A stretch of DNA of 64,000 nucleotides from the IMG/VR virus record IMGVR_UViG_3300017754_001832, one strand, 5' to 3'. The translations under genes were made by a program, and so were the position numbers. Each line of letters starts with the position of its first letter. Within the stretch, counting starts at the first letter, position 1. The stretch is from a virus. The notes beneath the pieces were generated by a model that saw nothing but the letters and a program-made list of their open reading frames with translations, was not told the DNA's origin and searched no databases. This document shows, one piece after another, positions 1-64,000 of this stretch.

Positions 1-114
1 ACCCCCGGCACGCCACGCCTGAAGACGGGGCCCAGGGCGACCGGGCTGCCGGGCCGCCGGCCGCCCCCACGTCTGCACCCCTGCCCCACAACTCAGACGC
101 ACATAGCTTGTTAG

Positions 115-800
115 TTGAGTGATACCCTGCACCCCACCCACCCCCACCCCCTGCACCCCCACCCCCTGCACCCACCCCACCCACCCCCTGTAGGGGATAG
201 CCTGCACCCACCCCCTGTAGGGGATAGCCTGCCCCACCCTGCCCCCCATCAACCCCCCCCCCCCCCCCCACCCCCTGCACCCCCACCCCCTGCACCCCGA
301 TCCGGACGGCGCCGCCCCTCCCGTTGATCTCCGCCAAGGGCCTGCCCCATGGCGCCGCGTTCGCGCCATTCTGGCGACGTTCGCAATTGCCTGGCTTTTG
401 TTAACTGCCCCTTCATGGGGCTATGCCTGCACCCACCCACTGCACCCACCCCACCCATGGCGGGCCTGCACCCTGACTGCAGTCAGCACGTCACCCCATG
501 GGGGCACGCTCTACAGGGGGCAGGGTGCAGGGGCAGGCCGCCGCTCTGGCGTGGCGTGGATCAACCCCGCCCCATGGCATGGCCCTTGCTCCCTTCTCCC
601 TGTCTGCACCCACTGCCTGACTCGTGGTTCCCCACCACACTAGAGATAGGCAGGGACAAGCAGTCACCCCCGCAAGGCCCGCCCCTCACTAGGGCGGGCC
701 TTGTTCGTTGTGGCCTGCCCCTGCCCCACGTGGCCCGCTCTGGCGCGGCCTGCCCCTGCACCCCCGCCACGGGGCAGGCCCGATGCACGCTTGCCCTAAC
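115..800. repeat. C-rich repeat region: at least 12 copies of CTGCACCC(N), two copies of CACCCCCTGTAGGGGATAGCCTGC (181-240) and a 17-nt poly-C tract (253-269)
   Basis: Read directly in the sequence. The long ORFs here are low-complexity proline/glycine artefacts. Confidence 0.8.
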
Positions 801-898
801 GCCGCGTTTCGCCGGGCTCGCCACTTTACCCGGCGGGCCTGGCTTTTCGTTAAGTGTAGAAAAGTGGCCGCAACTCAAAAGTTTCTTGTCTTGTTTAC

Positions 899-925
899 TT
901 GATCTTAAGGGGGGCTCGCGTAGTC
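899..925 (+). promoter_or_regulatory. Candidate early promoter: TTGATCT, 13-nt spacer, GCGTAGTC (matches the alphaproteobacterial sigma-70 pattern TTGACgS-N10-14-GCtANAWC)
   Basis: AT-richer island just upstream of the first plus-strand gene (ATG at 953). Confidence 0.3.
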
Positions 926-952
926 TCTTCTTATCAGCAACGGAGTCGCCCG

Positions 953-1114
953 ATGAAAACCGCCCCCACCTTCGGAAAGAAAAAAGCCCCCGCCCCCGTC
1001 GCCACGGCTCGCCAGATTGCCGAGTCCGTCGCCCGTGAGTGGGTCGGGCACAAGGGCCCGCTTGATGCGGCCACGCTGCGCACCGTTGCGCGTCTGGCGT
1101 CGGAGTCGCTCTAA
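953..1114 (+). CDS. hypothetical small protein (53 aa)
   Basis: ATG start lies in frame within the ORF 899..1114 and follows the candidate promoter. Confidence 0.4.
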   Translation: MKTAPTFGKKKAPAPVATARQIAESVAREWVGHKGPLDAATLRTVARLASESL

Positions 1115-1140
1115 TGCTCACGCGCCGCGAAGTCTTCGTT

Positions 1141-1248
1141 ATGCACCTTCAAATAGCTCTGGAAATGTCGCCGGTTATCGTGCTGGCGATTGTCCCGATG
1201 ATCCTAATGGCGTCGGGCCTCTGCTACCTCATGAACGCGGGAGTCTGA
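1141..1248 (+). CDS. small hydrophobic peptide (35 aa, 1 TM)
   Basis: MHLQIALEMSPVIVLAIVPMILMASGLCYLMNAGV. Ends in GGGAGTCTGAtATG, which overlaps the next start. Confidence 0.4.
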   Translation: MHLQIALEMSPVIVLAIVPMILMASGLCYLMNAGV

Positions 1249-1249
1249 T

Positions 1250-1378
1250 ATGGCGCCGCGTACCGTCATCGGGACTCTTTGGCTTCTCGCGTTGCTCGCC
1301 ATCGGCGGAGTCGTTCTCGCCATCGGTTACGGCTTCGTGGGTCTTTTCAATCTCTGCAACAAACAAACGGGAGTCTGA
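1250..1378 (+). CDS. small hydrophobic peptide (42 aa, 1 TM); tandem paralog of the previous peptide
   Basis: MAPRTVIGTLWLLALLAIGGVVLAIGYGFVGLFNLCNKQTGV. The same ACGGGAGTCTGATATG junction is repeated. Confidence 0.4.
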   Translation: MAPRTVIGTLWLLALLAIGGVVLAIGYGFVGLFNLCNKQTGV

Positions 1379-1379
1379 T

Positions 1380-1562
1380 ATGCGCTGGAATGATTGCTTC
1401 GAGTCGGATGAAGTCACCACGGCCAAACGCAAGGCCCGCGAAGAGGTGGCGGCCATATTCGCCGACCTTGAGTCCGACATGCTCGAAACGTTGAACGAGA
1501 TTCGCGGCGCCCTTGGAAAGCATGCGCTGCAATCGCTCGCCGACATCCGCGACGCGGCCTAG
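1380..1562 (+). CDS. hypothetical protein (60 aa)
   Basis: ATG follows the repeated GGGAGTCTGATATG junction. The track ORF 1017..1562 is a composite and this is its C-terminal part. Confidence 0.45.
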   Translation: MRWNDCFESDEVTTAKRKAREEVAAIFADLESDMLETLNEIRGALGKHALQSLADIRDAA

Positions 1563-1565
1563 CCC

Positions 1566-1907
1566 ATGTCATCCGTTACCTTGTGGAGCAAAAACGGAGT
1601 CGCCGCTCGCTGGAATAAGGGCGCCGCTCACACTGTAGAAACGGCCACTAGCTCCCGCGCATATCCGAACGAAGAGGCCGCGATAAGAGCGGCCAAACGC
1701 AAGGCGGCCAAGGCCGCGAAACAGGAAAGGACTCCGCCCATGTTCAAGCTCGAATATCGCGACCTCAACGCGGCCAACGTCAACTGGCGTTCATGGTCTA
1801 GCATGACATGGGACTCGCGTGAGGCCGCCGAACGTTTCAAGAAACAGGCGGAGATTGCATCGGCGCGCGACTCCCTTGCTCACGTCTACCGAGTCGTGCC
1901 CGCTTAA
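1566..1907 (+). CDS. hypothetical protein (113 aa)
   Basis: ORF with a non-repetitive, protein-like composition. Confidence 0.5.
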   Translation: MSSVTLWSKNGVAARWNKGAAHTVETATSSRAYPNEEAAIRAAKRKAAKAAKQERTPPMFKLEYRDLNAANVNWRSWSSMTWDSREAAERFKKQAEIASARDSLAHVYRVVPA

Positions 1908-1952
1908 TCGCCCCCACATCGCCCCACATTCGCAAGTCAAAGGATTCCCAAC

Positions 1953-3200
1953 ATGTCTAACCGCCCTTTCCCGCTCATGCTCGAAGCCTTCCCCGCGTTC
2001 GATCAATCCACGCTCCCGCCTATCCCGTTGCAGTGGGTTGACATGTCATGGCGCGGCGCCCGCTTCTCTGACTCGTGCCCGCAATTCGGCGCCACGCCAG
2101 AGGCCCTAGCGGGAACGGGAGTCGTGGTTGTCATCAATTGGGAAGACCGTTGCGGATGCGGACAAGACTATGTCGCAGTGCTGTATGATTGCGCTGGCGA
2201 GTGCGTCGAAGAGTGGGGCGGGGATGATTGGACCGAATGCCTTCACGCGGTCTCACGGCTTCGCAGGAAATGGGCGCCACTGCTTGCCGCGAACATTCGC
2301 GAAGCGGAGGAGGCCGAACGCAAGGCCGCCGCGCAACGTGAGGCAATCGCCAGAGCGGAGAAGGCCGCCGCAACGCCGCGCGCTCTTGTGGAGTTTCCCG
2401 ACTATCCCGCCGACTCGCTCCCGCCCCTGCCTACTGACACGCTCTGGCATGACGAGTCGTGGCATAATGACATGTGCCCCTGCTATCACTCCGCCGACGG
2501 ATTCGGCGTGTGGATTGACTGGCCCGAGTCGAAGGATCGGGAGTTGATCGGCTCTAAGCGTTTCTGTGTTTTCGACTATGAAGAAAACGCGCGCGGCATG
2601 AGCAAGGCCCGCGACTCGTTTGAGTGTGACACATGGGAGGAGGTTCTAGCCTTCATCAACGCCGCGCGCGAAAGTCTCGGCGCCGACATCGCCAAGGGAT
2701 TCGGCGATGACATACAAGAGGCCGCCGCGTGGATTGCAGCGATGCACAAGGCGGGCAAGGCGTTCCATTGGGAAGACTCGCCCTATGACATAATCGAAAC
2801 AGTGAGCGGAAAACGCACGTTCACGGATGCGGAGTCTATCATCGTGAACGCATGCCGACTCCGTCTCTATGACTTCACGTGGCCCGCCGACTCGTGCCCG
2901 TGTGGCGTGTCGCTGGCGCTCATGTCAAAGGAAACGATAGACGGCATGTGCGCCGAATATACGAAGCTACTCGAACGCTTCGAGTTGCCTAGCATGTCGG
3001 CGGACGAATTATATTTTGAGATCGGCGCCGTTATTGAGGGACTCGAGTCTGCCTTCATCACGCCAGAGCGCGCGGCCAAGGGCGGACTAGAAGAGGCGAT
3101 GAAGCACGTCCGCAGTTTTTCCGTTGATTGGGAAGACCGAGTCGACTCGTTTCAAACCGTGAAAGACGCATTCCCCGCGCTTCGTTCGCTGATCTACTGA
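1953..3200 (+). CDS. hypothetical early protein (415 aa), rich in Asp-Ser and Glu-Ser dipeptides
   Basis: Long ORF in which GACTCG/GAGTCG sequences are frequent. Confidence 0.6.
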   Translation: MSNRPFPLMLEAFPAFDQSTLPPIPLQWVDMSWRGARFSDSCPQFGATPEALAGTGVVVVINWEDRCGCGQDYVAVLYDCAGECVEEWGGDDWTECLHAVSRLRRKWAPLLAANIREAEEAERKAAAQREAIARAEKAAATPRALVEFPDYPADSLPPLPTDTLWHDESWHNDMCPCYHSADGFGVWIDWPESKDRELIGSKRFCVFDYEENARGMSKARDSFECDTWEEVLAFINAARESLGADIAKGFGDDIQEAAAWIAAMHKAGKAFHWEDSPYDIIETVSGKRTFTDAESIIVNACRLRLYDFTWPADSCPCGVSLALMSKETIDGMCAEYTKLLERFELPSMSADELYFEIGAVIEGLESAFITPERAAKGGLEEAMKHVRSFSVDWEDRVDSFQTVKDAFPALRSLIY

Positions 3201-3238
3201 GACCCTAGACTGCAGTCATCAACACAAGGAATCCGAAC

Positions 3239-3700
3239 ATGACTCACACTCCCGCCGCGCCAGAGATTGTCGCCGCGCGTCGACTCGTTCGCGACGCATG
3301 CCACGAACTAGGCGCCCTTCCGAATCACGTCTCGCACTGGAATCCGATCCGACTCGCCATGGCCGCCGACAACGTGCGAGCGGGCCTCACAACGCTAGGC
3401 CACAAGCTGGCGCCGAACGAAGAGGCCGCCTATTGGCGCCAGTGCGCAGAGCATGCGGAGGAACGCGCGGCGCTTCTCTCCCTCTTCACGGCTCGCCTAT
3501 TGGCGGAGACTCATGATTGGGCGTGGAGCCTTTGCGGCGAACGTGAAGGACTCGACTCGTTGCGCGCGGATTGCCTCACGGCTCTACAGGCTCACGCCGA
3601 ATCAGGCGGCGCCACAACGGGCGATTTTCTGGCGTTGCTGGAGTCGCTCAAGTCTGAGTCCCTGCCCCACTTGAAACAGGCGGCCAATGCGAGCCGCTAA
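3239..3700 (+). CDS. hypothetical protein (153 aa)
   Basis: ORF. Confidence 0.5.
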   Translation: MTHTPAAPEIVAARRLVRDACHELGALPNHVSHWNPIRLAMAADNVRAGLTTLGHKLAPNEEAAYWRQCAEHAEERAALLSLFTARLLAETHDWAWSLCGEREGLDSLRADCLTALQAHAESGGATTGDFLALLESLKSESLPHLKQAANASR

Positions 3701-3788
3701 ACTGATAATCCCCGCCGCTCTGTTTCTCGTTTGCGTCGCAGTGCAATGCACTGCGGCGCCTTCCCTGTTTCAATAGAAGGAGTCGCAC

Positions 3789-4019
3789 GTGAAGAATCGT
3801 TACGCTTATACGTTCGATGACGCGGGCCTAAACACAATCGGCGCCGCGTTGCATGTCTACATGACGCGGCCACACTTCGCGGAATTTCCAGACGAAGCCA
3901 AGCAACGCGCGCGGCGGATATACGCCAACGTCTCAGACGTTCGGCGGCCTTCGTTCCTTATCCCTCAACCCGACTCATGCGGATTCAATCTCGCATCCGT
4001 CGCCAGCTTCTCAGAATAG
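3789..4019 (+). CDS. hypothetical protein (76 aa, GTG start)
   Basis: Preceded by the conserved AGGAGTCGCACGTG translation-initiation cassette. Confidence 0.45.
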   Translation: MKNRYAYTFDDAGLNTIGAALHVYMTRPHFAEFPDEAKQRARRIYANVSDVRRPSFLIPQPDSCGFNLASVASFSE

Positions 4020-4028
4020 GAGTCGCAC

Positions 4029-4424
4029 GTGCTTTCAATTGTTGCCCCTAAGAAGGTCCGAGTCTCGAAGGAAGGAGTCGCCGCATTCAATGCGCAGTGG
4101 CCCTGTAGCGAGTTGGACTCAGGCCGCGCTTATTGGTTCGAGTTTGACTCGGATGCAAACCTAATCGACTCAGACGTGCCCGAACATTCCGACGGCGCCG
4201 CCGCGCTCGCCATGTCGCAGGATTGCGAGCGTTGGCTATTCAACGAAGAGTGGCCCGATTGGGCGCCGGAAGACGCGCCGACTCCGATTGCTGAAACTGC
4301 GGCGGAGGAAGGTGCAAGGCATGCGCTCGAAGCTCTGGCCTATCTCGACTCCGACATCACGCCAGAGCAACGCGCGGCGCTCGCATCGCTCAAACAATGG
4401 GCCGAGTCGATCATCCGCGAATAG
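4029..4424 (+). CDS. hypothetical acidic protein (131 aa, GTG start)
   Basis: Preceded by the same AGGAGTCGCACGTG cassette. Rich in Asp-Ser dipeptides. Confidence 0.45.
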   Translation: MLSIVAPKKVRVSKEGVAAFNAQWPCSELDSGRAYWFEFDSDANLIDSDVPEHSDGAAALAMSQDCERWLFNEEWPDWAPEDAPTPIAETAAEEGARHALEALAYLDSDITPEQRAALASLKQWAESIIRE

Positions 4425-4429
4425 TCGAA

Positions 4430-4468
4430 ACGTCAAAACCTGGAAATTGCGAAAGAAGGAATCAACGC
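4430..4468 (+). promoter_or_regulatory. Repeated intergenic element, copy 1 of 3 (AACGTCAAAACCTGGAAATTGCGAAAGAAGGAATC)
   Basis: Near-identical copies at 5103..5140 and 6028..6064, each immediately 5' of a gene start. Contains the RBS GAAGGAA. Confidence 0.6.
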
Positions 4469-5101
4469 ATGACTCGTTATATCAAACTCTCCGCCGAAAC
4501 ATACGCGCGACTCAACTATGCACTAGCAGACGCCAGCGACGCGCGCCGCTCTGAGATCAACGCGACGCGAGACTCTGAGATCATCACAAGCAACGAGTCG
4601 GCGATTGCCGCTAACAACGTGGCCGCCGATCAACTGACTCAAGCGTGGAACGCGGGCAATCGACTCCCGACTCAATGCGCCACGCTCGAAGCGGAAAAAG
4701 AAACGCGCGAACGCATGCCCGGCGAACGCACGAATCGCGACCGCTCTAACCGCGCGGCGGATGCACTGCGCAAATACAACGGGAGCGACTCACGTGAAGA
4801 CGGAGTCGAAGGCGACTCGGAAATGCTCGCCGACATGCTAGGCGATTTGCGCCATTGGGCGCGGCTTCGCGGCGTTGACTTCGACGCATGCGCGGCGCGC
4901 GGCTTCGCAATGTCAGAGATGGAAAGAGTCGAAGACTTCGACGAAGAAGAAGAAGAAGACGAAGAGAATCCGCAACGCCGCGCGCTTCGCGAGATGATCC
5001 GACTCGCGTCTTCTCTTCGCGCCGCGAAGAACGAACGCGACCGCAAGCAATGGCGCGAATCGCTTTTCGCTTTCACTGAGACCGCGCGCGACACGCTCTA
5101 A
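4469..5101 (+). CDS. hypothetical protein (210 aa) with a poly-Glu tract
   Basis: In-frame ATG after the 35-nt repeated upstream element. The track ORF starts earlier, at 4397. Confidence 0.5.
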   Translation: MTRYIKLSAETYARLNYALADASDARRSEINATRDSEIITSNESAIAANNVAADQLTQAWNAGNRLPTQCATLEAEKETRERMPGERTNRDRSNRAADALRKYNGSDSREDGVEGDSEMLADMLGDLRHWARLRGVDFDACAARGFAMSEMERVEDFDEEEEEDEENPQRRALREMIRLASSLRAAKNERDRKQWRESLFAFTETARDTL

Positions 5102-5102
5102 A

Positions 5103-5140
5103 CGCCAAAACCTGGAAATTGCGAAAGAAGGAATCGAGCA
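5103..5140 (+). promoter_or_regulatory. Repeated intergenic element, copy 2
   Basis: See copy 1. Confidence 0.6.
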
Positions 5141-6016
5141 ATGAAACTGCACCCCGAAGAACGCAAGGCCCGCGATGAAGTGGCCGTGTATGGATTGCGC
5201 CAGCGACTCAAACGCCACAAAGAAAAGACGGAAGGCGCAATTGAAAAGCGCCGCGCCGCGCTCGCGCCCTATGTGAAGGACTCCGCATTGTTGGAGTCGC
5301 GCGTCGCCGATCCGTCGGACTCGTATCTCGCCAGCTTGTGGCCGCTAGACTGGCGCGAATCCGCGCGGCTCGAAGCGCGGCGCCGGTTTGCGTTCGGCGA
5401 GTCCACGCCGACTCCAATGCCCGCCGACGGGCAACGCTTCGTTGAGAATATCGACTCGGCGTTCCGTAGCTGGCGCTATGTTCGCGACATCACACGCGGC
5501 CACTATATGCGCAGCGTCGATTCCGATTGGTATTGCGACTCGGACGGCCATAGGGTGGGGCGGGCAATCGTGGCCCGTCTCTCACATGGCCGATTCATCG
5601 GCGGAGTCAAATTTGAAGAACGCTCTTACAAGGACTCGGGCGCCTTGTTTGACTTTCGCGACATCACAAGCGGAGAAGAGACAGAGGCCGCAATCTCCGC
5701 CGCGCGCTTGTGCGAGCGTGTCGCCGAAAAAGAGCGCGACTATAACGAAGCGTGGCAAGCTGGCGCGGAATGCGTCGCGCTTCGCGAAGAGGTGGAGTCG
5801 ACGCGCGGCGAATTGCTGGAGTCGTTGGCTGAAATGCGCGCGGCTCGCAAGGCTCTGAAACAATCCGGAGTCGAGCAACTGCCTAGCGTCTGCAACGCCA
5901 TGCGCTCGCACGTTCGCGCGGGCCTTCGTGGAATTGCCCGCGCCAGAAAACGAGTCGAGGAACTACGGGAACGCTTCGAGCGTGAACCGGGATTCGCCGA
6001 CTCGTTCAATAGCTAG
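5141..6016 (+). CDS. hypothetical protein (291 aa)
   Basis: ORF preceded by the second copy of the 35-nt element. Ends in a TAG stop. Confidence 0.55.
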   Translation: MKLHPEERKARDEVAVYGLRQRLKRHKEKTEGAIEKRRAALAPYVKDSALLESRVADPSDSYLASLWPLDWRESARLEARRRFAFGESTPTPMPADGQRFVENIDSAFRSWRYVRDITRGHYMRSVDSDWYCDSDGHRVGRAIVARLSHGRFIGGVKFEERSYKDSGALFDFRDITSGEETEAAISAARLCERVAEKERDYNEAWQAGAECVALREEVESTRGELLESLAEMRAARKALKQSGVEQLPSVCNAMRSHVRAGLRGIARARKRVEELRERFEREPGFADSFNS

Positions 6017-6027
6017 AACTACACAAC

Positions 6028-6064
6028 GTCAAAAACCTGGAAACGAAGAGAAGAGAGAATCACA
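6028..6064 (+). promoter_or_regulatory. Repeated intergenic element, copy 3 (more diverged)
   Basis: See copy 1. Confidence 0.5.
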
Positions 6065-7657
6065 ATGGGTTACGGTAACGGGACTCGCACTAGCCATTTT
6101 GCGTCATCGGCGAATCGCTATCGCGACGGCGCCAAGGTCGCGCAATCTTTCCACAACGCGCAATGCGGCCACGTCTGGCGCCAAGGCGTTCAAGACTTCG
6201 GACGATCAAGCAACGGGAATCTATTCTTTCACCACGCGCGACTCTATTCCTATGGGCGTCACTTCGTCGTCGCTATCCTGACTCCGGATGGCCGCGCGCT
6301 TGTGAACGCCGACTCGTCAAGCGTCACCACGTCAGGCCATCAAACCGACGCGCGACGCGCGCTAGGGTGGGGCGGTTACGCCAGCGTGCCCGACCTTACC
6401 GCGCTAGTCGAAAAGACTCCTTTTGGCCTATGGTGCGACTATCACACGCGCGCGGCCGGCGGCGACAAGATCGACTCGGGCAATCTGGAGTCGCTCAAAC
6501 GCGGCGCCCGCGTGGCCGTGGTGGAATATGTCACGCGCGAAGCGTACCGACTCGAAGACGAAGGAGTCGGCGTTGCGTTGCTGGCGCTTGTCGGAGTCGA
6601 AGACGCGCCGACTCGTTTCGCTCGCATGCTCGCCACGTCGAAGAAGAAACAGGAGTCGATAAAGGCAGACGCAGAGAAGAAGCGCCGCGACTATTACCTA
6701 GGCGTTGCGTCTCGCGTCGCGAACATGAGCGAGACAGAGCGCGCGGAATATCTGGCGAGTCGACTCCCGCGTTCCGTTGTGACCTCAGAGCATGAGATAG
6801 CGAAAGAACGAGTCAAGCTCCACCGGGCGCGCGGTTACGCCAAGGCCGCGAAGCGGACAAAGCAGGCCGCCGCAGTCTCGGCAATGATTCGCGACATCGA
6901 CTCCGCGCTCAAGAAAAAGCGCGCGGGCCTTGATCGCTGGCAAGCCCGGCGCGGACTCGCAAACGCAATTGGCGCATATCGTGAAGGCTTGGCCCGCATT
7001 GCGCGCGGCGGAGTCTATCCGGATGGCCCATGGGACTCCGCATGGCGCGCGGAGTCGTTCGTCGAAGCCGTGGCCTATGTCGCGCGCAACGTCAAAACGC
7101 TGCGGCCTGAGAATCGCGAGACCCTGGAAAACGCGGCGCGACTCCTCACGCAAGGACTCGCCGCGTGGAAAGAACGGGAACGCGAAGAGGCAGACGAACG
7201 CGAACGAGTCCGCGTGGCGGAACGTTTCGCCAAGCAGGCAGACGCTCGCCGGGCTTGGCTTGCTGGCGAGCGTGTGGAGTCCTACTTGCTCCACGGACTC
7301 ACGGATGAAACAGGCGGCGCCCTGCTTCGAGCAATCGGAGTCGAGCGTGACGAGTCGGGCGCCATTATCGCGGGAACGCTCGAAACGTCACAACGTGCGA
7401 GCGTGCCCCTGCCTCACGCTATCCGCGCTTTCCGCTTCCTGAAACGCTGCAAGGAGTCCGGTCGCGCGTGGCATAAGAACGGCCACGCAATCCGAGTCGG
7501 GCATTTCCAGATTGACTCCATTGAGCCGTCCGGAAATTTCCGCGCGGGATGCCACCGCATCAATTGGGCGGAGGTGGAGCGTCTGGCGCTGGCGCTTGGC
7601 GTGTTTGACGTGGCGAGCGATGACGGCGCCCTAGAGCCGTCGCACGTTGCGGCCTGA
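6065..7657 (+). CDS. hypothetical protein (530 aa)
   Basis: Long ORF preceded by the third copy of the upstream element. Confidence 0.6.
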   Translation: MGYGNGTRTSHFASSANRYRDGAKVAQSFHNAQCGHVWRQGVQDFGRSSNGNLFFHHARLYSYGRHFVVAILTPDGRALVNADSSSVTTSGHQTDARRALGWGGYASVPDLTALVEKTPFGLWCDYHTRAAGGDKIDSGNLESLKRGARVAVVEYVTREAYRLEDEGVGVALLALVGVEDAPTRFARMLATSKKKQESIKADAEKKRRDYYLGVASRVANMSETERAEYLASRLPRSVVTSEHEIAKERVKLHRARGYAKAAKRTKQAAAVSAMIRDIDSALKKKRAGLDRWQARRGLANAIGAYREGLARIARGGVYPDGPWDSAWRAESFVEAVAYVARNVKTLRPENRETLENAARLLTQGLAAWKEREREEADERERVRVAERFAKQADARRAWLAGERVESYLLHGLTDETGGALLRAIGVERDESGAIIAGTLETSQRASVPLPHAIRAFRFLKRCKESGRAWHKNGHAIRVGHFQIDSIEPSGNFRAGCHRINWAEVERLALALGVFDVASDDGALEPSHVAA

Positions 7658-7667
7658 TAGGGGCAGG

Positions 7668-7823
7668 GTGCGAGTCTTGTGGCCGCTCTATGTGGCCGCC
7701 TTGCTCGCATCCCTCACGCTTGCCGCGTTGGCGCTGGCGTTGTGGGGCTGTCTCAAGTGGTGGCGTGAATTGATCGGCGCCGCGATTCTCTATTGGCTGA
7801 TATTGGGGCGGAGTAGACACTAG
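7668..7823 (+). CDS. small membrane protein (51 aa), a possible holin
   Basis: GTG start after the RBS AGGGGCAGG. Hydrophobic (MRVLWPLYVAALLASLTLAALALALWGCLKWW...). Lies just before the bidirectional terminator and convergent with the endolysin. Confidence 0.3.
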   Translation: MRVLWPLYVAALLASLTLAALALALWGCLKWWRELIGAAILYWLILGRSRH

Positions 7824-7840
7824 CCCCCGAAACGAACGAA

Positions 7841-7873
7841 GGCCCGCCGGATCATCCGGCGGGCCTTTTTCAT
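7841..7873. terminator. Rho-independent terminator (GGCCCGCCGG-ATCAT-CCGGCGGGCC followed by TTTTT), plausibly bidirectional
   Basis: Perfect 10-bp GC stem and a T-run, between convergent genes. Confidence 0.85.
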
Positions 7874-7930
7874 TGCACCCCAAAAACCTGGCCCGCGTCT
7901 GCCCGGCGAAAAGAACGCGCGCGGCGGGCC

Positions 7931-8326
7931 TCAGACGGGGGCAGGATAGGCTTTCCAGCTTAGTTGCCAGTGCGGGCCATCCTGAAACGTGCGCCAATCT
8001 CCGCCCCACTCAATCGCGACTCCTTCGAGCCGCGCGGCTTCCTTCATCCCCTCCGCAATTTTCCGGATCACGGGCCAGCTATAATCAGGGGCGCCCGCAA
8101 TCCATCCGCAAACGTCTATTGCGTGGCCCGTGAGATGGCGGGAGCGGAGAGTCTTGCTTGCTCCCGCCGCGACTAGCTGGCGCTGGCGTGCGAGCGTCCT
8201 AAGCCCCTCTGTAACCCTGACATCTACGGCGCCCGTTTGCGCCAGATACCGAGTCAGGACTCGGACTAGGTCGGGATGCACCCCCGCCAGCTTTTCACGG
8301 GATGACTTGCCTAATTTGAACGCCAT
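7931..8326 (-). CDS. endolysin, peptidase M15 (VanY-like D-Ala-D-Ala carboxypeptidase / L-Ala-D-Glu peptidase) family (131 aa)
   Basis: Protein MAFKLGKSS...RSRHLTGHAIDV...WGGDW carries the SxHxxGxAxD zinc-peptidase motif. Start set at the internal ATG, not the 239-aa ORF start. Confidence 0.75.
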   Translation of the reverse strand: MAFKLGKSSREKLAGVHPDLVRVLTRYLAQTGAVDVRVTEGLRTLARQRQLVAAGASKTLRSRHLTGHAIDVCGWIAGAPDYSWPVIRKIAEGMKEAARLEGVAIEWGGDWRTFQDGPHWQLSWKAYPAPV

Positions 8327-8459
8327 GGCGTGGACTCCGGATACGGGCGCCGCCGGGTAAGGTGACGCTAGGTTATGCTCCGGACGAGCATATGGGGCGC
8401 CCGGCGCGTGCGCGCCTGGGTGCGCGCGTGCGCGTACACTACGGGAATGACTCGTGTAG

Positions 8460-8650
8460 TGCAACGCCAGGCCGGCCGGGCTCGGGAATTTTGGGACTTT
8501 GGATTCATTCTGGGAATTTTGGGGCGCCAGCGTCAATTTTTTACAGTTCCGAATCGAGCCGGGGAATTTTGGGGCTTTCGAGTCAAGTTTTGAAAATATC
8601 AAGTCAGCCCCCGCTTGACTTGCAGATCGGGGGTCGGCATAAACGGCCAA
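8460..8650. promoter_or_regulatory. Regulatory region: three direct repeats of GGGAATTTTGGGG (8474, 8510, 8562), an inverted repeat CAAGTCA-N9-TGACTTG (8596-8618), and a sigma-70-like promoter TTGACT-N17-CATAAA (8613-8641)
   Basis: AT-richer intergenic region between the divergent endolysin and plus-strand genes. Confidence 0.5.
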
Positions 8651-8655
8651 TGGGA

Positions 8656-8850
8656 AAGCCAGTAACGCACTACGCCTACGTCCGGACGGGGATGTTCGGT
8701 TCGGACACCACGATCACGGGCTCTGCCTGCGGTCGGGAGACGGGCCTCGAAGTCGGCATCAACTCCGACGACGATCTCGACAAGGTCACGTGCAAGCTGT
8801 GCCTCAAACATCCTCGGTATCTCAAAGCGAAAGCAGCAGCAGCCAAATGA
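8656..8850 (+). CDS. small Cys-containing protein (64 aa), possibly a regulator
   Basis: ATG after the promoter-like element. The track ORF 8362..8850 extends over the regulatory region and is probably too long. Confidence 0.4.
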   Translation, partial: KPVTHYAYVRTGMFGSDTTITGSACGRETGLEVGINSDDDLDKVTCKLCLKHPRYLKAKAAAAK

Positions 8851-9275
8851 ACACCCCGATCCTGCCCACCAAGCGTCAACTCGACGAGCGCGACTTCTTC
8901 ATGCGCCGCCACGAGAACAACATCGAACACGCCTCGCCGGCTCTGCTCTCCACCATCGACCAGAACATGCCGCCGCCGGTCATCGTGAACTCCATCAAGA
9001 CGATGGACAACCTCATGGTGGGCCTCGGCCCTCGCATGATGCTGATGATGATGGCGGACACCTGCATGGGCCTCATCACCAACTCGCCGCCGGTAGATAA
9101 GCGGGCGATGGAGATCGAACTCGGCTCGTGGAACCGCGCGCTCTACATGCTGGCGAACCACCCGACGAAGTATCTGGAGATGGCGCAGGAGTTCGAGTTG
9201 CTGCGCGCCGTGAAGATGCGCGACGAGGTCGAGCCCGGCGACGTGGTTTCGGAAAAACCGAAAACGGATTCCTGA
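8848..9275 (+). CDS. hypothetical protein (142 aa)
   Basis: ATG in frame within ORF 8790..9275. Lower-GC gene. Confidence 0.5.
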
Positions 9276-9446
9276 AAACGAATCTCTGAAAACGAATCTG
9301 ATTTTATGAATCTGATTCTACGAAGCGACGAAACGAAAAGCGACTGAGGGGAAGCGACTTTGGGTTATCTGTTTGACCGAGCGATCCGGATCAGCCACGA
9401 CACGGGCAAGCAGTGCCCGGTCGCCGAGGGACGTGCCGTCTACGTG

Positions 9447-10148
9447 ATGGAGAACGCCGCTCGGGAAGCCGCCGCCCACATCTTCGCCGGCATGGCGTCC
9501 GAACAGTTGATCCGCTTCCTGTTCCTCCCGTTCCCCGAACTCTGCATGGAGTGGCGCCACGAGGACGAGCAGGTCTGCGTGCTGATCGAAGAGTCGAAGG
9601 CCACCAACTCGAAGACGGGCGAGGAGTTCGACTCGGTCACGGTCGCGATCCTCGTCGAGAACGAGGCAGGCCGTCAGTGGCAGGCGTCGATGTATTACGT
9701 CCGCGCGGTGAACAGCAACGGCAACATCCCGTGGGATGAATCGCCCGCAGCGAAAGCGATCCCCGAGAACAAGCGGATGTCGAGCGACGCGCACAAGAAC
9801 CTGATGGCAGAGATCATCGTCCAGGTCGCGCTCCTCAACGCGCCAAACCTCCGCACCGCCGAGGCGCGCGACATGAGCAAGCTCAACAAGGCTCGCGCGA
9901 AGAAGGGACAGCCCTTGCTGTGCGGCCACACCGTGATCCGCCCGGCCGCAGAGACCCGTGAGTGGCTGCGCGCAAACGCCGACGTGGACCGCAAGCCCGC
10001 CATGCAGCATTGGGTCAAAGGCCACCTCCACACCTACTGGACAGGCCCCAAGACCGAACAGCAGAAGCCCGTCATCAAGCTCCTGGCTCCGCACAAGCGC
10101 GGCAACCCGGAGCGGGGTGAGAAACCCCAAAGGTACATCGTCACATGA
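9447..10148 (+). CDS. hypothetical protein (about 233 aa)
   Basis: ORF 9360..10148, with the start set at the first in-frame ATG. The antisense ORF 9318..10130 is judged spurious. Confidence 0.5.
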   Translation: MENAAREAAAHIFAGMASEQLIRFLFLPFPELCMEWRHEDEQVCVLIEESKATNSKTGEEFDSVTVAILVENEAGRQWQASMYYVRAVNSNGNIPWDESPAAKAIPENKRMSSDAHKNLMAEIIVQVALLNAPNLRTAEARDMSKLNKARAKKGQPLLCGHTVIRPAAETREWLRANADVDRKPAMQHWVKGHLHTYWTGPKTEQQKPVIKLLAPHKRGNPERGEKPQRYIVT

Positions 10149-10828
10149 ACTCTTTTCAGAAACGTGCGGCAGCCGACAAGCGCAAGCCGCCCATCACAAC
10201 CAAGATGACGGCGGAGGAGTATCTGCGCCGTCAGAACGCCCGCCCTCCGTTGGAGCCGGTGTGCGAGGGGTTCCTGTTGACCGGCGTGGGATACTGCACG
10301 CTCCGCGAAGTCTGGGAGGGTCGGGGACTCAACAAGAAAGGTGCGTCTCTAACTGACAGAACAAAGGCCGTCCAAGCCTTGATCGCGAAGCACCCCGAGA
10401 TCACGCTAGCCTTGCTCACGATAGGAGCCCAAGTCGCCGTGGGCGAGATCAGGGCTACTGAATCGCAGAACAAGATGCGGGCCGCGATGAACCAGCCGGA
10501 ACGGGCCAAGCACCTGCACAATAAACGATCCGCGACTGTTAAACGGCGGCAGGCGGAGGACTCGGTCGCCCTCACGAAGATCGCAGCGTTCGACCGGATC
10601 GTTGAGATGCTTGACCACCAGAAGGTCGGCGACAAGATGCTCGGAGACTGCCGCAAGTCTGATCTTCTTCGCGAGGCCGTTCGTCTCGACACAATTTCAG
10701 ACGAGGCGAAACTGCGAGCATCCTTCTACCGCCAACTCGCCAAAATGATCGGAGACAAGACAGTTCGCGGCGCACAGGACCGTGGCGGCATCGTTGCCCT
10801 CCTGACCCACACCTTTCAGGACGCTTGA
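10145..10828 (+). CDS. hypothetical protein (227 aa)
   Basis: ORF whose start overlaps the upstream stop (ATGA). Confidence 0.55.
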   Translation: MNSFQKRAAADKRKPPITTKMTAEEYLRRQNARPPLEPVCEGFLLTGVGYCTLREVWEGRGLNKKGASLTDRTKAVQALIAKHPEITLALLTIGAQVAVGEIRATESQNKMRAAMNQPERAKHLHNKRSATVKRRQAEDSVALTKIAAFDRIVEMLDHQKVGDKMLGDCRKSDLLREAVRLDTISDEAKLRASFYRQLAKMIGDKTVRGAQDRGGIVALLTHTFQDA

Positions 10829-10829
10829 C

Positions 10830-11084
10830 ATGAGCATTCGTTGGACCCTCTGGACTGCCGGCGCAGCCTACCGCCTTTGGGTGGGTCTGATGATCGGCGC
10901 CGCGATCATGGGTGGCTGCGCCTCGCCGCCCAAATACAATTGTGCGTACTGGACACAGTTCGAGCCTGACATGCAGGCGAAAAGGGAGTATTGCTTTCCC
11001 GACTGCCCGTCCTGCGGCCCTGTGATCCGCAGCCGGAACCCCTACGAAGGACTCAAGCGCGATGTCGAGCCACAAGGAACTTGA
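10830..11084 (+). CDS. putative lipoprotein (84 aa, Cys-rich)
   Basis: N-terminal hydrophobic segment ending IMGGC (lipobox-like). Confidence 0.4.
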   Translation: MSIRWTLWTAGAAYRLWVGLMIGAAIMGGCASPPKYNCAYWTQFEPDMQAKREYCFPDCPSCGPVIRSRNPYEGLKRDVEPQGT

Positions 11085-11265
11085 TTGGATTATCGAGCGG
11101 GCGCCCGTCACGAAGGCTATTCGCCGGGCACAAGACCTCTCGATCAACTTCTACTACCGGGCCGACATCGGCATGTCGGAACTCATGGATGCCTGCCACA
11201 GCATCTTCTATGCGCGCCTGGTCGAGGTGGACACGAAGCACTACGGCTGCGTGCAGGAGATGTGA
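11062..11265 (+). CDS. hypothetical protein (67 aa)
   Basis: ORF. Confidence 0.4.
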   Translation: MSSHKELDWIIERAPVTKAIRRAQDLSINFYYRADIGMSELMDACHSIFYARLVEVDTKHYGCVQEM

Positions 11266-11474
11266 TGAGCTACGCCGCACAAGTCAGAACCATGACCGCG
11301 TCCGAGCGGTTCGAGCTAGTCAACGCACTGCTCGCGATCTCGATCCAGCGCCACGGCCCGTTGGTGATCTCCCGAGCGGATGTCGCTCTCGAACTCATGG
11401 GGGCCGCGCACAAGACGGTCTACATCAAAGACCTGCCCAACGGCGACTTCGAGGTGATGGTTCACAAGCAATGA
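11265..11474 (+). CDS. hypothetical protein (69 aa)
   Basis: ATG inside the track ORF 11085..11474. Its stop overlaps the next start. Confidence 0.4.
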   Translation: MSYAAQVRTMTASERFELVNALLAISIQRHGPLVISRADVALELMGAAHKTVYIKDLPNGDFEVMVHKQ

Positions 11475-12088
11475 CCCGGCGCGAGCAGATCGAAGCGAAG
11501 ATCGCGGCCCGATCCCACTACGAGGATCGCGGATACGAGACGCCATGCCGTATCTGGGATGGCCCCAAGAGCGGCGACCCCGAGAAGACGCGGGGCCACG
11601 GCTACGGGCGCATGAACCTCGACGGCGCAACTGTTGCAGTTCACATCGCCGCGTGGGTCAACGTGAACGGCCTGATCCCGCCGCGAAAACAACTCGACCA
11701 TTTGTGCCATCAACGGGACTGCTGCGAGGAGCGACACTTGAAGCTGAAGACGCACAAGCAGAATCAGCGCAACAAGAAACCGAAGCTCTCCCTCGTCGAG
11801 GTTGACCTGGCCCACATCGAACAGCGCGTGGTCGCGGCGATGATGGATGCGAAGCCCCTGCACCGGATGCCCGGCCAGCACGAGCCGGTCGAATACGGCC
11901 ACACGATCACAGGCCGTATGCGCCGGGCCAACCCGAACCCGTGGGGTGGCTACAACGAGAACGTGCCGGCGCCTGACGGCTTCGACCCGACGAACCCGAG
12001 TGACTCCTCCTACAAGGACCAGGTCATCGGTCACGACATACCCGCAGACCGGCTTCCGCCGGCCGCGCCTATGGTGGAAGACGAATGA
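11471..12088 (+). CDS. HNH homing endonuclease (205 aa)
   Basis: GYGRMNLDGATVAVHIAAW...QLDHLCHQRDCCEERHL is the classic phage HNH (HNH_3-type) motif. Confidence 0.8.
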   Translation: MTRREQIEAKIAARSHYEDRGYETPCRIWDGPKSGDPEKTRGHGYGRMNLDGATVAVHIAAWVNVNGLIPPRKQLDHLCHQRDCCEERHLKLKTHKQNQRNKKPKLSLVEVDLAHIEQRVVAAMMDAKPLHRMPGQHEPVEYGHTITGRMRRANPNPWGGYNENVPAPDGFDPTNPSDSSYKDQVIGHDIPADRLPPAAPMVEDE

Positions 12089-12372
12089 AAACGAAGAAGC
12101 CCAAAGAGCCGTTGCCTGTCCCTGAGAAGGCGACCTCCTGCATGATGACCTCGATCCCGAAGTCAGCCGGCGTGTTCTGGACGCCTGGCATCGGCTACCG
12201 CGAGAAGTATTACCAGCCGACCGCGCTGGTACTCTACTTCGACGGATTCGGCCTGCGCCGCGTCTACATCAACCAGAGGGGCCAACATTGCGTGAAGATC
12301 AATCGGCGCCATCGCCGAGTCGACATCGCAACCATGTCCCTCATCCAGCCAAAGGTGCCTGATGCGAATTGA
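12085..12372 (+). CDS. hypothetical protein (95 aa)
   Basis: ORF. Confidence 0.45.
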   Translation: MKTKKPKEPLPVPEKATSCMMTSIPKSAGVFWTPGIGYREKYYQPTALVLYFDGFGLRRVYINQRGQHCVKINRRHRRVDIATMSLIQPKVPDAN

Positions 12373-12568
12373 AGTCTTCAACGCCTCGAAGAAGCACATC
12401 TGGACGCTCGAAGTCGGCTTCCCTGTGCCTCGCATCGGCGAGACCATCACCTTCAGCGAGCCCTACCCGAACCGCAACCCGCATCGCGTGATCCACGTCC
12501 ACTATGTCGCCGTCTCTGGCATCGGACAGTCGCACGCGGAGATTTTAATCAACGAGGAAGCACCATGA
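12362..12568 (+). CDS. hypothetical protein (68 aa)
   Basis: ORF. Confidence 0.4.
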   Translation: MRIEVFNASKKHIWTLEVGFPVPRIGETITFSEPYPNRNPHRVIHVHYVAVSGIGQSHAEILINEEAP

Positions 12569-12903
12569 GAATTGCAACCAAGCTCGGCCTTGCGGAGTGG
12601 TTCGAGAAACAAGCTGCCGATGAGGAGCGAAGACTCGCTCAAGGCCATCCCTACGCGGACCTCTACCGGGACCGCGTGGAGCAGTATGTCCACAACTGCC
12701 GCACCGCCGCCTACGCGATCCGCAAGCTCACCACCGAGCAGGAGATCGACATGCTCGAATGGCAGGCCGGCGGGCCTGACGGATCGGGAATCGAGTCCTA
12801 CGACAACCCGATCAAGATCGTGCGCCCGGTCGCCGAGATCGAGCCGCCGACGAAGCGTTCGTGGATCGACAACTTCCGTGATCCGCTCTGGGACTACGGC
12901 TGA
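12565..12903 (+). CDS. hypothetical protein (112 aa)
   Basis: ORF. Confidence 0.45.
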   Translation: MRIATKLGLAEWFEKQAADEERRLAQGHPYADLYRDRVEQYVHNCRTAAYAIRKLTTEQEIDMLEWQAGGPDGSGIESYDNPIKIVRPVAEIEPPTKRSWIDNFRDPLWDYG

Positions 12904-13148
12904 TGCCGTATCGTCCATTGAAGGGGCGCCCCGACCCCGAAGAGATCGCGGAGGCCATCAGGTGGCTCCAGAAGAACGATGTCGATGACGATTCCGGCCG
13001 GGCGTGCGGGAAGGTCGCGGTCCTCCTCCAGAGCATCCGGAAGAAAGACCTCAAGAGGATCGAGGAGAGCATCACGCTCGACACGATCCGGGCCTCGGGG
13101 CTTGGCGAACTCCTCGGGGTGCTGGATTCCGAGGGAAAACTCGGGTAG
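12903..13148 (+). CDS. hypothetical protein (81 aa)
   Basis: ORF. Confidence 0.4.
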   Translation: MPYRPLKGRPDPEEIAEAIRWLQKNDVDDDSGRACGKVAVLLQSIRKKDLKRIEESITLDTIRASGLGELLGVLDSEGKLG

Positions 13149-13220
13149 GGGAAATTCAACCTTTTCTGACCCGCAAAAAATTATTGACGAATTGCCGATG
13201 GAAACGAGTCTCGAAACCTA

Positions 13221-13613
13221 ATGGCGGCCCGCTCTAAAACTCCCAAGCTCGACGCTGCCGTGGCCTGGCTCGCACAGGCGAAGAAGGGCGAGCGTATGGA
13301 GGTCTGGCGTGGTCATCTCGACCGTGCCTGCGCCACCCCCGAGTCCAACATGAGCAACGCGCAGCGGCGGACCCACCAAGCCGCCGCGCGCAAGGCCCGC
13401 AAGCTGGGGAAGAAGCGGCCCGACCCGCCCGATCCATACGCCAAGGTCCGCGAGGAAGCCCGACTCATGATCGAGTGGCTTGAGCGCAATGAGCTTCGCG
13501 GTCTGATCGAGATCAAGATCACGGTGATGGATGCGAAGCTGCACGACCGCATCTACGAAGTCGAGTGCGCGGTCCAACGCAACGGGCTTGCAGCGGTGAG
13601 GGCACGTCGATGA
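13221..13613 (+). CDS. hypothetical basic protein (130 aa)
   Basis: ORF. Confidence 0.45.
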   Translation: MAARSKTPKLDAAVAWLAQAKKGERMEVWRGHLDRACATPESNMSNAQRRTHQAAARKARKLGKKRPDPPDPYAKVREEARLMIEWLERNELRGLIEIKITVMDAKLHDRIYEVECAVQRNGLAAVRARR

Positions 13614-14728
13614 TCCCAGCATACTACAACGAGTTCGACGAGTTCGCTGCGCAGTGGCTCCGCAACCTCATCGCGGCAGACAAGATCGCGCCCGGCGAAG
13701 TCGACTCACGCGATCTCTGGGACGTTGCGCCCGATGATCTCAAGGGCTTCGGCCAAGTCCACCTCTGCGCCGGCATCGGCATCTGGTCGCACGTCATACG
13801 ACAACTAGGAGTCCCTGATGACTACCCAATCTGGTCCGCATCCTTCCCTTGCCAGCCTTTCAGCGCGGCAGGTCAAGGACTTGGGTTTGCTGACGAGCGG
13901 CACCTATGGCCCGCCGGGCTTCACGTCATTCGAGAGCGACGCCCTGTCCGCATCGTTGGCGAACAGTCTTCAGCGAAAGCTGGACTCGCTTGGATGGAGC
14001 TTGTTCAAGCTGATCTGGAAGCCGAGGGCTATGCCGTCGGGCGGACAGATATATGCGCTGCGGGGTTCGGCGAGGCCCCAGGAAGATCGTACCATATTCG
14101 TCAACGACTCTATTGGGGTGCTGCGCAGTTGGCCGACGCCGACAAGCCGCGATCACAAAGACGGCGCGTCAATCGGGACGGCGGAGACGAATGGCTTGCT
14201 CGGGCGGGTGGCTTGGCTAGCAGGCTGGCCGACAGCGGTAGCCTCCGACGAGAAGTGGCGCTACTCCAATCAGGACGCAGCACTTCGCAGGGCAGCGAGC
14301 GGCAAGCAGATGTGTCTGGAGTCGACGGCCCATCTCGCGGCGCCATTGAGTGGGTGGGCGAGCCCGACGGCATCCGACGGCTCCGGTGGACGAACGAAGA
14401 AAACCAAGGGCGGGGGCGGGGCCTACGTGGACGCACAGGCGAGGCTGGCGGGGTGGCCGACACCTCTGGCGGCGCCGACGGGCCCGGCGAGCCACGGGCA
14501 GAGCAGCGGCAAGTATCGGGAGAAGGTTCTGGAGCTAGTCGGCGATCCGTCGATCTCATCCTCTGCAACGACCCCGAAGGTCCGGTTTACAGGCCGGTTG
14601 AGGTCGGGACATTCCCGCTGGCTTCAACGGATACCCACCGAGTGGGCCAACTATCTGCCTACGGCAACGCGCTCGACACGGAAGCCGCCAAAGCCTTCTT
14701 CGGGGCGTGGATCGAGCACGCCCCGTAG
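13610..14728 (+). pseudogene. DNA (cytosine-5)-methyltransferase, disrupted by two compensating frame changes; WPTP-repeat target-recognition domain is in an alternative frame
   Basis: Frame A carries motif IV (FPCQPFSAAG), the ENV-like region and AAGFGEAP. Frame B, from about 14080, carries PQEDRTIFV (motif VIII), the WPTPxxxD repeats and RLRSGHSRWLQRIPTEW (like RLTPRECARLQGFPDDW). The C-terminal YGNALDTEAAKAFFGAWI (motif X) is back in frame A. Confidence 0.65.
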
Positions 14729-14819
14729 GAAACTTGATCGGATTCTGGGTTGACTCCCTGATTATTGCCACCCCAAGCCCCGTGGTGTAAGGGTCTATGG
14801 CTAACCCGGAGGACGCAAC

Positions 14820-15158
14820 ATGAGCACGACCGTCGCAGTCTACGGCGAGGACAAACACGTTGGCGGTCTTCCCGTGGGCAACCCCGAGTTCCGATACGAC
14901 GACGTGCTCGGCGCACAGGACTCCAACAGCAACACATGGCCCACTGATTCGCTGGTGCGGATCACCACGCCGCGTCGCCTGACGCGCCTCGTCATTATCG
15001 AGACGGACACGCCGCTCGAAGTCGCTGTGACCTACATGAATGAGACGCCTGACTCGGTCGTCGCCATGCCTGTTCGACCTGCCACGGGTGGCCGCGTCGC
15101 CTACTCGCTCATCGTCGAAGGCGGCCGGGCTAAAGTCTGGACCCGGAGGATCGACTAA
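14820..15158 (+). CDS. hypothetical protein (112 aa) carrying one DSNS motif; possibly a virion protein
   Basis: ORF lying directly upstream of the tail-fibre-like gene. Confidence 0.45.
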   Translation: MSTTVAVYGEDKHVGGLPVGNPEFRYDDVLGAQDSNSNTWPTDSLVRITTPRRLTRLVIIETDTPLEVAVTYMNETPDSVVAMPVRPATGGRVAYSLIVEGGRAKVWTRRID

Positions 15159-16618
15159 TGGGAGCGTTTAGCTACTCCTCTGCCGGCGCCGGAATCCTGC
15201 CCGAGGGCTCGGTGTCTGACGCCGAACTCGCGATCATGGTCGCGCTCTCGATCAAGGGCAACCCGACGAACGCCTCCGCTTCGCCGCAGGACATCGTGGC
15301 GTCTGCCAACGGGCAGTTCCTCGGACGCACCTCAGACGCGCTGTCTTTCCAGGCGATCACGGGCGCTCTCGTATCGAACACCCCCTCGGGAAACCTTGTC
15401 GGGGTTACGGTGCAGGCGGCAATCGACGAGCTTGAGGCGGGTAAGGCAAAGCTGGCATTCAACAACACCTATACTGCAAACACCCACACATACAACTTCA
15501 CGAGCAACGGCTCGCTCTCGCTCAACGGCGATGACGTGACTTGCACCATCACGCAGACGCGGTTCGGGAACAACGCTACCAGCCCGATCATCAACAGCCG
15601 CAAGGCGCGTGGCTCACAGACCACCCCTCTCGTTGTCGCCACGAACGACAGCGCGGGGGTTTACAACTTCACATTCTACGATGGGAGCGGGTACACCACT
15701 GGCGCGCGTCTGACATCCAACGTTATCGAAACTACGCCGTCTTCTACGGCAATGGCGACGCGACCGCGCTTCCTCGCTTGCGCGGTGGGCTCTACGACTC
15801 TCTCCGATCTTGTGGCGTGGGACCACACCAACGGGCAGACGATGTTCGGCACGTCCAACATCGTGATCGACGCCAACCGCATCCTGCGTCCACGCTCCTA
15901 CACGATCTCCACGCTCCCGACGATCACGACGACGGGCATCATCCATTGCTCGGACCTCGGCCCGACGGCGAGTTCGGCAGGCTCGGGCCTGCTCATGTCG
16001 AACGGAACCAATTGGGTTCGCGTATCGCAATCGGGCGTCGAGTCCATCGCCAGCGATGCGGCCTACGACGCGACCTGGCAGTATCTCACGAACGCCCCGA
16101 CCATCCGTGGCGCGGCTTCCATGACCGCAGACCGCACGTACACCCTTGGCACGACTAACGTCGTCGTGGGTGCCCGCGTTCGTGTGGCGAGGCTCAACAC
16201 GAGCGCGTTCAACTGGTCGATTGTCGGCCTGACGACGGCGGTCCTCGCGCGCTCGGGCGATTGGGTCGAGTTCGAGTATTCTCTCGCGGGGTGGATTCTC
16301 ACCGCGCACAACCTCTCGAAGCCGTCCGGTGTCGCCACGATCTCCACAGACGCAAACCACACCGCGACCTACAGCGTTTACGGCGGCGCCGATCACGTGC
16401 GCGGCAACGCCACCTTGACGGCGACCCGCACCTACACGCTTGGCACGACGGGTGCAAAGAACGGCGACCGAGTCACGATCACACGTCTCGGAACAGGCGC
16501 GTTCAATTGGGACATTGTCGGAAGCACCACGGTCTCCCTGACCGCCACGAAGCAGTGGGTCACATTTGAATACGACGGCAGTGCATGGAACATGGCTGCC
16601 GGCGGGACCATCCCCTAA
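15158..16618 (+). CDS. tail-fibre-like protein (486 aa), rich in Thr/Ser/Asn/Gly, with a duplicated C-terminal module of about 55 aa
   Basis: Composition typical of fibre proteins. RTYTLGTTxxxxGxRVxxxRLxTxAFNWxIVGxTT...WVxFEY is repeated twice. Confidence 0.5.
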   Translation: MGAFSYSSAGAGILPEGSVSDAELAIMVALSIKGNPTNASASPQDIVASANGQFLGRTSDALSFQAITGALVSNTPSGNLVGVTVQAAIDELEAGKAKLAFNNTYTANTHTYNFTSNGSLSLNGDDVTCTITQTRFGNNATSPIINSRKARGSQTTPLVVATNDSAGVYNFTFYDGSGYTTGARLTSNVIETTPSSTAMATRPRFLACAVGSTTLSDLVAWDHTNGQTMFGTSNIVIDANRILRPRSYTISTLPTITTTGIIHCSDLGPTASSAGSGLLMSNGTNWVRVSQSGVESIASDAAYDATWQYLTNAPTIRGAASMTADRTYTLGTTNVVVGARVRVARLNTSAFNWSIVGLTTAVLARSGDWVEFEYSLAGWILTAHNLSKPSGVATISTDANHTATYSVYGGADHVRGNATLTATRTYTLGTTGAKNGDRVTITRLGTGAFNWDIVGSTTVSLTATKQWVTFEYDGSAWNMAAGGTIP

Positions 16619-16631
16619 GAGGAATACGGAA

Positions 16632-17099
16632 ATGAAAATCGAGAACCGGGTCGTCTCTTTCTACGCCCAAATCCACGACGTGAACGCACCCGAGCGCGGC
16701 TTCGGCTACCACGTCAATTACGTCGAGGTGAAGACCTACGACGACGGCGAGGTGGTCATCAGCGGCGAACGGCAATGCAATGCCGCACGCGCTCTCGAAC
16801 TCGGCCTCGATCTTGGGCCGTCGCTCGCGGCGCTCAACCTCACGGCGCAAGCGGTCGCAGAGGAAAGCCACCAGCGCGCGGAGAAGGCGGAGGAGGCTGT
16901 TGCGGAGAAGCAGGCCGAGGTAGATCGCAATCAGGCGCTCGCCCTTGAGGCCATCCGGCAGCGCGATCTCGCCCTCGCCACGGTTAGCGCGGCACAGGTC
17001 GTCGCGGAAGTCTCAGCGGAGGCTGCGGTCGGGGCCCCTGCCGCCGAGGAGAAGTCCGAGTCCCTCATCAGCAAATTGACGCTGGGATTGTTTGGATAG
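16632..17099 (+). CDS. hypothetical protein (155 aa), possibly a tail-fibre assembly or chaperone protein
   Basis: ATG after an RBS. Ala/Glu-rich coiled-coil C-terminus. Position after the fibre-like gene. Confidence 0.35.
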   Translation: MKIENRVVSFYAQIHDVNAPERGFGYHVNYVEVKTYDDGEVVISGERQCNAARALELGLDLGPSLAALNLTAQAVAEESHQRAEKAEEAVAEKQAEVDRNQALALEAIRQRDLALATVSAAQVVAEVSAEAAVGAPAAEEKSESLISKLTLGLFG

Positions 17100-17211
17100 G
17101 CGCTTGACACAGGATTCATCTGAGTTCATGTTCGGCCCGTGGCGAGCAGGGTGAGAGTCCCCCGACCCGTGCAACCCACACCCTTTCCAGGGGTTGACCT
17201 CCCTAAACTCG

Positions 17212-17252
17212 GCCCGGCGGGAAACCGTCGGGCCTTCCCTTTTTATGAGAGC
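17212..17252 (+). terminator. Rho-independent terminator (GGCCCGGCGG-GAAA-CCGTCGGGCC followed by TTCCCTTTTT)
   Basis: GC stem with one mismatch and a T-rich tail, at the end of the fibre cassette. Confidence 0.6.
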
Positions 17253-17267
17253 CAGAGGGGATGACCG

Positions 17268-17510
17268 TTGCAAGACAAACCGCGCGATCCGCTGATGAGA
17301 CTCACCGATAACAAGGCGCGTCTTTCGCAGTTCAAGGTTGTTTCCGGCGGAGTCATCAAGCCTGCACCCAAGCCAACCCGGCCGCCGAGCAAGCTCCGCC
17401 GCCTGTTGTGGTGGGTGGGGTTCTTCATCCTCACCGTTTCTATTCCATGGTTCACAGGGCTCACGCTGATCTTCAGCGGGGCTTGGGACTTTCTAACCAG
17501 AGGGCACTAA
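17268..17510 (+). CDS. small membrane protein (80 aa; alternative ATG at 17295)
   Basis: C-terminal hydrophobic helices LLWWVGFFILTVSIPWFTGLTLIF. Confidence 0.35.
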   Translation: MQDKPRDPLMRLTDNKARLSQFKVVSGGVIKPAPKPTRPPSKLRRLLWWVGFFILTVSIPWFTGLTLIFSGAWDFLTRGH

Positions 17511-17513
17511 CCT

Positions 17514-17906
17514 ATGCACAGACCATCGACTGCACGACTCGCCATGCTCGGGGCGGCCTTCGGGTCGCTCATGGCTGCGGCGAAGAACGCATCCGCCGAG
17601 ATCAATCAGGCGGCAGAGGCGTTCAACCTCGAAGAGTTCCAATCGTCGCTCGCGGCGAAAGGCTACCCGGTCCACGCGCACCAGAAGTCGCACACGGCGT
17701 TCCTCAATCAGGAAAGCCGCCGGCCGTCAGAAGCGTACAAGGCGCGTCAGAAGATGCGGCGCCGGTATGACAACGGCCTGCCTGTTCCGCCGGATGTCGA
17801 GGCCGCGTACAAGCGGCACGAGGCAGAGCGTGCGGACATCGCCCGCCGTCGCGCCTTCTACGATCAGCACCCGTCGGTGCGCGCTCGCTTCGCGGTGTCC
17901 GCTTGA
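17514..17906 (+). CDS. hypothetical protein (130 aa) with an N-terminal signal/TM segment
   Basis: ORF. Confidence 0.45.
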   Translation: MHRPSTARLAMLGAAFGSLMAAAKNASAEINQAAEAFNLEEFQSSLAAKGYPVHAHQKSHTAFLNQESRRPSEAYKARQKMRRRYDNGLPVPPDVEAAYKRHEAERADIARRRAFYDQHPSVRARFAVSA

Positions 17907-18436
17907 ACGAGCTTGCCATCATCGGGGGCATCGCCCTCGGCACCGCACTCCTGACAGCCATCGCTGCGTCACGAGTCGGCTTCCTGATCGGCAAGACACA
18001 CGGCTTCCTCGAAGGGCAGTCGTCGATCATCAACCCCATCATCGACCGCGTCGCCAAGGGCGAGGAAGAGATCACCGTCGGCATCTATCAGGCCACATCG
18101 CTGCGGACCTGGTACGGCCCGATGCCGGGCACGGTCCACGGGTTCAACCACCTCGCGTTCAAGCTCGCTGGCGAGACCGGCGAGTTCATGGAGCACGTCG
18201 GCAAGGCGCTGCGCGACGACCCCGGCACGCTCGAAGACTTCCACAATGGCTTCGTGAAGTTCACGCCAGAGCGTCGCAAGGCGCTGCTGAAGGAACTCGG
18301 CGATGTGCTCTGGTACATCACGGTCCTCGCGAAGGAACTCAACTCCAGCCTGATCGAGGTGATGGCGATGAACGTCATCAAGCTCCGTGACAGGCACGCA
18401 CGCGGCAAGATGAAAGGTTCGGGCGATGACAGGTAA
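17903..18436 (+). CDS. MazG-like nucleoside triphosphate pyrophosphohydrolase (177 aa) with an N-terminal TM segment
   Basis: LAFKLAGETGEFMEH (EExxE-type) and LGDVLWYITVLA helices are typical of the MazG/all-alpha NTP-PPase fold. Confidence 0.6.
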   Translation: MNELAIIGGIALGTALLTAIAASRVGFLIGKTHGFLEGQSSIINPIIDRVAKGEEEITVGIYQATSLRTWYGPMPGTVHGFNHLAFKLAGETGEFMEHVGKALRDDPGTLEDFHNGFVKFTPERRKALLKELGDVLWYITVLAKELNSSLIEVMAMNVIKLRDRHARGKMKGSGDDR

Positions 18437-18914
18437 GCTCGGAAACAAGGGCCACGAGGACATGCTCGGTACGCCGAAGGAACGGCTCACCTCGAAGGAC
18501 ACGAACCCGAAGGACGCCGTCGGCGTGGCGAAGGTTTCGGAGTCCTGCATCCCGCAAGGGGTCATCGGCGAACTCGCCATCGCCATGCAGGAGGGCGCTC
18601 GCAAGTACGGGCGCCACAACTACCGGATCGCCGGGGTTCGCGCCTCGGTCTACTTCGATGCTCTCATGCGCCACAGCAAGGCGTGGTGGGAGGGCGAGGA
18701 CAACGATCCGGAGTCGGGCGCGAGCCACATCACCAAGGCCATCGCGACCCTCGTGGTCCTCCGCGATGCCATGATGAACGGCAAGATGACCGACGACCGC
18801 CCGCCGCCGATGACCGACCCCGATTGGCAGCGAAAACTCAACGAACTTGCGAAAGGGCTCATCGAGAAGTATCCAGATGCCAAGCCCGCCTACACTCGCG
18901 AACCCCAGGAGTAG
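18426..18914 (+). CDS. protein resembling the N-terminal domain family found in phage dATP/dGTP diphosphohydrolases (162 aa)
   Basis: NPKDAVGVAKVSESCIPQGVIGELAIAMQEGARKYGRHNYR matches the NPKD...P...GA.KYG..NW pattern recalled for this MazG-associated domain. Homology call from memory. Confidence 0.4.
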   Translation: MTGKLGNKGHEDMLGTPKERLTSKDTNPKDAVGVAKVSESCIPQGVIGELAIAMQEGARKYGRHNYRIAGVRASVYFDALMRHSKAWWEGEDNDPESGASHITKAIATLVVLRDAMMNGKMTDDRPPPMTDPDWQRKLNELAKGLIEKYPDAKPAYTREPQE

Positions 18915-18919
18915 CCGTC

Positions 18920-20794
18920 ATGGCCGTCAAGCCCAAGTCACCGCAGATCACCAAAGCCCAACTCCAGAAGTGGGTGAACCTCGTAAACCGGCTTGACGGC
19001 AACGTCTCACGCGCGGCGGAAGAAGCAGGCATCTCCGCCCGCCAACTCAAGCGCCACCTCGACACCTGCAAGAAACGCGGCGTCGTTCCGCCGAAGCCCT
19101 TCAACCCCCAGAACGCCATCCGATCAACCGACATCGCCGACGACGAACTGCACGATGTCTGGAACGTCTACGAGCGATACGGATACGACGCACAAGCGAC
19201 CGCCGAAGCTCTCGGCATCCACGAGTCCTCCCTCCGCAACCGCATCAAGAAAGCGCAGCACAAGTTCGGCTACGTGAAGAAGTCCCTCGGGGTGACTCAC
19301 GCGCAGGCCGCCGCGCCGCTGCCGCTCCCCGACGCCGGCAAGATCAACTACTTCATGCTGACGACGGCGCAGAACAACACCAAGGTCCACGACGCAACGT
19401 GGGCTTCGGGCATCAACCTCGCGAAGCACTACGACGCCGAGATCAAGGTCTCGACCTTCACCTACATCGGCAACGAGGAAGGCTCGCAGAAGCGCGGGCA
19501 CGAGAAGTCGGGCGAGGCCATGGGCCGCAAGGTCGAGGACCGCTGGTATGATCCGCGCGTCGTCCCGTACATCTCCGACGAGTTCCAACAGCTTGCGCCG
19601 GGTCTCGTGTGGTGCGGCCACTCCAACACACTGCCGACCGCGTCCGACCCGCTCCGTGGCACGCAGTCTCTCAATGGCCGTGCGTCTGGTGTCTGGCCCC
19701 ACACGCGGATCGAGATGCGCCCGGTCGCCACGGCTGCCGGTGAAGCCACCAAGTTCAACTTCACGACCGGCGCCGTCACGCTGCGCAACTACATCCAGAA
19801 GCGGGCCGGCATCGCGGCGGAGTTCTACCACTGCTTCGGCTTCCTGCTCGTCGCCGTCGACTCGAACGGCAATTGGTGGTGCCGCCAACTCAACGCCGAT
19901 AGCGAAGGCAACATCTACGACCTCGACCTGCTCGCGACTCCCGAAGGCGTGTTCGAGTGGATCGACGAGAAGAAGGGCGGCCTCGAAGGTCTGGTCTATG
20001 GCGACATCCACCGCTCGAAGATCGACGAGACGATCCGCGATGCGACGTGGGGCCCCGGCGGCCTCGTGGACTTCCTCAAGCCCAAGGTGCAGGTCTTCCA
20101 CGACCTCCTCAACTTCAACCCGTCGCACCACTCGCGCAAAGACCCGCACGAGATGTATAAGCAGCGCAAGCGCGCTGAAGACCTGGTGTACGGCGAGATC
20201 GAGGGCGACGGCTCGTTCCTCGATTGGACGCACCGCCCGTGGTCGCGCGAAGTCGTGGTCGACTCCAACCACCACCGTCACCTCGACCGCTTCCTGAAGG
20301 AAGTCGATTGGCGTGACGACCTCAACAATGCGCGCGTCATCCTCGACATGAACCTCGCGTGGCTCGACGCCATCGACAAGGGCGAGGAAGAGGACTTCCT
20401 TGCCTACGAGTGGCAGATCAGGAAGATGGGCTACGGCAAGCACGCCCACTTCATGAACCTCACCAGCGAGAAGCCCGAGAAGCTGAGCCTCGTGCTCTGC
20501 AAGGGCAACGGCGGGGGTATCGAGGTCGGCGCGCACCACGGGGATCGCGGGCCGAACGGCGCACGCGGCACGCCGCAGAACCTATCGAAGATGGGCCGCA
20601 AGAATGTCATCGGCGACAAGCACTCGCCGGGCATCTGGGGTGGCACCTACGTTGCAGGCATGACCGGCAAGCCGCGTCAGGGCTACAACATCGGGCCGGG
20701 CTCGTGGGCTGCCGCGCACGTGCCGATTTACCCGAACGGAAAGCGGCAAGTCCTGTTGTTCTGGAAAGGCATGCCGCACGAACCGCGCGGTTAG
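18920..20794 (+). CDS. large hypothetical protein (624 aa) with an N-terminal HTH-like segment and possible phosphoesterase-like motifs
   Basis: ATG at 18920 follows the upstream stop. The track ORF begins 79 aa earlier, overlapping the upstream gene. Contains VYGDIHRS and GAHHGDRG. Confidence 0.5.
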   Translation: MAVKPKSPQITKAQLQKWVNLVNRLDGNVSRAAEEAGISARQLKRHLDTCKKRGVVPPKPFNPQNAIRSTDIADDELHDVWNVYERYGYDAQATAEALGIHESSLRNRIKKAQHKFGYVKKSLGVTHAQAAAPLPLPDAGKINYFMLTTAQNNTKVHDATWASGINLAKHYDAEIKVSTFTYIGNEEGSQKRGHEKSGEAMGRKVEDRWYDPRVVPYISDEFQQLAPGLVWCGHSNTLPTASDPLRGTQSLNGRASGVWPHTRIEMRPVATAAGEATKFNFTTGAVTLRNYIQKRAGIAAEFYHCFGFLLVAVDSNGNWWCRQLNADSEGNIYDLDLLATPEGVFEWIDEKKGGLEGLVYGDIHRSKIDETIRDATWGPGGLVDFLKPKVQVFHDLLNFNPSHHSRKDPHEMYKQRKRAEDLVYGEIEGDGSFLDWTHRPWSREVVVDSNHHRHLDRFLKEVDWRDDLNNARVILDMNLAWLDAIDKGEEEDFLAYEWQIRKMGYGKHAHFMNLTSEKPEKLSLVLCKGNGGGIEVGAHHGDRGPNGARGTPQNLSKMGRKNVIGDKHSPGIWGGTYVAGMTGKPRQGYNIGPGSWAAAHVPIYPNGKRQVLLFWKGMPHEPRG

Positions 20795-20802
20795 AGGGAA
20801 GC

Positions 20803-21288
20803 ATGAACCATATTGCAATGATCGTCGCCCATCAGTTCGTCACGAACAAAGAGCGCGTTGAATACGTCCGGAAGATCACCGCCGACTTCGAGGAGCGCAG
20901 GCCGCGCGGATACGCGGCGACCGGGTGCCTGCTTGAACCCGTCTACGGCGCCGCCATCGTGGCGTTCAACGACATCCCGACTGCAGTCGAGAGCGACTAC
21001 TCGTCGACTCCTCGCGGCGTTGAGCGGGCGCCGAAGTTCGCCGCGCTCGGGCACGCCGAGGTCAACGCCATCGCGTTCGCGGCCTACGCCGGCACTGCGA
21101 CGGCGGGCGCCACGATGTCGCTGGCCTGGTTCCCGTGCATCAACTGCGCGGCAGCCATCGTGAAGGCAGGCATCAAGCGTGTCGTCGCGACCGAGCCGAA
21201 CTACGACTACAAGCCCGAGCAATACGACTTCCGTGGCGCTCGAAAGATTCTGGAAGACGCAGGCGTCATCGTCTGCTTCGAGAAGTAG
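20803..21288 (+). CDS. dCMP/cytidine deaminase family protein (161 aa)
   Basis: HAEVNAI (H-x-E zinc ligands) and PCINCAAAI (PCxxC) motifs. Confidence 0.75.
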   Translation: MNHIAMIVAHQFVTNKERVEYVRKITADFEERRPRGYAATGCLLEPVYGAAIVAFNDIPTAVESDYSSTPRGVERAPKFAALGHAEVNAIAFAAYAGTATAGATMSLAWFPCINCAAAIVKAGIKRVVATEPNYDYKPEQYDFRGARKILEDAGVIVCFEK

Positions 21289-21297
21289 GAGACTCCA

Positions 21298-21597
21298 ATG
21301 GCCTCGGGCCAATTCGTTTTGAACGGAACTGAGAAGCAAGCGGAGGTGTTCGATGTCATCCTCGGCGAGCGCGACTACCAAGACCAGCAGCAGGGCAACG
21401 CCAAACGTCACGAAGGGCAACCGCCGATGACGCCCGGTGAATACCTCCTGTGCATGGAGAAGTGCCTACAGGACGCCCGCACCGAATGGTACAAGCCCGA
21501 TGGCGGCAAGTCCTGCCTCGACTTCGTTCGCAAGGTCACGGCTCTTGGCGTAGGCTGCATGGAGCTTCACGGCGCTCCTCGTCGGGAGGGCTTCTGA
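21298..21597 (+). CDS. hypothetical protein (99 aa)
   Basis: ORF. Confidence 0.45.
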   Translation: MASGQFVLNGTEKQAEVFDVILGERDYQDQQQGNAKRHEGQPPMTPGEYLLCMEKCLQDARTEWYKPDGGKSCLDFVRKVTALGVGCMELHGAPRREGF

Positions 21598-21878
21598 TGT
21601 CGGCCACCAAACCGAACGCAGGCAATCGAGGCATCAACGGCGATGCCAAAGAGAAGGTGAAGCGGTTCGTCTCCCGCATCCGCAAGCTCAAGGCCGAGCA
21701 GGCGGAGATCGGCGAAGAGGTGAAGAACATCTACGCCGAGTGCAAGTCCAACGGATACGACGCAGCGGCCATCCGCGAGTTGATCTCGGAGATGGAGAAG
21801 CGCGAGAAGAACCCTGAAAAGTGGGAAGCGAAAGAGGACATGAAAGATGTCCTCCGCGTCGCGCTGGGAATGGTCTGA
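21597..21878 (+). CDS. GapR-like (DUF2312/UPF0335) DNA-binding protein (93 aa)
   Basis: VSRIRKLKAEQAEIGEEVKNIYAECKSNGYDAAAIRELISEMEK...ALGM closely resembles Caulobacter GapR, a family restricted to alphaproteobacteria and their phages. Confidence 0.7.
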   Translation: MSATKPNAGNRGINGDAKEKVKRFVSRIRKLKAEQAEIGEEVKNIYAECKSNGYDAAAIRELISEMEKREKNPEKWEAKEDMKDVLRVALGMV

Positions 21879-22042
21879 TGCGCTGGGAAAGAATCTACCT
21901 GATTGCGTGCCCGACGGTCGGCCTCCACGCCGTGACACGTCGCGCACGCCTCGGGTGGGTCACGATCTACCGCGATCTCGACCGCAAGGTGAAACGCATG
22001 TGGACCGTCCTCAAACCTGAAACCTGCCCGAGAGAAGCATGA
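21878..22042 (+). CDS. hypothetical protein (54 aa)
   Basis: ATG overlaps the GapR-like stop (TGATG). Confidence 0.35.
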   Translation: MRWERIYLIACPTVGLHAVTRRARLGWVTIYRDLDRKVKRMWTVLKPETCPREA

Positions 22043-22587
22043 TGGACTTCAACGTCGTCCAGTGGCTCGGCGAGAACGTCGCGAAGGTGCTGCCCTTCCG
22101 CACGATCTACTCGTATGAGCGCGGGGTCCGCTGGACGATGGGGAAGAACCCGAAGGAACTGAAGCCCGGCCTCCGCTGGTGCCTCTACTTCTTCCACCGC
22201 GTCGAGCAGTTCGCCGTCGTCGAGCAGATCATCAACCTGCCAACGCAGTCGGTCGTGACCGCTGACGGCCGGGCGGTCTGCTTCTCGGCCAACATCTCTA
22301 TCGTGATCGACGACGCGGTGAAACACTACTGCGACGTGCAGAACTTCGAGCAGTCGGTTCGCGATCTCGCCATGGGCCACCTGTTCGAGCGCGTCTCTCA
22401 GCAGCGGATGGAAGACCTCGTGAAGCGCGAGACGACGAAACGACTCGAGTCGTCGCTCGAAGGCACCCTGACGACCCGCCTCCGCGATTGGGGGACTCGA
22501 GTCGTCGGCGTGAACTTCACCGACTTCGTGCCTGTCCGAAACCAATTCCGGCTGTTCCAGGATCAGCCCACAACCAAGGTGCTTTAA
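22039..22587 (+). CDS. hypothetical protein (182 aa)
   Basis: ORF. Confidence 0.5.
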   Translation: MMDFNVVQWLGENVAKVLPFRTIYSYERGVRWTMGKNPKELKPGLRWCLYFFHRVEQFAVVEQIINLPTQSVVTADGRAVCFSANISIVIDDAVKHYCDVQNFEQSVRDLAMGHLFERVSQQRMEDLVKRETTKRLESSLEGTLTTRLRDWGTRVVGVNFTDFVPVRNQFRLFQDQPTTKVL

Positions 22588-22859
22588 TGGGCCTCGCCGA
22601 ACTCCTGAAGATCATGGACAGCGGAGGCGTGAGCCTCGTCCAGCTTCAGAGCTACAAGCCCACCACGGGCAAGTTCTACGCAGCCACCGTCGGGTGGTTC
22701 GTCAGCGGCGCGTGGCGTTCCTCGTGCGCCAACGGGCCGACACAGGAAGCCGCGCTGGAGCTTGCCATGCGGTCGACCGGGCTGTTCGAGGACTTCCCTG
22801 TGATCCGGATCGAAGCGCCTGCAAGGCGCCGCCGCAGCGCCGAGGACTTGCTGGCATGA
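22587..22859 (+). CDS. hypothetical protein (90 aa); tandem paralog A, ending EDLLA
   Basis: Homologous to the next gene. The identical 3' end GAGGACTTGCTGGCATGA overlaps the next start. Confidence 0.5.
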   Translation: MGLAELLKIMDSGGVSLVQLQSYKPTTGKFYAATVGWFVSGAWRSSCANGPTQEAALELAMRSTGLFEDFPVIRIEAPARRRRSAEDLLA

Positions 22860-23128
22860 AGGACCACCTCACCCTCGAAGAACTCCTCGACAAGCTCGAC
22901 GAGGAAGGAGTCACGGTTGCCGAGGCAAAGAGCCGCCGCAACATCGGCCCCGGCCGGTGGCACGTCTACGTCGAGAACGACAAGGGCACGTTCGCCGGAG
23001 TCGGATCGAGCTTCCGCGAAGCCCTGACACAGGCCGCAGGGAATGCCGGCGCCATCACCGGCCGGCGCTCCATGATCGACGAGGACCGCCCGAAGAAGCG
23101 CAAACGCCGTGAGGACTTGCTGGCATGA
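22856..23128 (+). CDS. hypothetical protein (90 aa); tandem paralog B, ending EDLLA
   Basis: See the previous feature. Confidence 0.5.
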   Translation: MKDHLTLEELLDKLDEEGVTVAEAKSRRNIGPGRWHVYVENDKGTFAGVGSSFREALTQAAGNAGAITGRRSMIDEDRPKKRKRREDLLA

Positions 23129-23343
23129 TTATCTGTCTCAGGAAGGATGTCGCGTGGCTACACATCCGAACCAACAGAGGCCGCGGATTCGCGCGCCGAG
23201 TGAAGCACTTCGGCAAAGTTTTCCGAGTCGAGAAATACACGTGGAGCCGGGCCACCGGAGGGCCTGCGGACTACGTCATTAAAGACATGTGGGCGGGACC
23301 GCTGGTCCTCATCCTCGAACACTGGAGACAGACCGATGCGTAA
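23125..23343 (+). CDS. hypothetical protein (72 aa)
   Basis: ORF. Confidence 0.4.
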   Translation: MIICLRKDVAWLHIRTNRGRGFARRVKHFGKVFRVEKYTWSRATGGPADYVIKDMWAGPLVLILEHWRQTDA

Positions 23344-23626
23344 GAAGAAGAAGCCCACGCTCAACGAGACCGAGCGCCTGGCTCGCGAGGACGCCGCGCT
23401 CGCCGTCATCAAGGCCAACCGCAAGCCTCTGCCGTTCGGCGAAGAGGTGATGCAGGGCTTCGAGGGCATGAGCCGCCATCGCATCAGCCAGTTCATGGCG
23501 CGTGAACGGATGCGCGCCGAGGCCGAGGAGAAGCGGGGCCGCACCGACCGCGCCAACGATGCCCGCTGGAATATGGCTCGCGCCAAGCAGGCGCTCAAGT
23601 TCATCGACGCACAGGCCGCAGCATGA
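23336..23626 (+). CDS. hypothetical basic protein (96 aa)
   Basis: ORF. Confidence 0.4.
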   Translation: MRKKKKPTLNETERLAREDAALAVIKANRKPLPFGEEVMQGFEGMSRHRISQFMARERMRAEAEEKRGRTDRANDARWNMARAKQALKFIDAQAAA

Positions 23627-24291
23627 AGATCGCAGCACTCCCGCCGGGTCCGTTCGGCCTTATCTACGCCGACCCGCCATGGCGCGTCGAGACCTACAGC
23701 GAGAAGGGCCGCAACCGGCTGCCCGACGGCGATGTGGGCCACTACCAGACGATGACGCTCGACGACATGAAGTCGATGCCGGTCGCCGATGTCGCGGCGA
23801 AGGACTGCATGCTGGTGATGTGGGTGATCGACACGCACATTCCGCAGGCGCTCGAACTCGGCGCGGCGTGGGGCTTCACCTACAAGACCACGGCGTTCTA
23901 TTGGGCCAAGCTCCGCAAGCTCGGCGCCGACGGGAAACCCGGCCGCGAAGCGAAGACTCCCGAGAAGGAGTTCCCCGCCGGCATGGGATACTGGACCCGG
24001 GCGAACCCGGAGCAGGCGTTCCTGTTCACCCGAGGCAAGCCGCAGCGGATCGACAAGGGCGTGCCCAAGCTGATCCCCTTCGACGACTACCCACAGGTGG
24101 TCGCGGCCAACCGGCGCGAGCACAGCCGCAAGCCCGACGAGGTCTACGACCGCGTCAACCGGCTGATCGGCGACGTGCCCAAGCTCGAACTGTTCGCCCG
24201 CACCTCCGCACCCGGCTGGACCGCATGGGGCAACGAGGTCGGGAAGTTCGATACGAAACCCCGCAGATCGAGGACCGATTTGCTGGGATAA
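23623..24291 (+). CDS. N6-adenine DNA methyltransferase, MT-A70 family (222 aa)
   Basis: LIYADPPW catalytic motif, with downstream FYWAKL and VMWV segments typical of MT-A70-like methyltransferases. Confidence 0.8.
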   Translation: MKIAALPPGPFGLIYADPPWRVETYSEKGRNRLPDGDVGHYQTMTLDDMKSMPVADVAAKDCMLVMWVIDTHIPQALELGAAWGFTYKTTAFYWAKLRKLGADGKPGREAKTPEKEFPAGMGYWTRANPEQAFLFTRGKPQRIDKGVPKLIPFDDYPQVVAANRREHSRKPDEVYDRVNRLIGDVPKLELFARTSAPGWTAWGNEVGKFDTKPRRSRTDLLG

Positions 24292-24409
24292 AGCTCACAG
24301 GCTTGAGGCTGGACCCGCCTCGGGCGATAAGGCCGGTACGTCGGAGCCTCCGGACTCCCACCCTCACCCACGGGCTTCTAATCGAGCCTGCACGTAATAG
24401 GAGAGTAGC

Positions 24410-25000
24410 ATGTCCCAGATCGGCGAAAGAGCCCCCGTCACCTTCGGGTACGTCGGGACGTGGTCGGGCAAGCAGGTTTGGCTTGATGCCGACAAATACA
24501 CCGACGAGTCGATCTGCCTGCGGGACATCCTGCACAGCCTGCCCCATGTGAACCGCTACATGGGCGGCACGCGGGCGCCGGTCTCCACGGGCCAGCACAC
24601 GGTCGCCTTCGCCAAGGCGGTCGAGCGCGCCGGCCTCGGGGAGATGCACGTCCGGTGGGCCCTGATCCACGACATGCCCGAGTACGTGATCGGCGACATC
24701 CCGCGCCCCTTCAAGAAACAGATGCCGATGATCCAGGCGCTCGACGACCGCATCCTGCTCACGCTCTCGCGCCGCTACGATCTGCCCGAGCAGATGCCCG
24801 ACATCCTCCACGAGTGGGACCAGCGCATGTGCAGGCACGAGATGGACGCTGCGGGCAATCCGGACTTGCCGCTCGAACTCCAGTGGTGGAAGCTGCTCGA
24901 CGCCGTGCCGACCGTCTACGACGTGGACCTTCGCCCGCGTTCGGCGGTCGCGGTGCGGATCGAGCTTCGCGCCATGTGCAAGCAGTATGGGATTGTGTGA
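24410..25000 (+). CDS. HD-domain phosphohydrolase, YfbR-like 5'-deoxynucleotidase family (196 aa)
   Basis: HSLPHVNRY...H...ALIHDMPEYVIGDIP shows the H...HD...D metal-binding signature. Confidence 0.65.
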   Translation: MSQIGERAPVTFGYVGTWSGKQVWLDADKYTDESICLRDILHSLPHVNRYMGGTRAPVSTGQHTVAFAKAVERAGLGEMHVRWALIHDMPEYVIGDIPRPFKKQMPMIQALDDRILLTLSRRYDLPEQMPDILHEWDQRMCRHEMDAAGNPDLPLELQWWKLLDAVPTVYDVDLRPRSAVAVRIELRAMCKQYGIV

Positions 25001-25260
25001 TGACCAAGACCTACTTCGGAGAGCGTAGACCGCGTGTGGCTGCGCTGATAATCGGCGTCGTGTGGGGAGCCATCATGGTCCTCTCGCTCGCTCTGGTCTT
25101 CGGATGTACCGCGACGCCGGCCGTCGTGATCGACGAGAGGCCGATTGTCATGATCGTCCGTCAGTATGTGCTTGTGCCGCTCGTGCAGCCGCCAGACCCT
25201 AGCTGCGGGGGCATCGAGAACTGCTGGTATGAGGAGCCCACTGAAGAGGGGCCGATCTGA
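25000..25260 (+). CDS. small membrane/lipoprotein-like protein (86 aa)
   Basis: ATG overlaps the upstream stop (TGATG). Contains LALVFGCTATP. Last plus-strand gene before the strand switch. Confidence 0.4.
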   Translation: MTKTYFGERRPRVAALIIGVVWGAIMVLSLALVFGCTATPAVVIDERPIVMIVRQYVLVPLVQPPDPSCGGIENCWYEEPTEEGPI

Positions 25261-25303
25261 TGTTACGATTCGTCGGCAGTTGCGGATAAGTGCCGACGGT
25301 TTG

Positions 25304-25639
25304 TCAGCCGCCGCGCGCCATGGCTGCGAAGGCTTCCTTGGCGGCGATCAGGATCACCGACACAACGAACGCCACCCCGGCCGCGACGGATGCCATGCTG
25401 GCCTTCCACGACGTGCGGGTGTGTTCGAGGCTCGTGACTCGTTTGGTGACGCTATCGTGCCGCGTCTGTGTTTCGAGGACGTGAGCGTCCTGCGTGGTCT
25501 TCATGTTCCCGACCCGCTCGACCAGCGTCGCGCCCTGAAGCCCCAAGGAATCCACCTTGAGGTCCACTGCGCTTAGCTGGCCTTCGATCCGTGCGAGAGC
25601 GGATGCGATCTGAGCGGCGTCGGTCACGTGAAGCTCCAT
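25304..25639 (-). CDS. hypothetical coiled-coil protein with a C-terminal TM anchor (111 aa)
   Basis: ORF with the C-terminus AGVAFVVSVILIAAKEAFAAMARGG. Confidence 0.45.
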   Translation of the reverse strand: MELHVTDAAQIASALARIEGQLSAVDLKVDSLGLQGATLVERVGNMKTTQDAHVLETQTRHDSVTKRVTSLEHTRTSWKASMASVAAGVAFVVSVILIAAKEAFAAMARGG

Positions 25640-25842
25640 CAGCCTGCGGCGACGTTGACGAGGAGATCGCGGGCTTCCGCATACTTCGCGGAGTTCGCGG
25701 CGATCTGTTTGGCGAGCGCGTCTTTCAGGGCAGCTTCGTCGTCAGACGAGAGCGTGCCCTTGATCGACGCAACGAGGCTGGGGATCGCGGCTGCGATCTC
25801 CTGGCCGGCGGAGATCAGTGCGAGGATGGTCTTGAGGTCCAT
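25639..25842 (-). CDS. hypothetical protein (67 aa)
   Basis: ORF. Confidence 0.4.
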   Translation of the reverse strand: MDLKTILALISAGQEIAAAIPSLVASIKGTLSSDDEAALKDALAKQIAANSAKYAEARDLLVNVAAG

Positions 25843-25852
25843 GGTGATCCTC

Positions 25853-26215
25853 CTACAGGCCGGCGGCTTTGAGGGCCGCCGTCAGTTGGGCGAGCGCCGC
25901 GAACACCGCAGCCGTGGTGTCAGACGCTTCGAGAGCGGCGCCATCAGCGTAGAGCTTACGGGCCTTCTTCACAGCGGCTTCCACATTGTCGAGGAGCGGG
26001 ACGAGCTTCGCGGCTGCGTCTTGGTCGATGAGACCAGAGCGGCCGGCGATGATGACCCGGTCGAGCGCGAAGCCGTAGAGGTCTTCGAGCGTGAGCAGGG
26101 CCTTCTCGTCGTAGGTCGCGACCTGCTCGTTCTGAGTCAGGCCAGCGAGTTGCGCGCAACCTGCTGCCGAGAACGGCAGCAGGGCGAGCGCGAGGGCGAG
26201 CGCGATCTTTTTCAT
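25853..26215 (-). CDS. lipoprotein (120 aa)
   Basis: MKKIALALALALLPFSAAGC: a signal peptide with an AAGC lipobox. Start set inside the track ORF 25853..26521. Confidence 0.55.
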   Translation of the reverse strand: MKKIALALALALLPFSAAGCAQLAGLTQNEQVATYDEKALLTLEDLYGFALDRVIIAGRSGLIDQDAAAKLVPLLDNVEAAVKKARKLYADGAALEASDTTAAVFAALAQLTAALKAAGL

Positions 26216-26226
26216 TGGGTGATGTC

Positions 26227-26439
26227 CTACTGCGGCTTCACGCCCATCGGCGTGGTCGTGACCGCGCGGAGGGCGACGTTGAGGGCAGCCCAGGCCGCGA
26301 TCAGCGCGTCTTCCGCGTTGTCGAGACCGAGGCCGAGGCCAGCGAGGGCTTTCACCGCCTCGTCGCCCCACAGCACGCCGGCCACAGCGATGGCGACGTT
26401 GAAGGCGACGGTGCGGTAGCCACGGAATTTCTTCAGCAT
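26227..26439 (-). CDS. small membrane protein (70 aa), holin-like
   Basis: Two hydrophobic helices. Confidence 0.35.
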   Translation of the reverse strand: MLKKFRGYRTVAFNVAIAVAGVLWGDEAVKALAGLGLGLDNAEDALIAAWAALNVALRAVTTTPMGVKPQ

Positions 26440-26525
26440 GGTAGTTCTCCGGTTCGTCTGAGGTCACAGGTTGCGACCGCTTGAGACCACAAGCTGTGAC
26501 CTCAAGCGGATTGAACGTCAACTCG

Positions 26526-26747
26526 TTAGCCCGGATCGCCCGTGAAGAACTGGCTGTTCGAGTCGTTGAGGCCGGTCTGGACCGCCAGCACGTCAGCTTC
26601 GAGAGCAGTGACGCGAGCGGCGACGGCGGCGAGCGCGGTGTCGATCAGGCCGAAGCCGGTGCGAACCGAGTTCTGGAGCGCGACATGCCCGTAGACGGAC
26701 AGCGGCAGGGAGTAGTTTGCGGTGACGGGCGGGGTGACGGCGGCCAT
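26526..26747 (-). CDS. hypothetical protein (73 aa) with one DSNS motif
   Basis: ORF ending GLNDSNSQFFTGDPG. Confidence 0.4.
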   Translation of the reverse strand: MAAVTPPVTANYSLPLSVYGHVALQNSVRTGFGLIDTALAAVAARVTALEADVLAVQTGLNDSNSQFFTGDPG

Positions 26748-26833
26748 GGGACTTCTCCTGAGTTTGGGCCGCTTTGTCGCGGCACCTTCGATGCCCCAAG
26801 AGATAGCGGATCAGAGGCCCGCAGTGCAACCCC

Positions 26834-27562
26834 TCAGTCGGGCAGCCGGAAACACTGCTCCAGCGGCTCATACGGAGCCTCTGGGATGCCCGGCTCGGTC
26901 GCCCGCACCACCGGAACCCCCAGCGTCGCGAGCTTCAGGACGACCTGCGTGAGGCTCGCGGCGAACTTCGGGTAGTTGGCGGCAAGGGTCTTGCGCTTGT
27001 GCTTGTCGTGCCACTGCGTCGCACCGTCCTTGCCCATCTGCATGTCGATCCCGAATAGGACTATTTTCCTAGCCCCGAGGTGATAGGCGAGGTTCACCGC
27101 CTGCGTCCCTGAGTCCCATCCGTGCAGGATCGAGGGCGTCGTCGAGAAGTTCCTCCGGTCACGCCAGTAGCGGAAGATGCGGGGGTGGTTCACGGTCGCC
27201 ACGTCCGAGGTCGCGGTCGAGATCGGGCCCTCGAACTTCGCGAGCACGTCCTTGCTGTTCCACTGCCACCACGAGGCGTCAGCGAAGTGCAGCCAATCGG
27301 CCCACGGCGCGATCTCGTAGCTCTGGTTCACGGCGATGCTTGCGCTCTGCTTCGCGACCGAGATGTCGAAGCCCTTCAGCGACGGCCCGCCGCCGATGAT
27401 CGACACGACCTGTCCCTCGAAGATGCGAGCGTGCGTGTGAGGCTGGATGCCTCGCGGCGCGTGCGGGTTGTGGCCTGGCTTGATCCGCCCGGCGAACGCC
27501 GCGTGCTTCTTCTCTGCCGCCGCGAGCGCCTTGCGCACTCGCCATGGAACGCCGTCCTTCAT
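26834..27562 (-). CDS. DUF115 / Maf-like (MptE-like fold) protein, paralog 2 (242 aa)
   Basis: VVSIIGGGPSLKGFD...IAVNQSY...GARKIVLFGIDMQ parallels the gene at 55645..56265. The GxGPSL motif is recalled as typical of motility-accessory-factor-type nonulosonic acid transferases. Confidence 0.5.
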   Translation of the reverse strand: MKDGVPWRVRKALAAAEKKHAAFAGRIKPGHNPHAPRGIQPHTHARIFEGQVVSIIGGGPSLKGFDISVAKQSASIAVNQSYEIAPWADWLHFADASWWQWNSKDVLAKFEGPISTATSDVATVNHPRIFRYWRDRRNFSTTPSILHGWDSGTQAVNLAYHLGARKIVLFGIDMQMGKDGATQWHDKHKRKTLAANYPKFAASLTQVVLKLATLGVPVVRATEPGIPEAPYEPLEQCFRLPD

Positions 27563-28884
27563 TACGTCACCACAAAGATCAATCCGGAGTTGGTGGAGTC
27601 GACCGCGCCGCCGCCCGATCCATCTGTCATCGCGAGAGCCATGAACAGGAAGGCCGTGCCGGGCGCCGTCGTGAAGTCGAGATCGAAGCCGTCGCTCGTG
27701 AACGCATCGAACTCCGCAGCGAGGATTCCGTCAACGGTCGGGTCGCCGAGCGTGAGCAGGCTGCCGTCGCTGTTGCTGTAGTTGATCGAGTTCGACGGGT
27801 CCACGCCGTTCTGGCTCGCCAGCGAATACATGCCCGGCTCGGCTGCGGTGTAGACCGACATGTAGCTCGTGGCGTTGTTCGCGTCCGGACCCGATGGCGT
27901 GTTGATCGTGGTCGAGCCGCCGCCGGCCAGCACGAGGATGTCAGGCGTGAAGCCGACACCCGTGTAGCTCTGCACGCCGGTCGATGTCTTGGTGAGGAAG
28001 TCGTCGAGGTGGAAGTCCACGCCGGGCGCCTTGATCGCGAGCGCCGACATGATGATGCTGGAGTGCGAGGCCGACGGCGTGACGCTGTAGCCGCTCGCGT
28101 CGTAGTCGCCGATGGTGACTTGCGCACCAAGGGTCGGAGACGTGCCTCCATTGAGGAAGACCGCGATCCGGTTGTCGAGCATGCAGAAGTTCGAGCGGTT
28201 GACCGTGAGCGTGCCAGAGCCATCGCGCCGGCCAATGCAACGCTGCGTGTTCGAGCCGTCGTTGAGTCCGATGCCGAACGTGAACAGGCCGAAGCCGGCG
28301 CTGCTCGACGAGAGGCCAGTTGCCGATCTGGCGCAGTGCGCCGCGAACACGATGTCAGGCTCGAAGCCCGGCGCGGTCTGGTCGAGAGCAGACGTGCCCG
28401 TGCCGAGGTCGATATTATTGAGGTGCGCCTGGCAGTCCGATCCGCCGAACACGATGAGCGTGAACTGCCTCGTGTTGCCGAGCGAGATCGGCGCGTTGGT
28501 GAAGTCGAGGCTCACCTCGTCCACGTCGACTCCGGTGAGGTAGACTTCCCAATTCTGACTGAAGGTGCCGCCCGTGTAGACGAGCCGGTTCTCGTATCGC
28601 GTGTTGGATGATTGGACGGAGTTTCCGTCCTGAATAATCATCTTGTGCTCGGCATGTTTCGAGGAGTCGATTGCGCTGTTGCTATCGTCCACGGCCACCG
28701 CGAAGCCGACCGACATCTCAGGCCCGGTCGAAGTGGAGAGCGCCGTGCCTGCCGTCCCGTTGGCCGGGTCGTGCGAGTTCGAGATGAGGACCACCGCAAC
28801 AGGAATCTCGCCGCCCATATCCACGGCGAAGTCCACGACGCCTTTTGCGGCCTGCGTGAAGGTGACGACTGCGACCCTTGCCAT
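27562..28884 (-). CDS. tail fibre / structural protein (440 aa) with one DSNS
   Basis: Ser/Thr/Gly/Asn-rich. Contains AVDDSNSA. Confidence 0.55.
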   Translation of the reverse strand: MARVAVVTFTQAAKGVVDFAVDMGGEIPVAVVLISNSHDPANGTAGTALSTSTGPEMSVGFAVAVDDSNSAIDSSKHAEHKMIIQDGNSVQSSNTRYENRLVYTGGTFSQNWEVYLTGVDVDEVSLDFTNAPISLGNTRQFTLIVFGGSDCQAHLNNIDLGTGTSALDQTAPGFEPDIVFAAHCARSATGLSSSSAGFGLFTFGIGLNDGSNTQRCIGRRDGSGTLTVNRSNFCMLDNRIAVFLNGGTSPTLGAQVTIGDYDASGYSVTPSASHSSIIMSALAIKAPGVDFHLDDFLTKTSTGVQSYTGVGFTPDILVLAGGGSTTINTPSGPDANNATSYMSVYTAAEPGMYSLASQNGVDPSNSINYSNSDGSLLTLGDPTVDGILAAEFDAFTSDGFDLDFTTAPGTAFLFMALAMTDGSGGGAVDSTNSGLIFVVT

Positions 28885-29807
28885 TAGCCGATCCTCGAAC
28901 CCATGAGCGTGATCGAGATGCCGAGCAGCGCACCGAGCGATGCCGGCGCGACGATGCCAAGCCGATCACCAGCGGCGAACGAAGTGGCGCTGGCGAACGT
29001 GAAGACGCCCGTCTGCGATCCGCCGTCGAACGTCAGCGTGCCGATGCTCGATCCGTTCTTCTGGATGTCGAAGGCGATGCTGGCCGAGTTGGAGTCATCC
29101 GTGGTCGGGGTCTCCGCCCACGACTGCGATCCCGTGAGGTTGATCGGCAGGATGAACGGGCGGCTCGCCACGTAGGTCACGCGGCGGTTGGCGTCGCCCG
29201 ATCCACCGACGAAGAAGAACGCGGGGTCGAGGACGCGGAGTCGACCGTAGAGGTCGTCCAGTGCGCCCTGCACCGTGGTCTCATCAGAGTTCGAGTCGCC
29301 GCCGTCGCCCGAGTTGTAGGTCACGCTCGAAGCGTCAGGCGTGCCGCCGACCGAACGGATGCGCGCATAGAGATCGTCGAGCGCGTCGCCGACGTTCGTC
29401 TCTGCCGAGTTGGAGTCTCCCGTGTCGCCCGCATCGTATCCGATGTCCGTGGCGACCAGCGTGCCCGAGCCCGCGATAGCGACCCACGCGGCGCCGTTGA
29501 AACGGTACTTCGTGGAGTCACCGATGTTCCAGACCTCCCACCCTTCGAGCGGCGTGATGTAGGACCACGCGGCGCCGAAGTAGTAGATGATCGAGTTCGC
29601 GGCTCCAGAGTTGGAGTCTTCCGCAGACAGGATGTGACGGTCGCCCTCGGTCGGGGCGTCCGGAAGCTCCGTGACGAAGCTGAAGACCACCGGCTGCGTG
29701 AGCACGGAGAGCTTGGTGAGGTCGGCTGTATAGCCGGGCCCCCAGCCATCCTCGCCGATGCTGTAGCCGACTGATAGTCCAAGACCGGGTGCGCTGGATG
29801 CGGGCAT
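28884..29807 (-). CDS. tail fibre-like protein (307 aa) with four DSNS motifs
   Basis: Repeated module GDxGDSNSxETxVxxALDDLYxRxR, plus AEDSNSG and TDDSNSA. Confidence 0.55.
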   Translation of the reverse strand: MPASSAPGLGLSVGYSIGEDGWGPGYTADLTKLSVLTQPVVFSFVTELPDAPTEGDRHILSAEDSNSGAANSIIYYFGAAWSYITPLEGWEVWNIGDSTKYRFNGAAWVAIAGSGTLVATDIGYDAGDTGDSNSAETNVGDALDDLYARIRSVGGTPDASSVTYNSGDGGDSNSDETTVQGALDDLYGRLRVLDPAFFFVGGSGDANRRVTYVASRPFILPINLTGSQSWAETPTTDDSNSASIAFDIQKNGSSIGTLTFDGGSQTGVFTFASATSFAAGDRLGIVAPASLGALLGISITLMGSRIG

Positions 29808-29809
29808 GA

Positions 29810-32119
29810 TTAGGCTCCTCCGCCGAAGGTATATCCGAAGTTGAGGCCAAAGCCACCATAACCAACTCGGATCAGAAGGTCGTGGCCCTGAATGCTTTCA
29901 TTGCCGTCCGCGTCCACCGCCTTGACGTTGACGCGGATCAGGGTCTTGCCGGCGTAGTCGTAGGGGTTGAGCACGTAGCTCTCGCCCGTGATCCCTGCGT
30001 GCGTGGCGATCAGGACATCGCTCGCGCTGTAGATGCGGACAGTGGTCGTCACCCCGGCCGGCGGAGTGAGGCCGTCGTCATCCCACCCATAGACCGTGGT
30101 CTCTTCCATGTCGCGGTTGCGGAGCGCCCATGTGATGGTGATGTCGCCGTCTGCCTCGGCCACCGCGATCAGGTCGATCTCGCCGAACCCCGTCCCGTTG
30201 GCGCGCACCTTGGCGGGCCGGATCGGATCGGTCGGACGGTTGCTGACGGTGACAGGGATCGCCGTGGCGTCGTCGATGGCGAGCGTGCCGAGCGAGGTCT
30301 TGGGCAGCACCTTGTAGTTCACCGTCTGCCCGTCAGCGAGCGCCGTGGCGTCACCGAACTGCACCGTGGATGACAGGAACCAGATTTCCGTGCCGGCATC
30401 CCACGCCTTGGGAGTGGTGTCGAGCATGCCGCGCTTCACCGTCCACACGTTGTTCGAGTCGATCTCGGACAGGAAGGCGATCTCCTGCTCGTCCTCGTCG
30501 CCGCCGATCAGCACGAAGCCGTCGATCTCCGGGCCGGTGCCTGCCGTGGCGGTGCCGAACTCGATCTGCGATTCAGACTCCGCGTCGAGCGCGTCCACCA
30601 AGGTCGAGCGACCCGTGAGCATGCGCTCGCCGAGGTTGCCATACTCCACGGTGCCGCCGAGCGTCGTCTGCTCGCTCCAGAGTTCATAGCGCGAAGTGTC
30701 GCCATCCGTCTGCGTCGCCAGGATCGCGGCGAAGCTCTCGTCAGGATCAGGGAACGCGCCCGAAAACTGCGCGATGAAGAACGCGGGCATCGTGAAGGTC
30801 TTCGTGAACGGAGCCTCGGAAGGCGTCGCGCCGTCCGTGTGCAGCGTCTCGGGCGGAGCATAGTACGCACCAACGCGGAAGCCGAAGATGTCTTCTATCA
30901 GCGTGAGCCTGATCTTCGAGTCGGTCGTCTTGCCATAGTCCACGGAGCCGATGCGGAAGATCACGCTGTAGAGGCCGAGCGCCGCGTTCGAGACCTTGAT
31001 GACGCCGCCGGGCACGATCTGCGGATTGGTCGTGCGGAAGATTTCAAGCTCGCACGTCGCCAGCGGGGCAGACGCGGTCTGCGTGTCACGCACCGCCAGC
31101 TTCGTCGCCAGGTCCGCGCTGCGCACGCCATAGTAGTCGCGGTTGTCCGAGACCACGGCGCCCTGTGCGATCACGTTGCCGAGGTCTTGCCACGAGACGG
31201 TGGCCTTGTCCTCGTTGAGCGGGTTCGTGAAGCTGACGACGATCTCGTTGATCGTCTCGCCCCATGACTTCCGCTGGAAGTTGGTGAGCTTGGCGTTCGA
31301 CTCATCGAACTCCGGAAGCGTCGCGATGTCGTAGTCTGCACGCAGGAGCTTGATGTGGAACAGGCCGTCGGCCGGGTCCGTGTAAACGGTCGCCTGAATG
31401 TGGTCGAGGACTTCGCTGATGAAGCTCTCGGGAGTGTCCTGCTCGAACCACCCCATGCTCAAACCGAAGCCCTCGTCGGTGAGGGTCTGCGCCGCGTCGA
31501 TGAAGGATGCAGTGTGGATGCCCGCAGCAGAGCCGCCCATGAGGTTCGGGTCCACGAGCACGTCGTAGATGATATGGATCGGGTTGCAGTCGTCGCCGAT
31601 CATGGCGGTGTCTGCCGGCAGCACGCCAGCGGTGTATTCGGGCTCGCCCGTCACCTTGACCCACGCGGTCTTCAGGTAGGGGTTGTTGTATCCCCACACG
31701 AAGCCGGGAAGCGTGTAGCCCGGCGTGCCCGGCACGAGCGGGATGCCGTATGCGGTGCGAACGATCTCCGTGCCACCGACGAGGGTGGCGTTGCCGGTCA
31801 TGAAGACGGAGGCGAAGCCACGAAAGCCAGGGCAGGTGTCAGTCGTCCGACCAAGGCGGGCCGCCAACTCCTCGGGGATGGTCTGCGTTTCGTCGCCGGG
31901 CAGGAAGAACACGCTGCCTTCGACGCCGCCTTCTTTCTGGTTGCCGCCGAAGAGGTCGGGCTTGTTGAGGTCGATCACCTCCATGCTGGAGATGTCGCCT
32001 TCCCATGCCAGCTTCTCGCCGAAGTACAGGCCGCGCAGACGCACCGGCCCCAGACACACCCCGAAGTGCGTCGAGAGCCGGTACTCGGCAACCCTCATCT
32101 TCTGTGACTTACCGCCCAT
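29810..32119 (-). CDS. lambda gpJ-like tail tip / host-specificity protein (about 770 aa)
   Basis: N-terminal MGGKSQK... resembles the lambda J N-terminus. Large size, and position distal to the tape-measure gene. Confidence 0.65.
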   Translation of the reverse strand: MGGKSQKMRVAEYRLSTHFGVCLGPVRLRGLYFGEKLAWEGDISSMEVIDLNKPDLFGGNQKEGGVEGSVFFLPGDETQTIPEELAARLGRTTDTCPGFRGFASVFMTGNATLVGGTEIVRTAYGIPLVPGTPGYTLPGFVWGYNNPYLKTAWVKVTGEPEYTAGVLPADTAMIGDDCNPIHIIYDVLVDPNLMGGSAAGIHTASFIDAAQTLTDEGFGLSMGWFEQDTPESFISEVLDHIQATVYTDPADGLFHIKLLRADYDIATLPEFDESNAKLTNFQRKSWGETINEIVVSFTNPLNEDKATVSWQDLGNVIAQGAVVSDNRDYYGVRSADLATKLAVRDTQTASAPLATCELEIFRTTNPQIVPGGVIKVSNAALGLYSVIFRIGSVDYGKTTDSKIRLTLIEDIFGFRVGAYYAPPETLHTDGATPSEAPFTKTFTMPAFFIAQFSGAFPDPDESFAAILATQTDGDTSRYELWSEQTTLGGTVEYGNLGERMLTGRSTLVDALDAESESQIEFGTATAGTGPEIDGFVLIGGDEDEQEIAFLSEIDSNNVWTVKRGMLDTTPKAWDAGTEIWFLSSTVQFGDATALADGQTVNYKVLPKTSLGTLAIDDATAIPVTVSNRPTDPIRPAKVRANGTGFGEIDLIAVAEADGDITITWALRNRDMEETTVYGWDDDGLTPPAGVTTTVRIYSASDVLIATHAGITGESYVLNPYDYAGKTLIRVNVKAVDADGNESIQGHDLLIRVGYGGFGLNFGYTFGGGA

Positions 32120-32309
32120 TGCGAACCCTCTTCGCTTCGACAACCTTGCGCGCGAGTGCGTCACCCGCAGCGATCAAGTCAGCCGCAGGTAATCCTTCGC
32201 GCAAAAACGCCTTGAAGTCCAATCCGTGAAGCTCGAACCATTTGCGGGCGCCCTTCACGCAGAAGCCGGCAGCCCGAATGTCCGCAATGTGTATGCGTTC
32301 TTCGGACAT
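32109..32309 (-). CDS. hypothetical protein (66 aa)
   Basis: ORF. Confidence 0.4.
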   Translation of the reverse strand: MSEERIHIADIRAAGFCVKGARKWFELHGLDFKAFLREGLPAADLIAAGDALARKVVEAKRVRNGR

Positions 32310-32557
32310 TACTTCTTCCCTCCGCCGGTCTTCACCTCGAACTCCCGCACGTTCTTATCGCCGTACCAGAGCAGGTTGATCCCCTTGACCGTGAGTGTGC
32401 CCCAGACGCGCGGCATCGGCTTCCCTGCCTCGGCGACGGGGTTCTCCAGGTCTTTCGCGGACTCTGTCTTCGGGCCCTTGGGCTTGGGCAGGATGAGTTG
32501 CGCCGCGACCGAGATCGCGATGGCGATGAGGATTTGAATGACCCACTGATATACCAT
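32309..32557 (-). CDS. small membrane protein (82 aa)
   Basis: N-terminal TM helix VIQILIAIAISVAAQLIL. Confidence 0.4.
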   Translation of the reverse strand: MVYQWVIQILIAIAISVAAQLILPKPKGPKTESAKDLENPVAEAGKPMPRVWGTLTVKGINLLWYGDKNVREFEVKTGGGKK

Positions 32558-32560
32558 GCG

Positions 32561-33439
32561 TCACCCGTATGTGTTGACTTGGCCGCCGACCGGATTCGCA
32601 ACAGGAATCCAAGGGCAGCCGCCGAAGTTGTGGATGTTCGAGTGCAGGGCCGTGCAGTGATCCATCTGGTGATTGCACCCGAGGGAGATGCGAACGGCCT
32701 GCGTGGTGAGCAACGTCGTCGGGCCCGTCATGTAGACCGTGTAGCCGTTCGACGACTCCGCCACCTCAAGCACGGTCCTGATCTCGACGTTGCCGGCCGG
32801 CGTCGTCCATTCGATGACACCGCCCTTGAAGTTCTCGATCATGCTCTCCGGTGCGAAGCCATCGGGCAGCCCAAGCTCCACGGCGTTCTCGACTACGGAG
32901 TTCGGGATCACGGTGAAGGTGGCCGCCGCCTTGTTCGCGTTGCACGCCTTCGGCCCGGTCGTGTAGAGCGTGTGCGTGCAGGTGAGTTGGAAGTTCCGGC
33001 GGAGCGCCACGCGCCGCAGCGAGGTCGCCAGAGGTTCGCACGTGAGCACGCACTGATGCGACCCATCGCCTTCGTGCTTGCCGTTGAGCACCCTGCCAAT
33101 CCAGATCGAGCGCCACTCGGTGTCCGCCTCGGACAGGTGGCCGCGCATGATGGTCATGGAGATCGGATACGACGGAGGATATGCGCGATAGAGTTGCGCG
33201 ATAGCCGCCGTCGTGGGCACGCGGAGTTCGAGGCTCTTGCGGTCGAGCGTGCCGCTCGCGCTGATCTTCCCGGCGGAGACCGGAATCGGTTCGTAGGTCA
33301 CGCCATCCTTGACGATGGCCTGCTCCGCGTCCGTGTAGCCGTACACCGAGAGAGTCCCGACACCATACCTGAAGAGGATCAGGTTGACGGGCATCCCGTG
33401 CTCGCGGCTCTCGTCATACTCGTCATAGGCGTTCGTCAT
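32561..33439 (-). CDS. tail protein with a Cys-rich C-terminus (292 aa), resembling the DUF2163 / GTA 'BR0599' tail-hub family
   Basis: Start MTNAYDEYDE overlaps the upstream stop (ATGA). C-terminus LGCNHQMDHCTALHSNIHNFGGCPW. Family assignment from memory. Confidence 0.4.
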   Translation of the reverse strand: MTNAYDEYDESREHGMPVNLILFRYGVGTLSVYGYTDAEQAIVKDGVTYEPIPVSAGKISASGTLDRKSLELRVPTTAAIAQLYRAYPPSYPISMTIMRGHLSEADTEWRSIWIGRVLNGKHEGDGSHQCVLTCEPLATSLRRVALRRNFQLTCTHTLYTTGPKACNANKAAATFTVIPNSVVENAVELGLPDGFAPESMIENFKGGVIEWTTPAGNVEIRTVLEVAESSNGYTVYMTGPTTLLTTQAVRISLGCNHQMDHCTALHSNIHNFGGCPWIPVANPVGGQVNTYG

Positions 33440-35211
33440 CAGACGATCTCCGAGTTCGATTGGTCGTCGCCATCCTTGGCGACCCACGGTTGAGTTTGCA
33501 CAGTGAAGCTGACCTGGCAAACTTCATCCGTCAGGAACTCGAAGGTCGCCTGATCGGTGGCGAAGCGCCACAGCGTCACCCAGCAAATCTTGTCGATGTC
33601 TGCGAGGTCGATGTCCTGCCCAATCGTCTCGGTGAGTTGGATGGTGCTCTGCCCTTCTCCGGTCGAGTCGAGTTCGGCGAAGATGTCCGCGATCTGCTTG
33701 TAGACGATGGTGCCGTCGAGCAGGACAATCGCGATGCCGGCGCCATAGCGCACCGGGTCTTCGGCGTAGGTGCCCGCGAAGTCGACTCCGTCCACCACAA
33801 TGATGTCGTCGCCCGAGAGCATGTCCTGCGCGGCGTCGATGTCATACTCCCACGTCGGCATGTAGAACTCGCGGCACTGGCCGGCGCAACGGAAGAAGAA
33901 CTTCCGCAGCATCTCCGATTGCTCGAAGTCGCGGCCTGTGTAGTTGAGCACGAGACGGCGCTGCTGGAAGTCCTGATCCGCGATGCGGTCCACACGACCG
34001 ACATCGAAGTTGATGAAGATCGTCGGGTGGAAGTCCAGCGTCTCGGGCGGGTCGGCCCAATTCGGCTTCTCCAGCCACAGTTCCCGGTTGTCGAACGTGT
34101 AGAGCGGCGAGGATGTGGGCTCGATTGCCTGCGTGCCCGGCCGCACGAAGAAGTTCGGCGTGATCGTCTGCACCGTGTTGGTGAGCATGTTGCCGCCCGT
34201 CTCGTCGCCAATGAAGGCCGAGAGCGCGGGGAATATCTTGGTGCCGACGGGCCACTCGATCTCGTCGTCCGACTTGAAGAGGACCAGAGGCGCGCTGTTG
34301 GAGTCCTCGCTCTGCAAGTCGATGCGGCGCAGAGACCAATTCGTTCCATCGTAGAGGATGACGTAGGCGTTGGTCTCCGCCAGCCACCACGGGATGTCGC
34401 CGTCGATGTACGCCTCAAGACCGTTCGCCGGGATCACGGCGGAGGTCGTGACATAGCGCGTCATCTCAGGAACGAAGAACCGACCGCGCTGGTTGCCGGT
34501 CATCAGGCGTTGATACTCGCGACGCTCTGCGCGCTTGAGCGCGATCTCGAACTCCAGAGACATACGCGGCGTCTGGCGATACTGGATGCGCTGCTCGCGC
34601 CCGTTCGCCGAGGAGATGACCTCGGTGCGGAACTCGTATTGGATCGTGTAGGACGACGACCAATTAGGACGGTATTCCCAGACCTGATCGGTGAGCGTCG
34701 GCGTGCGGAAGCCCGTCACGTCGAGCGTCAGGATGTCGCCGAGGTTGAAGGCCAGTGTGAAGGAGTCGGACAGGACCGTCGATCCATCGCCAAGCGCCGT
34801 GAACGCGAGGGTTTGAATCTGCAAGGCACTGAGGTTCACAGGAACCGAGCCATCGTAGGAGACCTCGGTCCCGATAGCCGGCGTCACCGTGTTGAGCACG
34901 GCGTCATCGAAGTAGGCGTTCCACACCTGCACGTTGATCGTCGTGTCCGCAGCGAAGGTGCCGTAGGCCAGTTCGCTCGGGATCAGGTAGAAGCGGAAGT
35001 AGAAGTCATCGAACATCGTGAACTGGCGCGAGCCGGTGCGCGTCTCGCCGAGTTCCTGCACCATGAAGTAGTTCGTCCCTGGTCCGAGGACAGAGGACGC
35101 CGTGTCCTCGCCATGGATGCGGGCGCCGGATTGCACGCCGCCAGCGACGCCGGTTGCAGCATTGCCCGGCGTCGTGAAGGTCTCCATGAGAGGCTGGATC
35201 GAGCTAGCCAT
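33439..35211 (-). CDS. tail structural protein (590 aa) with an internal EDSNSA and the C-terminus DDQSNSEIV
   Basis: Long ORF in the tail-tip region. Confidence 0.55.
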   Translation of the reverse strand: MASSIQPLMETFTTPGNAATGVAGGVQSGARIHGEDTASSVLGPGTNYFMVQELGETRTGSRQFTMFDDFYFRFYLIPSELAYGTFAADTTINVQVWNAYFDDAVLNTVTPAIGTEVSYDGSVPVNLSALQIQTLAFTALGDGSTVLSDSFTLAFNLGDILTLDVTGFRTPTLTDQVWEYRPNWSSSYTIQYEFRTEVISSANGREQRIQYRQTPRMSLEFEIALKRAERREYQRLMTGNQRGRFFVPEMTRYVTTSAVIPANGLEAYIDGDIPWWLAETNAYVILYDGTNWSLRRIDLQSEDSNSAPLVLFKSDDEIEWPVGTKIFPALSAFIGDETGGNMLTNTVQTITPNFFVRPGTQAIEPTSSPLYTFDNRELWLEKPNWADPPETLDFHPTIFINFDVGRVDRIADQDFQQRRLVLNYTGRDFEQSEMLRKFFFRCAGQCREFYMPTWEYDIDAAQDMLSGDDIIVVDGVDFAGTYAEDPVRYGAGIAIVLLDGTIVYKQIADIFAELDSTGEGQSTIQLTETIGQDIDLADIDKICWVTLWRFATDQATFEFLTDEVCQVSFTVQTQPWVAKDGDDQSNSEIV

Positions 35212-36281
35212 TACGCACCCGCAGAGTTCGAGTCTTCCTCACCAACAGCGTAGGCGTAGCCCACCCACAGCGAGGTCTCGAACTCTGGCGGGTTCGAGCC
35301 GCTGCCGGTCGACTCGGGCATCGTGACTTCGGAGCGGCGCGCGTGCGAGGGGAAGACCCGCCACAGCATACCGCCGACGATGATCTCTGCACCCGGCTGG
35401 AGGTCTTGCATGTGGACGTGGCGAACGCCGGCCGGGCGACCGATCGGTCGGAACTCCACATCGCCGACGATGGGGTCCGCGTTGTAGAGGTTGATCGGCG
35501 AGAGCGTGTTGAGGCTCGCGAACGGCGAGCGACCGCGTGCCAGATAACCATCGTTGATCGCGTCGTTGTAGCCGCCGATCACACCGTTCACCGGGAAGCT
35601 CAGCAGGGGCGTGCTGCTCGTCGCAGTCGAGCCCACGAAGAAGCGCCACGGGTAGGCGTTGTCCGCGTGATCCACATGCACGCCGCCACTCTCCGCCGCA
35701 GCCCTGCGGCTCTGACGGCCCGAGAAGAGGTACTTCATGTCGAGGTCGTAGTAGACTCGAGTCGAAGAGGAGTTGCCGGGTCCATCGGTGGCCGAGATGC
35801 ACTCGCCGCCCTGATAGTCGCCGACCTTCTCCATGTTGCCGATATACATGTGCCGGTAGAGGTTCGAGCCATACTCCACGATGATCGCGATGTAGGGCTC
35901 GGGGGTGAGCGCCCCGATCAGGTGGACTTGCGTCGGCAGAACGACGGCCGGCGATCCTGCACCGACGACCGGCGACGCGAAGATCGCGGAGCCCGCCTGC
36001 AATGCGGTCACAGCGGAGTTCGATTCGGAGTCGTACTGATACGCCGCACAGGTGAGGGTGTGCGTGCTGCCGGCCACCGAGGCGGTGACTTGGAACGGGA
36101 TCGCATCGCTCGCCTCGAAGGCCGAGTTCGATCCGGAGTTCGAGTCGCCGCCCTGCGGCCTGCGGAGGATCGGTTGCGTGGGAGTGGTGAGGTCCGTCTC
36201 CCATCCGATCAATGCTGCGAACGTGCCGACCAGAGCCGGCACGTCCGTAATCGCGCTGATGGAGTTTACTTGGTATGTCAC
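35211..36281 (-). CDS. tail structural protein, paralog B (356 aa) with three DSNS/SNS motifs, one at the C-terminus (EEDSNSAGA*)
   Basis: Paralogous to 36278..37342 (similar length, shared MxYQ...N start, YIGN/FIGG core). Confidence 0.55.
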   Translation of the reverse strand: MTYQVNSISAITDVPALVGTFAALIGWETDLTTPTQPILRRPQGGDSNSGSNSAFEASDAIPFQVTASVAGSTHTLTCAAYQYDSESNSAVTALQAGSAIFASPVVGAGSPAVVLPTQVHLIGALTPEPYIAIIVEYGSNLYRHMYIGNMEKVGDYQGGECISATDGPGNSSSTRVYYDLDMKYLFSGRQSRRAAAESGGVHVDHADNAYPWRFFVGSTATSSTPLLSFPVNGVIGGYNDAINDGYLARGRSPFASLNTLSPINLYNADPIVGDVEFRPIGRPAGVRHVHMQDLQPGAEIIVGGMLWRVFPSHARRSEVTMPESTGSGSNPPEFETSLWVGYAYAVGEEDSNSAGA

Positions 36282-37342
36282 GAGTTGGACTCCTCGTTCG
36301 CGATGAATGCACTGTTACTATCTTCTGGCCCGCGTGTCACGGCGAACCAATTTCCAAGTGCGGTGCGGAAGGTGTTCTGGAAGACGATGTGGACGGAGTT
36401 CTCCGCCTGGATCACATTCTCGATTGTCTGGCCTCGGCCGGGCACGCGGTAGACGCCATCCAGCACGCCGAAGGTCTGGTCGCTCGGGCTGGCCTGCGTG
36501 AGCGTGAAAGGGGTGAGCGTGAAGCTATCGCCATACGCCACCTGCTCACGCTTGCTCACGTCCTCGTAGCCGTACTCGCCGCTGCCCGAGTTCGATTGCA
36601 CAGAGTTGAGGACCGCGCCGAGCCCGAGGCCAACGCCGAAGAACGCCGGGCCGATGCAGGCCGGCGCCGACGTGTCATTCTTCGAGACCTTCAGCCAGTT
36701 GCCAGAGGGATCGAGCATCCACGCGCTCGGCATGTAGCCGCTCGACCCGGTCGACGAGTTGCTGTTGGAGAAGCAGAAGGCGGAGTGATCGTCGGAGACC
36801 GAGGAGTGCGAGGTCGACTCCGAGGAGCCGCCCGATCCACACGAGCCGCCGATGAACATCGGATAGGTGTAGACCGTGGGGTCCGCGTAGGGGAGGAAGA
36901 AGCCGGCATACATCGTCTCGTAGACCGTGCCGACCTGGACAACGATGATGAAGCGACGACCGTTCGCGATGAACCAATAGCGCATCGTGTTCGGGCGCGT
37001 GAACATCTTGACCGGATACGGGGTCATGTTGACGTGCAGGTCGTAGCTGGCAGCCGACTCCACGATGCCCGTGCAGCCGCGCATGTACCACGTGCTCACA
37101 TCGCCAGCGACGTTCGAGTCATCGCGCTTCATCGCCACATAGACAGACGCATCTGCCGCGAGGCCGGGGCCACGCAGCACGACGCCGAGAGCGGCGTCTG
37201 CGGAGTCGCTGTTGGAGTCGGAACCCCATGCGATCTCCCAATTCTGTCCGAGGGCCACGAGTTCCGCGTCCGTCGTGATGAACGAGATGAACTTGTCCCA
37301 AAGATCGGCGTGATTGGTCGCCGTGCCTGTCTGGTAAGCCAT
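36278..37342 (-). CDS. tail structural protein, paralog A (354 aa), possibly a distal tail protein, with two DSNS motifs plus the C-terminus EESNS*
   Basis: Immediately downstream of the tape-measure gene. Confidence 0.55.
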   Translation of the reverse strand: MAYQTGTATNHADLWDKFISFITTDAELVALGQNWEIAWGSDSNSDSADAALGVVLRGPGLAADASVYVAMKRDDSNVAGDVSTWYMRGCTGIVESAASYDLHVNMTPYPVKMFTRPNTMRYWFIANGRRFIIVVQVGTVYETMYAGFFLPYADPTVYTYPMFIGGSCGSGGSSESTSHSSVSDDHSAFCFSNSNSSTGSSGYMPSAWMLDPSGNWLKVSKNDTSAPACIGPAFFGVGLGLGAVLNSVQSNSGSGEYGYEDVSKREQVAYGDSFTLTPFTLTQASPSDQTFGVLDGVYRVPGRGQTIENVIQAENSVHIVFQNTFRTALGNWFAVTRGPEDSNSAFIANEESNS

Positions 37343-40300
37343 TAGCTGAGTGCTCCGTTCACGGCTGTTTTGTTATCGCGGATGTAGTTCATGAAGGCTT
37401 GCTGCCCCACCGGGCTGTTGAGGCCCGCTTGGATGAAGTCAGCCGCGTCCACGAAGTTGTTGATGACGGGTCGCTTGTCTCCACCACCACCGCCAATGCC
37501 CGCATTCTTGATGTGACGCGGGTTGTTCTCGGTGACGACCTCTTCGCCCTTCTGGAGGATCGCGGCGACCTCATTCTTGCGAAGGCCCGGCAGACCGCCA
37601 TTGTGGAAGCGGCCCGCGTTGCGGAACAGGGAGGCCGGCACGGTGCGCTTCTGGAGGCCCGCCCCCGCGATACCGCCACCGTGCGCGATGCCTGCCACTG
37701 CCGAGGCAGCAGCCGCAGCCGCGATAGCCGCAGCAGCCGCAGCACCCGCCGTCGTGATCGCGGCTGCCAGAGACAGGCCGGTGGCCGTCAGAGCAGCGCC
37801 CGCCGTCGTTCCCGCAGTGGTGATGCCGACCGCCGTCGTCGTTCCCGCCGTCGTGACCGAAGTTGCTGCGGTCACACCAGCAGTCGTCAGGGACGCGGAG
37901 ATCGTGGCAGCCGCAGCCGTTGCGGCCGGGTTGAGTGAAGCCACGCCGCTCGCCACGCCATCAAGCAGGCCGCCGATGGGCGTGTTCTGGAGCGCGTTGA
38001 GGACGGCCTGCTGCGCGATCATCTCTGCGATCTTCAGCAGGAAGTCCGCGCCAAACTGGAGGGCCGCGTCTCGGATGTTGCGGAAGACCTTCTCCCACCG
38101 CTCACCCTCGTCGATGCCTTTGCCGATAGCCGCGCCAGCCGCGAGGATGGCGTCAACAGCACCGCTGCCGAACGCATCACGCACCTGCTGCTTGATCTCC
38201 AGCAGCTTGATCTGTTGTTCCGAGAGTTCGACGTTGACCCGAGTCAGGGCCGCGATTGCCTTCTCGTCGCCGAGGGCACGCGCCAGAGCCAGCGCCTCTT
38301 CTTTCGCGGCGAGGATTTTGACTCGCATCTCTTCGAGCGCGGCAGTACGGCCTTGCGTCTCCTCGGCGGAGAGGGCGCCACCTTCGCTGAGTTTGTTGAA
38401 CTCCTCCAGAGCTTCCTGGCGCTGACGCTCCAGAGCGCGGACATCTTCGACCGCGTCCTTCAGCTTCTTCTCGGCACGCTCGCGTTCGATGATCTGCGAA
38501 GTGACGGCAGCCCATGCCTGTCCTTCTTTCGAGAGCAGGTCGATGTTCTGCTGGATCGCCAGACGTTCGACTTCCTGTTGGACAGTCGTCTCTTCGCCGA
38601 GCAACTTCCGCAGTTCCGCCTGCTGTTCCAGAACGGAGTTGTGGACGCGCTCTGCCTCGGTCGCGTCGAAGAGTGCGCCAACGCTGGCGCGCAACGCATC
38701 CTCTTGCGTCTGCGTGAACTTGAGGCCGTCCTCTTGCGCCTTTTGCTTCGCAGCGAAGATGGCCTTCTCGATCTCCTGATCGCGCAGCGACTTGCCGACG
38801 AGGGTTGCCTCGAAGCGACGGAGGTCGATGCTGCGCTGGAGTTCGTCGTTGAACTCTTTCTGCGGATCGCGAGGAGGCTTGTCACGCTTCGCGGCCTTGG
38901 CGTCTTCAGCCGCGAACTCTTTCTCAAGCTGAGCGCGGGCCGCCGCGATGAGTTCGAGACGGCGCTTCACTTCCGCCGGGTCTTGGATGCCGAGCAGGGA
39001 CTTGCCGCCAGCGTCGCTGAGCTTCTGCCGTTTGGCATCGCGCTCGCGCTGCTTGGCGATCTCGGGCAGGAACGACTCAACCTCAGACAGAGCAGCCGCC
39101 GCTTGGTCCGCGACACGGCGTTGCTCCGCGAGAGCGTCGGTGGTGCGCTTGATGGAGCCGGTCGTCGTGTCGTAGCTCAGACCGAGGCGCGCAATGGTGC
39201 GGTCGATGTCGATGGTCGAGTCGCCAAGCTGCTTCGTGATGATGGCCTGCCGACCCATCGCTTGCTCGACTTCGCTGGCCTTGTCGGTGACGCCGATGAG
39301 GCTCGATGCGAAACCCTGGATCGCATTCGCAGCGGGACCGTCCAGTGTGTCGCTGACCTTCCGGACTTCCGCCTGGAACTCGCTGATCGTCAGCTTGCCT
39401 TGGATGAACTTGCTCGCCAGAGCGCCGAGCTTCTGCGCGGCCTCTTCACCGACGACGCCGCTGTTCATGCGCGCGAAGTCTGCCACCACGTCGAACGCGG
39501 CCTTGCGCGATTCGTCGCGCAGCTTCACGTATTCGTTCGCGAGGTCGTCGAGGTTCTTGCGAGCGCGCAGTGCGTCAGTCGCAACGAGCGTTGCATTGAA
39601 CGCCCGGCCGGCGCGCTCTGCTTCGTTGGTTTCCGCCGTGTAGGAGTCGAGTTGGCGCGTGTGCTCGTCGAGCGCGGTGGTAGCGCCATCGACCTTGGTC
39701 GCCATGTCGAAGAACATGCCGCCGAGCAGGGATACCGCAGTGAACGCGAGAGCCAGAGGGCCGAGAGCCCTGATCGCCGTGATCGCGGCGGTGGCAAGAG
39801 AGCGAAGCGCGATGCCTGCGGCTGCGCTCGCTGCTGCGAACGTCTTGCTGGCCGTACCCGAGAAGATAAGAGCCCTGCCCATGGTGAGGGCCGAAGCTGC
39901 GGCGACTCGAACCGCAAGATTGAACCCTGCGACGGCGTTCTGCGCGGACACCATCGTCACGACCTGCGCACGCTCGGCAGCCGTCAGCGCCAGAACTTCC
40001 TTGGTGGTGAAAGCCGTGGCTGCCGCGTTTGCGCGCAAGCCCGCAGTGAACTCCGTGAAGAACTTCGCAACCTTGAGCGCGATGAGCCCGGCGAAGACAG
40101 GCTTCAACGCACTCGCGACCTTCACGACCTCGGTGATGGCCTTGACTGCGTTTCCAAGCAGGGCGCCGAGTTGCAGGAAGAAGTCGCGGCCTTCGCGCGA
40201 TTTGAATCCTTCGTTGAGTTGCTTCAGCGACTCTTGCAGCGCGTCAGCGAAGCCACCTTCCGCCACCTTCTGCTGCGCCTGAAGCAGGTTGTTCGAGAAG

Positions 40301-42327
40301 CGGTCGATCTCGGTCGTGACCGTGTTGAGCGCAGCCGGCAGCGCACCACCAAAGCGGCGCGTCAGTTCGTCGGCGAACTTGAGCAGGGTCTCTTCAGACG
40401 CCGCGACCTCGCCGCGCCGGATCATCTTGTCCAGTTCGGCAGTCGAGACACCGAGGGCGTCAGCGAAGATGTTGAACGCGCCGGGCAGTCGGTCGCCCAA
40501 CTGCCTGCGAAGTTCTTCCATCGACACCGTGCCCTTCGACACGATCTGTTGCAGGGCGAGGAAGGTGCCTTCGAGTTCTTCGGTCGAGACCTTGTTGACG
40601 CGCGCTGCCTCGGCAACGGACGTGAAGATTTTCCGAGTCGACTCGGCAGAGAAGTTCGCCGCGTTCGTCGCGATGGCGAAGCGGCCATACTCCTGCGACA
40701 AGACCTGGAAGCTCAGACCGAGGCGATCCGCTTCCTGCGAGATGAAGCGAAGCTCCTCACGCACGCGGTTCTGGTTGCCGTCGAACACCGCCGTCAGTCG
40801 AGACTGCGCAGCCTCCACGGAGCGGAGGGCGTTGATGACGCCACCAATGGCCGTGATGCCGGCGTAGAAGCCGACGAAGGCCGTGGTGAGGCCGAGCACC
40901 TGTCCGCGAAGGCGCTGGAAGATCGAGAGCGCGCGACGGCTCTGGTCGGTCGATTGAGCGATGCCGCCTGCCGCCTGGCGTGCTGCCGGCCCGAGCGCGG
41001 TGAACGCACCAGCGAGAGACCGCACGTCCTGCCCGAGGATGCTCGCCACGAGGGAGAGCCTGCGCTGAGCGTTGACCTGTTGGTCGATAGCCAGCGCGGC
41101 AGACACGGCCTGCTGACGCGACTCCTGATCCGCCGCGATCTTGGCCCGCTCGGCTGCCGCCGCTTCCTTCAGCTTCACGCTGAGCGCGGAGAGTGCCTGA
41201 GTCTGGTTGCGCCATTCCTGCCCGGCGCCTTGCGCGTTGATCCGCGCCGCCAGAAGCTCGGCAGCAAGAGCCGCCGTCGGTTGTGCGGTCGCCGCCATCT
41301 CGGCCTTGAGGCGCTTCAGTTCGGCGCTGGCCTGCTGGAACGCGGCGCGAGCCTCGTTGACGGCTTGCTCCTGCGCACGGAAGGCGTTGACAGGCGCGTT
41401 CGCTGCGGCCCCCGCAGCCGTGGAGGCCCGCACGGCGGCCTGCTGGCGTGCCAGTGCGTCGGACACCTTCTGGATCGCCACGGCCACACGCGCGCTCTCT
41501 GCGGCGATAGCCTCCTGCTTCAGTTCCACCTGCCCGAGAGCGGCTGCTGCCGAAGTCGCGGAGGTCTTCACCTCGGCGAGCGCGGCCTGCGCCTGCTTTA
41601 CGGCAGCCGTTTCTTCCCCGGCCGCTGATGTCAGCTTCGCGAATTGATCCGTGACGCGCGCCAGATCGCGCTCGGCGAGTCGGGCTTGGCCCGAGAGCGA
41701 GGAGAACGCCTGCCCGGCGATCCGGACGTTGGCCTGCTGTTGCTGCACCACGGAGTTCTGGCGCGTCTGCGCCTCGATCAGGGCGACGAGCGAGTTGGCT
41801 TGTTGACGGACTGCGTCGCGTGCCTGATCGCTCGCGCCCTTCTGCGCGCGGAGAGCGACGACGAGTTGCTGGTAGCGATCCTTCGCCTTCTCGACCTCGG
41901 CATTGAGGGAGGCTTGCTCGCCGCGTGCGGATGCCAGATCGGCCTGCGAACGCTTCAGCGCGGCGCCGGCCTGCCGCGTGGCCGAGTCAAGCTCGGCGAA
42001 TTTGTCCGCCGTGGCTCCTGCGCGCTGGCCCGTCTCCAGAAGGCGCTGCTGCGTCTGCGCAAGCTCGACCTCCATGCGCTCCACGTTCTTCGTGGTGCGG
42101 TCGAAGTTGGAGGCCAGACGGTTGAGGCTCGTGAGCCCGGCCGCGTTGGCTTGCAGACTCTTCAGTTCGGAGGAGAGCTTGCCGAGGGCCGTGTTCGCGA
42201 TAGCGCCAGACTTGCTGAGCCCGCTCTGCGCCTTCGCCAGGTCGTTGATTGAACCAACGATTCCATCGACCGCAGCCTTCGCTTGGTCGCGCGCCTTGAT
42301 AATAAGCTCGACCTCACGCTTCGCCAT
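37342..42327 (-). CDS. tail tape measure protein (1661 aa)
   Basis: Very long Ala/Gln/Glu-rich coiled-coil ORF lying between the chaperone genes and the tail-tip genes. Confidence 0.85.
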   Translation of the reverse strand: MAKREVELIIKARDQAKAAVDGIVGSINDLAKAQSGLSKSGAIANTALGKLSSELKSLQANAAGLTSLNRLASNFDRTTKNVERMEVELAQTQQRLLETGQRAGATADKFAELDSATRQAGAALKRSQADLASARGEQASLNAEVEKAKDRYQQLVVALRAQKGASDQARDAVRQQANSLVALIEAQTRQNSVVQQQQANVRIAGQAFSSLSGQARLAERDLARVTDQFAKLTSAAGEETAAVKQAQAALAEVKTSATSAAAALGQVELKQEAIAAESARVAVAIQKVSDALARQQAAVRASTAAGAAANAPVNAFRAQEQAVNEARAAFQQASAELKRLKAEMAATAQPTAALAAELLAARINAQGAGQEWRNQTQALSALSVKLKEAAAAERAKIAADQESRQQAVSAALAIDQQVNAQRRLSLVASILGQDVRSLAGAFTALGPAARQAAGGIAQSTDQSRRALSIFQRLRGQVLGLTTAFVGFYAGITAIGGVINALRSVEAAQSRLTAVFDGNQNRVREELRFISQEADRLGLSFQVLSQEYGRFAIATNAANFSAESTRKIFTSVAEAARVNKVSTEELEGTFLALQQIVSKGTVSMEELRRQLGDRLPGAFNIFADALGVSTAELDKMIRRGEVAASEETLLKFADELTRRFGGALPAALNTVTTEIDRFSNNLLQAQQKVAEGGFADALQESLKQLNEGFKSREGRDFFLQLGALLGNAVKAITEVVKVASALKPVFAGLIALKVAKFFTEFTAGLRANAAATAFTTKEVLALTAAERAQVVTMVSAQNAVAGFNLAVRVAAASALTMGRALIFSGTASKTFAAASAAAGIALRSLATAAITAIRALGPLALAFTAVSLLGGMFFDMATKVDGATTALDEHTRQLDSYTAETNEAERAGRAFNATLVATDALRARKNLDDLANEYVKLRDESRKAAFDVVADFARMNSGVVGEEAAQKLGALASKFIQGKLTISEFQAEVRKVSDTLDGPAANAIQGFASSLIGVTDKASEVEQAMGRQAIITKQLGDSTIDIDRTIARLGLSYDTTTGSIKRTTDALAEQRRVADQAAAALSEVESFLPEIAKQRERDAKRQKLSDAGGKSLLGIQDPAEVKRRLELIAAARAQLEKEFAAEDAKAAKRDKPPRDPQKEFNDELQRSIDLRRFEATLVGKSLRDQEIEKAIFAAKQKAQEDGLKFTQTQEDALRASVGALFDATEAERVHNSVLEQQAELRKLLGEETTVQQEVERLAIQQNIDLLSKEGQAWAAVTSQIIERERAEKKLKDAVEDVRALERQRQEALEEFNKLSEGGALSAEETQGRTAALEEMRVKILAAKEEALALARALGDEKAIAALTRVNVELSEQQIKLLEIKQQVRDAFGSGAVDAILAAGAAIGKGIDEGERWEKVFRNIRDAALQFGADFLLKIAEMIAQQAVLNALQNTPIGGLLDGVASGVASLNPAATAAAATISASLTTAGVTAATSVTTAGTTTAVGITTAGTTAGAALTATGLSLAAAITTAGAAAAAAIAAAAAASAVAGIAHGGGIAGAGLQKRTVPASLFRNAGRFHNGGLPGLRKNEVAAILQKGEEVVTENNPRHIKNAGIGGGGGDKRPVINNFVDAADFIQAGLNSPVGQQAFMNYIRDNKTAVNGALS

Positions 42328-42772
42328 AGCGGTTGCCCTTCGAGACGTTTTCCAGCGCCGGAAGGTACTGGAGGTTGTTCAAAACATGCAGCCCCGAGAC
42401 GTTTTTCCCACGCAACGGGACAATGTGATCTACGTGATACCCCAAAGGACAGGCTTCGTAAAATCGCTCTATGGCTTTTAGATCGGCCCACGCGGGGGTC
42501 TGCTGAGACAAGCACGCACGGCGCTTGGCTTCCTTGGCGTTTTTCTTTCCGGGGTTGTTCCTCGCCCATGCGGCGATGGCGGCCCGATCCTTGGCTTTTT
42601 GTTCTTCGGATCGAGCCGCTTTAGACGCACGGACGCGGTCGGGGTGTCGCTGCCTGTATCGTTTGGCAGCCTCTCGTTTAGCCTCCGGGTTGCGGGCGGC
42701 CCAACCGTCTGCGGGGTTGCGCCGTTTCCACTCGCGTTGGGCCGCCCGCTGTTTGCTGATGTCGCGCGCCAT
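42314..42772 (-). CDS. HNH endonuclease (152 aa) inserted between the G/T chaperone and the tape-measure gene
   Basis: GYHVDHIVPLRGKNVSGLHVLNNLQYLPALENVSKGN is an H-N-H motif. Confidence 0.7.
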   Translation of the reverse strand: MARDISKQRAAQREWKRRNPADGWAARNPEAKREAAKRYRQRHPDRVRASKAARSEEQKAKDRAAIAAWARNNPGKKNAKEAKRRACLSQQTPAWADLKAIERFYEACPLGYHVDHIVPLRGKNVSGLHVLNNLQYLPALENVSKGNRYGEA

Positions 42773-43664
42773 TAGCCTAGGATGTCTTGGTCTGAGCGTC
42801 TTTTGACGGGAGGAGGCAGGCGCGGATCGCGGCGTCCCTTGGTCGGGATGATCGCGGGCTTCGCGGTCTGCGTCTTCGTCTCCGCCGGCTCTTGCCCCTT
42901 CGATCCTCCACCGAGGTCGTTGAGCATTTTCTGAAAGCCCTTGGCGCCCTTCTTATCCATCACGGAGATGATCGCGCCCTGAGTCAGGACGGCGTTCGTG
43001 ATGAGTGCATCGTTGATGCGCTTCGTCAGGCGAGCCGCCTCTTGCCATACGGCGTAGAGGGGCCACCTGTCCGCGTCAGGGAAGCCGTGGGCCTTCAGGA
43101 GGCCGACTGTATTCCAGACACCATCGAGCCAGACGCGGAGGTTCGCAGGGCGCTCACGAGACCGTTGACGCCCCCGAACAGGCTGGTCACGGTCTCGATC
43201 AACTCCCCCACACCGCCATGATCCTCCAGCGTCAGCCGGGCGACCTCTTGGATGATCTTGAGTTGGACAGGGACCGGGAGGCGCTTCGCCACCTCGAACG
43301 CCTTGGTCTGGTCTGCGTCGTCGGTGACGAGCACAACCATGTCGGCGATGAGGTCGGGGAACTGCTCGACGAGTTGCAGGAGGATCGGGCCGAGATCGAG
43401 CGCGCTCTCCTCGACCGTGGTCGGGTCAACACCCTTGGCTACCGCAGCGTCGTGGATCAGCGTGTCGGCGTGAACCTTGTTGGCGATGGTGCGCTCGAAG
43501 ATCATCACCATGGTCGGGCCGTGGACCCGCATGAGTTTGACGAGGTCGCCTGCGGACAGGCCGCGCACTTGGATGTTCTGCTCGGGCTTGTCGCCCTTGG
43601 CCTTGCGGATGGTGATCTCGGCGGTTTCAAAGCCGATGGACGAAAGCTGACTGACGGACTTCAT
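42772..43664 (-). CDS. tail assembly chaperone G (43095..43664) with a -1 frame T-like extension (42772..43097); candidate programmed -1 frameshift giving a G-T fusion
   Basis: G starts MKSVSQLSS. The -1 frame stays open across the G stop and continues to 42772. Candidate slip site TTCGGGGGC near 43168-43180. The arrangement matches lambda G/GT. Confidence 0.5.
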
Positions 43665-43748
43665 ATTTACCCTCTTCTGAAACGAGCCGGGGCCCGTAGC
43701 ATCTTGTGCCACGGGCCCCGGAAGATTGCAACCCAACTTCTACCTGTC

Positions 43749-44588
43749 TTAGGCGTAGGCGGGTCGGCCAAGGGCGTAGATCGCCGCGTAGCTGGTGGGC
43801 TTCAGGATTTCGACCTGGAACGGGATGACGTTCCACTCGTCCGACTTCAGCGCGTAGTCTCCGTTCGGGGAGACCTTGATCCACGGGAAGAAGTAGTCGA
43901 TGTCGTCGCCGACCGGGTTGAAGGCGATGAACTGCATCGCGCCTTCGACCGGCTCCGAACCCGAGAGGATGCGGTTGTAGGTCGAGGGACGGATCGTGTA
44001 CGTGACCTGAAGGTCCGTGCCGTCCGCGATGCCACCGCCAACGATGACGTACAGGCGGCCCGTCTCCGGATCGACCGTGTAGTCCGTGCCGTAGACGAAC
44101 TCCGTGTTGCCCGCCGAGTTCGAGTCGTTCTCGACAACCGTGAAGGCGCCGCCCGAGTTCGAGTCGGTGTCGCCACCGGCCACGAGGCCCTTCGCGCCGG
44201 CAGGGCGCGTGGTCGAGATGCCAAGCTGGTAGTAGAGGCCCTGCTCGACATCGTTGACTTCTTCGGCGGTGATCGTCGCACCAGCTTCCGTCACGACTTC
44301 TTCCTCGCCGAAGAAGAAGATGGCGACGTTCTTGATGTCGATGTTGTCGGTCGTGAAGGTGCCCGAGCGGTTGACCTGGAGAGCAATGCTCTCGTCCTTC
44401 TCGCGGATGCCGTGATCCGAGTTGAAGTGGTCGAGAACCTCTTGCTCGATGGTGAGCGAGAACTCCGGTGTGTTCCCGATATACCGGAAACCCTTTGGGG
44501 TTTGGGTGCCCGTGACAAAGCGGGCGAAACTGATTTCGCCACGACCCAGCGTGTAGTTGTTAGTGACAATGCCTTCGGTGGCGGCCAT
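43749..44588 (-). CDS. major tail protein, gpV-like (about 279 aa) with two DSNS motifs
   Basis: Start MAATEGIV after the RBS GGAGAT. Located between gpU-like and gpG-like genes. Confidence 0.6.
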   Translation of the reverse strand: MAATEGIVTNNYTLGRGEISFARFVTGTQTPKGFRYIGNTPEFSLTIEQEVLDHFNSDHGIREKDESIALQVNRSGTFTTDNIDIKNVAIFFFGEEEVVTEAGATITAEEVNDVEQGLYYQLGISTTRPAGAKGLVAGGDTDSNSGGAFTVVENDSNSAGNTEFVYGTDYTVDPETGRLYVIVGGGIADGTDLQVTYTIRPSTYNRILSGSEPVEGAMQFIAFNPVGDDIDYFFPWIKVSPNGDYALKSDEWNVIPFQVEILKPTSYAAIYALGRPAYA

Positions 44589-44665
44589 GGTGGTATCTCC
44601 TGCTGGCGGTGGTCCGTGTTCCTTACGTGTTACAGCCTCGCTGGCGTTGAAAGTCAACGCCTCAC

Positions 44666-45220
44666 TTAGCTGTACGGATTCTCCAAGTCCTCGGCGATCT
44701 TCAGCCGTATCGCGAGCCAGAAGTACGCCTTGCCCGAGACTTCATCCGGAGGGCGGCAGACCGGGCTCCCGATCTGCATTGAGATGACCCCCGGCTTACC
44801 ATTGGCCCCGCGAACACTCAACAGGGCAGGCCCAACGCCGGCCGGCGAGCGGCCCTGATCCAGCCGCTTCTTCTCTTTCGCGAGGCAGCGGCACACGTCG
44901 GCCACCAGAAGGTAGGCCGGATCGGTGGGGTTCGCCTTGTCGTCTTTGCAGAACCCCTGGATCGAGATGTCCCAATCGCCGGTCGAGTAGGGGGAGGATG
45001 CCGCAGAGTCGACCTGATCGTTGGCGATAGGCGTCTCCAGAATGGCGATCATCGGCAGGGGGTCGTTCTCCCCGTAGATGTTGCGGCCACGGAAGACGCG
45101 GCCCGCCAGATCGTGGTGGTAGCCGGTCGGCCCCGAGTTGGAATCCTCGATAGCGATGGTCTCCAGAAGCTCAGTGAGCTTGCGCATGACGCGGAGGCGG
45201 AAGGGGTAGGTCTCGGTCAT
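44666..45220 (-). CDS. tail terminator, gpU-like (184 aa) with one DSNS
   Basis: Size and position. Confidence 0.45.
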   Translation of the reverse strand: MTETYPFRLRVMRKLTELLETIAIEDSNSGPTGYHHDLAGRVFRGRNIYGENDPLPMIAILETPIANDQVDSAASSPYSTGDWDISIQGFCKDDKANPTDPAYLLVADVCRCLAKEKKRLDQGRSPAGVGPALLSVRGANGKPGVISMQIGSPVCRPPDEVSGKAYFWLAIRLKIAEDLENPYS

Positions 45221-45819
45221 CAGACGTTCTCCAGCCCGAGTTGTCTCAGGTATTCGGTTTCGAGCGCGTTGGCGATCTCGTCTTCCATGTCGGGCCAGAT
45301 GCCCTTGCGCCCGCTCGCGCCGATCAGGGCTTGTGCGACCGAAGGACCATAGAGGAGCCAGAGGCTCTTAGCCAGCCGGCGCGGTCTGTAGGCCCCCGAG
45401 GGCTTGCCCGGTGAGCGCACGGCCAGCATCGTCGACTCTCCGCCCGCCTTGCCTACGCCAAGCAGGAACGCGCCCGGCAGGGCTCGCTGGCCTCCGGGTT
45501 GGACCTCGACTTTGATCTTGCCCTTCTTCGCGTTCGTGTTGGTCACGAAGCGTGCGAGGCCCGTAGGCCGCGACGCGGCGGTGAGCTTGCCTTCGAGCTT
45601 CCCGGCGCCCGCTGAGAACTGCTCGATCTTGCCGTCCTGCCCCGTGAGGTAGCGGGCAGGAAAGGCCACCTGCTGCCGCAGCATGCGGCCCGAGCGGGCC
45701 CGTGCGTCACGCAGGGTGCGGTTGATCGCACGCTGTGCGGCGATCTGCGACTTCTTCGGGATGTCTTCGAGATCGCGGAGAGACTTGATGCCGAGGATCG
45801 TCACGGAGAGGTTGGACAT
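45220..45819 (-). CDS. tail completion protein, gpZ-like (199 aa)
   Basis: Position. Confidence 0.4.
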   Translation of the reverse strand: MSNLSVTILGIKSLRDLEDIPKKSQIAAQRAINRTLRDARARSGRMLRQQVAFPARYLTGQDGKIEQFSAGAGKLEGKLTAASRPTGLARFVTNTNAKKGKIKVEVQPGGQRALPGAFLLGVGKAGGESTMLAVRSPGKPSGAYRPRRLAKSLWLLYGPSVAQALIGASGRKGIWPDMEDEIANALETEYLRQLGLENV

Positions 45820-46260
45820 TTACTCCTCCGGAGGAAGAGGCAGCCCGGCCGAGTCTGCGGAATCCTGGCGCGTGACGCGAGCCGTGATCGTTTCCTGATC
45901 GTGCGGCTCGACCACGTCGATGTAGTACGACTCGCCACTCGTGACGGAGATCACATCGCCGCGCGCCGGGCTGATGCCCGCGTCTTCGAGTTCGGTGCGC
46001 CAGAAGATAACCCTCGGGACCGAGTCGAACCGCTCTGCGCTGTTGAGTGATGTGCCGGCTTGATCGCCGAGCTTCATGCCCTTCTCGTGGATGCGAACTT
46101 CCACGACGGGCAGGCCGTGCATGTTGCCAGAGGTCGAGCCCGAGAACGACGTGCTGTTGGAGTCGTTCTCGGGTGATCCGCCGACGAGATAGACGGCGCG
46201 GACCTTCAAAGTCTGGTGGACCGTTTCGCGGGCCGCCCGTTTGATGTCGCGCCATCCCAT
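45820..46260 (-). CDS. head-tail joining protein, FII-like (146 aa) with one DSNS
   Basis: Position. Confidence 0.4.
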   Translation of the reverse strand: MGWRDIKRAARETVHQTLKVRAVYLVGGSPENDSNSTSFSGSTSGNMHGLPVVEVRIHEKGMKLGDQAGTSLNSAERFDSVPRVIFWRTELEDAGISPARGDVISVTSGESYYIDVVEPHDQETITARVTRQDSADSAGLPLPPEE

Positions 46261-46261
46261 C

Positions 46262-46657
46262 TCAGTCTACCTTCTTCGCTGCCCCATTGAGGCCGGCGCC
46301 GAGGTCGGTCAAGTCGCGACGACGGCGGGTGGTTGTGGTCTTCTGTTCTGCTGCGGCCTTGGCGTCTGCGCGAACCTTGTCCGCTGCTTCCTTCATGGCC
46401 TTCTTCACCGCGACCTTTTCCGCGAGGCCGGGGGTCTCGGCGTCGAGACGCATACGGCGGGTCTTCGGATTGACGCGGGGGAGTTTAGCGAGAAATTCCT
46501 TCGCCTCTTTCGAGTCTGCCATTGCGGCGAAACCCTGCGCGAGGAGCGACTCGGCTTCCTTGTCCACGATGTCGGCGATCTCTCCGCCGTAGAACTTCGT
46601 GGGTCCGTCTTTGCCCACCTCGGTCGAGGTGGTGCCAACGAATAGTGCGATCTGCAT
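46262..46657 (-). CDS. hypothetical head-associated protein (131 aa), in the FI-like position
   Basis: ORF preceded by the conserved CAGCACTAGAGGGAACTACATG element. Confidence 0.4.
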   Translation of the reverse strand: MQIALFVGTTSTEVGKDGPTKFYGGEIADIVDKEAESLLAQGFAAMADSKEAKEFLAKLPRVNPKTRRMRLDAETPGLAEKVAVKKAMKEAADKVRADAKAAAEQKTTTTRRRRDLTDLGAGLNGAAKKVD

Positions 46658-46730
46658 GTAGTTCCCTCTAGTGCTGATGGACTAAGGGGGCGGCCCGAGA
46701 GCCACCCCCTGTCCGGTTGACCAACTCGGG

Positions 46731-47801
46731 TTAGGAGTTGGAGTCTTCTTCCACGACCCGAGCATGGAAGCTGCGGTTCGGGAACGGCGAGATGGCGAGC
46801 GGCGCCGACTGCGTCATGATGTTCATCGCGGACGGGTCTTGCTCGACCCACATCTTCGTGAACACCGGCTGAGCGATCAGGTTCTCGATCTCCAGGATCG
46901 CGCCGTAGGCCGACACGCCACCGTAATCGGCAGCCGTGATGACCAGGTCACGCGGGTTCATGATGTCCACGTGGTTGCCGCTGTTGTCCTCGTAGAAGTC
47001 CTCGTAGAGGACCAGCGTGAGGCCCGGCAGCGAGCCGACCACGGTCCACGGAGCATCCGGCGTGCGCGCTTGGATCAGCGAACGCGCGATGGAGTTGCCC
47101 TCGCCGCCACGGACGTTGGTGTCCATGAGTTCGAGCAGCTTCGTGTTCGAGCGCATGACGCGCCAGACTTCACGACCCATCGTGACAACCGAGCCGCGTC
47201 CGCCGAAGTCAGCGTTCGCCATCGCGTCGGTGTATTCCTGGAGTTGCGCCACGATGTCCGTGGTGGAGTCCCAGAGGCCGGTCGTCTTGATGTCCGTGAG
47301 CGCGGTGTCGCGGCCATAGTCAACTTCGACGGTCGGGCCGTCCTGATACTCGACCAGCACCTTGCCGTAGGTCACGGCTTGGAAAGCCATGATCTCCTGG
47401 CGCCGCTCGATGATCTTGCGGTGATGCTCAAGGATCGCGGCGATCTCCGCGTCGCGGTTCTGAGCCGGCGAGCGAGGCGAGTCGTCGTAGAGGTTGCCGG
47501 GGCGGCGCGTGAACTGCTCGCCGGGGATCACCGGGTCTTTCAGCTTGATATAGGCCGGGCTGAAGGACGCGGCGGTCGAGCCACGGCGCCGGTAGGACGG
47601 GCGGCCGGGGTTCTGCGGCAGAGAGAACGTCGCGACCTCGCGGTTGCCGACGATCTTTTCCCAGATGATCGCTTGCTTGTCCGACTGGAAGATGTTGGAC
47701 GAGAAGCCGCCGAGATTCCGCCAGTAGTTGCTGACGGTTTCGAGGCGCTGGTCGCGGAATACGCCCAGCAGCGCACGGGGGGAGAGAACTTCGAGAGACA
47801 T
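46731..47801 (-). CDS. major capsid protein, lambda gpE-like (356 aa) with a C-terminal ...VVEEDSNS* extension
   Basis: RGSTAASFSPAYIKLKDPV and IMTQSAPLAISPFP align with lambda E segments (RGGSTSEFTPGYVKPKHEV, TMIQSAPLMLLADP). Confidence 0.75.
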   Translation of the reverse strand: MSLEVLSPRALLGVFRDQRLETVSNYWRNLGGFSSNIFQSDKQAIIWEKIVGNREVATFSLPQNPGRPSYRRRGSTAASFSPAYIKLKDPVIPGEQFTRRPGNLYDDSPRSPAQNRDAEIAAILEHHRKIIERRQEIMAFQAVTYGKVLVEYQDGPTVEVDYGRDTALTDIKTTGLWDSTTDIVAQLQEYTDAMANADFGGRGSVVTMGREVWRVMRSNTKLLELMDTNVRGGEGNSIARSLIQARTPDAPWTVVGSLPGLTLVLYEDFYEDNSGNHVDIMNPRDLVITAADYGGVSAYGAILEIENLIAQPVFTKMWVEQDPSAMNIMTQSAPLAISPFPNRSFHARVVEEDSNS

Positions 47802-47840
47802 TGGGGCGGCCCTTTCTTATCGGCTGCTGGACGGCGGGGG

Positions 47841-48290
47841 TTAGGACGGGGTGCCGGGGGTTGCGGTTGCGATCTGATCGACGCCGAGGGGCGTGCGGTC
47901 GAGAGCGCGGCGGAGGAGGGCGAGAGACCACGAAGCATCTTTCGCGATGACATCGTAGTTGAAGACGCCGTCCGTGTAGTAGGACACGTCCGTCACGTCG
48001 GCGCCGACTTCCGAGTTGGAGTCGCTGCCGCCCGAGTTGGAGTCATCGACCGCCACGACGGCGGAGGTGATGCCAACCGGCTCTTGCGAGCCGTCGGTGG
48101 CCGTCTGGACGGACGGAACGATCAGGCCCGTGCCGGTGACGCGGCCAACGAGCGTGTTGACGGGGATGTCAACAGTCGTCTTGCCACGGCCAACCATGGT
48201 GGGGGCCTTGAACCACAGACCGTTCGTCTGCGTGAAGGTGTCCGAGCTTTGAACCGGGACGCCGGGCGGGTTTGAAGTGAGGGCGGTCAT
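47841..48290 (-). CDS. head decoration protein, lambda gpD-like (149 aa) carrying a DDSNSGGSDSNSE doublet
   Basis: TFTQTNGLWFKAPTMVGRGKTT resembles the gpD N-terminus. Located between the protease and the major capsid gene. Confidence 0.6.
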   Translation of the reverse strand: MTALTSNPPGVPVQSSDTFTQTNGLWFKAPTMVGRGKTTVDIPVNTLVGRVTGTGLIVPSVQTATDGSQEPVGITSAVVAVDDSNSGGSDSNSEVGADVTDVSYYTDGVFNYDVIAKDASWSLALLRRALDRTPLGVDQIATATPGTPS

Positions 48291-48327
48291 GTGACTTACT
48301 CCGTGGGGGTCTCAGGGGCTCGGCGGC

Positions 48328-49644
48328 TTAGTGCTTCGCGGTTGACTTGGGCTCGCCGAAGCGAGCGGCGAGGACGCGGGCCGCAGCAGCCGCATCTTTC
48401 TGTTCGGCGGTCATCTGCTCCTGCGTTTCCGAAGCAGCAGCGCCAGGGCCTTTGCCGGCGTCCGCCATGAGCTTGTCGAAGGCCGGGTTGCCGCTGTTGG
48501 TCGCGGTGTCGGCTTTCGGCTCGACCTTGGCCTCTTCCGGCATCTTGCCGAGGAACGCCTTGGCCTGATCGACCGTCATGTCCGTGTCCATGGCGCACGC
48601 TTCAGCGGCGGCCGGGCGGGTCTTGGCTTCGTCCAGACCCTTGATCGCGACGATGCGCTGCTTGGCTTCGGCACGGGCGGTCGCGGCGGCAGCCGCAATG
48701 GCGGCATCGTGATCGGCCTGCGGGACGGTCTTGGCTTCGGTTGACATCCTAGTATCTCCTGTGTCGCCCATGAGGTGGGCCGCAAATTCACTCATCGCCT
48801 CATCGAAGGCGCCAATGGCGTCGGCGAGTTGTTCCGTTACAGCCTCACTGGCGGTGAAAGTCAACGCCTCAGTCTTGCGGACTTTTGCGTCGCTGATTCC
48901 ACGGTTGCGGGACACCTGCGAACAGAACACGCCGTAGGTCTCGTCGATGCGGGATTGGATGCGGTCTTTCGCACCTTCCGAGAGGGCCTGGTACGGGTTG
49001 CCGTCCACCTTGTGTTTACCCGCGTAAATGAAGGTGATCTCGACGCCTTCCATCTCCATCGCCTTGGCGAAGTTGATGTGCATCGTGACCACGCCAATCG
49101 AGCCCACGCCACCCGTGCGGGAGACCGTGATCCGCTCTGCGGCGGAGGCCACCGCGTAGCCGGCGGAATAGGCGTGCTCGTGCGAGAAGGCGCGGATCGG
49201 CTTGACCGAGCGCGCGGCGTAGATGCGGTCGCAAAGCTCGAAGCACCCCGCGACGTGGCCGCCGGGGGTGTCGCAGACGAGGGCGATGCCCTTCACTTCG
49301 GGATCGGCGAGGCCGCGTTCGAGGGCCTTCTGGATGTAGTAGTATCCGGTGGCATACGAGCCAGCGGCATACGGGAAGTTGTGGAGCAGCGCACCCTTGA
49401 CGGGGATGTGCAGGATGCCCGCCTTGACGGTGTAGGGCTTGTACGCGGACTGCCAATCACCGGCTTGCGGCCAGTAGTCGTCGTGCATCATGTCGCCGTT
49501 GGCCGCAGCCATCAGCGCCGGGAAGTGGGTGTCTGCCGCTAGAGCGCGAATGCAGGCCGTGATGCGGTTCGACTGATCCGGAGCGACGAGGATCGGATCG
49601 AAGTCACCGCCGACGAGCGTGGAGAGTGCGAGGGGCTGGCTCAT
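48328..49644 (-). CDS. prohead protease, S49/ClpP-like (lambda gpC-like), fused to a scaffold-like Ala-rich C-terminal region (438 aa)
   Basis: SppA/S49-like core (GIALVCDTPGGHVAG...GSIGV), then a long Ala/Glu/Lys-rich tail. Confidence 0.7.
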   Translation of the reverse strand: MSQPLALSTLVGGDFDPILVAPDQSNRITACIRALAADTHFPALMAAANGDMMHDDYWPQAGDWQSAYKPYTVKAGILHIPVKGALLHNFPYAAGSYATGYYYIQKALERGLADPEVKGIALVCDTPGGHVAGCFELCDRIYAARSVKPIRAFSHEHAYSAGYAVASAAERITVSRTGGVGSIGVVTMHINFAKAMEMEGVEITFIYAGKHKVDGNPYQALSEGAKDRIQSRIDETYGVFCSQVSRNRGISDAKVRKTEALTFTASEAVTEQLADAIGAFDEAMSEFAAHLMGDTGDTRMSTEAKTVPQADHDAAIAAAAATARAEAKQRIVAIKGLDEAKTRPAAAEACAMDTDMTVDQAKAFLGKMPEEAKVEPKADTATNSGNPAFDKLMADAGKGPGAAASETQEQMTAEQKDAAAAARVLAARFGEPKSTAKH

Positions 49645-51359
49645 TCGGTTACGTCCTTCTTCTTCTCTTTCTTCGCCGGGTCCGTTTCGTTCGAGTCACG
49701 CGCGTCGCCGCTGATGGCGTTCTGCATGTTCGGGTCTTGGTCTATCGGCATCAGATCGTATTCCTTGAGAAGTTCCTTCTCGCGTTTTTTCTGCTTTAGC
49801 ACGCGGCGCCAATCGGCGCCATATGTGCGCGCAAGCTCGCGCTCCAGCGTCGAGAGGTTGTTGTTGATCTTCAGGACCGAGGCTTGCGTTTCCTTCAGTT
49901 CGTCGATCTGGTCGCGGCCAACGCCGAGCCATTCGCACTGCGTGTAGGCATCGCGGTTCATGCCCTCGTAGAAGTCGGGCTTGCCCTTCATGGTCTCCAG
50001 AAGGCCCTTGCCGACGGCCTCCTCGAACCACAGGCGGTAGATGTAGGTCGCGAAGCGATCCGCCACCATCCGCTTGCGCGAGGACATCGTCTTGTCGGTC
50101 TGGTTGAGCGCGGCGCGCAGCGACGAGTAATTCGACTGCGACGTGTCGCGGCTGAGTTCTTCGTAGGACACGCCGAGGTTCGCCGCGATGTAGCGGAGCA
50201 GGGACGACTCGAACTCGGTGCCGAGCGGGCCACCCTTGCCGGCCGGGCGCAGTTCGAGCTTCTGGCCGGGGAACAGGTGCGGGATGCGAACGCCGTCGAT
50301 GGAGAGCGAGCGCGATCCACCGGAGTATTCGTTGACCGCGCCGAGGTAGTTCTCGGCCCACGTCACGAGGTTGTCGTCGTCGCCAGTTCCCAGAGCCTCA
50401 TACGCCTGGCTCGGAAGCTCGGCTTCGATGGAAGCCGCGAACGTCGCGTTGACGACCGCGTTCTGGAGGTTGATGTCGCGCCACTTCTTCGTGATCCGCA
50501 TCTCTTTGAGTGCGGACACGAGATCGGAGATGCCGCGCGTCTAGTCGATGCGCTGTTGCTCCATGATGTGGATGATGCGCTGGCGGCCCCATGCGGTGCG
50601 GGCCGGATAGTTCGACCACTTCGAGGCATCCTCGGGCCGGGACATCGCAACGTCTGACGGGTGCGCGTCGCGAATCCAATAGCTGATCGGAGCGCCATAG
50701 TAGTCACGCTCGACGCCGGCACGCAGGCGGCCCTGCGGCAGCCCACCATACGGGTTCGAGAGACGGTCGCTCTCGATCATCTGGATCGCGGTCTGATAGG
50801 GCCGCGCCATCGACGAGCGCATGTATTCGGCGGAGGCGAGGACTTCGCCGCTCGCGAGGTAGACGCCGACCGCAAGGCGCACGAGGCCCGTCAGCGTGTT
50901 GTGGCGCGAAGCGTCGGGCCAGTTGTCGGGGCTCTCTGCCCACAGACCGAACTTGCTCTCGACCTCTTCCTGAAATTCCTCTTCCCACTTCTCGTCCTTG
51001 ATGCCGAGAGCGAGCGCGTTCGGCTTGGCCGAAAGCATGAACATCGAGCCGACCACGCCGTCCCGGTGGAGGCGTTCGCCGGCTTGCACGTAAGCGTCGT
51101 TCCGCAGCACGTCGCGTGCCCGGCCGGTGGCTTCGTCCCGTTCGTCGAGGATGTCCGCGTCGGCGGAACGCAGGGCGGGCGACCAGAGGGCCAGGTCGCG
51201 GTTCGTCTTCGACGCGCCTTCATGCGCGCCGCCTACAAGGGCGAGGTCTCGGCCCGGCCGCACGCGAGAGGGTTGCGCGTTTGACCGGGACCGATCCTCT
51301 CCCGAGGGAGCTTCGATTCCGAGGATGTCTTCAATGCTGCGACGAGTCATCCCATCCAC
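49641..51359 (-). CDS. portal protein, lambda gpB-like, interrupted by an in-frame TAG at 50541..50543
   Basis: The N part (272 aa) and C part (292 aa) are in the same frame, separated by a single amber codon. Together about 571 aa, typical of a portal. Position between gpW and the protease. Confidence 0.7.
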
Positions 51360-51583
51360 ACCTTGATCGGGCCAGAGCGCGTAGACACTTCGGCGAGTTG
51401 ATCCGTGAGTTCCTGAATGTAGGCTTTCAGCGCCGCACGGTTGGCCGGCGTGTATTCCACCCGCTCACCGTTCTGATCGACGACCACACGCGGCGCTCCG
51501 CCGACGACGAGGTTGTGATACGCGGTCTCGGCAGCGGTCTTGCGCGCCGTCAGAGTCGCTATTTGTGCGGATGTAAGCGCCAT
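51347..51583 (-). CDS. head-tail joining protein, gpW-like (78 aa)
   Basis: Small ORF between TerL and the portal. Start MALTSAQIATL. Confidence 0.45.
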   Translation of the reverse strand: MALTSAQIATLTARKTAAETAYHNLVVGGAPRVVVDQNGERVEYTPANRAALKAYIQELTDQLAEVSTRSGPIKVWMG

Positions 51584-51645
51584 ATCTGAGCCCTCGGCAT
51601 GATTGCAAGCAATAACCTTGAGCCGCCCGGAATGCAACCGGACGG

Positions 51646-53721
51646 TCAAGCCATGGATTCTCCCAAGGCGGAGAGCTTCTTACGGGGCTTTGCCTTGCTC
51701 ACAAAGCCACCTGCGGCGGGGCCCGAGATCACGAGATCGTTGTGGTCCCATTCCTTGGCCCAACCCGGCGGTGTGTCCCAATCCATCGTCTCGCCACGGA
51801 TGCGCGCGTCGATCTGGAGAGACACGACGTAGTAGAGCAAGTCCCACGCTTCGTTGCGGCGACCCTTGCCGGTCGTCTCCCACCCTTTCGGTGTGCGGAC
51901 CTCGGCGGTCAACTGCGTGTAGAGCCAATCCTCGGCCCAACGAGGGAAGTGAACCATGCCGCCGCCGGGCTCGGTCCTGCCGAGCATCGCGTAGGCCGTG
52001 TCCTTCTGGAGGTTCGAGTTGATGAAGCCCACAGGGATGTCGCCGCGTGCGCCGGCCTTGCGATCCTTGCGCTGCGAATCCGGGTGATGGATTTTGTATC
52101 GCTGCGCAGTCTTCGACGGCTCGCCCTTCAGCAGTTGGAACCGTTTGTGGTGGCCGCCCGGGTGAGTGTCGCGGAGCCAGCGCCAGAAGTTGTAGGCGTT
52201 CGTCGTGACGCCTTCCTTACCGCCCGAGTCGCAGCCCACGAGCTTGATCTGCATGTGGCGGCCCGAACCATCGGCGAGCGGGTACGTGCGCTCGATCACC
52301 TGATCGACGAGCAGGTGCCAATCTTCAGGATACGCGGCGGGGTCGATGGGCTCGGGGTCGCCGTCCACGTCGAGTCGGAGCGACTTGCGAATCTTGAACA
52401 TGTCCACGTGCCAGACATCGCCACCAACGCCGAAGCCGTAGACATGCACGACGAAGGTCGAGCGCATGCCGGCCTGCACGTCGATGGTCGCCATCATGTA
52501 GCGGACACCGTGAGGCACGACCGGCTCGCGTTGTGAGCCACCCCAATCCTCGGCGCGTGCCTTCAGTTCCTCGGGCAGGCGCTCGGACATCAGCGCCTTC
52601 GGGATGTACGCCTCGCCCTGGTCCACGTTGACGGTGGACTTCAGTGATTGCTCGGAGCCGGTCTTCTCGTATTCCTCGCTCGCCTTCAGGAAGTTGAAGA
52701 CGAGGGTCTGCCATGTCGCGAACGCGGCGGCCGGGCCCTTGAGCCAGAAGCTCGCGATCTCGCTTCGCACCGGAGTCCCCGTGATGCGACCGTCCTGCTG
52801 CCAGACCTGCCCGTCGCGAATCCATTTGCCGCCGAGGTTGAGACGGTGCTTCTGCGAGTGCTGGATGTGCGTCAGGCAGTGCGGGCACTCCATGGTGGCG
52901 CGCTCGGACTTGAACACGTCGTCGCCTTCCTCGGGCCACTGAAGCAGGCTGAAGGACGGCTCGAACTTGCCACGGCAATCAGGGCACTCCCAGAACCAGC
53001 GGCGCCGGTCGCCACGGTTGAACAGCGAGAGGATGCCCTTGGTCGGCGGAGCTTCGTGCTTGCTGCTGGCGATCCACTTCGGGTTGTCCACCGTGAAGCC
53101 CGGCGAGGACTCCGCCACGGTCATGCCGAAGCGGCGGAACGTCGTCGCGCGTTTGCGTGCCAGATCGAAGGGCGAGCCTTCGCCGTCGATGTCCTCGGGC
53201 ATGCGGTCGTAGTCAGTGAGCCACAGGCGCGGGATCGGCTTACCCGAGAGTTCGGAGATCGCAGGGTGGCCGAGGGTGAGCAGCATCCCACTGCGGAACT
53301 GCGTGTCGAACACGTTCTCGTCGAGCGTCCTCTCGCGAAGCTGCGGCACGTCGCGATAGAGACGCGAGAGACGACGGAGCGAGAAGTCGCGGGCTGCCGT
53401 GTTCGTCGGGTTGATGATGAACATGTCTGCCGGATCGCAGATCGCGGAGTACGTGACCCAACTCAGGAATGGGTCGGTCTTACTGGCCTGCGCCGGGCCG
53501 ACAAACACTGCACCCGTGTATTCGTGGGAAGTCAGCGTGTCCTGAAACTCGACGCTGTAGGGCGCGATGCTGCGGATGTACGGGCCGACGTAGTTGCCGG
53601 GGTTGTCCATCCAGCGATACTTCTCGGCGGCCTCGGTGACAGACAGGCGCTCGGGCGGGCGCACGGTCTCAGCCGCAGAAGCGACCATGTCTTCGAGACA
53701 GAGGAACTTAGGCCCCTTCAT
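51646..53721 (-). CDS. terminase large subunit, GpA family (691 aa)
   Basis: Size, position and a lambda-A-like N-terminal ATPase region (FVGPAQASKTD). Confidence 0.8.
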   Translation of the reverse strand: MKGPKFLCLEDMVASAAETVRPPERLSVTEAAEKYRWMDNPGNYVGPYIRSIAPYSVEFQDTLTSHEYTGAVFVGPAQASKTDPFLSWVTYSAICDPADMFIINPTNTAARDFSLRRLSRLYRDVPQLRERTLDENVFDTQFRSGMLLTLGHPAISELSGKPIPRLWLTDYDRMPEDIDGEGSPFDLARKRATTFRRFGMTVAESSPGFTVDNPKWIASSKHEAPPTKGILSLFNRGDRRRWFWECPDCRGKFEPSFSLLQWPEEGDDVFKSERATMECPHCLTHIQHSQKHRLNLGGKWIRDGQVWQQDGRITGTPVRSEIASFWLKGPAAAFATWQTLVFNFLKASEEYEKTGSEQSLKSTVNVDQGEAYIPKALMSERLPEELKARAEDWGGSQREPVVPHGVRYMMATIDVQAGMRSTFVVHVYGFGVGGDVWHVDMFKIRKSLRLDVDGDPEPIDPAAYPEDWHLLVDQVIERTYPLADGSGRHMQIKLVGCDSGGKEGVTTNAYNFWRWLRDTHPGGHHKRFQLLKGEPSKTAQRYKIHHPDSQRKDRKAGARGDIPVGFINSNLQKDTAYAMLGRTEPGGGMVHFPRWAEDWLYTQLTAEVRTPKGWETTGKGRRNEAWDLLYYVVSLQIDARIRGETMDWDTPPGWAKEWDHNDLVISGPAAGGFVSKAKPRKKLSALGESMA

Positions 53722-54337
53722 CTTCGTCCACCTCTATCGAGGGGTCGGGCCCGTGGTCGAGCGCGCTCAGCGTGTTCTGATGCTTCGGCATCTCGACAAG
53801 AGCCCGGTAGAGGTCTTCACGGAGCGCGTCGACTCTGGCGATCAGGGCGAGGTACTGCTCGCGCGGCATCCCCGCTTCACGCTCCACGTCGTCGGCCCAC
53901 ACCTGCGTCGTCTGCTTGATCCGCTTGAACGCCTCGGCGAGGACCGAGAGCACGCTCTCGGTCGGCCAGAGTTCGCCGGCTGCCTGCTGATACTTGAGCC
54001 GTTTGTTTTCCGCGTCCCAGAACTCTTTGCGGAGCATCGGGGGAAGTTCCGTCGGGTTCATGGTCTTGATGTAGTCGCGGATGTCGAAGCGCGGCTTGAT
54101 GAGGTAGGAGAGCGCCAGCAGCGGGTCGTAGAGTTCGGAGCCCGACATCTTCCCGATGGCAGGGCAATCGCTCAGCCGTTTCTTGACGGTCTTGCGATCC
54201 ATGCGCGTGAAACCGCCAAGCCACGTGAGCGAGACCCCCTTGCGGAGCTTCGCCCAATCGGTCTCGACCGTTTCGCGCTCGACCTCCTCGGCTTCGTTGC
54301 CGAGCAGATCGTCGAGGTTGCGGCGGCTGCGCGCCAT
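53708..54337 (-). CDS. terminase small subunit-like protein (209 aa)
   Basis: Immediately upstream of TerL. HTH-like GVSLTWLGGFTRMDRKTVKKRL and a YDPLLALSYL segment resembling Nu1/P27-type small terminases. Confidence 0.5.
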   Translation of the reverse strand: MARSRRNLDDLLGNEAEEVERETVETDWAKLRKGVSLTWLGGFTRMDRKTVKKRLSDCPAIGKMSGSELYDPLLALSYLIKPRFDIRDYIKTMNPTELPPMLRKEFWDAENKRLKYQQAAGELWPTESVLSVLAEAFKRIKQTTQVWADDVEREAGMPREQYLALIARVDALREDLYRALVEMPKHQNTLSALDHGPDPSIEVDEDEGA

Positions 54338-54909
54338 CAGACTTCACCCTTCATGTATCGGAGCACGGCTTCGATCTCCTCGACGGTGCCGTTGCCCTTT
54401 AACTCGTTAGCACGCCACGAGATTACACGCACGTTGCCTTTAACGTATCCGAGGGCGGGCACGATCTTGTCAAGACTCGGGCTGGTTGGGCAGTTACGCC
54501 CTCCGCCTACTTTTAGTTCGAGCCCAAGGACCGGACACCTCTCAGGGAGCACAATGTCTGAAGGCTCGATGTCGAAAGGAAGACCCGCTTCCTCCGCACG
54601 AGCCTTGGCCCCGCGCCACGTCACCTTCGCCCACTGTTCCGGCCTTCGGTATAACGAGTTCAACTGTTTCTTGACCTTCTCGCGAAAAGCAGGATCGGCT
54701 TCATACTTCTTAACGTGCCAATCGGCCCTACGGGTGTTATCTTTCTTGCGTTGAATTGGGTCAGCCTTCCGGCTGCGATCAACGGCTTTCTGTTTCTCTT
54801 GGCGGCTTGCCCACGCGGCAGGGTCCGCTTTGATAGCGGCGTACCTTTCCCTGTCTCGATCCGCGTCTCGCTTCGTTCGGGTTCTCACCGCCAGTGTTCC
54901 TTTATCCAT
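54337..54909 (-). CDS. HNH endonuclease (190 aa) adjacent to the terminase, a possible packaging cofactor
   Basis: CPVLGLEL...NCPTSPSLDKIVPALGYVKGNVRVISWRAN is an HNH-type motif. HNH genes beside the terminase are known in cos phages (HK97 gp74). Confidence 0.6.
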   Translation of the reverse strand: MDKGTLAVRTRTKRDADRDRERYAAIKADPAAWASRQEKQKAVDRSRKADPIQRKKDNTRRADWHVKKYEADPAFREKVKKQLNSLYRRPEQWAKVTWRGAKARAEEAGLPFDIEPSDIVLPERCPVLGLELKVGGGRNCPTSPSLDKIVPALGYVKGNVRVISWRANELKGNGTVEEIEAVLRYMKGEV

Positions 54910-55658
54910 GGGCTGATCGCCTGCCGCTCAGGCTTCCAGGGGCTATGGGGTCCGTTGCACTGCACGACTCGTGCCCCTGCCGGCAGGGGTCCACCCGTGG
55001 GCTCGTGCTTCAGTTGATCGACGAGATTGCGCTGGCGCCACGAGGCGTAGTGCCAGAGGTTACGCGGGCAGATGTCGTCGCGATAGCAGTAGAGGCCGTC
55101 CTCGCGAGTGATCTTCGTGATCTTGTGGTTGGCCTTGATCGCCAGCCACGCCTGATCGCTGCCGCCGTAGCGCAGGCCGCGACCCTTGACGTTGTTCTGC
55201 CAGAGGTTGCGGTCGAACTCGGTGAAGACCTCGGGAGCGACGCCGTGGTCCGCGATGACGATGGAGCCGTTCACCGGCTGCGGGCCAAGCTCGACGCCCG
55301 ACATGAGGAACGGCTCGGTGCGACCGAAGATCGGACTGCAGTCGTCAACGAGGACCATGTCGAGATCGAACCACGACCAGCGCGGCTCGGGGATGATGTT
55401 GCGGAACGAGTTGTCGAAGCACTTCAGACGAACGAGGCACTTGCCGCCTTGATCGGCGAGGTCATTCCACAGCGGCACGACCTGGTCGCCCTCTGCCTTG
55501 AAACGCTCGCGAGTCTTCTTCGAGTCGGAGATCACCACGATCCGGTACGGGATGTGGAGGTTCCGACCGAGCATGTTCTTCATTATCCGGATGTAGTCGT
55601 CGGAGAACTTGTCTCCCCACGACCACAGGATGATCGGCAGCACGTTAGGCGATGTCAT
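54885..55658 (-). CDS. glycosyltransferase, GT-A fold with a DXD motif (257 aa)
   Basis: Start MTSPNVLPI. FDLDMVLVDD (DXD) and a Rossmann-like N-terminus. Family not assignable by eye. Confidence 0.45.
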   Translation of the reverse strand: MTSPNVLPIILWSWGDKFSDDYIRIMKNMLGRNLHIPYRIVVISDSKKTRERFKAEGDQVVPLWNDLADQGGKCLVRLKCFDNSFRNIIPEPRWSWFDLDMVLVDDCSPIFGRTEPFLMSGVELGPQPVNGSIVIADHGVAPEVFTEFDRNLWQNNVKGRGLRYGGSDQAWLAIKANHKITKITREDGLYCYRDDICPRNLWHYASWRQRNLVDQLKHEPTGGPLPAGARVVQCNGPHSPWKPERQAISPWIKEHWR

Positions 55659-56265
55659 GTTCTTGTCCCTCTGGGAGATATGGGTAGGCTTTGAGCGCGG
55701 AGTCGGGATTGAGGTTGTAGACAGCAACCCCACGTTTTTTGAGATCGGCAGGCTGGCGCGCGAGGCCCCACTGCTGGCGTTTGTAGCGATCATTCCAATC
55801 CTCAGTCAGCGTGCCCGTGAAGTGGCGTTCCTTGTTCGGGCCGGGCTTCACGTCCACGCCCACCAGAAGGATGCGGCGCGATCCACGGAGCACCGCGTAG
55901 TTGATGGCGAGCGCGGTCGTCGTGAATGTTCCGCGTAGTTCGGCCGGGTTCTTCGAGAGCCCGCCGCCGGCCACCTTCGGGATGAACCGGATGCGGTCGT
56001 CGTGAAGCTCGGGCGGCAGGGGCTTCGGGTCCGTGTAGAGGATCAGCGGCCCCTTGTAGCCAGACAGGTCTGGCGTGCGGCGCGCGTACCGATGATCGCC
56101 GATCATCAGCACCTCGGCGTGAGGCACCTTCAGGTAGCCGTCCTTGACCGCTATCGTCTTCAGGCCCGCGATGCGCTCGAAGTTGAACGAGTTCACCGAC
56201 GGGCCCGAGGCGACGATAGCGACCGTGCAGCCAGCCCAATCACGAGGGACGACGTGAGACTTCAT
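55645..56265 (-). CDS. DUF115 / Maf-like (MptE-like fold) protein, paralog 1 (206 aa)
   Basis: TVAIVASGPSVNSF...IAVKDGY...ILLVGVDVK. Same motif family as 26834..27562. Confidence 0.5.
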   Translation of the reverse strand: MKSHVVPRDWAGCTVAIVASGPSVNSFNFERIAGLKTIAVKDGYLKVPHAEVLMIGDHRYARRTPDLSGYKGPLILYTDPKPLPPELHDDRIRFIPKVAGGGLSKNPAELRGTFTTTALAINYAVLRGSRRILLVGVDVKPGPNKERHFTGTLTEDWNDRYKRQQWGLARQPADLKKRGVAVYNLNPDSALKAYPYLPEGQEHDIA

Positions 56266-56831
56266 TCGTCAGTCGAACCGATGCCATCATTCTTGAACGG
56301 GCGCACGAGCACCGCGAGTTCAACGCCGATGCGCTTGGGCTTGATCGGATCAACCTCGACCACCTCGGCGAAGTGCTTCTTCAGGCGCTCCATCCACCAC
56401 TTCGTCGGCTTGACGATGAGGTGCGCGTTGCGACCGTCGGCGAGGGTCTTGTTCGCCAGGCGTTGCGAGATCACCAGCAGGCCGCGCACCTTAACGAGCG
56501 AGGCGATGTGCTCCAGCACGTTGTCGAGCATGTCCGGTTCTACGTGCTCCAGAACGTCGTTGCAGGTGACGAAGTCTGCCGGCTTCGGCATCTGCGGCGC
56601 GGTGACGGGGTCATAGCCCTGTGTCGCCACCATAGGCGCGCGGGCCGCGATCTCAGCGAGCAGGTTGCCCTTGCCGCAGCCGTAGTCGAGATACGAGAGG
56701 GCGCCGGCACCCGTCATGTAGTCGAGCACGCGGTCGGCCCACGCATCGCCCTTGCCGCCGTACTTCGCCTTGCGGCCATGAAGCTCAGCGTTGAGCGCGC
56801 GATACTGTTCGGAGATGAGTGGCTTGGTCAT
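56262..56831 (-). CDS. class I SAM-dependent methyltransferase, paralog 1 (189 aa)
   Basis: LDYGCGKGN (motif I) and FVTCNDVLEHVE. Confidence 0.65.
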   Translation of the reverse strand: MTKPLISEQYRALNAELHGRKAKYGGKGDAWADRVLDYMTGAGALSYLDYGCGKGNLLAEIAARAPMVATQGYDPVTAPQMPKPADFVTCNDVLEHVEPDMLDNVLEHIASLVKVRGLLVISQRLANKTLADGRNAHLIVKPTKWWMERLKKHFAEVVEVDPIKPKRIGVELAVLVRPFKNDGIGSTDE

Positions 56832-57367
56832 TTGATCCTCGTGATGAGCACAGCAAGTTCGGATGCGGCTTTCGTCTCGTCGAGGATAGGAACCTCTTCG
56901 ATTCTGTAGGGGCCTGCGAAAGCGACGGCGATGGTCTGGAGCCACCACTCGCGCGGCTTCACCAGCGGGTGCGTGTCGCGCTTCTTCGGCGAGCGGTTGC
57001 GCAGCGAGATCGTGATGAGGGCGCCGTTGCGAGCGCAGCGGCGGATGTCGGTGAGGACCGCGTCATACATGCCGACCTCTACGTGCTCCATCACGTCGAT
57101 GCAGGTCACGAAGTCGGCGGGCATCGGCGTGATGTCGCCGAACGCAGGCTCATACGACGTGCCGGTGAAGTGCAGGCCGTCGGGGTGTTCGAGAACGTGG
57201 TACGCGAGGGCGCTTCGACCAGCGCCGTAGTCGAGGATCGACTCCGAGGCCGTCTGGTGCATGTAGGCCACGACACGGTCGGCCCATCGGTGCCCGATGA
57301 TGCCGAAGTTCGGGTCGCGGTCGTGCAGCGCCTTCAGACGCTTGCGGTGCTCGACGGTGATGGTCAT
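56828..57367 (-). CDS. class I SAM-dependent methyltransferase, paralog 2 (179 aa)
   Basis: LDYGAGRSA and FVTCIDVMEHVE. Paralogous to the previous gene, with ATGA start/stop overlaps. Confidence 0.65.
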   Translation of the reverse strand: MTITVEHRKRLKALHDRDPNFGIIGHRWADRVVAYMHQTASESILDYGAGRSALAYHVLEHPDGLHFTGTSYEPAFGDITPMPADFVTCIDVMEHVEVGMYDAVLTDIRRCARNGALITISLRNRSPKKRDTHPLVKPREWWLQTIAVAFAGPYRIEEVPILDETKAASELAVLITRIK

Positions 57368-58077
57368 TGCTTGTTCGCTCGCTGCGCTTCGATCTCTGCC
57401 GCCGCGTGGACCCACAGGTCTGCGAAGCGAACGCTCTTGTGGTTGTAGAACCACGGGCCACCGTTGGTGTAGTGGATGCCGGCCGGCGGCTGCGCGCTCT
57501 CCCACTCATACTCGCCTTCGAGCCAGTTCCACGTCTGCGGAACGCCGAGGATTTGATGTTCCGCGATCCAGTTGAAGCGGTGCAGGTCGGCGGCCTTGGC
57601 GCTGTTCACATACTCCGGTGTCAGTTGCCGACACTGCGGGTTGTTGAACAGCATCAGCGACGACCAATTCTTGCGGGGGTACGCGACCTGGGGCTGCCCA
57701 TCCATCTTGAAGGCGGCCTTGGGCGTGTAGTCGTGCTTCACGAGGGCGACGCCGTACTGCACCGGCTGCACCTTGTCCTGCTCGCCACGGACGAAGTCGA
57801 GGAGGCTCTTGATGTCGCGGGTGAAGAGGAAGTCGCAATCCACGAAGAGGGCCGTGCCCTTGTAGCCGCACAGGTAGGGCACGAGGAAGCGGGTGTGGGC
57901 GAACTCGGTCGAGGCGGGCTCGTCTGCCGGGCGGGTGTAGATACCCCGCTCCCGCAGCTTGTCCTGCTTCAGGCCGACGATGGCGAGCGGGATGGATGTG
58001 TGGGCGCGGAGCGAGGCAGCGCAGACCTCGAACGCGGCGTGTTCTCTGGCGTCGTAGCCGATGAAGACGTGTAGCAT
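57364..58077 (-). CDS. glycosyltransferase, GT-A fold with a DXD motif (237 aa)
   Basis: Start MLHVFIGYD. FVDCDFLF (DXD). Preceded by the conserved CAGCACTAGAGGGAACTGACATG element. Confidence 0.45.
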   Translation of the reverse strand: MLHVFIGYDAREHAAFEVCAASLRAHTSIPLAIVGLKQDKLRERGIYTRPADEPASTEFAHTRFLVPYLCGYKGTALFVDCDFLFTRDIKSLLDFVRGEQDKVQPVQYGVALVKHDYTPKAAFKMDGQPQVAYPRKNWSSLMLFNNPQCRQLTPEYVNSAKAADLHRFNWIAEHQILGVPQTWNWLEGEYEWESAQPPAGIHYTNGGPWFYNHKSVRFADLWVHAAAEIEAQRANKQ

Positions 58078-58112
58078 GTCAGTTCCCTCTAGTGCTGCCT
58101 TATAGCGCGGCC

Positions 58113-59564
58113 CTACCGCAATCGCAACTCTCGGTCGATGTCTTCTTTCGTGATCCGGACCCGGCTCCTCAGATCGTCCTCTTCGGCCTGTTTTACGGCC
58201 TGGTTGTAGATCACGTCCTCGTCCCGCGTGCCCCGTGCGAGGATGTGGCGGATGTAGACGTGCGGGGCCTCTTGGCCGGGCCGAGGCAGACGCATGTTCA
58301 ACTGCCGGTAGGTCTCGCCCGATTCCTGTAGGCCGTACCAGATCAGGTTGTGGCCGCCGTACTGCATGTTGGTCCCGTGCGAGATGTTGCCGGGGTGGAC
58401 TGCGAGGTTCCTGATCTTGCCTGCGTTCCAATCTTTGATCGCGTTCTTCCCGTACTCGTCGAAGAAGACGACCTTCTTCCCGAACCGCTTCCTGATCGCT
58501 TCCTTGTCGAACTTGTAGCTCCACGCGATCAGGGCGTGGTGCCCGTCGAGATCGCGGATCATGTCTTCAAGCACGTTGAGTTTGTAGTCGTGAACGAAGA
58601 TCGCGTTTCCACGTTCGCGGTACATCGACCCGTTGGCCCACTGAAGCTGCTTGCTCGTGAGCACTGCGGCGTTGATCGCTTCGATGTCGCGCTTCTCATC
58701 GTAGTTCTCACGGGAGAATTTTTTATACTCGCGCATGAGCGACGGCGGGAAGTCTACCCACCGTGTCGTGAAGGGGTGCGTGATGACCGGCGGGAGCTTG
58801 ATGTGGTCCTCGGCGCGCAGCGAGATCATCAGGTCGGAGCACCTATCCATGATCTCGTCTTTGGCGCCGGGTCGAGGCTTCAGCGTGAAGCCGTTGTAGC
58901 TCTTGGAGAACCACCGCTCCTCGAAGTCGGATTTCTTGATGCCGAGTCGCTCGCCGCCGTCGAGCACGTACATGAGACCCCACATGTCGTGGACGCCTTC
59001 GGGAGACGGTGTGCCGCTCATCTCGATCACGCGCTCGCACATCTTGCGCGCACGCGCGAGGATGCCGAAGCGTGATAGCGGCTTCGAGCCTTTGCCGCCG
59101 CCGGCTCGTGTGGTGCGCTTGCGGCCTTCCTTCAGCATGGACGCTTCGTCGATGACGAGCGTGTTCCAGAACCACCCGTCTTCGCCGCCGATCACCTCCC
59201 AGAGCCACGCGAGGTTTTCCTTGTTGATGATGTGCAGGTCCACGTCCTTGTCGAGCGCGGCGAGACGTTCGGCCGGGGTGCCACACATCACCGCGTAGGT
59301 GATGCCGCGAAGGTGTCGCCATGTGGCGATCTCGGTCGGCCACGTATCGGTGGCGACGAGCAGCGGCGCGATGACGAGGCCGCGAAAACGCTTGCGGCGC
59401 TGCTGCTTCCGCTTCTCTTTGTCCTCGGCGACGAAGTCCAGCACGGCCTCGGTCTTGCCCAACGACATGTCGATGGCAAGCAGGGCCGAATCCATATCGT
59501 GACACTTCATGGTCGCGAAAAGCTGGTATCCACGTCGCTCGAAGTCAAAGCGGGTCTTAGGCAT
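58113..59564 (-). CDS. SF2 (DEAD/SNF2-like) helicase (483 aa)
   Basis: GKTEAVL (Walker A-like) and LVIDEASMLKE (DEAS box). Confidence 0.6.
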   Translation of the reverse strand: MPKTRFDFERRGYQLFATMKCHDMDSALLAIDMSLGKTEAVLDFVAEDKEKRKQQRRKRFRGLVIAPLLVATDTWPTEIATWRHLRGITYAVMCGTPAERLAALDKDVDLHIINKENLAWLWEVIGGEDGWFWNTLVIDEASMLKEGRKRTTRAGGGKGSKPLSRFGILARARKMCERVIEMSGTPSPEGVHDMWGLMYVLDGGERLGIKKSDFEERWFSKSYNGFTLKPRPGAKDEIMDRCSDLMISLRAEDHIKLPPVITHPFTTRWVDFPPSLMREYKKFSRENYDEKRDIEAINAAVLTSKQLQWANGSMYRERGNAIFVHDYKLNVLEDMIRDLDGHHALIAWSYKFDKEAIRKRFGKKVVFFDEYGKNAIKDWNAGKIRNLAVHPGNISHGTNMQYGGHNLIWYGLQESGETYRQLNMRLPRPGQEAPHVYIRHILARGTRDEDVIYNQAVKQAEEDDLRSRVRITKEDIDRELRLR

Positions 59565-59858
59565 AGGGGCCGAGCTTCAGTGCTTTGCGGGCCTGGTCGT
59601 GCGTGTCGCAGACGTAGACGTGATGGCCTGCGGCCTTGAGTTCGCGGTGACGCTTCAACTGCCGGCCATCCGGCGGCTCGCCGACCTTTTTGTATTCGAT
59701 GATGACCGGCTGCGGGTGATCCTTGCGGAAGTGCCAACGGTCGGGGCAGCCCCCGATGCCGATGATCTGCATCTTCCACACGAGCCAGCCGGCACGCTCA
59801 GCTTCCCCGTCGGGGCCGCTGATGTCGAGTTCGAGCACGATTTCTTTGGGCGTCGCCA
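59557..59858 (-). CDS. VRR-NUC domain nuclease (100 aa)
   Basis: Start MATPKEIVLEL. PDG...IIEYKK...LKAAGHHVYV is a PD-(D/E)XK / VRR-NUC signature. Confidence 0.55.
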
Positions 59859-59861
59859 TTA

Positions 59862-62063
59862 TCAGTCCTTGATCCAAACCTTGCCAATGCTCCCCTTGGC
59901 ATACAGGGGTAGTTCTTTCTCGGTGGCCCACGGCATGGGCTCACGCAAGCATTCTTCCATCGTCTTCAGCACCCACTCTGCCTTGCTCTCCTGCGCGATG
60001 GCAACGGGTTCGTCGTGGACGTGGAGGACGAGGCGACCGACGTTGCGCGGCACGCGCTTGCGGAAGCGCATCATCGAAGTCGCGAGGATGTCGCGCGAGA
60101 TGGCTTGGTCCGCGTTTTCCGTCAGTTTGCCGGGGTGCGTCTGGATGCGGACCCACTTGTTCTTGTCGTTGAGACCTTCGTAGGTCAGCGAAACTTTCTC
60201 TTTGGTCTTCTTCTTATTCGGTTCCTTGCACAGGAACTCGGGCAGGTACTTTTTCTGCTTCTCGCACCAGATCAGTTCCACGTCTTCGAGACGCGGGCGC
60301 ATGTAGCTCAAGCAGCGGCCCGAGGGCAGCCACATCTGGAGGAAGGGGCCGCTGCGGGCGAAGCGAACCGGGCCTGCCCACGCTTCCTTGTCCGTTTTCA
60401 TCGTGAGCTTGGCGGCCTTCTCGATCTCCCACCAATACGCGACGGCGTCCTCGTAGGTGTCGCGCCAGACACGCACCGAGTCGATGGCTTCCTGCGCGGT
60501 GAGCTTCACACCCATGTTCCACGCATAGCCGAGCAGGCCCGTGGCCTCCATCTCGCCGGTCTTGTGGTTCTCTTTCTCCTCACCAGCAGACAGCATGTAG
60601 CCGCAGCCAAGCACGCCCGGCTTCGCGACGGTACGCTTCTTCTTGTTGCCGGCGGCGACCTCCGCCGCGATTGCCTCGTAGGTGTCACCGTACATCTTCG
60701 TCGCGAAGTCGATGTAGGGATCGAGGTTGTTGCGGAAGACGTTGAGAATCTTCTGGTCGCCCGAGAGATAGCCGAGGACGCGGTTCTCGATAGCGTTCAA
60801 GTCAGCGGAGACCATGACCATGCCCTTCGGCGCCTGCACCGTCGGACGGATGCAGGTGGAGAGCATGTCGATGGGGCCGGGCTTCTGCACGTCCTTCCAC
60901 GACTTGTCGTAGACCAACTCAAGAGCTTCCGGTGTCAGGTGCTCCAGATGCTCGACGCAGACCTCTTGCAGCTTCTCCAGAGCCGGATGCGGCCGGGCTA
61001 GGTTCTGCGGCTGGATGAGTCGACCGGACCAACGCCAGGTGCGCTGCGCGCCCGCGAACTGCAAGCAGCCTTGAATGATGTCGTGGTCGAGATCGACCGC
61101 GCGCTCCATGGCGTAGTATTTGTCGGTCGAGGTCTTGGCGATCTCGGCGCGCATCGCGAGCACTTCCCGCACGGTGTCAGAGAGGCGCGTGTCCTCGGCG
61201 GCCTTCTTCACGTGCGCGGCCTGCATGTCACTGAAGCGATAGCCGTTGTCGTTGAGCCATTCGAGAAGCTGCGGGTTCGAGCGGGGGTTATCGACCCCGG
61301 TCAACTGCTTGATCCGCGCGTATCGCTTCGCCCTGATGTGCTCGACGAACTTGATGGCGTTCGTCACGACATTCATGTTGATCGGGATGCCGTCGTTGTT
61401 GATCTCGTAATCGAGGCACCACAAGTCCCACTCATGCTGCGGCAAGTCCCATTTGCGGATGCGGTTGTAGATGCCACGCTCCGCCGCGATGTCGGCGCGG
61501 TTGTATCCCTTGAACTCGTCCCACTCCTCGGGATCGGTGAGGTAGTCGGACCAGACCCACGGCTTGTGCTTGGTCGGCTTGCGAGGCTTGCAGAAACGGT
61601 TGATGAGCGCCTTGCCGCGCTGCTCTTTCTGGAGATCGAGCGGGAGGTCGAAGATCGGCCCGGCCATGCCGAGGCCGGTCGGCGCGGAGAGGCACATCGC
61701 CTGCGTCTGCGTGCAGCGCCACTCGTCGGGGAATATCTCGACGCCGCAGACCTCGCGCCAGACCGACATCTCCATTGATGCGTTCCACGAGCGTTTCTGC
61801 ACTTCGGGATCGCGGATCGCGTCACGCAGATCGCCGGGCATCTTCTCGCCCTCCGCCGGCACCCACTGTTCGATGGGGCCGTTGTCGAAGGCGTAGGCGA
61901 GCATCAGGACTTTGGTGGAGGGATCGCGCGCATAGCGGCGGGCGCCGACTTTCTTGATGTCGGAACGAGACTTGGTCTCGAAGTCATTGAAGAAGATCGT
62001 CACCGAGGACGGCCTCGTTTCGCTTCGGATTCGGGGGTGAGGGGTCTCACGTTGATCTCCCAA
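59862..62063 (-). CDS. family A DNA polymerase with 3'-5' exonuclease (733-aa ORF; the true start is possibly a GTG near 62003)
   Basis: Exo I FFNDFET; motif A DLNAIENRVL; motif B RTVAKPGVLGCGYM; motif C VHVHDE. Confidence 0.8.
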   Translation of the reverse strand: MGDQRETPHPRIRSETRPSSVTIFFNDFETKSRSDIKKVGARRYARDPSTKVLMLAYAFDNGPIEQWVPAEGEKMPGDLRDAIRDPEVQKRSWNASMEMSVWREVCGVEIFPDEWRCTQTQAMCLSAPTGLGMAGPIFDLPLDLQKEQRGKALINRFCKPRKPTKHKPWVWSDYLTDPEEWDEFKGYNRADIAAERGIYNRIRKWDLPQHEWDLWCLDYEINNDGIPINMNVVTNAIKFVEHIRAKRYARIKQLTGVDNPRSNPQLLEWLNDNGYRFSDMQAAHVKKAAEDTRLSDTVREVLAMRAEIAKTSTDKYYAMERAVDLDHDIIQGCLQFAGAQRTWRWSGRLIQPQNLARPHPALEKLQEVCVEHLEHLTPEALELVYDKSWKDVQKPGPIDMLSTCIRPTVQAPKGMVMVSADLNAIENRVLGYLSGDQKILNVFRNNLDPYIDFATKMYGDTYEAIAAEVAAGNKKKRTVAKPGVLGCGYMLSAGEEKENHKTGEMEATGLLGYAWNMGVKLTAQEAIDSVRVWRDTYEDAVAYWWEIEKAAKLTMKTDKEAWAGPVRFARSGPFLQMWLPSGRCLSYMRPRLEDVELIWCEKQKKYLPEFLCKEPNKKKTKEKVSLTYEGLNDKNKWVRIQTHPGKLTENADQAISRDILATSMMRFRKRVPRNVGRLVLHVHDEPVAIAQESKAEWVLKTMEECLREPMPWATEKELPLYAKGSIGKVWIKD

Positions 62064-62171
62064 TGCCGCAAGCGCCAGGCGGAGTACGCCTCGCGCTTCT
62101 CGGCATCAGTCGCCCCCTCCGGTAGTGAGGTCGGAGGGGGCACTGAGTCGTCAACGTAGAACGGTTTGGGC

Positions 62172-63038
62172 TCAGAAGGGGATGTCATCGTCATCCCGAT
62201 TGCGGCTGCGGCGCGAACGCGGGGCGTCCTCGTCGTCATCGCGGTTGCGGCGCGAACGAGGAGCTTCCTCCTCGGCGTCGCGGTTACGGCGCGAACGAGG
62301 AGCTTCCTCCTCGGCGTCGAAGCGTTCGCGGCGACCGCGCGGAGCGTCGTCCTCATCGCGGTCGCGGTTGCGGCCACGCGGGGCGTCATCTTCGTCACGG
62401 CCACGGCGCGAGCGCGGGGCGTCGTCTTCATCACGATCACGGCCACGACCACGCATCGGGACATGGCTGCCCTCGTCGTCGTCTTCGTGTGCCTTGAACT
62501 TGCTGAGATCGGCGGCGCCTTTGCCGAACGCTTCGCCCTTGCGGAAATACTGGACGATCTCCAGCGAGGCGTTCACCTGGTCGTTCCACTCGTCGTAGGC
62601 GTAGATGCGAACGAGAGCGTTGACGTAGCACCCGCCGTAGGGCTTTCCGTCCTTCTCTTCCGCACGAGTCATGTCGGCGAGGAAGACCTGCGGCGCACTC
62701 TTGGCCGGCGCGGCGGCTTTCAGCAGCATGCAGCCCTGAAGCTCGTCCTTGTCGGTGTCATCACCATCCACGAGGCAGAGGTTCTGCTCCTGGATTTTCG
62801 GGGGGTTCTTGCCCCACTTGTCGGCGATCACGTCGTCGATTGCGTCCTCGATCTCCTCGATCAGCTTCTTGTGCTTCTTCTTGTCGAGGATGAAGCCGCA
62901 GGTGTAGCGCGGCTTGGAGTTCGGGTCGGCCTTGCCCTTCCGCTGGAAGGTGGTCGGCTCGAACAGGTGGGGGTGGGAGCAGCGAACGTCTTCGAGATAG
63001 ACTTCGACGTTCAAGTTTTTCTGACCTTTGGCGGCCAT
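62172..63038 (-). CDS. DUF2815-type phage ssDNA-binding protein with a tandem Asp/Arg-rich C-terminal repeat array ending DDDDIPF (288 aa)
   Basis: N-terminus MAAK..KNLNVEVYLEDVRCSHPHLFEP is DUF2815-like. Six copies of DEDDAPRSRRGRxR. The tip DDDIPF matches the SSB C-terminal tip. Confidence 0.65.
   Translation of the reverse strand: MAAKGQKNLNVEVYLEDVRCSHPHLFEPTTFQRKGKADPNSKPRYTCGFILDKKKHKKLIEEIEDAIDDVIADKWGKNPPKIQEQNLCLVDGDDTDKDELQGCMLLKAAAPAKSAPQVFLADMTRAEEKDGKPYGGCYVNALVRIYAYDEWNDQVNASLEIVQYFRKGEAFGKGAADLSKFKAHEDDDEGSHVPMRGRGRDRDEDDAPRSRRGRDEDDAPRGRNRDRDEDDAPRGRRERFDAEEEAPRSRRNRDAEEEAPRSRRNRDDDEDAPRSRRSRNRDDDDIPF
62200..62460. repeat. Tandem repeat of about 45 nt inside the SSB-like gene (encodes the DEDDAPRSRRGRNR repeats)
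   Basis: Visible as repeated GCGGTTGCGGCGCGAACGAGGAGCTTCCTCCTCGGCGTC units. Confidence 0.7.
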
Positions 63039-63121
63039 GGGGTAGTCCTTTCACGGTTTCAACGGTTTCACAGATCAACGCCTTTCGGCGTGCGTGACAA
63101 TCGACCTACAGCTTTCTCAAG

Positions 63122-64000
63122 TCAACCCTCCTCTTCCTCATCTTCAAAATGCTCGGTGAAACGCTCGCGCATCGTCGCCATTGGTTTGCGCGGATCGGTG
63201 AGGGGCACCAGCACAGGTTTTCCCGGTGCTTGCACGACGTGCGGCTTCAGCTTGTCCTTGCCGCCCTTGCCGAGAACTTTCTGCGCGGTCGCAGGCGAGA
63301 TCAGCTTCTTCGGTTGGAATAGCTCGACATGCTCGGGCAGCGTGTCCTCCAGCCATTCTTCAGCGGCTTTCTCATCTGCCCACTGACGGATGCCGAGACG
63401 GCCCTCGACGACCTTCTTCCCGCCGCCATCCTTGCCCGCCATGCAGTCGTTGATGTGCGCTGCGTGCAGGCGCTTGAGCCACTGCGTGAGGGCGGGCGCC
63501 ATATCGAGGATGCGGGCGCGGTGTTCGGGGTCGAGCGTTTCGAGCGGCGGTAGCTCGGGCTCTTTGTGCGTGCGGCCTTGGAACTGCTTCAGCTTGAGCC
63601 GGGCCTTGTTGAGGTTCCACTCGTCGTATTCGCGGCAGTGGCCGTTGACCGCTGCCTTGCAGTATCCGCACTGCTTGTCGCCCGGCGTGCGCGGTGCGTC
63701 GGCGTCATAGGTCAAGGCACCCTTGTCCTTCACCTCGGCCATGAAGTCCATGAGTTCGTCGTAGGTGCAATACATCTCACCGCCGCCGCCCTCGTTGCGC
63801 GGCTGGTCGATGACGATGCGGAACAGCGGATCGGGCGCGTCCTTCGGCCAGATTTTCTTGGCGTACTGATCCCAGAAGCCGCCGGCATAGATGCGAAGCT
63901 GGCGGTTGCCCTCCGCGCGCACAGGCAGGCCCGCGCCATACTTCAGATCGCGGATCGTGATGAGGCCGCGCTTGACGTTGATGATGCCCACGTCGAGCGT
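63122..64000 (-). CDS. PD-(D/E)XK / Cas4-like nuclease family protein (DUF2800-like), 5'-truncated by the window edge
   Basis: KQCGYCKAAVNGHC cysteine cluster. Lies beside DUF2815 and the polymerase, as is typical. The ORF continues past the window end. Confidence 0.4.
   Translation of the reverse strand, partial: TLDVGIINVKRGLITIRDLKYGAGLPVRAEGNRQLRIYAGGFWDQYAKKIWPKDAPDPLFRIVIDQPRNEGGGGEMYCTYDELMDFMAEVKDKGALTYDADAPRTPGDKQCGYCKAAVNGHCREYDEWNLNKARLKLKQFQGRTHKEPELPPLETLDPEHRARILDMAPALTQWLKRLHAAHINDCMAGKDGGGKKVVEGRLGIRQWADEKAAEEWLEDTLPEHVELFQPKKLISPATAQKVLGKGGKDKLKPHVVQAPGKPVLVPLTDPRKPMATMRERFTEHFEDEEEEG

Follow-up and report, generated by a model that had tools for sequence, protein, structure and literature searches.

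An in-frame amber codon interrupts the lambda-family portal gene of a metagenome-assembled phage genome

The portal is present in 12 copies per virion, and amber mutants of the lambda portal gene, B, are classic. E. coli without a suppressor reads UAG at a low rate, and then inserts mainly Gln. Lambda gpB is divided into a wing (residues 24–249 and 368–452), a stem (250–279 and 343–367), a clip (280–342) and a crown (453–511) (PMC10721106). Recoded phages also place in-frame TAG codons at Gln positions in late structural genes (Borges et al., bioRxiv 10.1101/2021.08.26.457843; PMC9523058), and the path described to such recoding sets out from a low G+C content and the acquisition of suppressor tRNAs (Borges et al., bioRxiv 10.1101/2021.08.26.457843).

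The gene described here lies in a stretch of viral DNA of 64,000 nucleotides, hereafter the window, and carries one in-frame TAG at a position where its relatives encode Gln. The G+C content of the window is 60–66% and, judged from its sequence, neither a low-G+C start nor the gain of a suppressor tRNA applies to this phage.

The interrupted portal gene and its genome

The lambda-family (gpB-like) portal gene occupies 49641–51350 on the minus strand, with 569 sense positions and a TGA stop, and is interrupted at codon 270 by an amber TAG (50541–50543, minus strand; 'cta' on the plus strand) that replaces CAG (Gln270). The variant base is 50543, which is A on the plus strand and G in the sibling contig described below. 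The earlier note had quoted a peptide spanning the stop and had reported reading frames of 272 and 292 amino acids in one frame, and both were reproduced exactly: minus-strand translation of 49641–51359 reads ...IIHIMEQQRID, stop, TRGISDLVSALKEMR..., and the ORF list holds 50541–51359 (272 amino acids, GTG) and 49641–50519 (292 amino acids, GTG) in a shared frame. The actual start of the portal is the ATG at 51350, which matches that of an intact homologue, P0001 (MTRRSIEDIL...); counted from this codon, the N-terminal fragment has 269 amino acids (50544–51350, minus strand) and the rest of the gene comprises 299 codons and the TGA (49641–50540, minus strand).

Both halves match Pfam family PF05136, the first over profile positions 2–203 of 354 (157.5 bits) and the second over positions 206–353 of 354 (100.1 bits), each above the curated cut-off of 32.9. 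Because the two halves are collinear and cover the family model in order, they form a single portal gene cut at one codon, without indel or rearrangement; together with the direct reading of the codon, this confirms that a single in-frame TAG splits the gene. The frame of approximately 530–580 amino acids that marks the family is thus broken in the window at codon 270. When portal length was compared with that of relatives, as the earlier note had proposed, the homologues proved to be 522–644 amino acids long and none was interrupted; the window portal is 100% identical to the 569-amino-acid P0001 except at the stop position, where P0001 has Gln. The closest solved structures are PDB 8vhx, entitled 'Portal' (E 6e-151), followed by lambda gpB, 8k38 (E 4e-76), and the nearest cultured portals, 48–57% identical, belong to siphophages of Achromobacter, Ruegeria, Rhodobacter and Pseudomonas. 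The JGI/IMG gene calls divide the gene, on one contig, into P0126 (the N-terminal product) and P0122 (286 amino acids, from an internal ATG). P0126 forms a singleton cluster, and truncated portal products occur on this single contig among about 15 billion proteins.

The TAG aligns with Gln244 of lambda gpB. Since it falls just before the stem, the 269-amino-acid fragment, which is the sole product expected under the standard code, would hold the first wing segment only and would lack the stem, clip, tunnel loop and crown; these elements, with the second wing segment that carries the tunnel loop, are encoded downstream of the stop. By comparison with gpB, the product would therefore be without every element that forms the DNA channel and binds terminase and adaptor, and the allele is predicted to be null. 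The assertion that neither half alone could serve as a portal is upheld. A working split portal produced by reinitiation was considered and rejected by inference, as the nearest restarts, GTG at 50519 and ATG at 50501, are without a good ribosome-binding site; reinitiation at either would also lose the invariant R and G of a Q-T/S-R-G motif.

The surrounding head module has the order seen in lambda (large terminase, gpW, portal, S49 protease, decoration-like protein, gpE-type capsid), with the neighbours of the portal intact. The large terminase subunit of the gpA family (51646–53721, minus strand; PF05876 and PF20454) is intact, as is the major capsid protein of the lambda gpE family (46731–47801, minus strand; PF03864). 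Between these lie the gpW-like head-tail adaptor gene (51347–51583, minus strand), assigned through PF02831 in the sibling contig and mapped via alignment, the stop of which overlaps the portal start, and the S49 head protease/scaffold gene (48328–49644, minus strand; PF01343). In the tail region a Pre_tape_measure (tail assembly chaperone) gene at 43095–43736 (minus strand) is followed by small ORFs (42772–42963, minus strand) and then by a tape-measure gene of 1661 amino acids; the tail assembly chaperone region before the tape-measure gene is the usual site of a programmed -1 frameshift.

The window also encodes replication genes, with DNA polymerase A, an SNF2 helicase, DUF2800, MazG and methyltransferases among its products. 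An MT-A70-family methyltransferase lies at 23623–24291 (plus strand; called on a 97%-identical contig), and two adjacent genes of Methyltransf_23 type lie at about 56262–57500 (minus strand); these phage-encoded enzymes make it plausible, from their domain assignments, that the phage modifies DNA. In the early-gene block an ORF of 365 amino acids (10991–12088, plus strand) has an HNH_3 / His-Me finger endonuclease domain and may encode a homing endonuclease. A megablast search of positions 49000–52000 against 50,697 deposited phage genomes gave no DNA-level matches, and a search of early-region proteins against viral contigs found no relatives for the left end of the genome.

The source contig is 68,473 bp long, and the contigs of relatives are 68.5–69.7 kb. 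The window end at 64000 aligns to position 4484 of a relative contig of 69,747 bp (L012), 4,483 bp from the end of that contig. This agrees with the 4,473 bp of the source contig beyond the window, and the two contigs terminate at equivalent positions to within about 10 bp. The coinciding ends suggest that the genome may have defined physical ends and that the window start would be position 1 of the contig; no terminal repeat was detected between the window start and the end of the relative. Taken together, these features of the assembly indicate that the window is part of a metagenome-assembled phage contig of roughly genome length, and neither a chromosomal prophage nor a laboratory strain.

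Related genomes and the use of TAG

The sibling is contig L001 (48,396 bp) from the Logan assembly of SRR10520207, which carries an intact portal of 569 amino acids with CAG at codon 270. Over the compared span, window positions 33749–61350 (27,602 bp, with 1–33748 and 61351–64000 lying outside it), the two sequences differ by three substitutions and no indels (99.99% identity). The first, at 50543 (A in the window, G in the sibling, plus strand), gives TAG versus CAG at portal codon 270 (minus strand). The second, at 48699 (T versus C, plus strand), falls in codon 316 of the S49 protease gene (minus strand), which is ATT (Ile) in the window and GTT (Val) in the sibling; and the third, at 36583 (T versus C, plus strand), falls in codon 254 of a tail gene of 354 amino acids (36278–37342, minus strand), AGC (Ser) versus GGC (Gly).

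CAG is found at the portal codon in all of contigs L001–L005, which are 85–99.99% identical to the window, and the four strains beyond the sibling (85–97% identical) agree with it both in this CAG and in the Val of the protease. As the relatives share CAG and Val, the window alleles are derived at 50543 and 48699; at 36583 a relative with 88% identity has Ala, so that either Ser or Gly may be the derived state. Gln at the equivalent of portal position 270 is invariant among full-length homologues (124/124) and lies within the Q-T/S-R-G motif.

Allele searches were extended to viral and metagenome contigs, among which the window's own contig is apparently not included. Exact 26-mer scans with R at the variant base returned no matches, the pattern being too long for diverged strains. 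A 21-mer scan of metagenome contigs with Y at the variant base gave 23 matches, three of which are portals, all with CAG; the sole TAG match (L034) was a chance match unrelated to the portal and was discarded. Exact-protein look-ups for P0126 and for proteins of 784 (GTG start translated as V), 440, 590 and 1661 amino acids gave no match, and since the 1661-amino-acid gene is identical in contig L013, these failures are due to gaps in the index and not to sequence differences.

Several related strains co-exist with the window phage: contigs L007, L014, L015 and L016 are about 97% identical to it, L002 and L006 about 88% and L003–L005 about 85%, and they are spread over JGI samples 3300022407 and 3300017780 and runs SRR10520207, SRR10520208, SRR11555629 and SRR129835xx. 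The head genes are much more conserved among strains than the tape-measure gene region (79–82% identity). P0001 is recorded from Logan only, and the neighbouring run SRR10520208 corresponds to JGI sample 3300017780, which suggests that the window may be the JGI assembly of the same sample as SRR10520207; a single read set would then contain both alleles.

At each of the three sites the sibling has G:C where the window has A:T, and each difference alters the encoded protein (Gly/Ser, Val/Ile and Gln/stop). Random G:C>A:T changes in these genes were computed to be 42.6% synonymous and 4.2% nonsense; by comparison with that 42.6%, three nonsynonymous changes out of three look like changes still unfiltered by selection. 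The chance of a shared direction is about 0.25 and that of no synonymous change about 0.19, with n = 3 being too few for statistics. The pattern fits very recent mutations and damage or errors alike, and the three A/T differences look like either one slightly mutated haplotype or deamination-type damage. No sequence motif shared by the three variant sites was seen. A Dcm-type 5mC deamination hot spot was rejected for the portal codon, given that its coding-strand context, GACCAGACG, is not CCWGG and that the three sites are without a common motif.

The earlier note had taken TAG to be an ordinary stop elsewhere in this DNA, with examples at 6014 and 7821, and TAG does end ORFs at both places (6014–6016 and 7821–7823). 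A further control is the SNF2-helicase gene, which ends in TAG at 58113–58115 (minus strand); the next ATG comes after a spacer and a ribosome-binding site, and L001, L002 and L003 share both this TAG and the C-terminus before it with the window. TAG ends 1 of 23 called genes in L001 and 5 of 21 in L002 and L003. At the other gene-like ORFs in the window that end in TAG, the frame closes within 13 codons or is without coding signal, and the portal is the only window gene with a coding frame that continues past a TAG.

Two further candidates for interrupted genes were rejected. The MazG-domain gene (17903–18436, plus strand) ends in TAA at 18434–18436 and its frame is then open for >200 codons into an ORF listed at 703 amino acids; codon-position base composition showed 18437–18682 to be non-coding in the MazG frame, so that this is not a second interrupted gene. 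The actual gene after MazG is 18426–18914, and the large HTH-containing ORF probably starts near 18920. A pair of ORFs split by TAG (21536–21730 and 21731–21928, minus strand) is antisense to a real gene at 21597–21878 (plus strand; MSATKPNAG...) and is an artefact of high G+C.

A search for a suppressor tRNA, another check that had been proposed, found none: ARAGORN reported no tRNAs in the 64-kb window or in 16 related loci, nor in the stretch of an 85%-identical relative that matches the last 4.5 kb of the source contig. Rfam gave no match in the window. An RNA fold of 121 nt around the stop had z = -1.22, with 26 of 200 shuffles folding as well, and contained no stimulatory structure. The stop is not conserved among relatives in the manner of a readthrough signal, the codon being CAG in L001–L005 and the residue Gln in 124/124 homologues; and none of the marks of code 15, namely many in-frame TAGs, disuse of TAG as a terminator and a suppressor tRNA with a CUA anticodon, was found. 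The view that global recoding of TAG is unlikely is thus supported, as the SNF2 gene terminates at a TAG, the portal is the one gene so split and no tRNA was found. Pyrrolysine at the UAG was ruled out because all homologues have Gln.

Explanations for the amber codon

Of the four options for the TAG that the earlier note had left open, sequencing error and a real point allele remain, and those of a laboratory strain, a decaying prophage, and readthrough or a phage-borne suppressor found no support. Our leading explanation, to which we give about even credence, is that the TAG is a private, recent and unprogrammed nonsense substitution, a real allele carried on a slightly mutated phage haplotype that is defective alone. 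The amber codon would have arisen by a spontaneous C>T transition in the coding strand (CAG>TAG), at the invariant Gln270 of an otherwise intact portal gene in a siphophage genome. Under the standard code the gene would then yield a wing-only fragment of 269 amino acids unable to form the portal channel, leaving the genome defective by itself. Such a genome would be replicated and packaged only with portal protein supplied by a co-infecting wild-type sibling, and the allele would be purged, or else the mutation may simply be very recent. A 99.99%-identical genome with CAG does exist in a sister sample or in the identical one.

Several observations bear on whether the variant is real. The JGI and Logan assemblies of another (sister) sample agree at 21,707/21,707 bases, so the two assemblers do not routinely disagree. 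A k-mer must occur in several reads to be emitted by a De Bruijn assembler, and one seen once is discarded, a rule that favours a variant really present in the reads. The otherwise clean contig, the JGI/Logan agreement and the k-mer rule favour a real variant, and the shared direction of the three changes fits one haplotype. We infer that the allele is present in the DNA rather than in the consensus only, and that it may persist by complementation. On the other side, a portal-null genome is expected to be rare in the population, and its appearance as the assembly consensus is somewhat surprising.

An artefact of sequencing, DNA damage or assembly, with the phage DNA itself carrying CAG, is distinctly possible, though we consider it short of probable. 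Low local coverage, cytosine deamination, errors in library amplification or read error-correction could each have put T in the consensus. Both the singleton state of the allele and the improbability of a portal-null genome as the majority form favour such an origin, a null allele of an essential gene being unexpected as the majority allele; all three differences, moreover, belong to the classic deamination and PCR-damage class (G:C>A:T), none is synonymous, and two of the three are at residues conserved in all relatives. Against it, the contig is clean in other respects (no indels in 27.6 kb), the two assemblies of the sister sample agree perfectly, and several reads must have carried the T given that assemblers drop k-mers seen once. 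G:C>A:T is also the commonest class of spontaneous mutation in GC-rich genomes. A nonsense point change and a consensus error are alike ordinary, each being already known in kind.

It is unlikely that the allele is real and viable through suppression, either by a Gln-inserting amber suppressor tRNA of the host or by basal readthrough with a near-cognate tRNA-Gln. The lost codon is Gln, so that Gln inserted at UAG would restore the exact wild-type protein, and only 12 portal subunits are needed per virion. Nevertheless, only two sense codons can become TAG by a transition and CAG is one of them, and the match with Gln therefore has little weight. Efficient suppression would also extend the other genes of this phage that end in TAG; no suppressor tRNA is present in the 64-kb window, the 16 related loci or the relative's stretch matching the far end of the contig, and no stimulatory RNA fold follows the stop (z = -1.2). 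A suppressor borne by the phage, or readthrough as a regulatory device, as the earlier note had entertained, is not supported, the stop being absent from every relative, including the one with 99.99% identity, and no tRNA or RNA element having been found. The fuller proposition, that a real TAG haplotype enters virions and persists in nature through the reading of UAG as Gln (by a host suppressor tRNA-Gln or basal readthrough), appears still less probable. If true, the phage would be a conditional or leaky amber variant of natural origin and, conceivably, a first step to TAG=Gln recoding in a siphophage lineage of high G+C.

It is highly improbable that the gene is a pseudogene of a cryptic prophage in decay or that the amber (sus) allele was made on purpose in a laboratory. 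Under both a nonsense codon in an essential head gene would be expected; however, the disruption is single, with three substitutions and no indels by comparison with the sibling in 27.6 kb, and the rest of the head and tail genes are intact. The ORFs scanned gave no integrase, tRNA or host-like flank, the relatives' contigs fall in one size class (68.5–69.7 kb), and the source contig and that of one relative terminate at equivalent positions to within about 10 bp, so that the suggestion of a cryptic-prophage pseudogene is not borne out. As in a sus mutant, a single nonsense change separates the gene from the wild type, with CAG in a 99.99%-identical genome; yet the sequences come from metagenome assemblies (JGI/IMG and Logan) and not from a laboratory or a cultured stock, and no similar phage is found at the DNA level among the 50,697 deposited genomes, which leaves the laboratory-strain option unsupported. 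Finally, that the phage uses or moves towards genetic code 15 (TAG = Gln), or regulates its late genes by programmed readthrough, is scarcely credible and can be rejected on the sequence data, for although an in-frame TAG at a Gln position in a late structural gene is what recoded phages have, there is one such codon in 64 kb, the SNF2 genes of this phage and of three relatives terminate in TAG, the searches gave no suppressor tRNA, G+C is 60–66%, and the 99.99%-identical sibling has CAG.

The biological weight of the finding is small: one nonsense change in one environmental phage assembly, with a near-identical sibling intact. For annotation, the two 'portal fragments' (269 and 286 amino acids, JGI) are best merged into a single gene marked as interrupted, and the TAG in the window portal should not count as evidence of alternative genetic coding. 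Should the allele prove abundant and linked with the two other changes, the case would become a small but clean instance of a defective phage haplotype that complementation or suppression carries in nature.

Comparison with described systems

With phages that use code 15 (crAss-like, Lak and others), the window phage shares an in-frame TAG where homologues have Gln, in a late structural gene. It differs from them in having one such codon instead of dozens, in using TAG as a terminator, in its high G+C and in the results that no suppressor tRNA was found and that the nearest sibling is without the TAG. The amber hot spots at CCAGG (Dcm) sites share with this locus the CAG>TAG transition, and the window phage encodes methyltransferases; the context in the window, GACCAGACG, is different, in that the mutated C is not the inner C of CCWGG.

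The allele also has features of within-population nonsense variants kept by co-infection, being derived, private and deleterious and standing beside a near-identical wild-type genome in the same sample set. As in defective genomes maintained by complementation, other unfiltered amino-acid changes accompany it.

A comparison can also be made with the amber (sus) mutants of lambda gene B and the portal ambers of other tailed phages. The window phage is not lambda, its portal being a distant relative of gpB (E 4e-76); unlike the lambda B ambers, its allele comes from a metagenome assembly rather than a mutagenised stock, and any dependence on a suppressor is here putative. What is shared is a single TAG in a PF05136 portal gene with the head block intact and, as for the lambda B ambers, a portal predicted to be cut short and non-functional in the absence of suppression.

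What the first reader, a model, noticed from the sequence alone, without database searches (positions are those of the whole stretch)
54885..58077. Phage-encoded glycosylation-type island (two GT-A glycosyltransferases, a Maf/DUF115-like protein, two paralogous SAM methyltransferases) between the replication and packaging modules, plus a second Maf-like gene after the tail fibres
Five consecutive, translationally coupled minus-strand genes (ATGA overlaps) encode the following: a DXD glycosyltransferase, a DUF115/MptE-like protein (a family that includes flagellin nonulosonic acid transferases of the Maf type), two class-I SAM methyltransferases that are paralogs of each other, and a second DXD glycosyltransferase.
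A second DUF115-like paralog sits at 26834..27562, immediately after the fibre genes.
There is no sugar-nucleotide biosynthesis pathway in the window, so substrates would come from the host. Alphaproteobacteria such as Caulobacter make pseudaminic acid for flagellin glycosylation. Serine is the Maf target residue in flagellins, and the recurrent virion motif is Ser-rich (D-S-N-S).
Alternative roles are DNA hypermodification or host-surface conversion.
Basis: partly seen in the sequence, partly recalled or inferred. Interest (0 to 1): 0.85.

Follow-up and report, generated by a model that had tools for sequence, protein, structure and literature searches.

The report
Phage glycosylation island with DSNS-tagged virions
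A phage carries five linked genes, plus a sixth by its tail fibres, that look like a sugar-attaching and sugar-methylating kit, and the four-residue tag Asp-Ser-Asn-Ser is inserted 18 times into its coat and tail proteins, so it probably sugar-coats its own particle, something shown so far only for mycobacteriophages.

Summary
At 54885..58077 (-) there are five tightly coupled genes:
- a GT8-like DXD glycosyltransferase (GT2);
- two paralogous class-I SAM methyltransferases (36% identical);
- a second DXD enzyme (GT1) with no Pfam family. Its model and profile match GT8 enzymes (GlyE, glycogenin).

A paralogous mini-Maf (26834..27562) is translationally coupled to the tail-fibre genes.

The five genes keep the same order in every member examined of a deep, monophyletic clade of Casjensviridae-like phages. 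About 70 related loci lack them.

Only this clade carries the tetrapeptide DSNS. The window has 18 copies in 12 virion-module proteins (16 scored against 0.1 expected). Codons vary. Where outgroup homologues could be aligned, the tag is a C-terminal extension or a loop insertion.

Related cassettes sit inside the morphogenesis modules of three other phage lineages.

Best reading (about 0.5, inferred): a cytoplasmic, tag-directed virion glycosylation system using host sugar nucleotides. Nothing biochemical is shown, and the island–tag link rests on one evolutionary event. I rate it a new variant of mycobacteriophage virion glycosylation.

The parts
57364..58077 (-). GT2: a 237-aa GT8-like DXD glycosyltransferase and the first gene of the island.
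   Evidence: - The best family match is phrog_28018 (E=3.8e-58).
- Pfam GT8 scores E=0.0037, below the cut-off.
- D80-C-D82, NWSS and H-x-T-x-G-G-P-W are invariant in 22 homologues.
- The family has at least 7718 members. Some carry PF01501 or the name 'LPS biosynthesis glycosyltransferase'.
- Natural fusions with an MTb-like domain exist (P0116, P0144).
- It is the orthologue of CcrSC gp513 (36% identity).
56828..57367 (-). MTa: a 179-aa class-I SAM methyltransferase.
   Evidence: - Pfam Methyltransf_23 scores 28.3 bits against a cut-off of 27.
- It is 36% identical to MTb (E=3e-32).
- ATGA overlaps occur at both ends of the gene.
56262..56831 (-). MTb: a 189-aa class-I SAM methyltransferase, paralogous to MTa.
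   Evidence: - Pfam Methyltransf_23 scores 55.4 bits against a cut-off of 27.
- It matches phrog_24759 (E=1.7e-24).
- It is 46% identical to CcrSC gp512.
- It is 47% identical to the methyltransferase domain of the GT2-MT fusion protein P0116 (E=2e-41).
- It is 43% identical to the methyltransferase in the island of Tetraselmis viridis virus S20.
55645..56265 (-). DUF115a: a 206-aa 'mini-Maf' with a sialyltransferase-like fold. It probably transfers a CMP-activated ulosonic acid.
   Evidence: - The AF2 model has pLDDT 90.6.
- It matches phrog_4603 (E=3.5e-13).
- Pfam PF01973 scores only 16 bits, below the cut-off.
- The conserved motifs are A-S-G-P-S and L-A-I-N-x-A-x-x-x-G-x-x-x-I-x-L-x-G-x-D.
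54885..55658 (-). GT1: a 257-aa DXD glycosyltransferase with a GT-A fold, distantly GT8-like, from a family without a Pfam model.
   Evidence: - It has no Pfam hit.
- Profile A1 matches glycogenin at E=0.0055 with DxD, G-S-D-Q and G-x-x-x-P-W aligned.
- The AF2 model has pLDDT 93.8.
- The top Foldseek PDB hits are GlyE and glycogenin (E about 2e-8, TM about 0.55).
- The family has 4584 cluster representatives at 50% identity.
- Members of this clade carry an extra stretch of about 25 residues that other lineages lack.
26834..27562 (-). DUF115b: a second mini-Maf paralogue (242 aa), translationally coupled to the tail-fibre genes.
   Evidence: - It matches phrog_4603 (E=7.5e-33).
- Pfam PF01973 scores 25.6 bits, below the cut-off.
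- It is 25% identical to DUF115a.
- It is 34% identical to CcrSC gp516, which also follows tail-fibre genes.
- Its start overlaps the upstream stop codon (TAATG).
- It is conserved at the same place in five clade members.
46731..47801 (-). Major capsid protein with a C-terminal DSNS tag (...RVVEEDSNS*).
   Evidence: - It matches phrog_29.
- Outgroup homologues end ...RARVVA*.
- Clade members end ...VVEEDSNS...EEDSNSGG or ...DEDSNSAGS.
47841..48290 (-). Head decoration protein with two DSNS tags.
   Evidence: - It matches phrog_49.
- The double tag is conserved in L020, L082, L008 and L006.
43749..44657 (-). Major tail (tube) protein with an Ig-like domain and two DSNS tags.
   Evidence: - It matches phrog_807.
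- The tags lie in stretches that are missing from outgroup homologues.
44666..45220 (-). Tail terminator with one DSNS tag.
   Evidence: - It matches phrog_5078.
- The tag lies in a six-residue insertion (EDSNSG) relative to 11 outgroup homologues.
45820..46260 (-). A 146-aa head-tail module protein with one DSNS tag.
   Evidence: - It matches phrog_4858.
- The tag lies in an insertion relative to outgroups.
28884..29807 (-). Tail fibre protein with four DSNS tags.
   Evidence: - It matches phrog_7049.
- The tags are at residues 64, 131, 171 and 238.
- Its C-terminal part resembles CcrSC gp518 by eye in the printed sequences; no alignment score was computed.
27562..28884 (-). A 440-aa tail/fibre-module protein with one DSNS tag, immediately upstream of DUF115b.
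   Evidence: - The tag is at residue 67.
- It has no PHROG match.
33439..37342 (-). Three distal-tail proteins carrying five DSNS tags plus variant tags: 33439..35211, 35211..36281 and 36278..37342.
   Evidence: - They match phrog_1082 (tail assembly) and phrog_687.
- The DSNS tags are at window positions 34294, 35223, 36135, 36311 and 37208.
- The C-termini read ...EEDSNSAGA* and ...EESNS*.
26526..26747 (-). A small 73-aa ORF downstream of DUF115b with a DSNS tag near its C-terminus.
   Evidence: - The tag is at residue 62.
- Tagged counterparts follow DUF115b in L087, L088, L090 and L091.

Best explanation
The island, together with DUF115b, is a phage-encoded cytoplasmic kit. It builds a short, methylated glycan on the outward-facing proteins of the phage's own virion, using host sugar nucleotides. 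The tetrapeptide D-S-N-S, engineered into loops and C-termini of those proteins, is the probable acceptor tag.

**Proposed order (inferred, not shown):**
1. One GT8-like enzyme (GT1 or GT2) attaches a hexose from a UDP-sugar to a residue of the tag, most simply a Ser.
2. The other GT8-like enzyme extends the chain.
3. The mini-Maf enzymes (DUF115a; DUF115b perhaps for the fibres) add a CMP-activated 8- or 9-carbon ulosonic acid, either Kdo or a pseudaminic/legionaminic-type sugar.
4. MTa and MTb methylate the sugars.

**Shown here:**
- the gene set, its folds and motifs;
- its conservation in order across a deep clade;
- the reality of the tags, their protein-level conservation and their insertion character;
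- the co-distribution of tags and island.

**Inferred:** that the enzymes act on the tags, which residue is modified, the sugars involved, and the benefit to the phage (shielding or adhesion).
For: **Enzyme families**
- GT1 has a GT-A/GT8-like fold and motifs. Its top structural neighbours, GlyE and glycogenin, act on or extend protein-linked glycans.
- GT2 is GT8-like by its motifs and by family members that carry PF01501.
- The closest fold to DUF115a is the flagellin glycosyltransferase Maf, followed by CMP-sugar sialyltransferases.
- MTa and MTb pass the Pfam cut-off.
- An MTb-type domain is naturally fused to GT2-type enzymes, which argues that the two act in one pathway.

**Cytoplasmic location**
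- None of the six proteins has a hydrophobic segment or signal peptide (maximum KD19 of 1.58). Virions assemble in the cytoplasm.

**The tags**
- There are 18 DSNS in 12 virion-module proteins. Sixteen of these, in my initial gene set, compare with 0.10 expected.
- There are none in the tape measure, portal, protease, terminase, replication or island proteins.
- Codons vary (TCG, TCC, AGC, TCT, AGT; GAC, GAT), so selection acts on the peptide.
- Relative to outgroup homologues, the tags are a C-terminal extension of the capsid protein and insertions of about 6 residues in the terminator, tube and P146 proteins.

**Co-distribution**
- Island-bearing loci have many tags: 2 in a truncated locus, 5 to 7 in ±10-kb windows around TerL, and 10 to 18 in fibre-region windows.
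- About 70 island-less loci have 0 or 1.
- Tag positions differ between members while the motif stays DSNS.

**Placement in other phage lineages**
- Related cassettes (mini-Maf, MTb-type methyltransferase, and GT1- or GT2-type glycosyltransferase) occur in three more lineages:
  - between capsid and head-closure genes in Tetraselmis viridis virus S20, and between the portal and head-tail connector genes in L083;
  - just upstream of the terminase, portal and capsid genes in an SU10-like podophage;
  - directly after the tail fibres in Caulobacter phage CcrSC.

**Precedent**
- Mycobacteriophages glycosylate the C-termini of capsid and tail-tube subunits, using phage glycosyltransferase and methyltransferase genes (as summarised in PMC12619734 and PMC13313380).
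Against: - There is no biochemical evidence.
- All island-bearing, tag-bearing phages form one monophyletic TerL clade. The co-occurrence is therefore a single phylogenetic event and could be coincidental.
- The other lineages with related cassettes show no DSNS and no other over-represented tetrapeptide in the parts available. The tag is therefore not a general feature of such cassettes.
- DSNS matches no known glycosylation sequon. For D/E-X-N-X-S/T, the residue two positions after the Asn is S or T in only 1 of 17 tags.
- Bacterial GT2 homologues lie in polysaccharide or Kdo gene clusters and are named LPS glycosyltransferases.
- The His expected after the G-x-D motif is not conserved among DUF115a orthologues.
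- GT2's fold was not modelled, and its profile finds no significant match in the PDB.
Confidence: 0.5

Rival explanations
1. The island modifies a host glycoconjugate (LPS core or O-antigen, capsule, or flagellin) during infection. This could block superinfection or stop progeny being trapped on receptors, which fits a flagellotropic, Chi-like phage. Under this reading the DSNS tags are unrelated.
For: - GT2 homologues are named 'LPS biosynthesis glycosyltransferase'. In bacteria they lie next to KdsD-KdsB-KdsA or a CMP-sugar synthetase within polysaccharide clusters.
- The closest fold to DUF115a is a flagellin glycosyltransferase.
- The phage belongs to the Chi-like Casjensviridae group. That members of this group are flagellotropic is my own background knowledge.
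- In a relative, the slot between the helicase and TerS holds accessory genes, a regulator and an integrase.
Against: - The island has no membrane protein, flippase or Gtr-type component.
- None of the ORFs scanned with Pfam or PHROGs matched an integrase, so lysogenic conversion is unlikely.
- The island lies in one uninterrupted minus-strand gene run with the packaging and structural genes, and no minus-strand terminator was found.
- In other lineages the cassette is embedded in the morphogenesis module.
- DUF115b is translationally coupled to a fibre gene.
- This reading does not explain why tags and island are retained together across a deep clade.
Confidence: 0.2
2. The island hypermodifies phage DNA by glycosylating and methylating modified bases, to evade restriction.
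For: - Phage glycosyltransferases are classically DNA-modifying enzymes (reviewed in the passage of PMC12619734 read).
- The island lies next to replication genes: SNF2 helicase, VRR-NUC and DNA polymerase.
- A dCMP deaminase and two DNA methyltransferases occur elsewhere in the window.
Against: - No thymidylate-synthase-like hydroxymethylase, base-kinase or DpdA-type gene was found among the ORFs scanned.
- MTa and MTb match small-molecule-type Methyltransf_23, not DNA methyltransferase families.
- A Maf/sialyltransferase-type enzyme has no precedent on DNA, to my knowledge.
- In other phages the cassette lies inside head-tail modules or after the fibres.
Confidence: 0.06
3. DSNS is a structural or adhesive motif that works without modification, for example a Ca2+-binding or host-binding loop. 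The island serves another purpose, and the two merely share a clade.
For: - Island and tags map to a single monophyletic clade, so the association has effectively one observation.
- Cassettes in other lineages come without DSNS.
- Asp/Asn/Ser-rich loops can bind cations (general knowledge).
Against: - One strict tetrapeptide is inserted in 12 unrelated folds, including at the extreme C-termini of proteins.
- Tag positions turn over between relatives while the motif stays the same. This is the signature of recognition by a common factor rather than of a local structural role.
- A scan of IMG/VR for paired tags found dispersed tags only in this clade.
Confidence: 0.15

Closest known systems
Mycobacteriophage virion glycosylation (Freeman et al. 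2023, Cell Host Microbe; known to me through citing papers PMC12619734 and PMC13313380; the paper itself was not available).
   Same: - The phage encodes glycosyltransferase(s) together with methyltransferase(s).
- The acceptor sites are the capsid and the tail-tube subunits. Here both carry DSNS tags, and the capsid tag is a C-terminal extension.
- The modification would take place in the cytoplasm during assembly.
   Different: - The host here is Gram-negative-type, probably alphaproteobacterial, and the phage belongs to a different family (Casjensviridae-like).
- The kit includes Maf-like, sialyltransferase-fold enzymes.
- A defined tetrapeptide is spread over at least 12 virion proteins, including fibres, the terminator and the decoration protein.
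- Homology to the mycobacteriophage enzymes was not tested.
- Modification here is not demonstrated.
Maf (motility-associated factor) flagellin nonulosonic-acid transferases (DUF115 / PF01973; structure 5mu5).
   Same: - Both are cytoplasmic protein O-glycosylation enzymes that use a CMP-activated sugar.
   Different: - DUF115a and DUF115b contain only the catalytic core of about 200 residues; 5mu5 has 632 residues.
- Their Pfam scores are below the cut-off.
- The acceptor would be virion proteins, not flagellin.
- The expected catalytic His is not conserved in DUF115a orthologues.
GT8 retaining glycosyltransferases that act on proteins or protein-linked glycans: glycogenin, and GlyE of the pneumococcal serine-rich-repeat protein pathway.
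   Same: - GT1 shares the GT-A fold and the DXD, G-x-D-Q and G-x-x-x-P-W motifs.
- GT2 shares D-C-D and H-x-T-x-G-G-P-W.
   Different: - Sequence similarity is marginal (E=0.0055 for the profile; TM about 0.55).
- GT1 has no Pfam family.
- GT1 and GT2 are not detectably related to each other (hhalign probability 0.6%).
The gene cluster after the tail fibres in Caulobacter phage CcrSC and other Bertelyvirus (gp516 to gp511), and the cassettes in Tetraselmis viridis virus S20, L083 and L003.
   Same: - They share orthologous families: mini-Maf, MTb-type methyltransferase, and GT2- or GT1-type glycosyltransferase.
- They are placed next to or inside structural modules.
   Different: - They carry other partners: GT9-like, GT-D, GT2-family and FkbM methyltransferase.
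- No DSNS tags were seen in the parts examined.
- These clusters are annotated only as hypothetical proteins or 'alpha-2,3-sialyltransferase', with no published function that I could find.

Membership tests
Glycosyltransferase family 8 (Pfam PF01501 / CAZy GT8), tested for GT1 | The protein scores above the Pfam gathering threshold. | tested here: not met
   GT1 has no Pfam hit at E<=1.
Glycosyltransferase family 8, tested for GT1 | The protein has a GT-A fold resembling solved GT8 structures. | tested here: met
   The AF2 model has pLDDT 93.8. The top Foldseek hits are GlyE, glycogenin and 3tzt (GT8), at E 2e-8 to 1e-7. TM is only about 0.55.
Glycosyltransferase family 8, tested for GT1 | The protein has the DXD metal/nucleotide motif, the G-x-D-Q motif and the C-terminal (H)-x-x-G-x-x-x-P-W motif. 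| tested here: met
   D98, D100, G166, D168 and Q169 are invariant. G236 is nearly invariant, and the P-W of the C-terminal motif is part of the family consensus. All of these align to the corresponding glycogenin motifs. The His of the last motif is not conserved.
Glycosyltransferase family 8, tested for GT2 | The protein scores above the Pfam gathering threshold. | tested here: not met
   GT2 scores 17.3 bits against a cut-off of 24.3. Four of the 120 listed homologues carry a precomputed PF01501 hit.
Glycosyltransferase family 8, tested for GT2 | The protein has a DXD motif and the H-x-x-G-x-x-K-P-W-like motif. | tested here: met
   D80-C81-D82, H202, G206, G207 and W209 are invariant in 22 sequences.
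Glycosyltransferase family 8, tested for GT2 | The protein has a GT-A fold. | not tested
The profile search against PDB sequences was not significant.
Maf / DUF115 (Pfam PF01973, MptE-like), tested for DUF115a and DUF115b | The protein scores above the Pfam gathering threshold. | tested here: not met
   The scores are 16.0 and 25.6 bits against a cut-off of 34.6.
Maf / DUF115, tested for DUF115a | The protein has the Maf central-domain (sialyltransferase-like) fold. | tested here: met
   [not shown]
Maf flagellin glycosyltransferases | The protein has the full-length architecture, with N- and C-terminal domains flanking the catalytic core. | tested here: not met
   DUF115a has 206 residues and DUF115b has 242, against 632 in 5mu5. 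Only the core is present.
Maf flagellin glycosyltransferases | The enzyme transfers a CMP-nonulosonic acid to Ser or Thr of flagellin. | not testable with these tools
   This needs enzymology. Donor and acceptor are inferred only.
Class-I SAM-dependent methyltransferases, tested for MTa and MTb | The protein scores above the Pfam threshold and has the glycine-rich SAM-binding motif I. | tested here: met
   Methyltransf_23 scores 28.3 and 55.4 bits against a cut-off of 27. The motifs are L-D-Y-G-A-G-R in MTa and L-D-Y-G-C-G-K-G in MTb.
Phage virion glycosylation system (mycobacteriophage type) | The phage encodes glycosyltransferase(s) together with methyltransferase(s). | tested here: met
   This follows.
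Phage virion glycosylation system (mycobacteriophage type) | Glycans are covalently attached to capsid and tail-tube subunits. | not testable with these tools
   Only indirect evidence exists: tags on the capsid C-terminus and on the tube protein.
Bacterial N-glycosylation sequon D/E-X-N-X-S/T (PglB type) | Ser or Thr occupies the position two residues after the Asn. | tested here: not met
   The residue following D-S-N-S is S or T in 1 of 17 tags, and mostly A, G, D or E. One further tag is at the very C-terminus.
Phage DNA glycosylation (T4-type or 5-hmdU-type hypermodification) | The phage has a partner pathway that makes a hydroxymethylated or otherwise activated base. | tested here: not met
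   No such enzyme was found among the ORFs scanned with Pfam or PHROGs. Only a dCMP deaminase and DNA methyltransferases were found. The scan did not cover small ORFs exhaustively.

The most novel reading that the evidence does not exclude
A clade of siphophages infecting Gram-negative-type (probably alphaproteobacterial) hosts has evolved a portable sequon, D-S-N-S. It is written into loops and C-termini of at least 12 external virion proteins. A six-gene cytoplasmic kit (two GT8-like enzymes, two mini-Maf enzymes and two methyltransferases) reads the tag and coats capsid, tail and fibres with a methylated, ulosonic-acid-containing glycan. This would be the first tag-directed virion glycosylation system outside actinobacteriophages, and a ready-made short glycosylation tag for protein engineering.
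Probability: 0.4. Interest if true: 0.9.

Novelty: new variant of a known kind. Interest (0 to 1): 0.8.

Why it matters
Virion glycosylation by phage-encoded enzymes has been shown only for mycobacteriophages. If this reading is right:
- The phenomenon extends to phages of Gram-negative-type hosts.
- There would be a minimal four-residue acceptor tag with a small soluble enzyme set that can be tested directly in E. coli.
- A function would be assigned to several large uncharacterised families:
  - the GT1 family, with 4584 cluster representatives and no Pfam model;
  - the phage mini-Maf / phrog_4603 proteins currently labelled 'alpha-2,3-sialyltransferase';
  - phrog_28018.
- The unexplained gene clusters beside the structural genes of Caulobacter and Brevundimonas jumbo phages and other phages would be explained.
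- A glycan coat would affect how such phages adsorb, resist proteases or grazers, and are recognised.

A cytoplasmic tag-plus-enzyme pair would also be a useful glycoengineering tool.

Tried and rejected
- **Single-sequence PDB searches.** GT1, GT2 and MTb gave nothing useful.
- **Profile searches against PDB sequences.** DUF115a/b and GT2 were not significant. Maf 5mu5 scored only E=0.9 and WbbM E=1.7. The DUF115 assignment therefore rests on the predicted structure.
- **GT1 against GT2 by hhalign.** No relationship appears beyond the DXD stretch (probability 0.6%), so they are not paralogues.
- **Promoter and terminator scans.** They were uninformative.
- **DNA-level repeat as the cause of DSNS.** Rejected, because the codons differ between copies.
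- **PglB-type or N-X-S/T sequon.** Rejected on the residue two positions after the Asn.
- **Tags in other lineages.** Searches for an equivalent over-represented tetrapeptide found none in L003, L083, Tetraselmis viridis virus S20 or the CcrSC fibre region.
- **IMG/VR scan for paired DSNS-coding DNA.** It returned mostly low-complexity Asp/Ser/Asn repeats.
- **Host identification.** Cluster names gave nothing.
- **Unavailable resources.** The afdb50 fold library was not available, and the Freeman 2023 paper is not held.
- **Literature.** Searches for DSNS, for Caulobacter phage sialyltransferases and for Casjensviridae glycosyltransferases found nothing relevant.

Full report
**1. What is at the coordinates**

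The minus strand of 54885..58077 holds five genes:
- GT2, 57364..58077, 237 aa
- MTa, 56828..57367, 179 aa
- MTb, 56262..56831, 189 aa
- DUF115a, 55645..56265, 206 aa
- GT1, 54885..55658, 257 aa

Three junctions are ATGA overlaps. DUF115a and GT1 overlap by 14 nt.

Upstream lie the DNA polymerase, VRR-NUC and SNF2 helicase genes. Downstream lie an HNH endonuclease, TerS and TerL, followed by the whole morphogenesis module on the same strand. No terminator was detected on that strand.

The island's G+C content is 63.4%, against 63.0% for the window. None of the six proteins has a hydrophobic segment or a signal peptide.

A sixth gene, DUF115b (26834..27562, 242 aa), starts on the stop codon of the 440-aa tail protein gene that follows the fibre gene.

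**2. What the proteins are**

Only the two methyltransferases pass their cut-offs (Methyltransf_23). MptE-like and GT8 are below threshold, and GT1 has no hit. PHROGs places DUF115a and DUF115b in phrog_4603 ('alpha-2,3-sialyltransferase'), GT2 in phrog_28018 (unknown function) and the methyltransferases in phrog_24759.

*GT1.*
- An alignment of 25 homologues shows invariant D45, D98-x-D100 and G-S-D-Q, plus a C-terminal G-x-x-x-P-W.
- Its profile matches glycogenin at E=0.0055 with exactly these motifs aligned.
- A confident AF2 model (pLDDT 93.8) finds GT8 structures first: GlyE of the pneumococcal serine-rich-repeat protein pathway, glycogenin and 3tzt (E about 2e-8, TM about 0.55).
- An exhaustive HMM search shows a large unnamed family: 4584 cluster representatives at 50% identity, many as tandem duplications or fusions.

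*DUF115a.*
- Next come the archaeal MptE pterin kinase (13.3), the Campylobacter GT42 sialyltransferase (11.9) and mammalian GT29 sialyltransferases (about 9).
- It is therefore a catalytic-core-only 'mini-Maf'. Many uncharacterised phage proteins of 180 to 225 aa share this fold.

*GT2.*
- It keeps D-C-D, N-W-S-S and H-x-T-x-G-G-P-W invariant.
- It belongs to a very large family (at least 7718 hits). Some members carry PF01501 or the name 'LPS biosynthesis glycosyltransferase'.
- Its fold was not modelled.

*Relationships.*
- MTa and MTb are paralogues (36% identity).
- DUF115a and DUF115b are paralogues (25% identity).
- GT1 and GT2 are not detectably related.
- MTb-type domains occur naturally fused to the C-terminus of GT2-type enzymes (P0116, P0144; 47% identity to MTb, E=2e-41). 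This is gene-fusion evidence that GT2 and the methyltransferase work on the same product.

**3. Who else has it**

*The phage.* It is Casjensviridae-like. TerL is 54% identical to Rhizobium phage RHph_X2_30 and about 52% to Ruegeria phage DSS3-P1. In RHph_X2_30 the slot between the helicase and TerS holds a regulator and an integrase instead.

*The clade.*
- The same five genes, in the same order, occur in metagenomic contigs L006, L008, L020 and L081. L082 shows the island's 3' end (DUF115a, GT1) at a contig edge.
- In a TerL tree these loci and the window form one deep monophyletic clade. TerL identity falls to 59%, against 54 to 56% for the nearest island-less outgroups.
- The HNH gene is absent from L006 and L081/L082, so it is a later insertion.
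- DUF115b is conserved after the tail genes in five members.

*Three other phage lineages carry cassettes from the same families.*
- Caulobacter jumbo phage CcrSC has, directly after its tail fibre genes: mini-Maf (34% to DUF115b), two unknown genes, GT2 (36%), MT (46% to MTb) and a GT9-like gene, followed by the endolysin.
- An SU10-like podophage (L003) has, just upstream of the terminase, portal and capsid genes: GT-D, FkbM methyltransferase, MT23, mini-Maf, a GT2-family enzyme and two GT1-family genes.
- Two HK97-like siphophages, L083 and the isolate sold as 'Tetraselmis viridis virus S20', carry the cassette inside the head-tail module. In S20 it lies between the capsid genes and head closure; in L083 it lies between the portal and the head-tail connector genes.

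This repeated placement beside or inside morphogenesis genes is the main argument from context for a virion-related role.

**4. The DSNS tags**

- *Count.* The window encodes D-S-N-S 18 times on the minus strand between 26.5 and 48.1 kb.
- *Significance.* In my initial gene set there are 16 copies against 0.10 expected from composition, a 159-fold excess and by far the most enriched tetrapeptide. No more than 3 appeared in any of 2000 per-protein shuffles.
- *Carriers.* These are the major capsid protein, head decoration protein, major tail protein, tail terminator, a 146-aa head-tail protein, three distal-tail proteins, two fibre-module proteins and a small ORF.
- *Non-carriers.* There are none in the 1661-aa tape measure, portal, protease, terminase, replication or island proteins.
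- *Level of selection.* Codons differ between copies, so the peptide rather than the DNA is conserved.
- *Insertion character.* Outgroup capsid proteins end ...RARVVA*, whereas clade members end ...RVVEEDSNS*...EEDSNSGG* or ...DEDSNSAGS*. In the terminator, tube and 146-aa proteins the tag sits in insertions of about six residues that all outgroups lack.
- *Distribution.* Of 74 TerL-anchored IMG/VR loci, only the island-bearing ones have multiple tags, 5 and 7 in ±10-kb windows. About 70 others have 0 or 1. L006 has 2 and L082 has 5.
- *Fibre regions.* Five members have 10 to 18 tags each (a count that included the SSNS variant), at partly different positions. One has tandem F-D-S-N-S-N-S-G-G repeats.
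- *Variants.* S-S-N-S, E-S-N-S and Q-S-N-S occur at some sites.

**5. Most likely mechanism (inferred)**

A soluble, late-expressed enzyme set recognises DSNS on exposed parts of virion proteins in the cytoplasm and builds a short glycan from host nucleotide sugars:
1. One GT8-like enzyme initiates the glycan.
2. The other GT8-like enzyme extends it.
3. The mini-Maf enzymes add a CMP-activated ulosonic acid.
4. The two methyltransferases methylate the sugar(s).

The donor for the mini-Maf step is open.
- Its fold family uses CMP-sugars.
- Bacterial homologues of its partner GT2 lie next to KdsD-KdsB-KdsA or a CMP-sugar synthetase.

Which enzyme reads the tag is unknown. Two candidates are restricted to this clade:
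- the DUF115a subfamily;
- an extra stretch of about 25 residues in the clade's GT1 proteins.

**6. Rivals**

- *Host-surface modification.* It is favoured by the LPS-type relatives of GT2. It is disfavoured by the absence of membrane components, by the fact that none of the ORFs scanned matched an integrase, by the structural-module placement in other lineages and by the tags.
- *DNA hypermodification.* It lacks any partner pathway among the ORFs scanned.
- *Unrelated tags.* The tags could be an unmodified structural or adhesive motif that merely shares a clade with the island. All tag-bearing, island-bearing phages descend from one ancestor. Cassettes in other lineages come without DSNS. A scan for paired tags found no independent lineage. 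This is why confidence stays near 0.5.

**7. Comparison with the known, and novelty**

The only documented precedent is mycobacteriophage virion glycosylation at the C-termini of capsid and tail-tube subunits, by phage glycosyltransferase and methyltransferase genes.

This case would work the same way, but it differs in four respects:
- the host type and the phage family;
- the Maf-like enzymes;
- a defined tetrapeptide tag spread over a dozen virion proteins;
- the enzyme families, three of which have no curated model or function.

No paper in the library mentions DSNS tags, this island, or the homologous Caulobacter-phage cluster.

I file it as a new variant of a known kind. The annotation is confirmed, the function is inferred, and a simple mass-spectrometry or E. 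coli co-expression experiment would be decisive.

Noticed in passing
window 54337..54888 (-): An HNH endonuclease (phrog_3322) lies between GT1 and TerS, with a GTGA overlap. It is absent at this place in relatives L006 and L081/L082, where GT1 is followed directly by TerS. It looks like a mobile homing-type insertion and not part of the island.
   Followed up: partly
window 33439..37342 (-); L008: Variant tags occur. One protein ends ...PEDSNSAFIANEESNS*, another ends ...DDQSNSEIV*, and a third contains DSESNS. L008 has SSNS where the window has DSNS. The recognised core may therefore be [D/E/S]-S-N-S.
   Followed up: partly
window 28884..29807 (-): The fibre protein carries a repeated module, G-D-x-G-DSNS-x-E-T-x-V-x-x-A-L-D-D-L-Y. 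By eye, its C-terminal part resembles tail fibre gp518 of Caulobacter phage CcrSC, which hints at a Caulobacterales host.
   Followed up: partly
L094 (NC_020840.1, 'Tetraselmis viridis virus S20') 5311..10894: This supposed algal virus is a 39-kb HK97-like siphophage. It has a cassette of about 5.6 kb between its capsid genes and head closure: two mini-Maf genes, GT-D, an MTb-like methyltransferase, a GT2-family enzyme, an FkbM methyltransferase and a GT1-family gene.
   Followed up: partly
L001 (Caulobacter phage CcrSC, NC_048048.2) 8482..12968: The homologous cluster after the tail fibres also holds a GT9 (heptosyltransferase-like) protein, gp511, and two unknown proteins of about 280 aa, gp515 and gp514. 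No DSNS was seen in the 20 kb examined.
   Followed up: partly
L084 (Roseicyclus persicicus, GCA_012395815.1) 5341..8696; L085/L086 7327..8672: Bacterial GT2 homologues (about 53% identical) lie directly after KdsD-, KdsB- and KdsA-type genes, or overlap a CTP_transf_3 cytidylyltransferase gene. This links the family to Kdo-type sugars.
   Followed up: no
P0116, P0144 (L092, L093): Natural fusion proteins of about 400 aa join a GT2-type domain to an MTb-type methyltransferase domain.
   Followed up: yes
L088 about 9110..9200: A 694-aa tail protein of a clade member carries tandem F-D-S-N-S-N-S-G-G repeats. The tag has been amplified into an array there.
   Followed up: no
window 13818..14753 (+), 23623..24291 (+), 20359..21288 (+), 10991..12088 (+), 22039..22587 (+): Other genes in the window are a DNA methyltransferase (phrog_1008), an MT-A70 adenine methyltransferase, a dCMP deaminase, a second HNH endonuclease and an SPFH/Band-7 protein.
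   Followed up: no
window 1..9000 (+): The left arm has a weaker GC3 bias (about 0.65 to 0.70) than the structural arm (about 0.85). Its ORFs mostly have no family match. The gene models there are uncertain.
   Followed up: no
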